Positions 1 to 64,000 of a stretch of DNA of 64,000 nucleotides are shown piece by piece. The position numbers were made by a program, and so were the translations under genes. The stretch is from Epiperipatus broadwayi (Eukaryota > Animalia > Onychophora). The first letter of the stretch is position 1. Each line of letters begins with the position of its first letter. Location of the stretch: NCBI GenBank assembly GCA_028023455.1, contig JAQFVV010000007.1, forward strand, positions 7,068,001-7,132,000, written 5' to 3'. Under the pieces are notes generated by a model, which saw nothing but the letters and a program-made list of their open reading frames with translations, searched no databases and had not been told where the DNA came from.

Positions 1-889
1 AATATGTAAAACTTAAATCCAAGTATACTGTCTATACTGTAACAGGATGGGGAATTTGGGGGTAAACCTGGGTTGAAGGAAATCATTACCAAGTAAACAA
101 AATTTAAAGTATTAAATATAAAAATAATGAATATAAATCAATATAAAATATAAGCATGATATAAAGTATCAGCAAAGTCTAAGCATAATTAACTACAAGT
201 TTACCAGCATTACAAATAAGTATAACTCATTCATCATCATTAATAATTAACAATAAATATAAATCAACAGTCAATCTGATGACTGGATTTGAAATGGGTT
301 TTCTATAGACCAGGCTAACTATTTACCCCTTTCTAGCTTGGGGAAGTTATTTAAACATAATTTGGATGTACAAAACAAGTGTTTATCCATCAGAATACAT
401 AACAGAAAAACCAATAATGGTGAGACATTAAAACATGATGATCATCATCAAGGCTCTGGCCACTTAGTACTATTAGTGTATGGGTCAACTATAAATGTAA
501 ATTCTAATAAATAGTAAACTAAATAAAAATGTAGTGCATAAACTTTAAAGAATATACTCTTTGTGCCAATCTAGGATTATTATTATCTGGATGCCCATAT
601 AGTAATATGCATCCCTTTCATATAATAGACCATTATGCACAAATCTAGCTCAGAGAATACAAGCTCTATAACTATTATTGTGAACAAGAGATGATGCAAT
701 ACATAATATCCTAAATATTTTTAAAATTAAGTCACTGGAATAATCTTAACAAATAGAATATAAGTTTATTAACAGCAAAAAATAACATTAAAGTCTAAAT
801 AACATGGCTATACACATATGAATTAACTCTTCAAATTTTGATTAACATAAAACATAGATTTATCTATATGATCCAATATAAAACACCTA

Positions 890-1400
890 TATATCCATAT
901 CCAGACATGAGTTTATGGATATATTTGGATCATCATATAAAAATAAAATGAATGATTAAAATTTACATATACATGTCTATCTTTCACATATTGGTATATG
1001 CATACAGATATGCAGTGAAATGATGAATATATTTCAATCATCAAATAAAATAAAATATGTGATCAACATTTACATATGTGTCTACTTGACATGCATTGAT
1101 AGATGCACTCAGACATGTAGCATAATAGTTTCTGAACATATTTAGTTATATTTTTTATGATACCAATACCAAGTACCATGTTTATACAAAATAAGTATAT
1201 AGATGTAATTACACAGATATCCAGTAGAATAACTGATTAACATATTTGAATTGTCAGATAAAAATAAAATAAAATTTAAGTTATCATGTTTGAATGATAC
1301 AGATACCTAACACACGATTTACATAAGACACATATATATCTTATGATGCAGATACATGGTATAATAATTGATTAACATATAAATGAAATTAATTTTATTT
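890..1400. repeat. Degenerate tandem repeat, ~105-135 bp period, about 5 units
   Basis: The motif cagata/cagaca ... acatattt/atatattt ... aaaataaaat recurs near 900, 1005, 1110, 1215 and 1350. Confidence 0.45.
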
Positions 1401-2789
1401 CTTATAATACAAAATTAATGACAGATTTAACCTTTATGTGTGTGCACATAAAATGTATGTGCATGATGATGTTTTACCATGATATATTAATTTATCAAAA
1501 TAAAATTATTAAAAAGATAATTTTCACATAATAGCACACATAAAATATAGATGATATAAATTAAAATTATTAATTAGTTGCTTTTTTATGGTCAGTAAAA
1601 AAAGATTTTTTTTCTTTTTTCAAAATAAATTCGTCTTTGAATCAATGATTTCATTCAAACAAAATTTTACTTGTTTTCCTTAAAAAACATATAGATAGAT
1701 TTTATATGTGATTTTCTTTAAATAAATGATTTAAAATAATATCATTCTTTTTATATGTCACATTAACAGGTCATTATAAAGAAATTATTTAAAATAACTC
1801 ACCAGCTGCACATTATATAAATACAATGCAGTACCTTTATCTGTGGTTCTTTGCATATAGACAAAGCAGAATACATATAACAATCTTCAGTAAACTGATG
1901 GGATCACTGAGTAAGTATCATCATCATCCAGGTAACTGTTGGCTTATTAATCAGCTCCACTTAGACCCAGCCATCTAATACTATGTTGACTATGGAAAAC
2001 AGAGAAGTTGGGTCTCCCTTCTAGGTGAATCAAAACTCCAGCATAGTGAACTACTAGGAGCCACTGCCTTTTTAACATCTTAATGGTAGTTTTGTATAAC
2101 TCTGGAAACCCCGTAACTATCTAATCTTTTTATCAACTCTTTTTATAGCTAGGGTAGGGAGGGAAAAAATTCATGACTTCAAAAATGTTTTCCCCCGTCT
2201 TTATCAATTTTTTTAATCTACTTTAATCCTTTTGAAATTTTTATCAAATGCATAAACTACAAATTTTACTTTAAAGATTTCTATAGATAGTAGACATGTT
2301 ATTAAAATGTTATACAAGTCTTTTAATTAAAAAAAAATTTCTAAAATAGATAATGAATTTTTAAAATTATCAGTAGATGTATTTTAACATAAAACATGCT
2401 TATTTTAATTTCAAACTCAGAATTCAATAAAAATATTTATTTAGACTTTTGTAAATGTTCATTTCATAACAAAATTTTATTTTAAATTCAAAATTATTTT
2501 ATCTTTCACCATTACTCCAGTAGAGTGTAGAAAATGTCTACAAAAATTGATTGCTTTCAACTTTACATATATTTATGTACACACAGTATTATGTTGCTGT
2601 CTGCCATTAAACCCATATGGTTACATTACTGAACTCAATGTAATTTAGAAGAGATATGAACTTAGACTTTCAAGCTCCCTATCACTATCCATTCTATTTT
2701 ATACAATCAATATATATGATCACATACGTACATGTAAAAAAGAGAAATGATTTCCAATATATGTATTTTGTACTGAATCATCACTCACA

Positions 2790-3065
2790 CATTGATCCAG
2801 ATCATGATCTCCCACACAGAAATATAATCAGTGCTCAATTTTTATTAAGGTAGTAAATCTTCAAACTTTAATGGACAGGTTTCAATCTTTTCCATCCTCC
2901 AACTCTTCAGTCATCCATATGATTGATAATCTAATGATGGAATACTCAGAGTGCATGTTGATGCTAATATTATTGTTATACTTACCCTGACTTTAAGTCA
3001 CTCTAACCCCTCACATATAGAATCTTAATATGTCCATTTAAATACACAGAAGATGGATGGACAAT
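2790..3065 (+). repeat. Dispersed repeat of unknown class; second copy at ~26550-26818, partial copy at ~40780-40830
   Basis: The copies share taatggacaggtttca..ctccaactcttca..catcca..aatct.atgatggaat..ctca and ccattta(a)atacaca..ggatgg.cag. Confidence 0.65.
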
Positions 3066-6020
3066 TAAATAGAAGCATATTTTCTATACTGAACTTAATG
3101 GTCTGGACCGATTGATGAATGCTGGTTCAGCATGAAATAATTGGAGATTTTTTTCCACATATACATTGTCATATGGATCGGTTATATAAGATGGAATGGA
3201 TGGCTGTAGGGAGCTTGAAAGTTTGAGTTGAAATTCCTCCTAAATTAAAATAAAAATAATAATTTCATCACTTTTTTTAAAAAAGAAAAATACAATTGTT
3301 TGTTTAACAAAAGATTATTACATATTTATATACCTTTAATAATAACATCATTTTTTAAAAATATATGTGATTTTAAATTCATAAGACAATCAAAAAATTA
3401 TACAATAACCTAAACACGCATGCAAATATATTCACACACATATGATAGTATAACTTAACTATTTATCTAGACCTATTATTGTAAAAATGTGTGATAAAAT
3501 AAAAATGTTAATGCAAAAAATTTATCAAAATACATATTCAAATGTATGTAATATTCTTATAGTAAAATATAAAATTTAACGCAGTAAATTACTTATCATA
3601 TTATTTAAAAATAGAAGAAAAATAAATCGTAAATATTACTTTGTACTCAAGTGTATTTACAATAATTCCAAAATTAGAATAAACTTCACTTGATGATCTT
3701 AAACAATTCAATAATACACAAAATCTTGACAATATATATATATATTTTAAATGTGATAATGCCTATTTCAAATCTAATCAAGAATGGCACAATCTATTAG
3801 TATAATTTATAAATTAAATTTTGTTTAAATAACAAAACACACATATGTTAATATGTGGAATAGAGTAAATAGACTATAAAGTACTAACAGCGGACGACCT
3901 TTAAGATTTAGTACACCATGTCTATTACAATAAACTATTAAAATATATAGAAAAAAGTTTTTATTGGTCAAAATTCCAAATACACTCGCACACTACTAAA
4001 TCTGATTCAAAACATTATTAGAAGTAGCAATGTACTAAGCTTCCTTAAAAAGAAAAAAAAAATATTAAGAAATTTAATGTCATGCAACTGGATATGCTCT
4101 GGAATTTCGTTAACTTAAAACTAAGATTTCTTAAAAATCATTTTAATAGTTGATTATTATGAATCTGGCATAGTGTACTGAAAGCGCGGTCAAAGATTAA
4201 TATTTTATAGTATATTTTTCGTTTTATCCATTAATGTACGTGTATTTTGTTATGACAATATATATATACAGACACACATAACATTATTTATACACTCATA
4301 CGTAAACAAACTGGATCAACCAATTTGCAATTTAAGTTTTGGCTACAATATAAAATTATTACAGTAGAAATTCAATAAGACTGGATTTGGTAAAACATTT
4401 TAATATATAAAAAGGTTCCAATCAAGCATAGAAAATATGTAGAAATCCAATTGCGTTTCTGATTTGGTTTTTCATTATTAAGCTGTTTTTGAAACTTAGA
4501 AAGATTAAAAACAAGAGTCGATTAGCTGAATTGTGCTGAAGATTTGATTTTCTTGTTAATAACTCATGATTATTGGTGCAGCAAAATTTTGCCTCTCCTC
4601 CCAGTTTTGAAGCATTGTGGTCAATACAATTAGGGATGTGATTGTCACGCATATCTCTAGCCTTGCATCTGTGGCTGCAGAGCATTATGGGATTGTGGGA
4701 TAAATAAATCAATTGGTTGCATTATTGGATTTGCAAAAAAGGGCTCAAACTATGGTTATAATGACATTTCCTTAGGCATATTAAAAATACATCTATAATA
4801 TAATTTAATCGCATAAAAATGATTATAAAATAAGATATGAATAACTAATCGATATTATTCATTTAAAAAATAAAAAATAAAAGATGGAATTAGATAAAAT
4901 AAAATTATTCATCCATTATAAACATACGATTTAAATTGTTACTATTAACTGCTTAAAAATAATTAATACCATCAGTAATTCTAACAGACCTATTGATATA
5001 ATATATACAATTATATATACCCTATGCATATATACACATATAATCAAAAATCTTGTATTACCATCACACACACACCAAAAATCTTACATCACCATCACTT
5101 TAGCTATAATAGAATCACTCCAAAGTTCTCTCATAAAATTTTTTCTCCTCATTTTTCTGGAAAATTTCTTTATCCTAGCCATCCATCTCAAAAAACATCA
5201 ACTTACTAAGATCCTTAAATTGATTTAAATCCAATCCAGTGCACCAATTGTAGTCCATCATCCATCCATATCAACACATCAATTCTCTCAATATGTAATA
5301 TTTATGTTTCATTTCTCATGTATATCAGTTTTGACCATTTGAGCAGTTTAGAGTAGAAGTACAATGATGGGATCTATAAGTCCTAGGATCAAAGCCTAAT
5401 TTGTTATTTCAGATACAAGAATGTCTCATGACTTTCAGAGCAACTAATTGTTTTATTACTTTTATTATAATCCTAGCATTCACATCTCATACATTGCTAT
5501 TTGGTGTGCAGCCTTTATATAGTTTTTTATTACATGCTCCAAGTCTCAAATCCAAAAGTAAGTACTAACAAACCAAAATTATAAAAAAAAACCTTTTAGT
5601 TATATATATATTTCATTATAATATTATTTCCACCAGAAGCACTTCATTCAAATTAAGAGTATGATTAATTTTCTTCCAAGATATTTCTATAAATGTTAAT
5701 GTACAAATAATTAATAATGTAAGTTTTTCTTTACCAATCTTGTTACAACATTAATTAATGAATAATCAAATGGCCTTGTTATTCAAAAGTTTCGTAAAAG
5801 TTTGACTGCTGGAAATATCAGAATTGGAATCAATCCAAAGACTTAAAACTCAAGAATAAGACCCTCTATCTTTGCACTAATCCATGCAGGCCAAAATAAG
5901 TTTATCGAACAGCCTTATGGTTTGAAAGTTCATATGAAATTTGAATACCAGAAGTTCCTGAGCTGAAGTTGATCCAAAACTGTATGGTCTAGAGTCTCAT
6001 ATTCAACACAAAATTAATTT

Positions 6021-6714
6021 GATACTTATGAGTTTTTAAGTAAACCAAGATGGGAGCCTGTATTTTTGATAAATATACAGCTTTGAGGGCGTACAATCTA
6101 CCAAAGATTTGTTAGTTGTTAAATTAAAGCAAAATTAATAAATGGTAAATTTTAAAAAGAGAATAAATTCCAATAAATTTCATGAAGAAGCTTTATTTCA
6201 TTTTTTTCTTATATTATAATGTGAAAAGTGATGAGACACTCTTAACATTGTTGTACTTTCCTTCAATTCAGTTTGTTTCTTTTTTTCAGTATTTTTTTTG
6301 GGTAAATTGTCATAATAATAACAATTTGGAACTTTCCTGTCACAAAAAGTGATGCAGTGGACTATTTCCAAAGGTATGAGATCATGCCCTCCTGAAAAAT
6401 GTGCATTAATGGTCACAATATGATTGCAAGCCATCTACATAAATAAAATGTAAATATTGTACTTATATATATATACATCATTTTTCTGTTAAAAAGTTAA
6501 CCCAAAAAAAGAAGAAAATAAACTGTAAGCATCGTAATTAATTTTTCCACATTAATTTCCATTTTTAAAATAACAGTAATAAAATATAAAATGTAAATAT
6601 TAAAAATGTTTCATAGCAGCCATTTTTTTGTAAACATTTATTGGGGACTCTGAAACCATAGATTTATTAAAAATATGGCTGCCATTTTGGTTTACTTGAA
6701 AACTCACAAGTACC
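6021..6714. mobile_element. Non-autonomous DNA transposon (MITE), probably Merlin-type, copy 1
   Basis: Terminal inverted repeats gatacttatgagtttt ... gaaaactcacaagtacc; the interior is colinear with 51938-52527. Confidence 0.7.
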
Positions 6715-8080
6715 ATTAACCCAAATATGATACCATGAGAACTAACATTAATGTAAGAATAAAACAGTACATATATATATAAATTTAGTAAAAAAAAATG
6801 CTACTTTATAAACTACATTTTTAGATTACGAAAGGATATTAGATCATATTGTTTCAACCTAAAAAAAAAGGTAGTTTGCAGTGAATGTTATAACAAAATG
6901 GAAAAAAGGGGAAATAGTTCAGTACTAACACAGACTCAAATAGTTGAATGCATTTAGAACAGAGCACAGGTAAATTAACAGCACTTATTTCCTATAGAGT
7001 GATAAATACATTATCATTTATGTTTGAAAAAGAAAATCTGCATAAATATGCATTAAAGCTATATATTTAATATTGTTTCTGTTTTCTCAGTCTAAGTGGT
7101 GTTATATATTATCCATATAAGTAATTAATTTAAAATATTTATAATTATTAAATTATCACAATTCATAGTTAAAATCTGATAATTCAATTGAATCTTTCTT
7201 TTTTTACTTTCATTTTTTTCAATAAACAAATGTATTGAACATGTCTTTGAATTATTTTTGTATTATCCATATTGTTATTTTTTATATATGCTTTTCTTTA
7301 ACTTCATTTATTTCTTTTGCCTGTCTTTGTTTCTATGAAATCTTGTAACTTAATTTCCATTCAAATCCCAATCTAGTTGAACCTTTGCATCTGTATGTAT
7401 TTCCAATAAGAATAATGTTTTTAGACTTTACAAATAATTTTAGCAAAAAACAACAACAAAACAGTGAAAATTTAAACTGTTAATTTTATATGGAATTTAG
7501 TGTCTTTTACTGTATTGCCATCTAGTGGTATTATTATAGAAAGAAAAATTATTAAATGGAATACTTATACTCATTCTACATAGCAAATTTTACAATTTCC
7601 TAAACAAAACGATAGCTAACAATAAATCTCAAATGAAGAAGATAACTATAACATTAATCTTTTAACAAAACAAATGATATGGTTCTTTTACTTATAGAGT
7701 CAGAAAAATACTATGTAAAAAAAATACATATCTTACATTATTATAAGATTCTAAATTTTGTTGAAATTTCATGGCTTTTCAATATTATTATAGTATCATC
7801 AAATGTGACATAGTATGATTTACATAACAGCCAGTTCTGCTAGAACACAAAAAAGTACCATCTTAACTATGGGAAGATATTTATCTCTTCACAGAACAAA
7901 AGGCTTTACATTCATTTATTAAAGGGATTCATTTAAAAAGATACTTTGGGAGCAAAAAATAATTTTACATTAGGCAATATTTTTTATTTTTGCTATCTAG
8001 TTTTTAACAAAATTATAAAATTAAATGATAAAAAATAAAAAAATATACATAAAATTTTTTTGAAATGCATTTATTCAAGT

Positions 8081-8252
8081 AAATACACTAAAAAAATCTC
8101 TAGTTTTCCCACTATTTTTTAGCCAAAATAAAAATGTGTGGTGCTCATATTTTGGAAAAACTAAGAATATTTCTAAATATGAGGCTGCATGCTTTAATAT
8201 AATAACAAAAATAGTGCAAAAACTAGATTTTTATTTTATTTTTAGTGTATTT
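8081..8252. repeat. Small imperfect inverted-repeat element (MITE-like)
   Basis: aaatacactaaaaaaatctctagttttcccactattttt pairs with aaaaatagtgcaaaaactagattttt...tttagtgtattt. Confidence 0.5.
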
Positions 8253-8629
8253 ATTGGGAAAACAATAGCTCATTCATGCAAATAAAAATTATGCCATAAA
8301 TTATGAATATTGTATTATCAACCAACTTATAGTATATGCAATAATTAAAAAAAGCCTTAATGTAAAATATATGCATGTGTAAACTGTGCTATATTACACA
8401 AGAATGCATTCAAAATATGTATGTATGTAAGATAATGCAACTTACATCTATGTAAAAAGAAAAAAAAGCTTAGGTTAAAGCTGTTTTTCTTATAATCCAT
8501 CCAAATCAGCACTGATCATCATCCAGTTTTGTGAGTCATTAGTTACTCATTCTAAAAGTCTATTGTTGTCTTTTAAATCTTTGATGGTCTTGGATTCTTT
8601 TGGAAGGAAGTAAAACCAAGTGTTAATGG

Positions 8630-9000
8630 CTGAGGATCTTTACAGAAAAAATTTAGAATGAGCAGTCCACTTTGTTTTTTTAAATTTCCTTTTCTATATC
8701 ACATTATAAGATCTCATTCATTAACTTAAAACATTTTTTAAATTGATGGAATATTCTAAATTGAAATCAAGTTTTTCTAAAGTGCTGTGCATAGATTAAT
8801 GATAGAAAATCAATTCCTTTATTTGTTTGTTGTCCACATTCTTCTGTATAAACTTGCTGATTTTCTTTTCTTCGACCAGATGCATTAATTCCTCATTAGT
8901 TGCTTTCTTCTGTGATGGCAAAAGCTCTTCAACATTATAATAATCAATTTCTTATCAGCATCTTTATCAAAAGTTTGGACAAAATGCTGCATTAGTTGTT
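8630..9000 (-). pseudogene. pogo/Tigger-like transposase C-terminal fragment, decayed
   Basis: The minus strand translates to VEELLPSQKKATNEELMHLVEEK and LEKLDFNLEYS, resembling the Tigger C-terminal motifs VEELL..H.EELTNEEL and FEE.DPN.ERS. There are many stops. Confidence 0.45.
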
Positions 9001-9374
9001 AAAACTAGTACAACTTGAAAGTTGTTATTATTCTTTGATCCAAATGTTGAAAAAGTGATATACTGTTTGGTGATATTTATTACTGATAGGTTTTTAAGGT
9101 ATATAGTATATCTTGAAGATTGTGATAATTTTTTGATCGATATGTTAAAAAAGTTATGTAGTGTTTGGTGGTATTAGTTTCTAATATGATTCCAATTGAA
9201 AATGTATGTAGATTGTAAACTTTTTAAAAAAAGAATTAACATCACTACGAAAAAATGTATGGTTTTACTGTGCAAATGTACAGAAAAATTGACTGAGAAT
9301 GGGAGAATAATATCTCACAGACAATAAGTTTTAGTGTTATTGTTTCTTATTATGCTGATAAAAAAACTTGGATT

Positions 9375-9470
9375 GCATTGGTGGTCGAGAGGTCAGCGTA
9401 ACTGCCTTGCGGCAGTTGCCTGGGTTTCGGGTTCGCATCCCAGCCGATGCTATGACACTTAAAAAAAAAA
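9375..9470 (+). mobile_element. tRNA-Gly-derived SINE-like repeat, copy 1
   Basis: gcattggtggtcgagaggtcagc...cccagccgatgc followed by tatgacac and an A-tail; homologous to 22231, 46443, 50413 and 58349. Confidence 0.75.
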
Positions 9471-10029
9471 CTTGGATGTGATATTATTTAGAATGAGAAA
9501 AGCAATGATTAATAATATATCACTTTTTAACTGTACTGTTGTTCCCATAAAGACTTGTTATTTATCAACAGTGTAAAAATAGCTAAATTATAAAACTGCA
9601 ATACCAAAACTTAATTGCACAGTTGACAATAAAAAATTGTGACACATGAAAAAAAAAATCTAGTGCATTCTGTGTTTCAACATTGTAATCAATATTTAAT
9701 ACATTTTTACAATATGTACAATGTACAACTAAATAAACTTCACTTCATATACAAATATTCGGTAAAAATATTCTAGCTGTGGTCTTTTGTTATGTTAAGT
9801 AGTCATTTTCTTAAAATGACCTAGCAATTTTCCAAATGATACCCTATTATGTAATGGCAAAAATAGACTATTTAAATAGAAATTAAAGAACAAAACTTCT
9901 CCATTTGTATTATATTTTCATCATACAACATTTATTATTAAATCTATAATGTGTAAAATCATCTCTCCTTCCTTTTTTTATTTTTACCAAATTAATTAAT
10001 TTAAGTCTATGATAAGGTTGCCATTATCT

Positions 10030-10465
10030 TGAATATGTCTGATACAACATAGACAATGAGTAATAAAAATTAGAAACAGATTGGAAGCCTTTGAGATGTT
10101 GACATGGAGAAAAATGGAAAAAAATCAGTTGGGTGAATAAAATAACAAAGAAATTTTGAAAAGAGTAAATGAAAAAAGAAGATTGGTTAAAAAAATGAAA
10201 GACAGAAGGCAAAACTGGATTGGATATATATATATATATATAAAGAAATTATAGTTTAATGACAGATGTTTTGAAATAAATGGTGAGTGGAAGTAAAAAG
10301 AAAGAATGAAAAATATTGACATCATTGGATGATATAAGAGATGAAAAGAGTTATGGGGTACTGAAGAGCTGGGCAATAAAGAGAATGAAATAGAAAAATG
10401 GACGAATTGATGATGTGGCTACTCTATGAACTTGCCCATTTGACAGGACACTATGGATGATGATA
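10030..10465 (+). mobile_element. RTE-clade LINE 3' fragment
   Basis: Encodes RNRLEAFEMLTWRKM..ISWVNKI..EILKRVNEKR (RTE C-terminal motif). It ends gaacttgcccatttgacaggacactatggatgatgat and is interrupted by (TA)n. Confidence 0.7.
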
Positions 10466-11350
10466 TCTGATACAAATTACAAGATTATGATTTAAAATCT
10501 GGCAAGAAAATATTTTTAACTTAGATTTAATAACTTTTGATTACAGTGTTAAATGCATAATTAATGGAATCATTTCCTTTTCCACCTTTTTCTAAAATAC
10601 TTTAAATGTATGATGATAGCAGTTTTAATTTGAATGAGAAGTTTTAATTCAAAATTAGTTGACTGTAAATTTTAGCCAATATAAATTAATTATTGATAGT
10701 ATATAATCTTATTTTTTTAAATTTTATATTGAATAAAATTTGAATTTCTTTTTTGGCAGAATATCTTTTTATTTTTGCAACAATGTATGCCTAAAACAAA
10801 TTATAATATTATGATTTAAATTTAAGCAAATACTGTAACAGTAAATAATACTTTATACATATTTGGTAACGATCATAGAAAATTGATTAATTGCATAATG
10901 CAAGAAATCACCCACCCCCCTCCAATAACTTGCAATTTGGTAACTAAATTTTACAATTATGTTGATTAGTAATAATTGAAAGGTTGCTAGTCTTTCACAT
11001 GTGTCTACAGTTGTTTCTCAGACAGACAATCAGATTTAATTTTTACCACAAGCAAAATATCATTAATAAGAATTTTAATCCATGTAAGTGAATGAATATA
11101 CAATTTTAAGCTAATGTATACAGTTTAAAATATAATATTAATACATATGGTTGTTAAATATCATCAAAATAGGCCTTTGGTTATTTATTGTACTGAATGA
11201 GACACATTTTAATTTTTTATTTATAGTCATTAAACTTTACTTTGGATATGTCATTAATAAATGCATTAATTTTCTTGCAAGGATACAAGATGAAAATGAA
11301 AAAAAAACCTACACATTAATTGCACCCAGGCTGCCATTACATAACAACCT

Positions 11351-11398
<48 letters not shown>

Positions 11399-11425
11399 AG
11401 AGTTGTATATATATATATATATATA

Positions 11426-14129
11426 TATACAACTGCAGATCACTTTCAAGTGAGGAAGACTGCAATAATTGTAAGAACTATCTCATATTACATAAGATAT
11501 TATTGGACTTTGTGAAATTAAAAGAAAACATGAAGAGACAATTGATTTAAAAAGTGGACATATACTGTATTACAAATGCACAAATTTTGGAAGTACAAGT
11601 GGAGTAGAATTCATTATAAATAAAAAGTGTAAGAAAAACATTGTGGAGATTGATGGTGTATCAGACAGAATGGCAAGATTAATTATTCAAATTAATAGTA
11701 GATATCAAATGAACATAATTCAGATTTATGCCCCACAAGTTCTCATTGTGATGAAAAAGTTGACCATTTTTATATGGATGTACAACAAGCTTTTTATCAG
11801 AATAAACAACATTTTAAAATTGTTATGAAAGATTTAATGCCAGAATTGATAAACAATTGAAAGATGAAAGTGTTATAGATATATTTTGTTATGGTGATAG
11901 AATTGAAAGAGAACATAGACTTGCAGAGTTTGCAGAAAAAAAGAAATGTTATATTATGAATTCTTTTTTTTAGGAAAAAATGTTAAACATAAAGGTCATG
12001 GTAGCATTTAAATGAAGGTACAGCAAAATTGGTTTATATTTTGATTCACATAAATATGTATTTCAAGATTATAATATTTTTAATAAATTCAACACAGTAA
12101 GTGATCATCGATTAATGAGATGCAAGATATATGTTAATGCAAAATTAGAAAAACAAAAATTATTTAAAAAAACAATATTCACAGTTGATATTCCTAATCT
12201 TCAGAAACATTCTAATGAATTTAAATTAGAACTTGCAAATCGCTTTCAAATATTAGCAGATTTTGAACATGAGTCAGATTTAAATAAAATCAATAGGAAG
12301 ATAACTGATACACTTTTAAAATTTGCAACAAAGACAGTTGGTAGTAAAAAGCAACAATAGAACAATCAATTTTCTACTGAAATTAGAGAATTTATGAAGA
12401 AAGGAAGGAATATGAAAATATATTAAAAAGATGCATTAAGAAGGATTGAATATCTCAAATTTTGTAAAATGATGTGAAAAAAAATTGATTATGATATAAG
12501 AAAGTATGATTGTAAACTAGTAAGGAAAGCTATAGTGGAAAAGAAAAGTCTCAAAGTGTAAAATAACATTTTGGTATTGGTAGAAAACTTGGTTCTGCAA
12601 TAAAAAAAAAGATGGAACCATTACTAAAAAAAGAGAAGACATCAAGAAATGTGTAGAAGGGTTCTATTAAGAATTATATAATAATAAAGAACAATTACCT
12701 TTTACAACTATTATATCTTTTGAATTGCCCAGAATTTTAAAAGAAGTGAAGCATGCAATTAAATTTATGAAGAAAAGAAAAGCTCTGTGTAATGATGAAA
12801 TTATAATTGATATTTTAAAAGAAGCAGGTGAAGAAGTAAAAATTTTTTTGGCAAAGTTATATACCAAATGTCTAAATGATAATGATGTATGAGATGATTG
12901 GAAATAATGCAGTATTAATATTTAAAAAAGGAGATAAAGAAGAATTAAAAATTACATACCAATCAGTCTTTTATTAGTTTTATACAAAAATTTTCCCCAA
13001 AGATAATTACAATCCATATATAGAAAACTTTGGATTTCAATCAACCACAAGAGCAAGTTGGATTTAAAGTCATTTTAGTATAATGGATCATATTCAAATA
13101 TTGAGAGAAGTTATAGAAAGGACTAATGAATATGAGTTGCCATTATGCTTTGGATTTGCAGATTATGAAATAGCATTTGATTTTATAAACCATTTCTTCA
13201 ATGATTATGGATCATCAAGATAAAGACTCAGAATATTTTGTAATATTCTGAAGAATATTTACAAAAATGCAACAGCAACAATTAGATTACATAATGTTAC
13301 TAAGAAGATTGCCATTAAAAATAATATATGGCAGGATAACTCCATATCCCAAAACTTTTTACAGCAGTGCTGCAATAAGTATTTTGTGAATTAAAATGAA
13401 AAGCTAAAGATATAAAAGTAAATGAAGATTATTCAAGATATTTGGATTTTGCAGATGATGTAGTTGTTTTTGTAAATAATGCTTCAGACCTTCAGGAAAT
13501 ATTGCAACAATTATCAGACAAAAGTAATAAAGTAGGCTTAAAGGTCAACATTAAAAAGACTAAAGTAATGTTCAATGGATTTTCTCAGAAGATAAAAATA
13601 AAGATTGATAATGCTGAGTTAGAAGAAGCTAACAACTACAAATATCTTGGTCAAATTTGATAGAAATAACTTAATATTAAAAGGAAATATGCCTATGTGT
13701 TTGAAAAAAAAAAAGTTTTCAATAGATGTGTTTTACCAGTTCTTACTTAGACATCTAGAGCAAAACAGAGATTCCAGATCACTCAAAGAAATATGAAGAG
13801 ATGCATGTTAGGAGTAACAAGGAGGAATTGAAAATGAAATACAAGAGTAAGAGAACAAACTGATGTTACTAATATCAAGAATTAAGAGGCTAAAGTCTAA
13901 TATATATTTCTAAAAGAGATGATAATAGATAAATAGTTAAAATCTTAAACTGGATTCTAAAAGATTGTAAAAGACTCAGAAAGATTCCACATGTGAGATG
14001 GATGGATTGAAGTGTGTGGAAATGATGTGGAGAAGAGGCTAGAGATCAGAGCAAATGGATTGAAACTTGGAGAGATCTTCATCCTACAGTCGATTAACAA
14101 TGATGGTTGACAATGGCGATGATGATGAT
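11426..14129 (+). mobile_element. RTE-clade LINE, near full-length ORF (AP endonuclease + RT), pseudogenised
   Basis: Endonuclease motifs YNCRSL, DIIGLCEI, SDRMARL..IIQIYAP and VSDHRLMR; RT motifs including FADYE.AFD and DFADDVV; 3' (gat)n tail. There are many stops and frameshifts. Confidence 0.9.
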
Positions 14130-14475
14130 TTTAATTGTATTTTAATTTTGTAAACACATACCATATACTGTAGTATTATATATTGTGTTGTGTATAATAA
14201 ATAAACTCTGTATTATACATTTTTGCATGAATGTCACCATTTTTCTTTCAGATGACATAAAGTTACTATAGCAGAAAATTGCCTATAAATCAAAGTAATT
14301 GGATATAAATTGATGATGATGGCTATGGTAAATCTTTGCACAAAGTTCCAGAACTATGCAGGTATAGATGTATTTATGGGAATAAAGCATTTTAATCAAA
14401 TAATATTTATAGCATTTCCTACAGCTATGAAGTATGAAAATAAACACATCATCTGCAAGCATCAAATAACTCAAG

Positions 14476-14516
<41 letters not shown>

Positions 14517-17500
14517 TATATATATATATTACAAAGAAATCAAGTCATATGTCACATGACCTTATTGTGAGTTCTATATATATATGTAACCATTAGAAAC
14601 CAGTCAACACTTAGACAATTTCAATAAAGATAACAACCAACAATTTCAAACTGTTGTCAAGGCAATCTCCTTTCTAGCAATAGAGGCGGAATATATATTT
14701 ACATTCTTAGTTATTTCAATTATACAAAATACATATTATAAAATTACTGTAAAATAAAATAAATATCACATGACCCAACTTATACAGAATTAGTCAGCAG
14801 CAAATTTTTTTTCCTCACTACATTTGTACTACTTAGCCTTAGTAATCAGTAGATGGCAGATGCTAGTGCTTTATAAATCACTACCCAGTGGTGTTTTATT
14901 CAATATCCAAAGCTCCTCATAGATGAAAGCTGTGAGCTAAAATTAGTTTGGGGATATAAACAGGACAATCCTGGATAGGAATTTATTAAGCACCATCCTC
15001 TGGCATCTATTGATTAATAAAGCTTAACTAAGTGTCATAAATATGCTGAGAAAAAAAATTGTTGTAAAAAGTTCTGGAGAGATATGGTGATCCAATCAAA
15101 ATTCTATACTAACATTAATCTTCTTAGAGTAACATATCATCTAATTACAGCTGTTATATTCTGATAACTATTTTGTTATGACATTCTTAGTCACCTCACC
15201 ATCATTATGTCAATAGCTGTAACCAAAGTAGAAAAACTTATAAAAACAATAATGCTTTTTATTAAACAAATTTGATATAAAGCAGTACTTTGTAACCAAT
15301 GGTCCTTTGTATAATTATCTTAAACACTTATACATGATTTATTGTACTATGATCACCTTCAAAATTATGCTTGTCCTTTTGCTTAGCTTAAGTTCAAAGT
15401 TATCTACATATCTGAAATTCTTTTAATAATATTAATATTACTATTATTGTTCCAGTCATGGTATATCTATCCTTATTATTTAGTGTATAATTTTACCCAA
15501 AATTTCATTCCTTATTTATATGTTATTTTAAACATTTATGTAAGAAATATATTCATTACTGCTTATCTAATCTTTTACTTGATAATGACATACTTTCAAA
15601 TAGTTCTACTGTCAAAGAATGAACTGTTTTGACTTCCAGTGTTTTATTAATACATAGTTCTTTGAATAATCTTCATATATTTTGTGATCTCCATCCTTTT
15701 CTTTACATTCTTATTAAAATAATTTTCATTTCCATGCCAATAACTTAAGTGAAATCCAACCTTTAGCACCTTCATGTGTAAACTTGAGTTATTAGTGATA
15801 TACAGATGATAAACAACCAATAAAATATCACGATTATATCACATGACTTAAGTCTTGCTCATTGCTGTTTTAGCAGCACATTTTTTCTTCACACATCTAT
15901 GCCACCTATTTTAAAATTTAGTAACTAATAGTTTCTAGATGATACTGTTTAATAAATCCCTATTCAGTTCTGTCCATATGGTTGAAACTAGTCTGTAGTT
16001 ATTGGAGAGGATAATAATGGATAGAGATTTTAAGCACTACAATCTGACGTATTAATTGCTAAAACTTACAATAAGTGGCATAAAAGTGTGAAGAAAATAT
16101 GCTGATTTACAGATGCATACACAATTCCTACTTTTAGATTTAAATCCATATCATTAGACCAATTTCTGCTTTTATAAATGAGGCATGGGACTCAAAGTTT
16201 TAAGAATATGCTTTTGTCTTATGATTCAAGCAGAGAATTAACACTAATATGTTTTATATTTTTAAGACTTTATTTTCATGTGCCATTCTCAATTATATTT
16301 CATTTCTAGAAAATACAATTAATGTACAAAACTAACATTTCAAATGTATGACTACAGATACTGAAAAAAATATATGAAGTGGCCTTACCAAGTAACTCTT
16401 TTCTTTTAAACTAAGATTCATATAGTTCTTCAAATGCCATACATGCTGTTTTGTATTTACTAAAGTATATTATACAAATTTACTATCTAGAATGTTCAAG
16501 TTCAGTCACAGCAATTATAAATTAAAAATGCATAAACAATTATTAATCTTTTCTTATTTGATTAGAATAATAAACGCATCCAATTTAATTTTAAATGTTG
16601 ATTTTAAATTTAGTGCAGGTGTATATACTTTTTATGTAGATGAATTATATATTTTATCTTTAACCTTTCATTCTTTTCTACTGATGACCATAATCCCATA
16701 TTTTACATTAAAAGTCAATTTCACATTTCGAATATTCAACTATAGAGACTGGAGAAACACAACAAATATGTCTTTTGATAATCAGATCTTTTCAGTTAGG
16801 ATATGGTGCAAACAGTTAATTAAATGCTACACATCATCATTAGCATGTTTTGCTACAATTTTATAGAATTCTATATACTCAGATGTTTTAAATAATTAAG
16901 TTTTCATCACTTCAGTATTCTTTTTTTACATGCATTATCTTCTCCCAATAAAAATATATACTGTTGAATTTTTGTTCCATTATAAAATAGTTTCTGTTTC
17001 CTTTTTTTATTTTTCTCTTTCCTTTCACTAAGTCTGACAATGTCCCATTGTTATAAGTGATAATAAATTTACCACAATATTCCTTTGTATAAACATGAAT
17101 TAAAGTTGTAGGCCATCAAAAATATTTATTATAGAATAGCATCTTGAAAATCATCAAGCCTTAGTTAGCATCTATTTTCTTTAGTTTCCATTCCAAACGA
17201 GGCCTCATCCAATGACTCTATGTTACCAGAAAATTAAGATCATATTTTCATGAATATATATTAAGAATTCTACTTAAAAAATCAAATGAGAAACTTTCAC
17301 AAAGACCATAGTATTTTCTTATTTCAAATGAAGAAGTGAAAAACAATATTCACTTAAATGTATATTGAATTCACAAATAAATAACTATTAGATTTTGAAC
17401 AATATTTTACACTTCAAACATCTGCTTTAATATTTTTCAGCAATACCAAAAATGATTAATAAATATTACAGAAACACAGTGTTAAATGAAACCATTTTAT

Positions 17501-20500
17501 CTGAATGGAATCATCAAGATGAAATAATACAATTTTTTTCAACTGTTTTTTCAAAACTTTTCTTAAATTTTATTTCTTACTTATTTGTAATTAAAATTAA
17601 GATGCCATAGAGACTACAAAAAAATTCAGGAGGGCCATTAATTTTTATTAAATAAATCATGGCAACAATTTAAATGTTCACATTTTTATTAAATTCCCAT
17701 TTTATTCCTAATATAGAAATCAAAAAAAAAAAATATTAAAAACAATTCGTACATGAAAGTCTTTTTCTGATACATACTGCAAATAGCATTTTTTTTAATG
17801 CAGGAAACTAAAATTCCAAACAAAAAACAGATTTCTTCGTATATCATGAAATCATCGTTAATTAGGCATAAATTATAATAAAACAAACACATTTATTTTT
17901 ATTTAGCACGGTATTAAATTCAATTTTGTCTCAAGTGAAATAATTTTTGCTACTTAAAAATATCTTCTCCAATCCCTTATCCTTTAATATTTTCTCAAGC
18001 TCAGTCTTAATTCTTACTTCCTAGAATCATGTTTCTAATTACAGAGGTTAAAACTAAAAAAAAAAAAAATGTCTGGGATGTAATCATTCAATAAACACAT
18101 GAATTAAATTTTTTTTCAAAGAATTGCCGAGTTTGAAAATTTTATTTTAAATATTAAATTTAAAAACTTTGTGACTGAATTCATGATATCAGCACTTAAA
18201 AAAAAAAAAAAATAACAATAAACTCAATCTCTCTATTTTGAATTTTTGCAAGAAAAAAACGCTGTTTTTTGAACTAAAACATGTTTTTTTAAAAAGTGTG
18301 TGTGGGAGAGAGAATAGAGAGGGGAGCTTTATTAAATTTATTCTTTAACTTTTATCTTCGCAAAATAAATTGCTATTTTTATTGTGTTTTAACCTAAATA
18401 AAAAAAGAATACAAATTTTATTTTAGTATTATTAATAATAATATAAATGGCACTATACTAAAAATGTTTTTTTTTTACTGAATATTATAGCAAAAGAATA
18501 AAAGTACATTTTTAAAAAAAAACAACAACTATTATTACATATATTAACAATGCTATATAAAATTCAAACGGCAATAATCTCTATTTCTCTCCTCCATAAC
18601 TTATGGAAAATAACATTTATGCATCATCTGCAATAAAAAATATAATGAATCCACCTAAATGTATATGATCAATATAAGCTTTTATTTTCGGACACTGCTG
18701 AAAAAGAAAAGGGAAAATTATATATTATTCTGATTGAAATACGGCATAAATCATTTTAAAATTACAAATGAGCAACTCTATCATCTAATAAAAGCTTATA
18801 ACAACCCAAAACAAAAAAAAAATCACCTACTCTATATGATGTTATATATATATAGCTTAAGGTAAAGTTAATTTACTGTTGTTTGAATTTCATTTACATT
18901 AAGCTATACCTATTTGATGTTAATGTTATATTTATTTAAAAGGTTGCCTTGGCGACAGGTTGAAATTGTTGTTATTGTCAAAGTGTTGATTGATTTTAAA
19001 GATATATATATATATTGTGTCAACCAAAATTTGATGTAATTTCAGTATTTGATGTAATATCATGCATAAAACGAAATACTTTTTAATTAGTTTTAATAAG
19101 AAATGCATTAGTTTAAGAGCATTGAAATAGATTGTTATGACAATGAATGTTAAAGCAAAAAATGCATACATATATACAATTAGTACTCAGCTTTATATTA
19201 AGATAACCGATCTTCATACTTTAATGAGTGCTAATTTAGCACAAAATATCTATATTGGTGATTATTTATCTTTTCAACATGTGTGTGTTCAGGTGAGTCA
19301 GCAATATAAGATGGTACTGAGAGTTGTAAGTCATGTGAAAGTCTGAGTTCAAATCCTGCATATATTACATATATAACCGCAGGTATAAGCATGTACAATC
19401 TATTAAAATAGATTATGCAGAATATGCATGTGCAAACACACACTCAATTTGATTTAAACACGCATTTTAATTATTCTTCACATTAATGCTTTTAGTATTT
19501 TTTTTTTTGTGAAATTGTTTTTTTGTTAAATGTAGATTTTAAAATATGTTTTTGATTTAATAATCTAATTAATTTAATGATTAAACGATTATAATTCTTC
19601 ATGTCGCAGCTTTAATACCACAGTACCTTATAATTTATTTAATTATAATGATTATTTAATTCTCAATATAACTTTAAAAGATATTTTCTTAAGTTGAACC
19701 ATAGTTATAATTTTTTATTAAATAATATCCTCCCTTATTTTCTTCTTTTTTAGATATAATTAAAATATTCAGTTTTCCACCCATTGCTGAAACTTACAAA
19801 TAAAGATGTTTAAAAACATATATGAACTTTGAAAAAGTAAATCCTCTCTTCCTAGGATACATTTCATGCCAATGAGATATATTTTGGTCTGATAAACAAT
19901 TAGTAATAATTATTGATGTATTTATATTTAAAAAAATGCTGTCAAAGTGGAGAAAGTTTGACACTTGTAGTTGACAATATAAAAACGAATAATTTAAACT
20001 CTAATTAATATCTGTTGCAATATCAAATAATTTTTAATATTATAACTTATCAAACATAAATTGACATATTTCATAAGTTTAAAAATCTGTAAGTTTACAA
20101 CAATTGAATCTCAGGACAATCAAATGTTAAATTAGAAATTAAAAAGAAAAAAGAAATTTTCTTTTGAAACAAGTTTTTATCTAAAAATGACACGTGAGCA
20201 CAATTGCAACTAAAGGACCTTTTTCTTTTCATTTATAATACATTTGTGATAAATCAAAATTTGTTGGGATCAAAACATTTAAACATTTTCCAAAAATAAA
20301 ACAGTAGCATCCATTATTATATTTTCTCAATGTTAGACAAAAAAAAAATAATTAAAAAGTTGACCTTATTTTTTCATGCGATATAAAAAAATTGTCAAAA
20401 TTATATATTGTCATAATAAAATCTTTAAAAAATGATATGTAATAAAAATAGTGAAGTAGAGAATATAATTAACAAAAATAATTGTATACAGTATTTATAT

Positions 20501-21420
20501 ATTTGTACGTCTCTAATTAACAGGTTGAGACAATGTTTAATAAGAAGAGGTTTTTTTGAAAAAAAGTTAAGTATCTTTTTATGAATTGTCTTTAAATGTA
20601 AGTTTAATCTTTCCAAAATATACAAACCATTTTCCCACTGTTACTGGGTTTCAATTAAATGTTTACAAAAAAAATACTTATCATAATGCATTATTCACAA
20701 TGTTTAATTTATTATATGACAGTTTTGAGTGACCAAAGCCTTCTTTAGATGTTTAAATACCTTTATCTATCCCTTTCAAATTAATATAATAGTTTGTACT
20801 TTGAAATGGCAAGATGAAAGATATTTCAAATATCTGAAGGTTTCTAATCAATTGAATTATAAATTATATTAAATAAAACATTGCAGAAAGGACATTATAT
20901 AAGTTATTGTAAATAATTTTAAATTTATTAATAGAAAAGATAATAATTAAATAACAAACTTGCTATTAGAAAGCTATAAATGTTAGATATTTATGAGCAT
21001 TAAATATTTCAAATTCTTACTATTATTTGATGGAAAAGAATCTGTAGGATTTATTTATTTATACACTTTAATATTTAAATAATTTATTTATCTACTCATT
21101 AGTTCAAATATCATTATATTAGCACTCTTCACTTTCTTTAGTTTAATCAACCTTGATCTTCAAAATTTTGTGTGTTTGCATAAATAAATAATTAATTTAA
21201 GAATAAATCAGAGTGGAAATTAATGAATTCTTTTTTTTTCTGTAAAATATTTTCTTTCCAAGATGCTAACTATGAAAAATTCTCATGGAATTTTTACATT
21301 TGTTATAAAAAAAGCCAAATCATTTAGTTTTTTATTTCTAAATATTATTTATTCATTTATATATACATAAACATATTTATCAATTTATGAATAATACAAT
21401 ATTTATCCATGTTATATATA

Positions 21421-22031
21421 GATCTCGCAAATAAGCTCTTAACAAGCTTTGCAAAATATCCCCAATTCCAGATCCGTTTCTACTACTGACTTCCTCAGTG
21501 CGGTGCTAGGATATTCAAGCATTAGATTAAAAATACCAGGACAAGCCCAGCACTTTATTTAATGGATAAAGATTATGTAGAAAATCTAAAATTTTCAGAC
21601 ATACATACATCTTCCAATCCAACTATCTTACTCAAATAGCCATATGGGACTGAACTAAGTTCAGATACACCATATATTAATAGCTTTAGAAGTATAAAAT
21701 TGCCAAAGCCTTAATAGCAAAAAATAAAATTACAAACAAATTGGCTTTGGTGATTTTATATTGCTAAAGCTATTAATATATAGTGTATCTGAACTTAGTT
21801 CAGTCCCATATGGCTATTTGAGTTTGATAGTTGGATTGGAAGATGTATGAATGTCTGAAAATTTCAGATTTTCTATTTAATAGTTATCTATTAGATAAAG
21901 TGCTGGGCTTATCTTGGTATTTTTAATCTAATGCTTGAATATCCTAGCACCCCAATGAAGAAGCCAGTGGCAGAAACCAGTCTGGAGTGGGGATATTCTG
22001 CAAAGCTTGTTAAGAGATTATTTGTAAGCTG
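21421..22031. mobile_element. Foldback/MITE element with ~290-bp inverted arms and a 32-bp spacer
   Basis: 21421-21710 is the imperfect reverse complement of 21743-22031; flanked by TA repeats. Confidence 0.85.
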
Positions 22032-22053
22032 TATATATATATATATATATTTG

Positions 22054-22084
<31 letters not shown>

Positions 22085-22230
22085 ACATTTGTAATACAAG
22101 CTTGTAATGTTAGGTCATGTGACATCTGACCTGATTTTTTTTTTGCAATATTTTTTTTTGTGCATATTTTTTCTTTCAAGATAACAAATTATAATATAGT
22201 TCAAAAAGTTTATTTAAAAAAATATTGCTA

Positions 22231-22335
22231 TGTCAAGCATTGGTGGTTGAGTGGTTAGCACAGCTGACTTTCAAGCAGTTGTCCTGGGTTAGTGGGTTTG
22301 CTTCTCAGCCAATGCTATGACACATGAAAAAAAAA
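22231..22335 (+). mobile_element. tRNA-Gly-derived SINE-like repeat, copy 2
   Basis: tgtcaa-gcattggtggttgagtggttagcacagctgactttcaagcagttgtcctgggtt...cagccaatgc-tatgacacatg-A-tail. It follows canonical tRNA-Gly(TCC) (AGCATAGCTGCCTTCCAAGCAGTTGACCCGGGTT). Confidence 0.8.
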
Positions 22336-22499
22336 TTATCATAAGTTCATCAAAATTCATACTGCACTTAACAAAAGTATACAATAATAACCTTCTATTC
22401 CTAATAAATATAAATCATGAAGATGGAAACCAGTACATCAATTAAAGCTGTTTCAAAATATATGGAAATAATAGAATAAAAAAATAAAAGAAATATATA

Positions 22500-23390
22500 A
22501 CTGAAAAAAATTTAATAAGACTAATCCAAGAAGCCAAGCTTATGATCTCTAATTATCTTCAACTATATCAGGACTTGTAAAATGAAAAGTGTTCATGAAG
22601 GATACTTTATCTGTTAAATGGATGATATAATTATCATGGTTTAAAATGACTAATTATTGTTAGCAAGCATAATAAGAACACCATTATTATAGACTGAAAT
22701 AAATACAAAAAATATATATCAATAATTAAATAAAAACCAATCTTAAAATTATAATGGGAAAAATGAAGATATATAGAAGATGAGGTATTTTTAATTTTTA
22801 TTTAACAGTAAAAGAAATAAATTGAGATTTTAACAACAGCAATTAAAGAATAGTATATTCTGAAAGTACTATTCTTAGTACTGTATAATAAAATAGATTT
22901 AAAAAACAACAATCCATATAGCACTTTGTTACAATAGATAATACTGTATGAATCAGTAGTGAGAATATGCTAAAAATACTAATCTCTGTATTTCAAAAAC
23001 AGGTTGAACAAAAACTGATAAGACATCATATGACACCTTGCCTATGCATTACTTTTAAATAGCTGCACTATTTTTCCTACTCCAGTTATACTATCTGATC
23101 TATTAATTATTTCAATGACACTTGGTGGCAGACATAAAATAGAAGAAATAGAATGAACATAGTGAGAAATAAAATAATTTTAGACAACATTATGAAAATG
23201 CTAGGAAGATAAGAAAGAAAGACTTTAACATACTATATAAAGCATTTGAAAGAAATAAAAAGATATGTTTACAATTGAATGTATGACCTAGGCAAAGAGT
23301 AGAATTATGAAATCTGATCATGATCAATATTGAAAATAAAGACTGGAATATTAAGAAAAGGCAACAACTGTAAAAATTCCACACAAAAAA
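22500..23390 (+). mobile_element. Highly decayed RTE-like LINE fragments
   Basis: Traces of RT (..MDDII) and of the C-terminal W.RIE.IEW...RNK.IL motif; only patchy similarity to the other RTE relics. Confidence 0.3.
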
Positions 23391-23589
23391 GTTTTACAAA
23401 ATTCAACAACAATAAAATTATAGCTTTAGCATTTACAGTAAAAAAGGTAGAAATTATTATATTTGAAGTCCTATTCAAATTTACTTTGAATTTATGAGAT
23501 TATTCTGAATATCTATGAAGAATACATTTTATTATTACACTTATTTTTGGCTGATTTATTGACACACATATATAGAACTATTTACAAAC

Positions 23590-23960
23590 CATGTCATCAT
23601 CATTGTCAACAATTATTGATCCACAACAAGATGAATGTCTTTCCAAGATCAATCCATCTTCTATGATTTATAGCCTCTCTTCTCCATATCACTCCAACAC
23701 AGTTTCTTATTTCATCTATCCATCTTATATGTCATCTCTTTTTAGGTCTTTTACAATCTCTTGGAATGCATGTTAAGATTTTAAATGTCCATTTAATATC
23801 AACTCTATTAAAAACATGTCCAGCACTTCAGTCTCTTAACTCTTCAATTATGACAGTAACATCTGTTTGTTCTCTCACACATGTATTTCATTTTTGATCT
23901 CTTCTTGTTAATCTTAACATGCATCAGAACACATGTAACAATATTTACATCAATGTTTCT
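23590..23960 (-). mobile_element. 3' fragment of the RTE family seen at 11426-14129
   Basis: Reverse complement of the RTE 3' end (catcatcattgtcaacaattattgatccac...ccaagatcaatccatct...ttttgatctcttcttgtta...cctaacatgcatc-like). Confidence 0.75.
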
Positions 23961-24329
23961 GATTGTTATATGGTAAATAATGTTATGATTATGGTTATGA
24001 ATATGGAAAGGCACAACAATATTACTGGTCTTATGTAAGAAATCATCTATTAAAAAGATTTGGGAATTTCTGAATTAAAATATTTTATAAATTGCTGCAC
24101 CAATTGATTTATCATGAATTAAAATTAAATTATTCCTTTTTTAAAATTTAAATAAAATAATCTATATGTTTGTTTGAATGCTTATAAAAAGTTTCCACAG
24201 CAGAAGCACTACCATTGAGCCATGATCTTTGGACTTCTAAGTTATAAAGTCTGCTATTCTACTACTACGCTTAATCACTTGGTGCAAATAATTGAGTATA
24301 AATTATTGCTCAGTTGCTCATGAAATATT

Positions 24330-24612
24330 TAAGCACTGAAAGTGCAGAGTTGGGATGTAAACTGGATTCCATAGTCTGCAACTTCATCTCTGCACCAAAC
24401 CACACAAGACAAATAATTGGATATTATATTGCAGCTGGATCTTGAACCAAGGAATATGAGTTCCAGAGCTTGCCATTTGATCAATACACCAAACCACACA
24501 GGGAAAAATATAATTGAATAGTATACTGATCAGGATCTCATAAAAAGTTGGAGCACCAGAAATGACAGAGCAAGAAGCTCCCCAGTCCACTGCTCTGTTA
24601 CTGCTCCAAACC
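24330..24612 (-). repeat. Tandem tRNA-like SINE heads (2-3 units)
   Basis: caccaaaccacaca at 24393 and 24487, and ctccaaacca near 24604. The minus strand has a B-box-like ggttcaagatcc. Confidence 0.4.
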
Positions 24613-24929
24613 AAAAAAGGCTTTAAAAAATAGTAATGAAGAGCATTTCCTAATAATAGACCTGGTTAAATAATTTTACACTGTAATGACACTATTTTAA
24701 AATTATATAGATCCAGGTTATTGTTATATCTGAAGAGTATTACTCAAAAATGAAACAGCATGATTAGATGACATGATGACACCTTGAAACAGTGTGTGAT
24801 TGAGAGAATTCACATCTCCAAAAGTTTTTACATCAGTCTTGGGATTAAAATGGGAAAGATATCTAATAAAAATAATAAAGGAGGACTGAAGATAAACACC
24901 AAAGACTAATGCAAATGTCCAGGGGATAT

Positions 24930-25190
24930 TCTCAGAAGACAAAAATAAGAAGTGCTAACCATGAATTAGAAGAAATTAACAACTAGAAATATTATGGTGA
25001 AATGCTTAATATAGATGAAAACACAATGGAAAAAATTAGCCATGGCATTAAACTTGGATGGAGTACTTTTGACAGAAATAATTTAATATTAAAAGGAAAT
25101 ATATTATGTATGTGAAAAGGAAGATTTTTTAATAGATGCATTTTTGACATATGGGTGTGAGACTTAGACACCTAACAGAAAAGATTGGAT
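24930..25190 (+). mobile_element. Internal RT fragment of the same RTE family
   Basis: gaattagaagaaattaacaac...attaaacttggatggagtacttttgacagaaataatttaatattaaaaggaaatat matches 13620-13690 and 48930-49060. Confidence 0.7.
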
Positions 25191-28100
25191 ATTACAAAAA
25201 AAAAAGTAAAAATGGTTCCTAGATATATGATTAAAAATTCAATGCTTAATTAAACAAATTCAATAACAAAGAAGTAATTCGAGAGTATAATATTAAAACA
25301 AACATATAGTATTCATGGCTAATTCATTTGTATAATAGAAGGGAAGAGGTAAATAAGTGATAGACAGCTTTGTATGAAATGTTTACGCTTTAGTGGAAAA
25401 AAGATTACAAACACACTAAGGGATTTACTCCAAAAAGACATACTACTAATTTGTTCAAAATTAATTTCACGATTCTTTTTATAAAAATGATTAAGAACTA
25501 TAAGTTGAAATGAGAAAGATTACTAGAGATATAGTTGGGTCATATTAAATTCTATCATTTCTTATGTTGTCTTCAAAAAATATTTAATATTTTTTAAGTC
25601 TAGTGTGACAAACAAAATAAAATCAAATACTTATTGTTCTAGAGTCCATAATAAATTTGAACATTAAAAAAGAAAAGGCTGAGACTGTGATCCATGAATA
25701 TAAAACAAACTCCACTTCTCAATCATTACTCTAAACGATGCAGGACATAAAGAACAAAAAAATATAGAAAAAGTATTTCATTATTTTGCATATCCTATTT
25801 ATTATATATACAGAATAATTATTTCAAATATTTCCAAAAAATATCTAAAATCACATATATACAAATTACAAATAATGGTAAAGTAATTCAAATTAATAAT
25901 AAATATGATTTTTCAATGAATATTTTTATCCGTTTATTTTTAGAGCAATATTCAGATAAAAATTATTCATTAAACAACACTTGGAAATTTATGGGGAAAA
26001 TATGAAAGCATTTACCATTTAAATACTCTCTCACCCACACAAAACATTAGTGGAAAAAGTGCTGAGTCACAGCCAGAAACGCATCAATTCTTGATTAAAT
26101 ATTTTGAGAGAAAAAAACCAAAGAGTTTTCTGACATAAAAACTTAAAATAAGTAATATAAATAATTGATATCTGGATATAAATGAACACTTTTAATGAAA
26201 ATATATAATGTATGAAAGACTATCATTTAACAAAATAGGGGGAGGGGGAGACAATATGGTGTATAATTCTATTTCTGTATAAATATATTGAAACAGGGCT
26301 GAGTTCGATCCCTGTTTCAAAAAGTAAACTTTCCTATATATGCGTCAGTATAGCCCAAGTAATTAAGTGAATTTATTTATTTCTTTTTTGTATATAAATT
26401 TATAACTAGATAGGGATTTAAGTTGAAAATAAACAGGAGTAGAGGGAGGTATGTGTGTGCTCTTTGTTTTATGAAAACGCATGTATATAGTGCTGTATGG
26501 AATGAAAATATTAATATTCGTATTTCATGCTAAACCAGCAATCATCAGTTGGTCCAGATTACCATCTCTACACATATGTGCTATAAGTGCTCAGATATAT
26601 ATTAAGATAGCCAAACCTTATAATTTAATGGACAGGTTTCACTCTACTCCACACTCCAACTCTTCAACCATCCATCCAATTGAAAATCTGATGATGGAAT
26701 GCTCAAAGGCCACCCTGAGGCTGAGATTCTTGTCACACCCATGTTGACCTAAGATCAATCTAAACCCTCATGTACAAGACATAATCCATTTAATACACAA
26801 ACAAGGGATGGGCAGACATCTCTACTATGTAATAACTGAATCACACAAGCTTATTATATACCTGTGTCTATATATGTAATATATAGGGTATATAATAAGC
26901 TTGTGTGTTTCAGTTAAATGCATATATAATAAAAGTAAAAAATATGTACTCAGTTTCATCAAATGAAGTTTATATATTTTAGAACAAAAAGAGATGTTTA
27001 TTTTGTTTTTATTTATGTTTATTTTAAAGTCCACAAACAATATACAAATATAAACATATCAAATTTGTATGCTTTGTTACTTATTTATTTTGAATACTTA
27101 CAGCTATTCCAATGTGGGTGCCAATGGACCCATGTATCTATATTCCATTTTATGTTTAGTGACTTTTTAAACACTGCAAGTTGAAATCATGATATAATAA
27201 TGGGATAACTAATCAATAAATTTAAGTTTCTTTTTATATGGAGAAGTAATTTATCATAAAACCACTACGTAATATTGACCCTACAAATTAATTTATTTAT
27301 AAATTGAATGTGTAATTTTAAATGACTTATTACTTGTCATTGACAGGTTTCTTCAAACTTTTAGTATTATTTGCCTTTTCAATTTTATATTTTGTTTTGA
27401 GTGAAAAAGAGGCGATAGTGTGGGGAAAAACAAGGGAAAAACTGGCCAATTGTACATTTTCTTTTGAAAATTGATTTTTTACAAAAAAAATTAAAAGACA
27501 AAAAAAATATTAAAACAATATAAATGAACAAGTCAAGTTTTAGGTTTTAGATTTCTTTATCAATTAAAACATTTTAACAATATAAATAAAGAACATAAAG
27601 TTTATTTTTTTACATTCATTTATAAAAATGCGAAAAAAAAGATTTATTGTCATAATGTTTCATTTTAAACCTTTCTGTTCTATTTTTTTAAAAATTATTT
27701 ACATATCTATATTGTACATATGTGTAAAGTAGGCTGAATGTTAAATTTAGTGATTACTTATCTTGATATTTTCATGAGATTAAGTCATAATGTTTTAAAG
27801 TATCAGTTAAATGGAATGTGGATACCCAAGTCCACAGTCCCCAAATATGTGTCAGGTAAATAAAATCAATGACCCTTTTTTAAATGTTATTATTAAATTG
27901 AATTTTTTTTTTCAAAAATTAATAATTATGGAACAAAATGTATCAAAGAAAATTTTTTAAAATGGTTAATCTCCCCCAATATGATGATTCCTTTTTTTGG
28001 ACCCAATTTGCAAGCCAATAGCAAAACCCCTAACATCATTATTTATGATTAGTATCTCCAAATATTTTATGCTCTGTTTCCATAATATCATTATTAAATG

Positions 28101-28602
28101 GCCCATTAGATGTGAGAGGCATAAATTGAAATAAGTAAATGTCACTCCTTTCTATTTTTTACTTGGTACTCATTTTGTACATAAATTCAAAAAATAAATA
28201 AATAAATAAAAAGATCACGTGATCACCTCTTATACTAGCCCATCCATCCATTGATTGCACAGGGTGGTTCTACTATATGGAAAGTTCTGCCTTGTTAAAT
28301 AAAAAGATACTTGTTTTATTAAACTTTGGAGACATTTTTCTGCTACTTCACTAACAAGTATTCTGATTATTCCCTCCAATATTTCTTTCCCTATTTTCTC
28401 ATAGATTACACTATTAAATTCAAAAAAATCTTTTTATTCCCATGTTCTAGCAGACTATTTCTTTAAATAAAATCAATTTTTGTAAATAAAAATGAAATTT
28501 TATACATTAATATTTTTTCCTTTTAAAATAATAATTAATGAAAATAATTTTAATTTTTTTTATTTATGACCAAAATTAATCCAACTATTAATATATATAT
28601 AT

Positions 28603-28988
28603 CACATGATCATCATTACTTATGCTTGCTCATAACTGCTATTAAAACAGGCAAAACTCTCCATACATTGGAGCCACTCTGTGTAACCTGAGTAATCAAT
28701 GGATTTCAGAAGGCTTGTGCATAAAATCCCTATCTAGTGCCTACTCATCCAATATCCTCAGACTAGGTTCTAGCTTGTTGCTTTCATCAGTAAGAAGTCC
28801 TAAGATCTAAGTGCAGTGCTCTCTGATCCAAAACTTCTCACTGATGAAAGTCACAAGCTACAAACAAGTCTGGAGATATTGGATGAGTAGGCACTAGCCA
28901 GAGATTTTATGCATAAGCCTTCTGGCATCCATTGATTACTCTGGATTGCACTGAGTGGTACTACTGTATGGAGAGTTTGGCCTGTCTT
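28603..28988. mobile_element. Hairpin repeat family (~310-bp imperfect palindrome plus ~45-nt one-sided tail), copy A
   Basis: aaaacaggcaaaactctccatac...gtatggagagtttggcctgtctt. Other copies lie at 33498-33821 and 51197-51554, with relics at ~28235-28300 and ~14870-15030. Confidence 0.85.
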
Positions 28989-29002
28989 ATATATATATAT
29001 AT

Positions 29003-30533
29003 TATAACACCCACCGACATATCTATAATCCTCCATTGTGGACTTTCACCCGAAGCTTCGACGAGAGGTATTTATGAGCATGGTTTGAACCCATCTCATG
29101 CACCAATCTTACCAGTAGGTAGGAATTACCTCCTCGAAAACATATATACAGGTTCTGATATATATCTGATATGGTGATGCACCAAACTAGCTCAATCTCA
29201 AGGTTGGGGACATCTGTCTATCTAGAGAACAAAGCTATAAACTAACCAACACTATCTCATGCGTATATTTATTTTGCGATAGCCTAAAGCTCGAAATCCT
29301 TACTCTAACCCGGGCTGATGGGATTTATTCTACTCGATCATATCCCTTCCCAATAAATCTCATTCGTACCTACATATAAGATTGCTATGCAGACACGCAG
29401 GCCATTCATTATCATACCCACACATATATCACGCTCATTCATCCACACACCAAATAATGCAAATACATATATATATGTGAGCTGTATGATTAATATAGTC
29501 ATATATCTAACTTTAAATATAAAATTTTAATATAGCAATTAACTGAGGTAACACGAGTTCTTTATTGAGATACATATATTGAAAATAGCTGGTGACATGT
29601 CACTTTACCTGTATTCGCGCAATTAAACAAGTCCGTATTGACGTCTTGCCATGAACTTAATCTGGTGGATCTCACGGATGGCAAACAGTTCCAATGGTCA
29701 TTAGGTCCGGCGATAGGTTTCAGAGGTGGAGCAGTTGGCGTACTCTTTCGCAAAGGTCTAAATCTCGAACGATTTTGAATCAACATTTCTTCGATGGAAC
29801 AAAATCTCTTGATTTATTATGACAGTTCGCAAGTCCGGTCAGGTGAGTTCATGACGAGTCCACGGAGTCGAGTAACGACTAGCACACAATCCAATTACCC
29901 CGACATTTTTTGGAAGAAAAAATATTAAACTTCTTAAGAAATAGATTTTTGCGTCCTCCTTGCTAGGATTCAAGCCGCGTCTCTCTTTTTTTTTCTTTTT
30001 TTCCACTCGAGCGCAAGACAAAAAAAAAAGTTCTTTTGTATTCACCTTTAACTCTTCAAAATCTTTCTGCATATTCCTACGCCGCTGACCAGTCCTTCCA
30101 TTGTTCTTCAACACAAAAAAAAACTATACCCACAGACCAGTTTTCCGCCTTCCCGGCGCCAGTTATTACCAAACTGCCTACAGCAATTCACTCATCCTAT
30201 TTCAGTCCTCACATGTTCACAAGGTGACTCAACAAAAGAAAACACGTGTTACCAAAATTATTAATAAACTCAAAAAAAAATATGTGAATAAAATCTATCT
30301 AAGAATAATTAATTGCGCTTTATACAGCTCTACATATATAAGTGATCGCAAACCTCCCAGATACTAACTACGTATTTTTATACTCGCACATACACTATAT
30401 TTACATTACTTGTAACCGGTTCAATGACCGTTTACATATATTCTTTTATTTATTTGTTTATACATGGTCCTTACATTAACACTATTAATTATGTCATATT
30501 TACATATGCGTGAATTCGAACCCGTTTGTTACA
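29003..30533 (-). repeat. 3' LTR (1531 bp)
   Basis: In element orientation it runs TGTAAC...GTTATA, is roughly 99% identical to 33832-35355, and is preceded by the PPT. Confidence 0.93.
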
Positions 30534-30544
30534 TACCCCCCTGG
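30534..30544 (-). other. Polypurine tract
   Basis: The minus strand reads ccaggggggta immediately before the TGTAAC start of the 3' LTR. Confidence 0.8.
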
Positions 30545-30604
30545 TGCGATAGCCTTCAAATACCTTCTTTGTATTTGAACGGCTTCTTAAATGACTCTTC
30601 TCTT

Positions 30605-33157
30605 TCACTTTATTTCTTTCGGGTTTACGAAAGGCTTGAGAGACCGTGCGTTATATGACCCTTTTATCCCCTGGCCAGTGTCCACCCAAAAAGCATGTTT
30701 TCCCAGACCTTTCACTATCGTAAACGGACCCTCATATAAATTACAAAATTTTTTGCAAACAAACTTCCCAGGTTCGCTTAGATGAGGCGTCTTCACCATT
30801 ACCTGGTATCCCACTTTAAAGGAGTGTGATGAACTTTTGAAACTCTCCTTGCGTTGTCTACTCCTGTGAAGCATCAGTTGGTATGCCTGCTGTCTATCCT
30901 TATCTAGATCAATGGGGTTCTCTTCTGAGAAAATCAGTCTGGAGCAACGCAGGTGCGTGTCTACCAAAATGCAAATGTATCGGAGTGAAGCCAGTAGATT
31001 CGTTCACCGCCCAATTCATATAATTTAAAATGTCGGGCAGGTGTTTGACCCACCTTCTATGGTCGGTTTGGATATACGTACAGAACAACCTACCCAATTC
31101 TCGCATCATTCTTTCGCAGGGATTTGACTGAGGGTTACGGATTGAGGTTAACACATGACCGATCTTCAAACGCTCAGTCCATTTCACCCACTCCCTCGAA
31201 ACGAATGGGGTTCCATGATCTGATATGATAGTTTGAGGTTTTCCCATGGATGGAATATGTTCCTTTTCCAGGACGCGTATCGTATTTCTCGTGTTGGCTT
31301 GAGCAAGGGGGTATGCAGACACCAATTTAGAGAACAAATCATAAACGACCAGGAGGTACCTCTTCTTATTAAAGGCCGGTAGTGGGCCATAATAATCGAC
31401 TGCAACAATTTCCTTAGGTCCTCTCGGAATCACGGATAACATCGGAGCTGCATATTTCTTATTTGCGGGCTTAACTCTCTGGCAAATTTCGCACTTCCCA
31501 ATGACCGCCGTGATCTTGCCACGCATGCCCGGCCAGTAAAATCACCTTCGGATCCATCCTTCAGTCTTCATGATCCCATAGTGGCCCGACCTACGGTGCA
31601 GGTGTGCCACCACTGCCGTCCTCATGTGCCACGGGATGACTGCCCTCCATTCAGCTGGAGTTTCCTTCACTCTGTATTGTAGTACACCTCGTTCCAATCT
31701 AAACTTTTGAATAGTCTGCCTGCCCCAAACCCCACTCAGTTTGGCTTCTTTACCCTCCAATTGGTCGATGACCGGCTGAAGTTGGCGGTCTTCTCTCTGC
31801 AAGTATTCCAGACGACGCAGATCGCTTTCTGAGATCTTCATCCGTCCTTAACCCTATGTTTGCTATGTACAAATTCTCAGTATTTAGATGGTATGATTGA
31901 TTGTCCACTGGATTGCGACTCAGAGTATCAGCCACCACATTGTCAGACCCTTTGCAATATCTCACCGTATAGTTGTACTCTTGGAGGTATAGGCTTCACC
32001 GTACTAATCGGCTATTTGTGAGGTAGCTATGGTTGATAAAATCCAGACTCTTGTGGTCAGTAATCACGATGACCTCCGAGCCCAGTAATAACGTTCAAAA
32101 CTTCTGAAAGGCCCAAACAATGGCCAACGCCTCTTTCTCAGTGGTCGTATAATGTACCTCGGAGCCTTTGAGCAGCCTGCTCAAGAAATATAGCATACCC
32201 ATCCTCCCATCTTCCTGCTCTTGAGCCAAGGTTACTCCGAGACTATATCCGCTGCTATCTGTCTGTACTATGAACGGCTTTGAAAAGTCAGGAAAGGCCA
32301 ACATAACATGTCCCAAGAACCCCGTCTTCACTCTTTGGAAAGCTTGGTCCTGCTCCTCCGTCCACTTCCACTCGTTACCTTTTTTAATAGCCTCACCAAG
32401 GGCTCCATCCGTTCCGCAAACTGTTCTTGAAAGCGGTTATAAAATGTACACAGACCCAAGAATGATCGGACCTGCTTCCTGGATCTCGGTTTTGGAAAGT
32501 CACGGATAGCCAAAATCTTGTCCGGGTGTGGTTTAAGTCCCTGGGCTCCCACTATATGCCCAAGAAAGGCCACTTCTTTCTGACACAGCGTGCTCTTTTT
32601 GATATTTATTTTTATGCCCTTTTTCTCACATTCTTCTAAAAATAGTCCCACTTCTCGTATATGTTCCTTGATATCAGTGGAGGCTATCAACACATCATCC
32701 ATGTAAATCGTGACCATGTCCTTTATCTCCGAAGATAGCACCTGGTCCAAGCACCTGAGTAGGCCGGCTCCGCTGTTTATTAAGCCAAAAGGCATCCTGT
32801 TAAATTGATATGAGTGACCCTCATATCTGAACGACGTGTATTGGCGATCTTCCGGATGTAACTTAATTTGCCAATAACTAGCCGTCAAATCGAAAGTCGA
32901 AAATACCTTCTTTCCTTGGAACTTCCGTAATAATTCTTGCATAGGAGGTGGTACGTTACAGTCCCGTACCGTCACTTTATTTAGCTGTCGAGCGTCAAGA
33001 CATAATCTAACGGATCCATCTTTTTTTTTTACTACTACCATCAGGTTACAATACGCTGATGAGCATTTTGATATAATTCCCCACTCTAACATTTGATCTA
33101 TTTGTTCTTTTACCGCTTTTCGGTATTGATGGGAAATGGGGTATGATCTAGCTTTGC
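30605..33157 (-). pseudogene. pol: pol (RT, RNase H, integrase with HHCC, DDE and GPY/F motifs), frameshifted
   Basis: RT: VRLCLDARQLN, FDLTASYWQI, RMPFGL, YMDD. RNase H: TDSSGYSLG, YTTTEKEALAI. Integrase: H..GH.G...T, C..C, VDYYGP, SDHGTPF, NPCER, YEGPF. It is split over several frames. Confidence 0.95.
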
Positions 33158-33821
33158 ATAAATCCCATCAGCCCGGGTTAGAGTAAGGATTTTGAGCTTT
33201 AGGCTATCGCAAAATAAATATACGCATGAGATAGTGTTGGTTAGTTTATAGCTTTGTTCTCTAGATAGACAGATGTCCCCAACCTTGAGATTGAGCTAGT
33301 TTGGTGCATCACCATATCAGATATATATCAGAACCTGTATATATGTTTTCAAGGAGGTAATTCCTACCTACTGGTAAGATTGGCGCGTGAGATGGGTTCA
33401 AACCATGCTCATAAATACCTCTCGTCAAAGCTTCGGGTGAAAGTCCACAATGGAGAATTATAGATTTGTCGGTGGGTGTTATAATATATATATATATAAG
33501 ACAGGCCAAACTCTCCATACAGTAGTACCACTCAGTGCAATCCAGAGTAATCAATGGATGCCAGAAGGCTTATGCATAAAATCTCTGGCTAGTGCCTACT
33601 CATCCAATATCTCCAGACTTGTTTGTAGCTTGTGACTTTCATCAGTGAGAAGTTTTGGATCAGAGAGCACTGCACTTAGATCTTAGGACTTCTTACTGAT
33701 GAAAGCAACAAGCTAGAACCTAGTCTGAGGATATTGGATGAGTAGGCACTAGATAGGGATTTTATGCACAAGCCTTCTGAAATCCATTGATTACTCAGGT
33801 TACACAGAGTGGCTCCAATGT
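33158..33821. repeat. 664-bp inverted duplication of 28665-29328 (host flank + TA + LTR end)
   Basis: 33498-33821 is the exact reverse complement of 28665-28988, and the (AT)7 spacer is the same length. 33158-33483 is the reverse complement of 29003-29328 with 7 substitutions. Confidence 0.95.
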
Positions 33822-33830
33822 TGGGCACCA
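33819..33830 (-). other. Truncated primer-binding site, tRNA-Lys type
   Basis: The minus strand reads TGGTGCCCAACA one nt after the LTR end. This equals the Lys PBS start TGGCGCCCAACG with two CpG transitions. Confidence 0.75.
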
Positions 33831-33831
33831 T

Positions 33832-35355
33832 TATAACACCCACCGACATATCTATAATCCTCCATTGTGGACTTTCACCCAAAGCTTCGACGAGAGGTAT
33901 TTATGAGCATGGTTTGAACCCATCTCACGCACCAATCTTACCAGTAGGTAGGAATTACCTCCTCGAAAACATATATACAGGTTCTGATATATATCTGATA
34001 TGGTGATGCACCAAACTAGCTCAATCTCAAGGTTGGGGACATCTGTCTATCTAGAGAACAAAGCTATAAACTAACCAACACTATCTCATGCGTATATTTA
34101 TTTTGCGATAGCCTAAAGCTCGAAATCCTTACTCTAACCCGGGCTGATGGGATTTATTCTACTCGATCATATCCCTTCCCAATAAATCTCATTTGTACCT
34201 ACATATAAGATTGCTATGCAGACACTCAGGCCATTCATTATCATACCCACACATATATCACGCTCATTCATCCACACACCAAATAATGCAAATACATATA
34301 TATATGTGAGCTTATGATTAATATAGTCATATATCTAACTTTAAATATAAAATTTTAATATAGCAATTAACTGAGGTAACACGAGTTCTTTATTGAGATA
34401 CATATATTGAAAATAGCTGGTGACATGTCACTTACCTGTATTCGCGCAATTAAACAAGTCCGTATTGATGTCTTGCCACGAACTTAATCTGGTGGATCTC
34501 ACGGATGGCAAACAGTTCCAATGGTCATTAGGTCCGGCGATAGGTTTCAGAGGTGGAGCAGTTGCATCTTCAAAGGTCTAAATCTCGAACGATTTTGAAT
34601 CAACATTTCTTCGATGGAACAAAATCTCTTGATTTATTATGACAGTTCGCAAGTCCGGTCAGGTGAGTTCATGATGAGTCCACGGAGTCGAGTAACGACT
34701 AGCACACAATCCAATTACCCCGACATTTTTTTGGAAAAAAAAAATATTAAACTTCTTAAGAAATAGATTTTTGCGTCCTCCTTGCTAGGATTCAAGCCGC
34801 GTCTCTTTTTTTTTCTTTTTTTCCACTCGAGTGCAAGACAAAAAAAAAGTTCTTTTGTATTCACCTTTAACTCTTCAAAATCTTTCTGCATATTTCTACG
34901 CCGCTGACCAGTCCTTCCATTGTTCTTCAACACAAAAAAAAACTATACCCACAGACCAGTTTTCCGCCTTCCCGGCGCCAGTTATTACCAAACTGCCTAC
35001 AGCAATTCACTCATCCTATTTCAGTCCTCACATGTTCACAAGGTGACTCAACAAAAGAAAACACGTGTTACCAAAATTATTAATAAACTCAAAAAAAAAT
35101 ATGTGAATAAAATCTATCTAAGAATAATTAATTGCGCTTTATACAGCTCTACATATATAAGTGATCGCAAACCTCCCAGATACTAACTACGTATTTTTTA
35201 TACTCGCACATACACTATATTTACATTACTTGTAACCGGGTTCGAATGACTGTTTACATATATTCTTTTATTTATTTGTTTATACATGGTCCTTACATTA
35301 ACACTATTAATTATGTCATATTTACATATGCGTGAATTCGAACCCGTTTGTTACA
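33832..35355 (-). repeat. 5' LTR (~1524 bp)
   Basis: Direct repeat of 29003-30533, followed in element orientation by the PBS. Confidence 0.93.
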
Positions 35356-36777
35356 ATATATATATATATATATAATAAAACAAATATATTGATTAGTATG
35401 TGTATCTATTTACATTTATTCCACAGGCACATGTATACTCCCATTCTCCTTATAACAGGTTACCTATGCCTAATCAATATACATATTATATTTTATATTT
35501 TGTGATATTAAGAACTATTATTCAAAACCTAACTAAACACTATAATAGTTATTTTATTTCATTTTTTTATATTATTATTTCCTACCTTAATAAATTATCA
35601 TCTTAATTAAACAAACTGCTGCAATATATATAAATGGTATATTTTGTAGGTTTATCCATGTATGATTTTGATTATAAATATACTGATGTTTCATCTTGAT
35701 CACCCAAGCCATCAACTGGGTGATGAATAGAATATCATAAAGATGGTTATAGAGGTATTGTAAACACTGATTTATAACAATGTTAAAGTTCTACCAATAG
35801 ATAGATAATTTATAATCAAATATACATGTATAAACTCACAAAATATATCACTTATACTTGCAACCTGTGATATCTTATCAATACACACATATATATGTAA
35901 CAATATATAATCAATAACATTCAAATATCTATAATTAAAATGGATTTAAGATCATACAGTCTATACATAAATTAAAACAATAGACAAAATTCATTTTATA
36001 ATTTTGAAATTATGCCAAAAACTTAGCATATATAACAACAGAACTTTCATGGTTTTTGACATCACATAATTCAGTGGGAGGTAGTTACTTCTATTTCAGT
36101 TACATATATAAATTATAGTATGTTTTGCATTTATAATTATTTAATTCTAAGTTCTTGCTAAGGCAGTATTCAATCAAGGTTAACTGATCAAGGCAAAAAG
36201 AAATAAAACTTCCAGGGTTTTTGCAATCAAAATATAGACTCTTTTGATCACCATACTTAATTTAGTATAGAGAAAAAGCATTACAGTTTACACTTATAGG
36301 TATAAGAAATTAAAGTATCATAACACTTTTTGATTTTATTATTTTGTAATAAATTCCTCCACTGGTAAATCAACAGTCAGATTGAGGGTCATACAGGTTC
36401 TTACTCATTTAATGTACTATTCTAGTTTTGTGATCAAATTGTACCGGACATATTTCTTTGACCACCATATACATTTTTAATGAGAGTTTACTATATTTTA
36501 TTATAATTCTGTTAGCTGTCAACCAATGGACCACATGACAATGAATACTATATCATTTATACCACATGATAAATTAACCCTCACTATAATTACTGCTATT
36601 TCCCCTTAGACCAGTATTATCCATAACTGCTAGCTTTTAATTTTTCTTTTTGATATTTAATTGTATAAATCACACACACATATTTATAAGATTTTATAAT
36701 TAGTTTCAAATGCTGGCCATAAAAAGAAGATAGACATTTTAATAAAAATTAACAATTTAATAACAATAATATTACTG

Positions 36778-36902
36778 TCATTTACATTCTTTATTACATT
36801 TACAATGCTTTATATAATTACAACCCACTATTGATGGTTTTACCATCAATAGTGGATTGTGATAATATGAAGCATTGCAAAAGTAATAAAAAATGTAAAT
36901 GA
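36778..36902. repeat. Small palindromic element
   Basis: Core ccactattgatggt-ttt-accatcaatagtgg with imperfect outer arms (tcatttacatt...aatgtaaatga). Confidence 0.7.
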
Positions 36903-39900
36903 TATTAATACTGTATGGATATGACAATGCAATAAGATAAAATTAATAACAATAAAGGTTAAATTACAAACCTATTATTTTTATACTTAAACTATACCTT
37001 AATGAAATAAATACACATTTTGTTTACAGATACAATAATAAAAAAAATAGAAAAATATATGTATACTGTAACGGTCAGAGGCATGTGTTCAGCCAACAAA
37101 ATTTAGAGACCTAACAAAAGTACATCAAACCCAGCATGTTCAGGATATGGTAGTCACAGAACAGTACTAAGCATTAGCCTATTTGGCAGTGTTCCAAAAT
37201 CTCCACTATCTGACCAACACTTCTAGCTCCCATTATTATTAACAATTACATTATAGACAAGGTTTATCTATCCCACACATCACTACTAACAGGCATGATT
37301 AATAAACTTAACTAAAGAAGACAGTGATATCTGGGTTTGAATTCTGTGCTGACTACATTATAGGTATTGACTATATTATTATAGGTATTGGCTGGATAGG
37401 CCAATCTCCATTATCAAGTAATATAAAATATATATATGTTCCTATGTAGACATGGTGTGGCATGTGCAGGAAACTGGAGCATGGGTTATGAATCACTATC
37501 ATCATAGAGTACCCATTTATTGGTTCAAAAACATGGCTATCTCCAATACTGGTAAAATATCTGCCTAGAACCTTGCATAGTATTACTCAACATCTTTTCA
37601 TTTATTGGAAGTATGTAGGCACAGATTATTCTACCAAGTAACATTGATATACTTGCCAAAAGGCACTAACTCATATATGGATAGATATTTAAGCATGTGT
37701 TTAAAATTTAATAAAACAAGCAATGATGTGAAAATCAAGATAACCATATTTTATAGGCTATAAAATGCCCATGAGCTTAAATATAAAGCTTAATTACAAA
37801 TTATTATAGTAAATCACTAATGAGCCAATAAGATACGCCTGCTGAGACAAAATACTTTCCCTCTAGATGAATGCAACATTAAATATAGTGGGATGAACAC
37901 ATACTTTCATAATAAATAACATTGCCTGTTTTACATTAAAAAAAACATGATTATTTCTTTACACTCATAAACAAACATACATGTAGATTATTTCATTTAA
38001 TTGTCACAAAGAATTTCAACCAAATATAAACTAAATAGATGTGGACTTAAATAATTATTTTAGCACTCATTTATTTTTAATTTTGGTAATGAGACATTAG
38101 TTTGATTACATATATAACAGTAGATTGAAAGTTTTAAATCAGATATTTAATTTTCTTTCTTTTTAAACAAACAAATGACTACATTATAACTCAGAAGGAT
38201 TTGGATGAAAGATTTAAGAAATTCAAGCTTGTGCTTGTTATTTTAAAGTTATAAAATGATTATTACTCTCCCCCTAAAGTTTGGAGACAAACCAATTTAT
38301 GCATTAATCGATTTAATAGTAAAACATCATTCCTCCAATGCTTGAGTCAGGCATATAATATAGATAAAATCAATCAATAAAATGTATATTTTTATAACTA
38401 AAAAAAATGATGAGGCATATTTCAAAATAAATAATAAAAAAATTGTATTTATAAAGTTTATAAAATTTTGTACCATTAACAATTAGAAATTAAGTTCTGA
38501 CATAGAATGATTTGTTATAAAAGAGTTACTACACTTATATATAGATTAATGTTTCATTTAATTATGTCTTCCTTTGGCGTCAAGGTTTGATTCCAAAGTA
38601 GTTTTGAGTCAAAGATTTAAATTTAGATAGTATAGATTTTATAGAAGGCACTTTAAATATTTTATCTTTAAAGATTAAAAGTTCATACTTGCATGCGAGG
38701 TTGTTGATGATTACTTTGATGAGGCAGGATGGCACAACTGTCTTCTTACAAATTAAAACTTAAGTTCTGGGCAGGCTCTTGGTGCACTGGATGCAGAAAA
38801 GGACTGGATTTGAAGCTGGTATGTTCTCCCCTTCTTGGTAGCAGCATCATGGAATCAATAAGTTTTTTCACACCAAAGATGCACTCTTTTCCTCTGGAGT
38901 TCTCTGAAAGAAAGGCAACTTGTTTTCTGCTCATAAGCCATGATGATACTTGAAAACCAGCATGACATCTACTTACACTCAGTGGTACATAAGAGAGAGT
39001 AAAAGAGAACTATAACCCAGTGTTTATAAGCCTACAAAGGTAAAAAAAATCTTAGCAAAAACCAAGAAATCATACTTAGCAATCCCTCCAGTTATCCTGT
39101 CTAGAGTTTTTCTTTATTCTTCTTATTTAAAAAAATATTTTAATTAATTCCCCAGACTTACTTTTGCTAGAAAAGAAAATATACTGGTTGACTAATATTT
39201 AACTTGCACCAATCTGCAAAACCTTATCAAGATTAAAATAAGATAAAAAACTTAACTGCCCCCAAAAATAAAAAATAATTTACATCCCAATGGAACTGCA
39301 TTTTTCCAAATTTTTAAAAAAACCTATAAAAATTCTTGCCTTTAGATGAATGTTTGGCTATCAATTAGTAAAATCTGTTAATTGCAAAAAATAAAAAAAT
39401 CAACTTAATTTTTCCATTTCTTTTTTTAGAAAAACATACAAAACCAAAAAAAAAAAAAAAATACATCTCTTTTCTAAATATCTAACTAAAATGTACTTTA
39501 GTGTTAACAATATATATATATATATATATATATAACATCATTCAATCATACACACACCTACATATATATATTATTTTGTTAATGAGGGTAAAGAATTAGC
39601 TATTTGATCTATCATCCTAGGTTCATAATACATTTAAATAAATATGAAGCTCTGTATGTGCATACACACAGACTGCTTCATATCCCTCAAGTTACAAAAA
39701 GAAGAAAAATAATAATAATAAAGATCAGTCCTACTCTGGTAATAATTTTTTTTTTCAGCAGTGACACCAAAAATTTAAATAAACAACTAAACTGCTTCAT
39801 AATTTTAAAAAAAGTTAACATATTCATATTGTTAGTAATTGATTAATAGTTTCCATACAACAAACATACATACACAAAAAAATTTACATATCTATATACT

Positions 39901-39959
39901 TGAAGGGTAATTTCAAAATTCAGGTCCATATTTCATTTCCAAGTCTATACTGATCATTA

Positions 39960-40400
39960 CTTCTTCCTTACCACCCTCTAAGTTTTCCCTGGATCTGGAG
40001 GTACCTGCTGGTAGGGTTTTAGACTCTGCATATTATATGTTCCCCTTATGGTCTTGAGAAATGCATTTTTCCCACAAACATTTGTTATCTTGAAAGGCCC
40101 ACAATAAAGTGGAAAGAACTTATATTGATCCTGCCATGGGTCACTAACACATGGCATGCATACCCACTTCTGGTCATCAACTTGGAAATGGTATGGTTGT
40201 ATGACCCCTATTCTTTGTTTTCCTGCAGTTTTCTTTAGGAGTTCCAAGGCTTCCTTTTGGTCTCCTTTATCAATTTTCTTTCCTCTGTTGATCACAGGGT
40301 TTTAATCATAACTGGAAGTTATGATCAAAATGAAGGTGGAGTGACATAAAGTTAGTGGCCTGATTAACAGTACGGTTGATGGGTTCTATCCAACTTCAGT
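39960..40400 (-). pseudogene. Integrase C-terminal fragment and PPT of a second, related gypsy family
   Basis: KFFPLYCGPFKITNVCGKNAF..IRGTYNMQSLKPY parallels KFCNLYEGPFTIVKGLGKHAF..IKGSYNARSLKPF of the main element. The purine run agagggtggtaaggaagaag follows the stop. Confidence 0.8.
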
Positions 40401-40881
40401 GCTTATTTCCCACATGATTTTCTTCTTCACTGATATACTCTCCAGAAATCTCAATACTAGCTTTAACAATAGCCATTGTCATATCTTTTATACAAGTCAT
40501 CAAGCGTTTATTGCTAGATTCGAGTCCTTTTCTATCCATACACCACACATTACTGTAGGCAAAGGATCACCTCTAAATTGTCACTGATGAGTAACATCTT
40601 TGTGAATATAAACTTTAACATCATTTACATTTTTTATCATGGTTAGGGGTTTAGAAACAAATAGTGCCTTGGCTTTGGTGGATCTAGATGGAAGTGAGAA
40701 CTTCCTCATACCTGCAGCATTTAGAGCAAACACTCTGAACTCATACTCTAAATCTTCATTTAAGCTTGTTACAGTGTAGTATAGAATAGTATCTATTTAA
40801 ATACACAGAGGAGGGATGGACAGAATGCAGGCTTAATGAAGATTTGAAATACAGGTATTCTTATACCTGGAACTTAATTGT

Positions 40882-41033
40882 AAATATAGGGGATTTGCAC
40901 TCAGACTTTCAAAAAACCTTCAATCATCCACATTATCTCATGGTATCTGTGTCTGGTTATGTGTATCACTAGTATGAGATAGTGTGGATGGTTGAAGGTT
41001 GCTTGAAAGTCTGAGTTCAAATCCCCTATATTT
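40882..41033. repeat. Palindromic MITE-like element with B-box-like motifs in both arms
   Basis: aaatataggggatttgcactcagactttcaa...atctcat / atgagat...ttgaaagtctgagttcaaatcccctatattt. Single arms also occur near 3205-3240, 19335-19360 and 62471-62515. Confidence 0.75.
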
Positions 41034-41625
41034 GAAAGTAGAAATTATTATATATTTTTTTTTATAAGTTTGGGTTCTTCATACTAGTTCAGCTGTAGAT
41101 AGAAAGTGAAAAAAAAACAATGCAAAAAACTTATTTTTATAGCCAAAATTTTTTCATTATGTGACAAACTCATGCAGACAAACTTAACAAAAGTTTTACT
41201 TTAGGGTTTTTTGCTTATCTCTTTCGTTTTTAATTAATATAATTTTTAACTTACAAAAGAAATAAATTAATCTTCCTAAAGATCTGTTTATCTGCTAACA
41301 AATGAGATAAATTAACATAAAAATTGCTTAAAAGCAAATCTTTTAACTTTTAGAGCAAAAATGTTACAACTTTACTTTTTTCTTTCTTTTTTCCTCACAA
41401 AGTTCAATAAATCTGTATAATGTTAATACACAGCCATGCAGGGCTTTACAAATATGTTAAATCTATCATTTTAAACAATTAATTAAATATAATTTTTAAA
41501 AAAGTATGATTTAATTTTTTTCTTTTTTTTTTATTAATATCCTTTTATTTTTTTAATGAGGTCATAATTAATGTGTTTAAACCCATGTAGCATAGTGTTC
41601 TGGTATTATATATATATATATAAAT

Positions 41626-41796
41626 ATGCAAAACCATAAAACAATACAGTACTAGATTAAATTCAAAATTTTACCAAAATCCTTACACAACCATGGTTTC
41701 ATCTACTACAAATAGGTAGATGAAACCATGGTTGTGTAAGGATTTTGGTAAAATTTTGAATTTAATCTAGTACTGTATTGTTTTATGGTTTTGCAT
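41626..41796. repeat. Perfect inverted repeat, 81-bp arms, 9-nt loop
   Basis: 41626-41706 is the exact reverse complement of 41716-41796; the loop is tacaaatag. Confidence 0.95.
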
Positions 41797-41832
41797 TTTT
41801 ATTTTTTGCTAGTATAGTGTTAGACAGTTTTG

Positions 41833-41837
<5 letters not shown>

Positions 41838-41905
<68 letters not shown>
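41838..41905. repeat. (TA)n microsatellite; other long runs at ~11358-11428, ~14479-14528 and ~22032-22083
   Basis: Read directly from the sequence. Confidence 0.95.
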
Positions 41906-41914
<9 letters not shown>

Positions 41915-42499
41915 AATTGCCCCAAACTCACAACTCAACTAGATTAGCCAAAAAATAAACTGTAGAGCACACCCAATGATTTCACAGCTACAAGCAGATT
42001 TCTCAAGTCTAAAGAACTACAAAATAACATATTAAAAAAAATATAAATATATATTATTTTGTAGTTCTTTACATTTGGCTAGTTTTGTTGAATAGTTTAA
42101 CTTTATGCTTTAAATGGTTTTGTTTTATTATTTATAAATAATTTAAAAATCACATAAACTTAAGCAGTTGTAAAAGACTAATGTATATATTTAGAAACAC
42201 ACTACGAATATCTTTATTTTCAAAATATTAAACTTAGAATGGCTAAATGAGAAATTAAAATCAATTAAAAAAAATCTGTATATATTTTTTTGCTTACCTG
42301 CTATGACATATTATTTGTGTGAACTTTGTGATTTCATAAAATAACATTTGTATAAATTATTCTGACAAGATTGATCGATCAATTTTAAGAAAACAAAATG
42401 GTTTATTAAAAGTAAGTTTAGTGTGTTAAAAAAAACAAGTAATTTTTTATCAATAAAAATTAATTTAAAAAATAATAAAACCACCACTACTGTAGTGGA

Positions 42500-43323
42500 C
42501 TGAATTTTTTGATAACATCCAAAATTTTGCTGAAAATGTGTTCCCTTTTTTATGAAGTCTTCCCCACATAAATTCTACTAAATATGAGTCAAGGTGCTGA
42601 TGCCCTGTTTCATTTTATTTTTTATTATGCCATTTGACTGAGCCTCAAAGTCTTTCTATACTCTGAGTATGTGCACTGGTTTTTGGATCCACAAAGTTGT
42701 ACATATGGTTTTCACACAAATGTTCTTATTTGGCAGTTCACAGTTCATCACTTTTGTAGAATTTCCAATAGTCTGAATAAATTTTCAACTCCTCTTCCAC
42801 ATTTTGTTTGATCATTTTCATCAGAAGTGCCATTATTCTGTCTGGGTTGTGATGAAACAGTTATCAGTCTCCATGCAGATCCCAGCAAACATTCACTGCC
42901 CTGAAAGTATTTATCTGGCTTAGTTTTTGTGGTTATTATAAAGGCTCTCATCTATCTTGACCATTTCGTTAAGACCTCCAATTTTACATTTTTCTCATGA
43001 TAAGATCATAGAAGCACATAATTCTCTCACATAGTTATTCCAGTCTTTTATGGTGTTATCAGACATACCCAGCCATGCTTTTCCCATTTCAAGCATGATA
43101 ATTCTTGGAACCAGCTATGAATAAAGCATAGCCCCATCACAAATGTTATTGTAGAATCCTTGAACCACATTCCCTTCTGAATGCCTACTTTACAATGATA
43201 ACCTCTAATGTTGAAATGCTATTGTTTATCTGAACTGTGGAGGTAAAAAAAAAAGACAAATCATGCTTGTTTCTGCAGACTTTTTGTGAGGACAGTAAAC
43301 CATACATTTGAAAAAAAGTGCAT
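42500..43323 (-). pseudogene. Merlin (IS1016/IS1595-like, ISXO2 domain) transposase, decayed
   Basis: The minus strand gives TIKDWNNYVRELC, KIGGLNEMVKIDES, FAGICMET..CF, YNFVDPKTSAHTQSIERL*GSVKW and HLDSYLVEFMW, the conserved Merlin/ISXO2 motifs, with stops and frameshifts. Confidence 0.88.
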
Positions 43324-46300
43324 GGCCTTGAACACAGTACAGGATAATTTCTAAATTTTGACCATATTCTAGAATACAGAACACAATAAAAAAATTCACT
43401 TTACAGCGATGTTAGCTTTAACATTTAAAGTAAGTTTACAGCAGTGTTAACTTTAACATGTACAGTAAGTGATGTATATACCTTATTTATCAATTAGTAA
43501 TACCAGCATAATTTCATGACATCACAGTATACTTTAAATTGCACGATACTTCAAGGCAGGTCTACTGCATAAGTACTGAAAATTTAAATATTGTCCTGTA
43601 ATTTTGAAAAACAAAGAATAGCTATTATATTTTTTGTAATTTTATTTTTGTCTAATTAAAGCATTGGTCATAAAACATTTTTTTTGAGGATTAGGATTAA
43701 ATTGAACCAATCTTGGTTAAGTTGAGAAGTAGAATGTTGAATCTTGGAGCTTCAAGTCTGTGAATTAAGTTACTAACTCTGCTACTTTGAATCTCAAATT
43801 ATAAACTCTTAGGCTGTAAACCATTTGAGTATTAATTTTAAATAAAATCAGCCCATTTGGAAAAAGAACAATAGGTTTAGAATTGGTAAAAACAGTGTAA
43901 ATAATGGAGAAAAAAATTAGAATATTTGGATTGCCTTAATGTTTAAATCAAAATATTGTGTTTGTATTTTTGGTTGTTCTGATAAAAAAAAAAACAAATT
44001 ATGAAGATATGTTTAATGCCATATTCAAAAGAATTAGTCTCCAATCAAAATTAATATTTTATCTTAACTGTTTGATAATGCAGTTTTTGAATGACAAAAT
44101 AAAGAACATTTAAACTATAATAATATCAGTAAATTCAAGAATGACTATGGGATGTGGGCATATATTATTGATGGTTTAGATTTTTGGCTAAGTATGAAAG
44201 CATTAGTGAAAGTTTCTAAGAAATAACTATTGCTTTAGAACAAAAAATGTCAGATAGGACTGGTTTCTATCCACTTTTTAACTATTTGTGAAATGATCCC
44301 AGACATCCAAAATATTTCCATGTTATCTTGATTATTATAGCATATTCTTCATCTCAATCCTATCACATTGCCATCATTCATTAGCTCAAAATCTCAGATG
44401 ACTACCTCTTTCATTATAAATATCTTTTGTGAACTATCTTTGCTTGTCTGATCAGCTGGAGTTTTAAATACTTGAATTTCTATACCCATGTTAACAGGTT
44501 GATGTTTAGCCACTATATTACTCTTTCACAGGTAGGGATATCTATCCACTTTTAATATTTTAAGAAAGACTGAATAATCAATAAACCACAGACATAACAA
44601 ATAAAATTACACCAGATTCAAAATTAAACAAGATTTTCCAAAGAAAATAAACTCTATAACACAATTTCCAATTTCATTCCTTACACCCTTAATATTAAAA
44701 GAACTCATAAACAAGGTAATTGCTTCAGAATCATAAATTCTAAATAATGATTCTTAATTCTTTTTTTATTTCATTTCTTTCAAGAAGACAACCTTAGCCT
44801 CATTAAAACTGTGACATGAATCTCTTTAATGGATACATAATGCAGAACTAGGGTATTTACTTTTAACCCTACTTTTATGTGCTTTTGTTCTTTTATTTAA
44901 GTTCAAACTACTCTAACCTATATATAACTTCTTGCAAAAACAAGAAATAATATATAGTATTTCAGGAATAGTCTTCCCATAAAAAATCTTTGTGTTATTT
45001 AATAAATTATTCAAAATAAAATAAAACCTATCTTCCAAGTAATTATCTTATTTTCAAACAATGTAATATTCTTATTTACAATTCTATAAAAAGCAAATTT
45101 AAAAGGCAAAGAAATAAAATTATATTTTTCTTTATCTTTCACATTATTGCAATTATTAACAGAACCATAATTACTATTAAATAAAATATCCTTAATATAT
45201 TAATCAGAATAGCCAGTACTCGAAAAATCTTTATAAAATTGACATTTTTCAAACAAAGCAATCGTATTGGAACTATTTTCCCTTGATTTCTGTAGCAATA
45301 ATTTTTTAAAGTAGCAATTTTAAGAGAGACACATTGATAGCTACCAATTTTTGATTCAACTTTTAGCTTATTATAAAAAGACTTGTTATTGCTACTCTCA
45401 CAACAAAAGCACACTGTGGAAGTTGTCATTCTGCAATACTCAAATATATTTAAAATCATGTCTACATCAATAAATCTATAACTATATTCATTCAAGTTTT
45501 TGATACAAACAGGATGCAAATAGCAGTAAGACCAAAAAAATGAGTTAAATCCATAACACAGCTGCACCACAAACAGTAGTTTATAATACACCAATTATAG
45601 TAATTGTGTAGTTAATAAACATTGAGACCCCTCCCCCAGTTTTTAACTAATATTTTTCTTGAAATAATCTCACAACTAGTGTGGAAACTGTAAAGGAATA
45701 AATCCATTAAAGTCATGGAGGAGTGATTAAAACAAATGATGCTGCCTCCTTTAGATTTTTTTTCAAATTAAAAAAATAATATATTAAAATGATTTGAGTT
45801 TGCTATTTTTAAAAAAAAATTAGCAAAATACCTAATAAACGGCTGTGTGACATAATTTAAAAGAACTTGATTGGATTTCTCTGACTAAAGGCTATCTTGT
45901 CATTTTAGTGAAGAGTTAAAATTTGAAAAAGAGGAGGGAATAAAAAATGAATTTCATTATAATAAACTAAGTAAAACTGTTATGTTCAATCTCCTACATG
46001 TTATCTCAACTATTACATTATAATGAAGCATATAATAATTAAATTATAAAATTTCAAAAACATGTACTGATAATTTCTTACATTAATACTAAAACAAATA
46101 CCATGGTATCAATGTTACATATAAAATAAAAATGTAGTTTTCCATAATTTTTTTTGCTAAAATTGTTTGTAAACTGTAAAAGAAAATTATTGTCATTGGG
46201 AAAATATACATATGCAAATTTTCAAATAGATCAGAAATTGGGAAGTAGATAAAAACTGATTTTCAAGATTTTATTTTCCCAGACTTAAAAAACAGTATCA

Positions 46301-46442
46301 ATTAGATAAAATTACATAAAAAATTGTGAATTGTTTTAATTAAATTTTAATAGCTCTATATTAAATTATGCCATGATTATACATCATATTGTCAAATGAG
46401 ATAAAGTTGAAAAAGACTGGACTTTCTACTGAAAAAAGTCTT

Positions 46443-46542
46443 GCATTGGTGGTCGAGAGGTCAGCATGACTGCTTTGCACTTGCAGGCAGTTGCCCGGGT
46501 TGCGGGTTTGCGTCCCGGCCGGTGCTATGACATTTAAAAAAA
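46443..46542 (+). mobile_element. tRNA-Gly-derived SINE-like repeat, copy 3
   Basis: gcattggtggtcgagaggtcagcatgactgc...gcccgggttgcgggtttgcgtcccggccggtgc-tatgaca-A-tail. Confidence 0.78.
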
Positions 46543-46719
46543 GAAGTTTTTAAGGTAGAAAAGTTAATACATATATATATTCAAAAAACACAAACAAATC
46601 ATATTATCACTCTTTAGCCTCTGTTTAAATTCCGAAATAGCCAATTCCCATATATATATATGCATTTAAAACAAATTTGATTGATAAATAATAACAATAA
46701 ATCCCAAACTTTCCATTTA

Positions 46720-47540
46720 AACAGTATAATAAGACAGAAGCACTCTCCATCTTAATGCCAACTTGGCTTCAAAACCTTAGGCTGATGTGGATTTCAAGTT
46801 TTTAGCTTGATAGATAAAATGAAGTTAAAATGATTACAGGAGAAATGGCTACTTTCTTTCCAACATAAAATCCCAAGCTCATTGCAAAAGGCAAATTCCA
46901 AAACATCCGTCCGAAGATAAGAGAATTAAATACTGGAGATAGAAGTTTATATCTGTAGTAATCACTGATTATGCAAGTTTATCATTAGATGGCAATAGAG
47001 TAGAGAAATGTTTTTGTCTTACTTGATTGCTGTATGATGCTTAAATGAGTTTTTAACTTTTCCGATAAGCTGCTAGACACGAATTTTCTCAAATGAAATT
47101 GGTGATCAGGATGAACAGTTTCTATTTACTTCGATGTTAAAATCATTATAAAATTAAACCAGTTGTAAACTAAAAGATCAGTTTCGGCTTTTACACAGAC
47201 ATTTAAAAACCCTCCCCTTTCTAAAACTGAAAACTTATTGCAGTGACTTCAAAATTAAACTCTTAAAAACTTTAAAAGTCAAGGTAACCTCTAAGAGTTC
47301 TTAAAAATGACAAGTGAAATAAATCAGTAAGCATTTCAATGCCAAATCAATCCAACTTGATATAGCCATCTGTCAGAAACCAAAGAAATGCCAATAGTTT
47401 TAACTTTATGAAAATTTTCCCCCTTTCTTATTTAAACTTTAAAAAAGCTTTTTTTGCTTGGATACAAAATCTTTAAAATTTTTGATTCTTATACGCTGAA
47501 GTAAGCAGTCATGAAATAACTTATTCGATAACAAAAGAAT
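46720..47540 (-). pseudogene. Possible hAT-type transposase remnant
   Basis: Weak motifs only: ..SDRW (compare TRW) and DYYRYKLL.PVF.SLI (compare the YYR..P.LD motif of hAT transposases). It is heavily disrupted. Confidence 0.3.
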
Positions 47541-48463
47541 TACTCAATAACTCAACTCAATAGACATTTTTTTTCTAAGTACATAACTCTTGCAAGACTA
47601 ACTTGAAAATATAAGTTAATTTTTCTATAATGCAGGGGCTGAAACATCCAGAGTTTCAAAAATAACTTCAATGCACAATTTATACATGTAAACCTAGATG
47701 TACAGATACATCCATACACATATACTGAATTCAATAATTATTATGCTTGAGAACCTAAAGATTTAGATTGTTTATGATTCAAATGTACCGCAAAATAATG
47801 TATACAAGAAATTTTTATTTTTAAGATTTATTGATTAATTTCAATAAAAATATAAAAATCATATCACAATTAATGTATATAAAATATAAACATTCAGGTG
47901 ATTGATATTCTAGCTCACCTAAAGATGTAACGCGAAAGGAAACCATAATGAGAGAGAGTAGTTTGAATTTCCATGTTGATGGAAGACTCGGTCATGAAGT
48001 TAAAAAAAAAGTACTGATAAAAACCAAAAAATTTAAAATACATAAAACTCCATTAACAAACATGTTAAAAGTGTTAGGGCAGCCAAATGTACCAGATTGG
48101 CTAAAGAGTCTTATCCATGCTCTAGCTGGGTGTCCAAATATACCAAGTGGGATTCAAACTAGCCTAAACAGACTCCATTTGAGCGACCACACATAAATGA
48201 TTACCTATATTTACCCCACATATATACTTTTGACAGATAGATTAACAGAACCACAATCCTTCTGGCAGTTAACTCCTTTCTTTTAATGAAGTGAAATTTA
48301 CAATGTTCAAACCCATGTTACACAATGTATGGGTATAATATATATGCAAAAAATATTATATATTTATGTAAAATGTATGTTGAAATGTTTATCAACAAAC
48401 ATTTGATTTGTTAGTCAAGACCAGTAGTTACATATAAAGTTGAACATAACACTGTATTTATTA

Positions 48464-49443
48464 ATCATCAACCATTATCAATCCACTGCAGGAGGAAGGT
48501 CTCTCCAAGTTCAATCCATCTTCTCTGATCTTTAGCTTCTTTGCTCCACATCACCCCTGCACACTTTCTTACTTCATCCATCCATATCACATATGGTTTC
48601 TTTCTGGGTCTTTTACAATCTCTTGTAATCCAGTTTAAGATTTCAATTGTCTATTGTCATCTCTTCTAGCAATATATTCAGCCCAACTCCCACTTCAGTC
48701 TTGTAATTTTTTCAATGAGATCAGTAACACCTGTTTGTTCTTTTACCCATATATTGCATTTTTGATCTCTTCTTGTTACTCCTAACATTCATCTTTCCAT
48801 ACTTCTTTGAATAGTCTGAAGTCACAATATTGCTCTTCTATTAAGTGTCCAAATCTCAGATCCATAAGTAAGAACTGGTAAAACATATTTATTAAAAACC
48901 TTCCTTTTCAAACACATAAGCATATTTCCTTTTAATATCAAATTATTTCCACTAAAAGCACTCCAACCAAGTTTAATTCTATGATAAATTTCATCCATTA
49001 TGTTTCCATCTGTATTAATAATCTGATCAAAGTATTTATAGCTGTTAACTTCTTCTAACTCATCATAATCAATCTTTAATTTCATATTTTGAGAAAATTC
49101 ATTGAACATTACTTGAGTCTTTTTAACATTTATCTTTAGTCCTACTTTCATCTGATAACTCCTGCAACATTTCCTGAAGCTCTAAAGCATTATTTGCAAA
49201 AACAACTACATCATCTGCAAAATCTAAATGACTTAAATCATTTCCATTTACTTTCACTCCTTTAGCTTCCCATTTTAATCCACAAAATACTTATTTGCAG
49301 CACTGCTGTAAAAGGTTTTGGAGATATGGAGTCACCCTGTCTTACATCTTTCTCAATGTCAACTTTTCTAATATCATTATGTAATCTAATTGTTGCTGTT
49401 GCATTTTTATAAATATTCTTCAAAATATGACAATATCCTGGAT
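48464..49443 (-). mobile_element. 5'-truncated copy of the RTE family (RT C-terminal half plus 3' UTR)
   Basis: VRQGDSISPK.F, DFADDVV and KVGLKINVKKTQVM..KLGWSAF..LPVLTYGSEIW; colinear with ~13250-14129. Confidence 0.9.
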
Positions 49444-50412
49444 ATATATGTATATTGACAGTATTCCAATATAAATTTATATATTTTAAAAAATATGTTT
49501 GAAGACATAATATACTAAAAGTTATATGAACTAATTGGAATGTTTTATTGTAATAATAATGGTTATTAAAATTATATTTTATAAAATGTAATATCAGGGT
49601 AATAATTCTTAATCAAAAAGTATTTACCTTTAACATGCACTGTTTAGTCGTGTTACTAACTCATTAATGTTATAGTGAGTATACAGGACACTCTCAAACC
49701 CAAATGCAAAATACTTTTAAAAAAAGAATGACCATCTTATTTTTGTACCTAAATGCAATTACATAGGCCAATCTAAACCATTTCAGAATGAAAGCATGAA
49801 GATTTATTCTTCATAATGTTATGTCCATTACATTATTAATTTATAGTTAAATTCAATGAAATTTTCAAATTCATGGCTGGTGAATATTAGATGATGTTAG
49901 AATCAATTTGAAAATTTTTCTGAATTTAACTATAAATTAAAAATATGAATGTAAAATTGCCAAGATTAAATTTCCATGCTGTCACTCCAAAATACTTTAG
50001 AATGGCCTACATAACTGCATTTACATATAAAGATAAGATATTTGTTCTTATCTTTTAAAAGTTTCTATCTTGTGTTTGGGTTTAATAGTGTTATGCACAC
50101 TCACTTTAACACTGGTGAGTTAATAACATGACTAAAGAGTGCATGTCAAAGGCTGATTACTTTTTTATTAAGCATTTTAAAAAAAATTGCACTTGTAAAT
50201 TATGTTATTATTAAATCAGGGTAATAGTATATACTAGCATTGACACAGATAAGGCCAGTGGACATGCTTTAAAGGAATATATTTTAGATAAAGATGGAAT
50301 AAATACTTTTTAAAATTATTACATCTTTAATACTGCAATTAATATATCAATTTAATAATAAATTTTACAAGTAACAATCAAAAATGTATTGGTAATTATT
50401 ATTATTTTTATA

Positions 50413-50495
50413 TGTCAAAGCATTGACTGGGAGGTGAATCCGGGCCAACTGCTTGGAAGGCAGCTATGCTAACTGCTAGGCCACCAATGCTTGAC
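50413..50495 (-). mobile_element. tRNA-Gly-derived SINE-like repeat, copy 4 (closest to tRNA-Gly TCC)
   Basis: The minus strand reads gtcaa-gcattggtggcctagcagttagcatagctgccttccaagcagttggcccggattcacctcccagtcaatgc-tttgaca; the D and T arms are degenerate. Confidence 0.8.
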
Positions 50496-51196
50496 TATTG
50501 ATAATTATTTTGATGATTATATTATTAATTTATATATGAGACAGTTTGAAGATATGTATTTTGAAAATGATATATACAAAGCAGTATTTTATAAAAGATA
50601 TGAGGTAATTGTAGCATAATTTTTAAAAGATAGAAAACAAATCATAAAAATATATAATTACATTATTAATAAAAATAAGAGTGATTCTAAAATTCAAGAA
50701 GTTAATAACAACATAAATTTTACAAACACATTAAATAACTACCACAACACAACACATTCTTTTGGAATCATATGAATACAAATGCAATAAAAGACAAATG
50801 ACACCCAAGATCCATTTTGTGCTGAATCAGTACTCATCAGTTGGCCTAGATCATCATCTCTTATATATATATCTTTATCATATATATATTATTTATCAAT
50901 AGTAAATTGTTACATTTTGATTTATAAGTGTCAAACTTACTTCACCCACAACATTGACAACATTCATTCTTTTGACTACAGATATAATAAAACGTTTGTA
51001 TATAAACTATGCAATGAGTCTCATAGCGAGTTTATATATTGGAATTTGGATACAAATATTAGAATTAATATTTTAACAATTAGAATAAAAATAGCAAAAA
51101 AATATGTTTATTCAAATAAAAGTAATCACAAACAAAATTGATAATGTATTGAGATACTACAATGTTAAAATAATATTCTTATGAACAACAAATTAA

Positions 51197-51554
51197 CAAA
51201 GGCAAAACTCTCCATATAGTAGTGCCACTCAGTACAAGCCAGAGTAATCAATGGATGCCAGAAGGCTTGTGCATAAAATCCCTATCTAGTGCCTACTCAT
51301 CCAATATCCCCAAACTAGTTTCTAGCTTGTGGCTTTCGTCAGTGCTCTCAGATCCAAGGCTCCTCACTGTCAAAAGCCACAAGATAGAAACTAATCTGGG
51401 GATATTGGATGAGTAGGCAGGCACTAGATAGGAATTTTATGCACAAGTCTGGCATCCAGTAATTAATCTGGCTTGCACTGAGTGGCACTATTGTATGGAG
51501 AGTTTTGCCTGTTTTAATAACAGTTATGAACAAGCATAAAAAATGGAGATCATG
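51197..51554. mobile_element. Hairpin repeat family copy C, flanked by a 15-bp direct repeat
   Basis: Palindrome homologous to 28603-28988; tgaacaacaaattaa occurs on both sides. Confidence 0.85.
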
Positions 51555-51937
51555 TGAACAACAAATTAATAATATTCTGATCATTTATCTAAAGATGTAT
51601 TTTTTTTTCAGCTTCAGGAATATATGAGATCCCCTGTGAAATGTGCTAAATCAGGAATATAGAAAAATAAATAATCACCACATTATTACAAGAAGTGAAG
51701 AGCAAGATAATGCAATAAAACAACATTTAGCATCATCATCATTTCATTACCACATTTTAAATGGGTAATGGATGCATGTCTTTGAATTCAAAATCCTACT
51801 CAGATACAGAAATCACCATCAAACAATATTTAGAGACCACAGATATTTTAAAGGGACTGAACAGTAATACAAATATAATGAAACAGCCAAATTATTATCT
51901 AAGTGGAAAATGTTTTTTTACATAAATAAATAAACAT

Positions 51938-52527
51938 GGTACTTATGAGTTTTCCTGTAAACCAAGATGGGAGCTCATATTTTTAATAATTGTATGTACA
52001 GTTTTGGGCTTGTTTAGAGCTATTAGCATGCTCATTATATTACTTTTGTAGTATAAGCTTAATAAATTGTCATGTGTGTGTATGACTTGATTTTCTTCCT
52101 ATTATGGTACAAGACATTCTTAACATTGTTGTACTTTGGTTCAATTTGCATGTTTCTTTTTGCCATCAGTTTTTTTGGGGGATAAATTGTCATAATGATA
52201 AAAATTTGGGAACTTCCTGTCATAGATATGTGCATTAATGGTCACGATATGATTGCACACAGAAGGGTAAACATTGTATTTATATATTTTTTTTATTTTT
52301 CTGTTAATAAGTTAATCTAAAAAAAAAAAAAAAGAAAATAAACTGTAAATATTGTAATTAATTTTTTCACAATGATTTATTTTTTTAAAATAACAGTAAT
52401 AAAAAATAAAATGTAAATATTAAATACAATGTTTCCTAGCAGACATTTTTTTGTAAACATTTTATGGGCAGGCCCTGAAACTGTAGCTTATCAATAATTC
52501 AGGCTATCTTGAAAACTCACACGTGCC
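51938..52527. mobile_element. Non-autonomous DNA transposon, Merlin-type ends, 8-bp TSD, copy 2
   Basis: TIRs ggtacttatgagttttc / gaaaactcacacgtgcc; exact TSD ataaacat at 51930-51937 and 52528-52535. Confidence 0.85.
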
Positions 52528-52987
52528 ATAAACATAATAAAACAACCAAATTATTATCTAAGTGGAAAATGTTTCTTTACATAAATAAAGAAAAACTGTC
52601 AATTAATGTTTAATTCAACTAATTCATTCTCAACCCCATAAGTTGAATTATCAATCTTTGTTTCTCATTATTTATATTTTGATTGAACAAAAATAAGTCT
52701 TTGTTATATTTTGTTTCATAATTTAACATGTACTTTTTTTTTTTACAATTCTTAATTAATTTTTTACAACTTTCTATATCTCTGTAACTTTTACCCAGTA
52801 AAACTTAAGAAATTATAAATTTTCATATTATGGATGGTTATTTTTGAGAGCTTCCATAAATATATCTTTTGCCCATAAAAGTCTTATTTGGGTCACCCCA
52901 TATATTATACTTACATTTTAATTTCCAATGTTTATAGTCATTTTGGTCAAGACTAAAAATTTAATGAAGAAATATTATGTCTTAAGT

Positions 52988-53423
52988 CAGGGGTAGGCAA
53001 ATAGTGGCCCATGGGACACTATTTGCAGCCTGCTAAGAGTTGGCCCATCAAGACAGTCAGAAAAATCTGCCTTGAACCAAGATTTCCTTCCCATGTGTGA
53101 CCGAAGTCATCTCATATTTTCCACTAGGATGGCCATGAACAGTGTAGATGCGATACACAGTGCTTTCCCAGTTGATTTGGTTAATTTCAATTTTGTTTTT
53201 GCAACAATAAATATATAAATTTCCATCTTTAGTGAAACCACGAACCCTCTGAAAAACATAAAATCGGTGAGAATGTCATGTGTTTATTGAGGAATCGACA
53301 AGCAAATATTTTTTTTTGGTAATAAGGGAAATAAAGCAGTGTGTTTATTGTGTCATGAAAAAAAAGTGTAGCCCTCTGCTAACCTCCACTTCCATAAAGT
53401 GGCCTTCGAGCCAAAACAATTGC
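52988..53423. mobile_element. hAT (Charlie-like) non-autonomous element with a decayed right end
   Basis: Starts caggggtaggcaaa..gtggccc and ends aaagtggccttcgagccaaaacaattgc, as in Charlie-type termini. Confidence 0.55.
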
Positions 53424-55794
53424 ATTTTATTCAAGTATATAATATTATTTTTACTAAATATGAAGGCTAAATAATAATATATCACCAAATTCTCAGCTTA
53501 AACAGTATTATTTTAAGATTTCCTAAAACATAGCAGTTCTTCGTTAAAGTCTTAGCCTTGATGGGGATGAATGTTATTTCATTGAAATGTTGGAAATTAA
53601 AACAAAAATATAATACATAGTATAAATCAAATAAGATTTTATTTTTATCACATAACTGTGAAAATATTTGTTATAATATAATATATATATATTGAACTGA
53701 ATTGAAATCCGTTTCAATGGTGTTATTACCAAAAATATTTATTAAGCTTTTAATTTTCATTAAACGTTTAATGTTTAAATTTTATTATTATTTAAAAAAG
53801 AATACGTGTATCAAAATACACAAATGTTTATATGTAAAACGCTTCATTTCAATGTTTATCGATTTATTTTAAAATAGTTTTCATATACCGCTTGTTTTTA
53901 CTTTAAATCAATTAATTAAAAAACAAGCAACCTAGCTAATTACATTCCTGTGGCTTTTATGTTAATTATTGTAAACAATACTAAAAGTGGAGATTTGATT
54001 TCTATGTAGTTGTTTTCATTTCAATAATCCCTGGGTAGAATTCTTAGATAGATTGAGTGGGAGATTAATATTTGCCCTGCCTAAGGCGTAGAAATTGAAC
54101 AACAAGGAAAGTGTTTCGCGGGAAATGGAGCAACATATAAATAGCCCCAAAAATTTGGAGAGTTAGTTATTAATTATTCTTAACTAGACAAGCTGTTTTC
54201 TCAAGTGAAAGTTTATAGCAGTTTGGACATTTGAATTATTCAAGAAAATTCGCTGTTGTTAAATCTTTTTGCTTGCAACAAGATGACCAATAATATACGT
54301 GTTATCATCACCCGAATAGCTTGCTAACTCAACAAAAGATGGCTCCCTAACTTTCAAATTTGCTCCAGTAATGCTTTAAACATCTAGAAGAAGCCAGAAC
54401 CTCTTTACATCTACCTTTCCACTGTCTAAAGACCTGAAAATGAACAAAAATAATAGTGTGCACTCTATGTGAACTTTGTTTTACCAAAAGGTAATTATTT
54501 TCTTTTTTATTCTTCCCAGGGTAAATTAATTCTCATTAAATCTCCACTCAGTCTAATCATAAATATGTATTGATAAGCTTAAGTAATTTATATAGCCTCA
54601 TATTTAATATTTGCTGTGTTTTCTAATATTTTGTAGTGTGTCTTGAAATCTTAGTTTTAAAATTCCAAGTTGCTTTCAATTTTTGTTTATTGGAGAGTGA
54701 CGAGTGAGTTTTCTATTTTTATGTAAGACTTTTATAAATGCTTTAGCAGTTGTGCCTTTTAAATGCTTACCTGTAATTATGTTAATATTCAATAATTAAT
54801 TTTAAACTCTATGTTTGCCCTATTGCTAAACCTCCAAAATCTTTTGGCTGACGACTTTATTGTCTAATTTTCCGCAGGTGGGGATTTCATTTCTTATATC
54901 TCTGAAGGTGGAAATTAGAATTGTTTTTCTTTGTAATTTTATAAGTTGTCAGCAGGAAGATAAAATATATCCCTCTTTAAATTACAGGTGAGCGATACCT
55001 TCATTCTGCTAAAGTATTTAAACTTTTAATGTTTTCGTACTCATGTGCACTCTCCGAAAGATTTATTTTTGTATTTATTATGTGTGCTTTGAATTTATCA
55101 GAGTGTGTACTCAGAATTTATTTGTAAGTTTATTTTCTTTAAATGCTGGGGCAGACGTAACTGTTTTTCTAATTATTTACTTATCCCTTAAAGAGACCTT
55201 TAATTATTAATTTTAAAGTAATTTTCGCCAATCATTTGGCTGGGATTCACCAGTTTTAATTGTTTTACTTCCTTTCAATCTTATTTTTCAGTTGTTCTTG
55301 AGGTAGATCAATCACCGTTATTTTAAATGTAGTAATAGGTGCAGTTCATACCGATATAAGGATATTCGAGGTCTGACCATGTTCAGATCTCGAAAAGCTC
55401 ATCGGCACTGGTTTCTTTGATCTATTTCAAGAACGTATTGCTTAAGTATCTGAAAGTGAGAACCAATGTTTGTATGAATCCTCAGCTGAATGAAATTTGC
55501 TTCCTCTCTTTTAAATTTGTTTATTAGAGAATCAGTAGATCTGCAAGAGCATTGCATTTAGTCTTTCTGGTACACGCCTGAGCTAATCATATTTGTTAAC
55601 TTATAAACTTTTCTTATAAGTTATTCTCTGAATAAAATTTTATTAAATATGTTTAAACTTAATTTGGCTGATGTTTGTCTTTGTGCTTTTTGTCTCAATT
55701 GTCTAAACAATTTAAAATCTCTTGTTTCTTCCTGAGTCTAGTCGGCGCAAACCATCATCATCATCTATTCTGATCACAGTAAATAAATTTTCCA

Positions 55795-57710
55795 TGTGGT
55801 GTGATGTGATGTATTATGGCTTCTCCTTAAACGAAGTCAAGAATATCTCAGCAATTATGCCCAGATAAACCTGCTAGCCACTTTCTTTTACATTCCCTAC
55901 TCTAAATTTACCCATAATCTGCTCTATCCCATTTCCAAAACATAAATTTTGTCAACTCTATAACCTTTATATCTAAATCCCCCTTATCTTTTCCCAAACC
56001 CAGCATAAAAACCAATAATTCACTTTCTGTGTAATCACTCTTTTCATATTTATTTTTCCACAACTTCATTATATGAACCCTTTCTGTTTTCAAACATTTA
56101 CATTCAATTAACAAATGCCTAATATTTTCAATTCCTTCCTTACATAATTTACAAAATAAATCACCCATATTTTTCCATTTACATGTATATTCTTTTGTAG
56201 CTAAAGATCCCGTTCAAGCCTTAAACAATAAACTACTTTCCTTACTATTATCATATATTAACTCACACCTAATATTCTGTTTATTTCTATATATATTTAA
56301 ACTCTTTTTACTCTCCATACTATTTCTCCATCTCTCTAACTCCCTAGTCTTTATTAATAAATTTATTCTTTTATCCCATTCCTTACTACTATAACACTCA
56401 ATAATCCTCTTAACACAATCATCCCATCTTTTGTACAAATATACTGATATAAATTCTTTATCCAAATCTTTTGCATACCACATTACCTTTCTCACCCATC
56501 TTGTTACCTGCCCTTTACTCATAACCCAATGAAATACTATTTTAGCTATTTTTTTATTATCCATAAACTGCAATCTACCAAACATTTTCATTTTACTTTT
56601 TGCATCTCTCATATGAAAACTCGACCATCCCATTTCTCCTTGAATTGCCTCCCTTGCTGTCCATACTTCTGCATCCAATGCATGTCTTCCTATTTCTCTT
56701 TGAGCTTTTTCTAAATAATCTAATATCTTTTTACTAACATATAATGCATCATTACCATATGTTAACCCTGCTACTGCAACTCCTTTCCATATAATTCTAA
56801 CTACATCATATTTATTATATGAAAATACTGTTAATTTCTTTATCAATCCCTTTCTTTTCTTTGCTTCATTTATCAATTTTTTCTCCCATTCATCCAAATA
56901 ATTTTTCTGATTACTTAAAATAATTCCCAAATAACTATATCTATTCACCACACTTAACTTAATATCTCCCAATAAAAATTCTACATCTTCTCTTTCCTCA
57001 GTATTAACCATCATTATATTTGATTTTTCTTCACTAAATTTAATCCCCATCTCTTTACCCACCCTTGCACATGTCCTCAACATAACTTTCATATCTTCTT
57101 TTTTTTCTGCACACAAAAATATATCATCCGCAAAAAAAAAGACCTGACAAAATATATACTCCCTTACTACCTCTTAACGGCATCTCTATCCCTTTTCCTA
57201 ATCTTTCTATTGCTCTTTCCATTTCACTCAAATACAACACAAACAAATTAGGTGACATGGGGCATCCTTGCCTTAGTCCCACACCATTTTTAACTTTAAT
57301 TGATTCTATATTCTCTAATTGATATATATATAATAATTATTTTCATATAATTTCTTAATAATATCTATTAAAGCTTCATCCATTCCCAAATTTGCTAAAC
57401 TTATCCATAATCTATTTCTATTTACTCTATCGTATGCCTTCTCTGTATCTATAAAACTCATATATAACTGTTTATCTGCTTTCCTACTCATATCCATAAA
57501 TTGTGTAACTACAAATAAACTATCTCCTATACTCCTATCTAATCTAAAATCTCCTTGCATTTCACCCACTACATTATTCCCTTCCATCCATTTTACAACT
57601 TTACTAGCCACCATATACGAGAAAACTTTATATAAAACTGATGTTACCGCTATCGGTCTATAATTATTCAACTTTCTATGATCCTTACCCTTTCCTTTAA
57701 ATAATAACCT
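55795..57710 (-). mobile_element. 5'-truncated non-LTR retrotransposon (RT plus C-terminal zinc-knuckle-like motif), clade not assigned
   Basis: NYRPIAVTSVLYK, FIDTEKAYDRV, GLRQGCPMSP.LF, ADDI, YSYLGI and CKLCKEGIENIRHLLIEC; (cacat)n-like 3' tail. The ORF is broken into three pieces. Confidence 0.92.
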
Positions 57711-58348
57711 CTGTATCAGAATAGATTGATAGACAAAATTAAAATATTTCGTCCGGCACAATATGGAAACAATAAAAAATGCATAATTATATGAACTACC
57801 TAGCTTCTTTTAATAATTCAATCAGCATTTTCTTCAGACAATAGCATTAAATGACTTCTTCAAAAGCTAAACGTTAAAAAAGCTGTTGCATATTTGATAA
57901 AGTAAAAATTCCCTATAGGTTATTAATTTCTATACGTCAATAATGGTGCTTTTTTTTTTATTAAAAATAGTTTTAATCTATAGAATTTTATTACTTTATC
58001 AGATATGCAAATGTTTTTTTAAATGTGCATTTTTTGAGGAAAACCAGATTTCTGGTTAAATTATAAAAGCAGATTTCTACACAATAATTGTACTTTGTTT
58101 TTTATATAAATCACACAAAAGCAGCCAACAATTAGCAACACCAAGAATCTTAATTTGCTGTTAAACAATATGTTATTTATAAGAGAAAGATTACCTCGAT
58201 AGCAGAATGAAGGTTCTAGACACTGATAAGCATAGGCTGTGATCATGTGATTTACCTTTATAACCCAATCTACCCTTGAACAAAATCAGCTTTATTATAT
58301 ATATTCTATTCTGTTTTTTAAGAAAAAAATGCCAAAGACATATACATA

Positions 58349-58462
58349 TGTCAAGCGTTGTTAGCCGAGAGGTCATCGCAGCCACCTTGCAAGCAAGTAG
58401 TTGTTTGCAGATGGTTGTGGGTTCGCCTCCCGGCCGATGCTATGACATATGGAAAAAAAAAG
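58349..58462 (+). mobile_element. tRNA-Gly-derived SINE-like repeat, copy 5
   Basis: tgtcaa-gcgttg..ccgagaggtca...gtgggttcgcctcccggccgatgc-tatgacatatg-A-tail. Confidence 0.75.
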
Positions 58463-59439
58463 AAAAATATACATATTCAAACTGAACTACTTCCAAATAA
58501 ATTTATGTTAAAGTTGTTTTAATAATTAGACTGACACATGGTATAATTCCATCATGCAGAATTTAAATTTCCATCTATCTGGCTTTATCAGTTAGGTATC
58601 ATTTTATTCATTTACAAACCAACAATTATGCCCAAAATTTATAGGCCAGCTATAATTAATATTTAATATAGAGCATAAAAGTATTAAATTGCACTCAAAT
58701 TCAAAGGTTTTTAAATAAAGTTACAGCACCTGAAAAGATCAAGTAAGGTTAAAAAAATCATTTTATTTTTGTTTAAAAAGTCAATCTCTAATAAATTAAA
58801 TCCATAAACCTAAGTCTTAAAGTGACCATTAAAATATTTCTATTTAATTTGATTAAAACATAGGTTATATTTTATATTTATTTTTAAATGGCATTTAAAT
58901 TATAGTGTAATTTAATGATGCCACCGTCTAAATATTAATGATTGGAGATCTAGCAGGTTCTTGGGAGATTGGTATGTAGTTGATTAAATTAGTATATTGA
59001 AAAATTATAAGCTAACATAAAAGCTTTTTATTATTTTTCACTTTGGTATAAAATAAATAAATAGTTAGTCTCTCCAAAAATCATGTGATGTACAGCCAAA
59101 AATGATAGGTTGGATTTACAGTCACTTTGATATGACACTAAACCACAATGATAGTGTGTTTGTAATTTTTTTGAATAATGCTACATCTTTCTATATTACA
59201 TAATCTTGATTATGTAAATACTTCATATCAATTTGCAAAATATTTCAATTGGATCAAAGAAATTAAATTGCTTATATATTTAAACAATTAACAAACACAG
59301 CAATATTAATACACACACACATATATATATATATTCATAGTATTATTTTCAAGACATTCCCCTAATAAAAATATAATAGCTAAATAGCTGACATTTCAGT
59401 ATCCAATAGAATAACAGGTATTTTCCTCAGAGCTTCTTT

Positions 59440-59995
59440 TTTCTCAAATAATAAGAAAAAAGATTTTGATACATCAAAAATTAAGACTGTTTTGCCATAT
59501 ATGAAGACAGTAACTGATAAAATGGGTAATATTTTAAAGAAAAACAACATCCACACAAGTTATACTACATTTAAAAAAATTAATGAAGTATTTCCATACC
59601 CTAAAATAGAAATCCCTTTGGAGAGATCATGGTGTATATGAAAACAATGGACAGACCAAGAAAAGAAGAACACATTTTTGCAGTTAGATAAAAATCTAAT
59701 TCATCAGCAATTTATTCATACATTAAATAAACAAACCATGGTATCAAGTTTAATAAACATATATTCTAACAAAAATTGAACAATATGACCAGAGAGTGCT
59801 AATTATGGCAATTTTTAAAAGGTCTAAGAACATAAATAAAAAAAAAAAAAATTGGAAAAAGCTATTGGAGGATAAAATATTTTTTAAAACTTCTCAACCA
59901 ATAGAATTTGAAATTGAGGAGAAAATAACAAAGGAGAACAATAACAATTTTAAATCTCACAACACACATTCTTACAATTTGAGAAAGAAACTCTG
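59440..59995 (+). pseudogene. Penelope-like element fragment (RT C-terminus/linker and GIY-YIG endonuclease)
   Basis: LPYMKTVTDKMGNILKKNNIHT...IPLE.HGVY matches the Penelope-type LPY..G.TD.I..IL.K..I...P....GVY linker. It is followed by SAI, AI.K...NIN and HSYNLR-like traces. Confidence 0.7.
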
Positions 59996-60080
59996 AGGAA
60001 AGTACTTGTTATTGTACTAAAATATCATCTATTTAGCTATTATATTTTTATTACATGGAAGCTCCCAGAAATAATATTAC

Positions 60081-60268
60081 AAATTCATATATATAAAATG
60101 TTCAAATCACCCTCTGAAATGTTATCTTTTTTCAGCAACGCCCTCTATGAGTAAAGATAAAGTCTGAACTTCAACCAGTTTTGAGTCCTGCTGTTTATAA
60201 GTTCAGACTATGTGTTTATTCACAGAGGGTGTTGCTAAAGTGATTTGAACATTTTGTATTTGAATTTT
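60081..60268. repeat. Imperfect palindromic MITE-like element
   Basis: aaaatgttcaaatcac..cagcaacgccctct..agtctgaactt pairs with aagttcagact..agagggtgttgct..gtgatttgaacatttt. Confidence 0.7.
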
Positions 60269-61213
60269 CAGCTAGTGACATGTACTAGGATATCTTCTTA
60301 TATATATATATTATAAAAATACAAATAGTTTACATACATATTCATTTCAGAAAATACTAAATCTCTGTTTATTTTGCTCAATTTTTTGTGACAAATAAAT
60401 GATTCTTCTTAACTGAACATTTTGACATAATATAGTTTAAGAAATTGTATATATATATATTAAATTTATAGCAAAAATCAAATATAACTTTTATTTCATA
60501 TCATTGTCTAGTCATTATGTATCTCCCAATGTTATAAAATCATTAATGAGCTATCTAATGTTGGCGCTGTTAGAGATTCGCAAACTTTGAAAGCCAAACT
60601 CCATGGATTATAACTAGCCCTATCACTTCTGGTTCTCCAATTTTTATGAACTTCCAAACAATAAACCATTTGATTATTTTTATACATTAATTCTCTCGGT
60701 ACTTGATTATAAAAAAAATATTGAACCAATCTGTTTTAATCAGATGTAAACATTCAAGGTTATTCAAAGTTAAATTAAAATAATATAATTTTTTTAATAT
60801 TTTCAATTAATATTTTTAATATAAAATAAAAAGAATAATTAAAATAATGAAAATATAATTTTTATAAAAGTGCACACACATATTATTTCAATTTTTTTTA
60901 TGTTTATATAAAACCATTTTTTGTACCAAACAATAACATAGGACTAAATGGGTTGAAATTTTAAAAGATCAAAAAATACATTTGTATTTGGTTCTCAATG
61001 ATGGAAAATGTTTTGAGATCCTATTAATGATAGTGGAGATTTACTTTAAAGAAAGTATCCTCCAATTAGTCATATATAATTGATTTTCAATAGACAATTT
61101 ACTAGAAAATCAATGGCTACATAAAAAGCTCTCAAGATTCTTCCAGATTTGAATCCTTGGCTAAAGGTTATGTAAACAAATACTTCAGTTTAAAAGGTTT
61201 TATAAAAAAAAAA

Positions 61214-61328
61214 GGCTTTATTGCTCAGGAGTTCCTAAACAGTTCAAGCGCCACAGGTGCAAACACCAGAATCGATCTTGGGACCATCCGATCCCGAGTT
61301 GGATACTACCAACTGCGCCAAACAGGGC
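61214..61328 (-). mobile_element. tRNA-derived SINE head of a different family
   Basis: The minus strand has an A-box-like tggcgcagttggtag and a B-box-like agatcgattc, followed by a non-tRNA body. Confidence 0.5.
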
Positions 61329-64000
61329 AAAATAGCCCTTTCATAATTTAACGTTTTCCAATTATTATTATTTTTTTTTACTTTTTTAAAAAACTTTATT
61401 ACACAAAAGATGAATAATTGAAAAAAAATGAAAAGGTTTATTTATGTAACGGGGGAGGGATGCTAAAATTAAATAATGAAAAACACCAACAACTAATTAA
61501 AAAATAATTATATGAATAGCTATTTACGTCATGTGATGTTTAAGCATTGAAGTAGAAATATATTCAGAAAGCAATAGCCCTTGAACCTGCTACTCCACCA
61601 CTATATATCAAACCATAAACGTCATCAACTAATTAAAACACAGTAAATAATATATTTTAGATAATTTAAATCTTCCATTGGCTCTATACGTGTGTCCATG
61701 CATAACCCTATCAGTATATAGTAAAAATAATATTATGTACTTAAATAAAATACAAACTATAATACAATGATATTACAATTTATATACGCACACAGATGCA
61801 ATAGAACTATTTAAACTTGCAACAGTTAAGAAAATATTATACAGCGGCGGCGCTAACATTTCCAAGGCTTAAAGGTACTCTTAGGATGGTTTAAGTCCAT
61901 AATAAATTCATGAGCCCAACCGGCATCATTAAGAAGTTAATCTTGCAACCTAATCACCAGGATTACTTACTCTTTCTGAAATTAAGTGATGTTTTAATCT
62001 TCTTTTATTATTTAGCAATTTCTTTTATAGTTGTGAATTCCTCTTAGTAATTCCAAATGATTAAACGCTAGACATATACTTATATTTTGCAATTATCTTA
62101 TTTTTGTATATACTTTATTTTCAAAAAAAAAAAAATAATGTTATTAAAAGAATCCCAGGAGTTCAAGGAAGCAAAGAAGCCAGCAAGCAACAAACTGCAA
62201 CTTTTAAATGAATTAAAATGTATTTAAGTTTATTGACAGAACAAGAATGAGGATATTAAAGTAATTTAGCTGGAGAAATGATAAAAATTACACACGCACG
62301 CACACATATGCTATGAATTTGATGAAGTATTTTGCAGATTAGTGATTAAGACATTTCTTATCATGCTCAGTATCTAATCTTAAATTTAAACAGCACTTGA
62401 AATTTTTTACAAGTACCTTAAGTTTTCTTTACAAAATACTCCTAAATTCACTTTCCACAATACTTTGTTAAAATATAGGGGATTTGAACTCATACTTCCA
62501 AGCCACTTCACACTTTTATGACAATTTCGACTGCCTAATGACTTCTTCAGTTCTCACAACATATCTCTCTAATTTCAAATTTGTTTGTGATTTAAAGAAA
62601 GGTTTGTTGCAAGATATGAAAAAGGTCACCTGAGAATTGAAAGTGTCATGATAAATTAAATAAAAGCATTACTGAAGTTGCATTTAAAAGATATGTGTGT
62701 GTGTGTTTTTTAAAGATTTAATGTAAGCAATACTAAGAGTAGAAAAAAAAGATTTAACATGTTAGCTGAAGATTTATGAGAAATTAAAAATCTTTATGAG
62801 ATAAATTATGGTTATTGAATGAATTATGAATGAATGGTAATCTGAAACGTGTTAGCTAGAAAGTAAACAACAAAATGCTAAAATCTTTATTTCTCCACTC
62901 ATGTATGAAGGGGTGCTAAAGAAGTTTTAGTTTTCAGTGACTATTAAAAGACGTTTACTTTATATATATATATACTTATAAATTAACTTCCATCATAATT
63001 TGATGAATAAATGATGTAAAAGCATCAGGTAATCTTATAACATTGTATTAAAACTTTCAAGGTAAAACATATTACTGATGAGTGAAGACTCCGAGGCTGA
63101 TCAGTGTAAAGGTAATATAAAAATAAAGAAAAGGTAAATATGCTGAAGTATATTTTAATAATCACTAATATATATATTTTTTAATTTTACATCGACATTC
63201 TATTATTCCTTTAATTTTGAAAACTTGTTGAAAGAATCTGCTAGAGAGTTGTTATTATGCTAGATGCTATTGTCTCTTATAAAGCAAAGTTTACTGTTAA
63301 AGAAATTGAAAACAGCACCATAATGATATCAAATACATGAACATCAGCATCTTATATACATATGGATGCATTTGTGTTTTACATATTGATATGTATAGTC
63401 ATGATAAATTCATTCTTTTATTCTTTTTTGCTTTCTCGGAGTCTTTTCCCTTCTGGAGTTAAAACAATCTTTTTCATTCATAAGAGTCTTCTTTCTTTTG
63501 GAGTCAAAATAGTACTTCTCATTCATAAGTAATTGCCAATGAATATGGATAAAAAATTGTACAACATGGCAATACTGCCTAATAATTTCAGCATTTTAAT
63601 GTTTTGTATAAGTTATTTACTGATCAATTTACTTTATAATTGTCATTGGTAATAGAGGATGAAACAAACATAAAATATTCTGAGACATATAATAAAAATA
63701 ATGATTTTAATCTCAGAAAATTCTTGCACGTTTAGTATTTAAGCATAATCACAAAACTTTTAATAATGGTGAAATTACTGCTTCACAAAAGCAGTAAATG
63801 TTAATATTGGAGATTTACAAATGAGAAATAAAAATGAAGTTATAACAAATATATCAAATAAAGATGAAGAAACATCATATTCCAATAATTCATTTAGTGG
63901 TGCCATTACAGAGGGATCTCAAGAATTAATGTCAAAAAACTTTTTATTTGTATTCAGAAGCTTTAATCAGCAGTGGAAAAACTTGGTTAACTAAAGGGAT

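What the first reader, a model, noticed from the sequence alone, without database searches (positions are those of the whole stretch)
33158..34157. ~1-kb nested hairpin downstream of the 5' LTR promoter: candidate natural 'killer' (siRNA) locus
Seen: 33158-33483 and 33832-34157 are inverted copies of the same 326 bp of LTR end, about 98% matched, and the 348-nt loop is itself mostly an imperfect hairpin. Known: the distal LTR end (U5) is included in transcripts started in the 5' LTR, and rearranged transposon copies that make hairpin RNA can silence their family in trans (maize Mu killer). Inferred: this dead element could produce dsRNA against the LTR of every family member and against the hairpin repeat family, with read-through into pol.
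Basis: inference. Interest (0 to 1): 0.75.

Follow-up and report, generated by a model that had tools for sequence, protein, structure and literature searches.

The report
Dead retrotransposon with built-in 1-kb hairpin
A broken jumping gene in the velvet worm genome had its front genes replaced by a backwards copy of its own tail end plus neighbouring DNA, so any transcript from it would fold into a long double-stranded hairpin; whether that hairpin silences the family is untested, and one indirect check argues against it.

Summary
33158-33483 and 33832-34157 are inverted copies of the last 326 nt of an LTR, 98% matched. The loop is a 340-bp palindromic MITE.

The element is a minus-strand Ty3/gypsy copy: 5' LTR 33832-35355, truncated tRNA-Lys-type PBS, RT-RNaseH-integrase 33157-30600 with broken frames, 3' LTR 29003-30533. 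Full-length relatives carry 1.62 kb of gag-protease between the PBS and RT. Here that stretch is replaced by 33158-33821, an inverted copy of 28665-29328 (3' LTR end, TA tract and the flanking MITE).

Because flank DNA was copied, the event happened in place at the DNA level. Both junctions lie in short imperfect homology and are unique in the 5.6-Gb Epiperipatus broadwayi assembly.

The "killer" reading is anatomically possible. The hairpin sits in the leader behind an intact 5' LTR, and the genome encodes Dicer-, RdRP- and DNMT-like sequences. No expression or small-RNA evidence exists.

Indirect evidence argues against family-wide silencing. 21 of 23 sampled relatives have younger LTR pairs than this element, most far younger than the arm divergence.

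This is most likely a neutral, single-copy rearrangement product. The scan's first stage noted the same stretch separately (s1-086902).

The parts
28649..28988 (.). Flanking palindromic MITE-like repeat ('X'), full-length source copy just outside the 3' LTR
   Evidence: Own arms 28687-28798 / 28833-28944 at 87%. Full-length matches of 83-87% at many other loci, 7881 first-look candidates. Termini read.
28989..29002 (.). (TA)n tract between the MITE and the LTR: target site of the insertion (4-bp TSD ATAT, not resolvable inside the repeat)
   Evidence: Sequence. Most relatives are also flanked by (TA)n. A clean 4-bp TSD, ATAC, is seen in L001.
29003..30533 (-). 3' LTR (1531 nt; sense termini TGTAACA...TGTTATA). 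Its last 326 nt (29003-29328) are the template of the inverted arm.
   Evidence: Direct repeat with 33832-35355. 18 substitutions in 1519 aligned nt. Termini.
30534..30548 (-). Polypurine tract region (sense ...CCAGGGGGGTA) abutting the 3' LTR
   Evidence: Sequence.
30600..33157 (-). pol remnant: RT, RNase H, integrase, split into at least 5 ORF pieces by stops and frameshifts; gag and protease absent
   Evidence: ORFs. Pfam RVT_1 2.6e-29, RT_RNaseH_2 3.1e-23, rve 9e-14. Collinear with full-length relatives up to window 33156-33159.
33158..33483 (+). Inverted arm M: last 326 nt of the LTR in the opposite orientation to the element. Private states at 33193, 33351, 33427, 33456, 33466; 33384 keeps the family state that both LTRs lost.
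33484..33821 (+). Inverted copy of the TA tract plus the flanking MITE (lacking its outer 16 nt); forms the inner imperfect hairpin. 0 differences in 338 nt from 28665-29002.
   Evidence: 100% over query 17-340.
33820..33830 (-). Truncated primer-binding site (sense TGGTGCCCAAC). Relatives read TGGCGCCCAACGTGGGGC, tRNA-Lys type. Junction A with the MITE copy lies at 33819-33822.
33832..35355 (-). 5' LTR (1524 nt). Its last 326 nt (33832-34157) are arm R of the hairpin. Sense-strand AATAAA at 34158 and 34102; TATA-like motifs at 34304/34302, 33993, 33977.
33130..33161 (.). Junction B: pol coding sequence joined to the LTR fragment at 33157/33158. GAAT microhomology with one odd base (C at 33157), inside about 20/27 nt of chance similarity between pol and LTR.
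   Evidence: alignment to L006 and L007 pol and to both LTRs; junction unique in the genome.

Best explanation
A Ty3/gypsy-type LTR retrotransposon inserted, in minus orientation, into a (TA)n tract next to an old palindromic MITE. Later a single DNA-level event in place removed 1.62 kb of gag-protease (from base ~11 of the PBS to the start of RT). It filled the gap with a 664-bp inverted copy of the element's own 3' junction: the last 326 nt of the 3' LTR, the TA tract and 324 nt of the flanking MITE, templated from 3.8 kb away. The most likely mechanism (inferred) is replication template switching or microhomology-mediated repair, because both junctions lie in short imperfect homology. The product is a dead, single-copy element whose leader would fold into a ~1-kb hairpin if the 5' LTR fires: 326-bp outer stem at 98%, 112-bp inner stem at 87%. 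Shown: the structure, its origin from the 3' junction, its uniqueness, and the deletion. Inferred: the mechanism. Not shown: transcription, dicing, or any effect on the family. My reading is that it is a neutral rearrangement by-product in a 71%-repeat genome. It could feed dsRNA into RNAi, but it has not shut the family down.
For: The 664-nt inverted match 28665-29328 / 33158-33821 is 99% identical and spans the LTR/flank junction with the same TA count. The MITE part has 0/338 differences, while other MITE copies are at most 87% identical, so it is a copy of the neighbouring MITE and not an independent insertion. The source copy is complete at both ends (full MITE, full LTR); the internal copy is truncated at both ends. 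Three full-length relatives have 1.62 kb between the PBS and the window-33156 equivalent, encoding gag and protease. Both 80-nt junction probes match only this locus in 5.6 Gb, and only this locus matches the whole 1.3-kb hairpin query. Arm M shares 3 of the 4 lineage-specific states of this element's LTRs, so it derives from this element. The family continued to insert: 21 of 23 sampled elements have lower LTR-LTR divergence than this one (1.25%), and 17 are at or below 0.52%. In the same 326 nt their LTR pairs differ by 0-4 sites, against 7 between the hairpin arms.
Against: There are no read-level data, so the assembly (Flye, 26x ONT, Illumina-polished; PMC9985152) cannot be verified here. 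Arm M differs more from its template (7/326) than the two LTRs differ from each other (2/326), which simple copying after insertion does not predict. Possible causes are error-prone repair synthesis, CpG decay (6 of 8 variable sites are CpG transitions), LTR-LTR gene conversion, or consensus errors. The sample of relatives is biased towards copies most similar to the query. A hairpin allele that is rare in the population could be functional without stopping the family.
Confidence: 0.72

Rival explanations
1. Functional hairpin-RNA ('killer', hpRNA-type) locus. The 5' LTR promoter drives a transcript whose leader folds into long dsRNA. Dicer makes siRNAs against the U5/leader of every family member and against the MITE family, possibly amplified by the genome's RdRP and reinforced by DNA methylation.
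For: The hairpin lies in the transcribed position behind a complete 5' LTR that is 97-98% identical to young relatives. Conserved AATAAA motifs at 327 and 271 nt from the LTR end, and none closer, suggest the arm is R-end plus U5. The predicted fold is very stable. Targets exist: at least 40 RT-bearing copies at 94-99% identity and many LTRs at 95-98% to the arms. The genome has a Dicer_dimer exon, a eukaryotic RdRP (308 bits) and a C5-DNMT exon. Precedents are Mu killer (PMC3440606), Ac/Ds inverted duplications (bioRxiv 10.1101/2020.01.07.897926) and Drosophila hpRNA loci (PMC10317233).
Against: No transcript or small-RNA data exist. The family kept inserting after this element arrived, with most sampled LTR pairs far younger than the arm divergence. 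It is one locus with no sign of conservation or selection, and pol is decaying neutrally. The flanking genome has CpG o/e of 0.08-0.14, so young TEs are probably methylated and transcriptionally silent anyway. The U5 arm would target only the 5' leader of family mRNAs.
Confidence: 0.13
2. Assembly artefact: a chimeric or fold-back nanopore read, or a mis-join of repeats, created an inverted duplication that does not exist in the animal.
For: The assembly is Flye on 26x ONT reads in a 71%-repeat genome (PMC9985152). LTR and MITE repeats are hard to assemble, and several arm differences are at CpG sites, where nanopore consensus errors are frequent (my own knowledge).
Against: The structure is not a simple read-end palindrome. 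It combines a 1.62-kb deletion with a 664-bp templated insertion. It has two precise junctions in microhomology, a retained partial PBS, and private differences in one arm only. A repeat-collapse error would not copy unique-junction DNA (LTR end plus TA tract plus MITE) in inverted orientation.
Confidence: 0.06
3. Origin during reverse transcription or integration: self-priming at the MITE hairpin on a read-through RNA, or autointegration. In this case the hairpin was present when the copy inserted.
For: The stretch I fetched there holds a 2.8-kb self-complementary region, but it is unrelated to this family.
Against: The inverted segment contains the DNA that flanks this very insertion: same MITE copy at 100% identity, same TA count. 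A cDNA made elsewhere could not carry that. The structure is asymmetric about the MITE centre, with the PBS on one side and the TA tract on the other. The junctions are unique in the genome.
Confidence: 0.04

Closest known systems
Mu killer (Muk) of maize
   Same: A rearranged, non-autonomous derivative of a transposon carries an inverted duplication that includes the element's terminal, promoter-proximal repeat. If transcribed it gives a long hairpin RNA homologous to all family members (PMC3440606).
   Different: Muk derives from a DNA transposon and duplicates about 2 kb, including coding sequence. It is transcribed by read-through from a flanking gene and acts through plant RdDM, and its small RNAs and heritable silencing are shown genetically. 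Here the element is an LTR retrotransposon in an animal. The arms are 326 nt of non-coding LTR end plus an unrelated MITE, the presumed promoter is the element's own LTR, and nothing functional is shown.
Drosophila hpRNA loci (e.g. Nmy/Tmy in D. simulans, hpRNA1, esi-2)
   Same: Young inverted duplications of the sequence they target, producing Dicer-2-dependent endo-siRNAs in an animal of the panarthropod lineage (PMC10317233).
   Different: Those loci are expressed, yield mapped siRNAs, and have genetic phenotypes, and several are conserved or recurrently born. This locus has none of that evidence. It targets a transposon leader rather than a gene.
Inverted duplications from alternative transposition of Ac/Ds that start siRNA silencing
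   Same: A structural accident of the element itself makes an inverted repeat that could initiate silencing (bioRxiv 10.1101/2020.01.07.897926).
   Different: The mechanism there is transposase-mediated. Here the junction microhomology points to replication or repair template switching.
Templated inverted insertions from replication template switching (FoSTeS/MMBIR-type rearrangements)
   Same: A deletion is filled by a nearby sequence copied in inverted orientation, with microhomology at both junctions and extra point changes in the copied tract (established knowledge; features seen).
   Different: The process was not observed, and the excess of changes in the copied LTR arm is not statistically secure.
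Ty3/gypsy (Metaviridae) LTR retrotransposons using a tRNA-Lys primer, as Drosophila gypsy does
   Same: LTR-PBS-gag-PR-RT-RH-INT-PPT-LTR in full-length relatives, an 18-nt PBS of tRNA-Lys type, and a 4-bp TSD.
   Different: This copy lacks gag-PR and half of the PBS. The family shows a strong (TA)n target preference and LTR termini TG...TA.

Membership tests
Ty3/gypsy LTR retrotransposon | Two long terminal direct repeats | tested here: met
   29003-30533 and 33832-35355; 18 substitutions in 1519 aligned nt.
Ty3/gypsy LTR retrotransposon | Domain order RT - RNase H - integrase | tested here: met
   Pfam RVT_1, RT_RNaseH(_2) and rve in that order on the minus strand. A full-length relative has gag-RVP-RVT_1-RNaseH-Integrase_H2C2-rve.
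Ty3/gypsy LTR retrotransposon | PBS next to the 5' LTR and PPT next to the 3' LTR | tested here: met
   The PBS is truncated to about 11 nt here and is 18 nt of tRNA-Lys type in relatives. A G6 polypurine run abuts the 3' LTR.
Ty3/gypsy LTR retrotransposon | gag and protease present (autonomous copy) | tested here: not met
   The 1.62 kb present in relatives is missing, and the pol frames are broken. This is a dead derivative, not an autonomous member.
Ty3/gypsy LTR retrotransposon | Target-site duplication | tested here: inconclusive
   Both flanks are (TA)n, compatible with ATAT but not resolvable. A clean ATAC duplication is seen in relative L001.
Mu killer / hpRNA-type silencing locus | Inverted duplication of sequence from the target family | tested here: met
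   326-nt arms at 98%, matching family LTR ends at 95-98%.
Mu killer / hpRNA-type silencing locus | One transcript spans both arms | not testable with these tools
   Position only: the arms lie in and just downstream of the 5' LTR, and motif layout suggests a long U5. An RNA-seq run exists (SRX10007847, named in PMC9985152) but cannot be mapped here.
Mu killer / hpRNA-type silencing locus | Locus-specific small RNAs of Dicer size | not testable with these tools
   No small-RNA data. Dicer-, RdRP- and DNMT-like sequences are encoded in the genome.
Mu killer / hpRNA-type silencing locus | Trans-silencing of the family | tested here: inconclusive
   Indirect test only: 21 of 23 sampled relatives have younger LTR pairs than this element, and 17 are at or below 0.52% against 1.25%. 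That argues against a fixed, effective silencer, but dating of the hairpin itself is imprecise.
MITE (the loop repeat X) | Short, non-coding, terminal inverted repeats, high copy number | tested here: met
   About 340 bp, nearly fully palindromic (87%), thousands of candidates and full-length copies at 83-87%. Superfamily and TSD were not determined.

The most novel reading that the evidence does not exclude
This is a naturally born hairpin-RNA locus in an onychophoran. A retrotransposon's own LTR promoter transcribes an inverted copy of its U5, giving Dicer-derived siRNAs (possibly RdRP-amplified) that damp a still-active Ty3/gypsy family and its abundant non-autonomous derivative. It would be an animal LTR-element counterpart of maize Mu killer, caught soon after birth.
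Probability: 0.1. Interest if true: 0.6.

Novelty: new member of a known kind. Interest (0 to 1): 0.3.

Why it matters
If the locus made siRNAs, it would be a rare animal example of how silencing of a young retrotransposon family can begin from an accident of the element itself. It would also come from a phylum with no small-RNA biology on record. As it stands, it is a well-resolved example of a templated inverted insertion with microhomology inside a transposon. Its private SNPs and two unique junctions make it an unambiguous probe for small-RNA or RNA-seq mapping in Epiperipatus broadwayi. In a 5.6-Gb genome that is 71% repeats, such structures are expected to arise by accident, so the structure alone is not remarkable.

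Tried and rejected
1. MITE as part of the LTR. A 92%-identical element in L001 also has a MITE copy after its 3' LTR. That element inserted inside another MITE copy with a clean ATAC duplication and a different junction. Most relatives have only (TA)n flanks, so I rejected this idea.

2. Two independent head-to-head insertions flanking the MITE. Rejected because the LTR/TA/MITE junction is identical in both places, with the same TA count and 0/338 differences.

3. Fold-back priming at the MITE palindrome. Rejected because the structure is asymmetric: PBS on one side, TA tract on the other.

4. Extension of the LTR match to 33130 seen in BLAST rows. This is pol coding sequence (sense ...KARSYPISHQYRKAV...) present in intact relatives. 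It has about 20/27 chance similarity to the LTR and is not extra LTR.

5. The stretch fetched at its stated offset (L008) holds a 2.8-kb self-complementary region but shares nothing with this family, so it gave no information on the TSS.

6. Link between the abundant short derivative and the CEP83-capturing element of note s1-085428. The lookup by sequence was blank and Pfam gave only a weak gag hit; left open.

7. TSS and poly(A) mapping by motifs is only suggestive.

8. The costly protein searches and structure tools were not used, because Pfam settled the proteins.

Method note: majority column states of aligned non-coding LTRs were used inside scripts only to polarise differences. No copy is singled out as intact.

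Full report
**Observation**

The repeat finder reports inverted arms 33158-33485 / 33830-34157, 328 nt, 98% complementary and 344 nt apart. It also reports an inner inverted pair 33542-33653 / 33688-33799, 112 nt, 87%, with a 34-nt loop. The two extra matching bases are coincidental. The minus strand of 33130-34185 folds as RNA into one almost continuous hairpin, MFE -831.8 kcal/mol.

**What the element is**

- The window is AT-rich (about 26% GC), with a GC-richer island at 28-36 kb.
- Direct repeats 29003-30533 and 33832-35355 are LTRs of 1531 and 1524 nt. They differ by 18 substitutions in 1519 aligned nt.
- Between them, on the minus strand, lie RT (RVT_1, 2.6e-29), RNase H (3.1e-23) and integrase core (9e-14), in Ty3/gypsy order. 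They are cut into several ORF pieces.
- A G6 polypurine run abuts the 3' LTR.
- The sense LTR starts TGTAACA and ends TGTTATA.
- In relatives it is followed by one base and an 18-nt PBS, TGGCGCCCAACGTGGGGC, of tRNA-Lys type. The tRNA assignment rests on my own knowledge of the Drosophila gypsy and retroviral Lys PBS.
- In the window only TGGTGCCCAAC remains.
- A 4-bp target duplication is clean in relative L001 (ATAC). Here it is hidden in a TA tract.

**What was lost and what replaced it**

At least 40 loci in the same genome carry the RT segment at 94-99% identity. In three full-length relatives, collinearity with the window runs from the 3' LTR through pol and stops at window 33156-33159. 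A further 1.62 kb then separates that point from the PBS. In one of these relatives a single long frame gives gag, aspartyl protease, RT, RNase H and integrase hits.

In the window those 1.62 kb are absent. In their place is 33158-33821, which is 99% complementary over 664 nt to 28665-29328. That source comprises three parts:

- the last 326 nt of the 3' LTR;
- the 14-nt TA tract;
- 324 nt of the neighbouring ~340-bp palindromic repeat X.

X is a MITE-like family. It has thousands of first-look candidates, full-length copies elsewhere at only 83-87% identity, and a third copy in the window near 51194-51520. The internal copy of the TA tract plus X has 0 differences in 338 nt from the flank copy and the same number of TA units. 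So the inverted segment is a copy of this insertion's own 3' junction, including non-element DNA. The event therefore took place at this locus, at the DNA level, after integration. The flank copy is complete (whole X, whole LTR) and the internal copy is truncated at both ends, so the flank is the template.

**Junctions**

- Junction B, between pol and the LTR fragment, lies at 33157/33158. Both partners read GAAT there, and the window has one odd base (C at 33157). The 27 nt of pol next to it resemble the LTR at about 20 positions by chance.
- Junction A, between the PBS and X, lies at 33819-33822. It has a 2-nt exact overlap (AC) within 7 of 10 matching positions.
- 80-nt probes across each junction match only this locus in the 5.6-Gb assembly. 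Only this locus matches the whole hairpin query.

A deletion filled by a nearby segment copied in inverted orientation, with microhomology at both joints, is the signature of replication template switching or microhomology-mediated repair. That rests on established knowledge; the mechanism itself is inferred.

**Differences between the three copies of the 326 nt**

- The two LTRs differ at 2 sites. Arm M differs from each at 7.
- M shares three of the four states that set this element's LTRs apart from 46 other LTR ends, so it comes from this element.
- M has five private changes (33193, 33351, 33427, 33456, 33466).
- At 33384 M keeps the family state that both LTRs have lost.
- Six of the eight variable sites are CpG transitions. 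X has no CpG at all, which explains why the X part shows no change.
- Flanking DNA has CpG o/e of 0.08-0.14, against 0.98 in the LTR. This points to heavy germline CpG methylation, so CpG decay is general and not specific to the hairpin.
- The excess of changes in M over L and R is not statistically secure.
- Some differences could be consensus errors of a 26x nanopore assembly (PMC9985152).

**Organism**

The assembly totals given by the tool are 5,601,407,764 bases in 18,588 sequences. Table 1 of the Epiperipatus broadwayi genome paper gives 5,601,407,943 bp in 18,588 scaffolds (PMC9985152). The genome is 70.9% repeats according to that paper.

**Could it work as a "killer"?**

Points in favour:

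- On the element's sense strand the order is 5' LTR (arm R is its last 326 nt), partial PBS, inverted X, arm M, pol. Any LTR-started transcript that reaches pol carries at least part of both arms.
- In 48 LTRs of the family the only canonical poly(A) signals in the last 500 nt lie at 327 and 271 nt from the end. TATA-like motifs lie at 471-473 nt and at 146-162 nt from the end.
- If one of the AATAAA motifs is the signal, U5 is about 250-300 nt and nearly the whole arm is transcribed. If the proximal TATA is used, about 120 nt is transcribed. Either way the stem is long enough for Dicer. This is motif-level inference.
- The genome encodes a Dicer dimerisation-domain exon, a eukaryotic RdRP (three exons, best 308 bits) and a C5 DNA methyltransferase exon.
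- Precedents exist in maize (Mu killer, PMC3440606; Ac/Ds, bioRxiv 10.1101/2020.01.07.897926) and in Drosophila hpRNA loci (PMC10317233). RdRP-bearing arthropods use siRNAs against transposons (PMC6004056; bioRxiv 10.1101/185694).

Points against:

- There is no expression or small-RNA evidence.
- I measured LTR-LTR divergence in 23 other elements of the family. 21 are below this element's 1.25%, and 17 are at or below 0.52%, down to 0.13%.
- In the same 326 nt, their LTR pairs differ by 0-4 sites (median 1), while the hairpin arms differ by 7.
- Unless the hairpin is much younger than its arm divergence suggests, most sampled insertions postdate it. It therefore did not stop the family.
- Caveats: the sample favours copies close to the query, the numbers are small, and the allele may not be fixed.

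**Verdict**

The structure is real, precisely explained, and unique. It is best read as a neutral in-place rearrangement of a dead Ty3/gypsy copy. The siRNA-source reading remains possible (about 0.1-0.15) and is cleanly testable thanks to the private sites and junctions. The first stage of the scan recorded the same stretch independently as [quoted passage not shown] (s1-086902), and my analysis confirms that.

Noticed in passing
L002:4128-8704, L003, L009-L013, L015-L017, L019, L021-L024 (own genome): The commonest form of this family among sampled loci is a ~4.6-kb non-autonomous derivative with LTR starts 3.03-3.05 kb apart. Its internal part keeps about 430 nt after the PBS and the last 78 nt before the 3' LTR, and has about 1 kb that does not match the full-length element. 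One 242-aa ORF gives only a weak gag hit. Their LTR pairs are very young (0.13-0.3%).
   Followed up: partly
L004:2947-7893: Another deletion derivative: the PBS is joined directly to pol at the equivalent of window 32396, so gag, protease and RT are lost. The family produces many different internal deletions.
   Followed up: no
window 28989-29002 and 35356-35375; flanks of L002-L007: Nearly every copy is flanked on both sides by (TA)n, and the one clean TSD is ATAC. The integrase seems to prefer TA-repeat targets.
   Followed up: partly
window 20000-28600 and 35400-45000: CpG observed/expected is only 0.08-0.14 in non-element DNA, against 0.98 in the young LTR. More than half of the LTR-LTR differences are CpG transitions. 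This is a vertebrate-like signature of heavy germline CpG methylation in an onychophoran.
   Followed up: partly
G000:C6239:4764872-4805306 (minus strand): A eukaryotic RNA-dependent RNA polymerase gene (Pfam RdRP, three exon matches, best 308 bits, no internal stops). It is relevant to siRNA amplification in Onychophora.
   Followed up: no
window 41620-41802: A near-perfect small hairpin: 87-nt arms, 99% complementary, 9 nt apart. It could be a young MITE or a hairpin-RNA-like locus.
   Followed up: no
window 21461-21992 and 36770-36910: Two further palindromic repeats (250-nt arms at 89%; 69-nt arms at 87%), probably other MITE families.
   Followed up: no
window 3160-3243, 19280-19363, 40948-41031: An 84-nt repeat with a tRNA B-box-like motif (GAGTTCAAATCC), probably a tRNA-derived SINE.
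   Followed up: no
window 56001-58000: Strong GC-skew outlier (-0.60) in the composition profile; probably a C-rich simple repeat. Not examined.
   Followed up: no
It is unrelated in sequence to the family studied here.
   Followed up: partly
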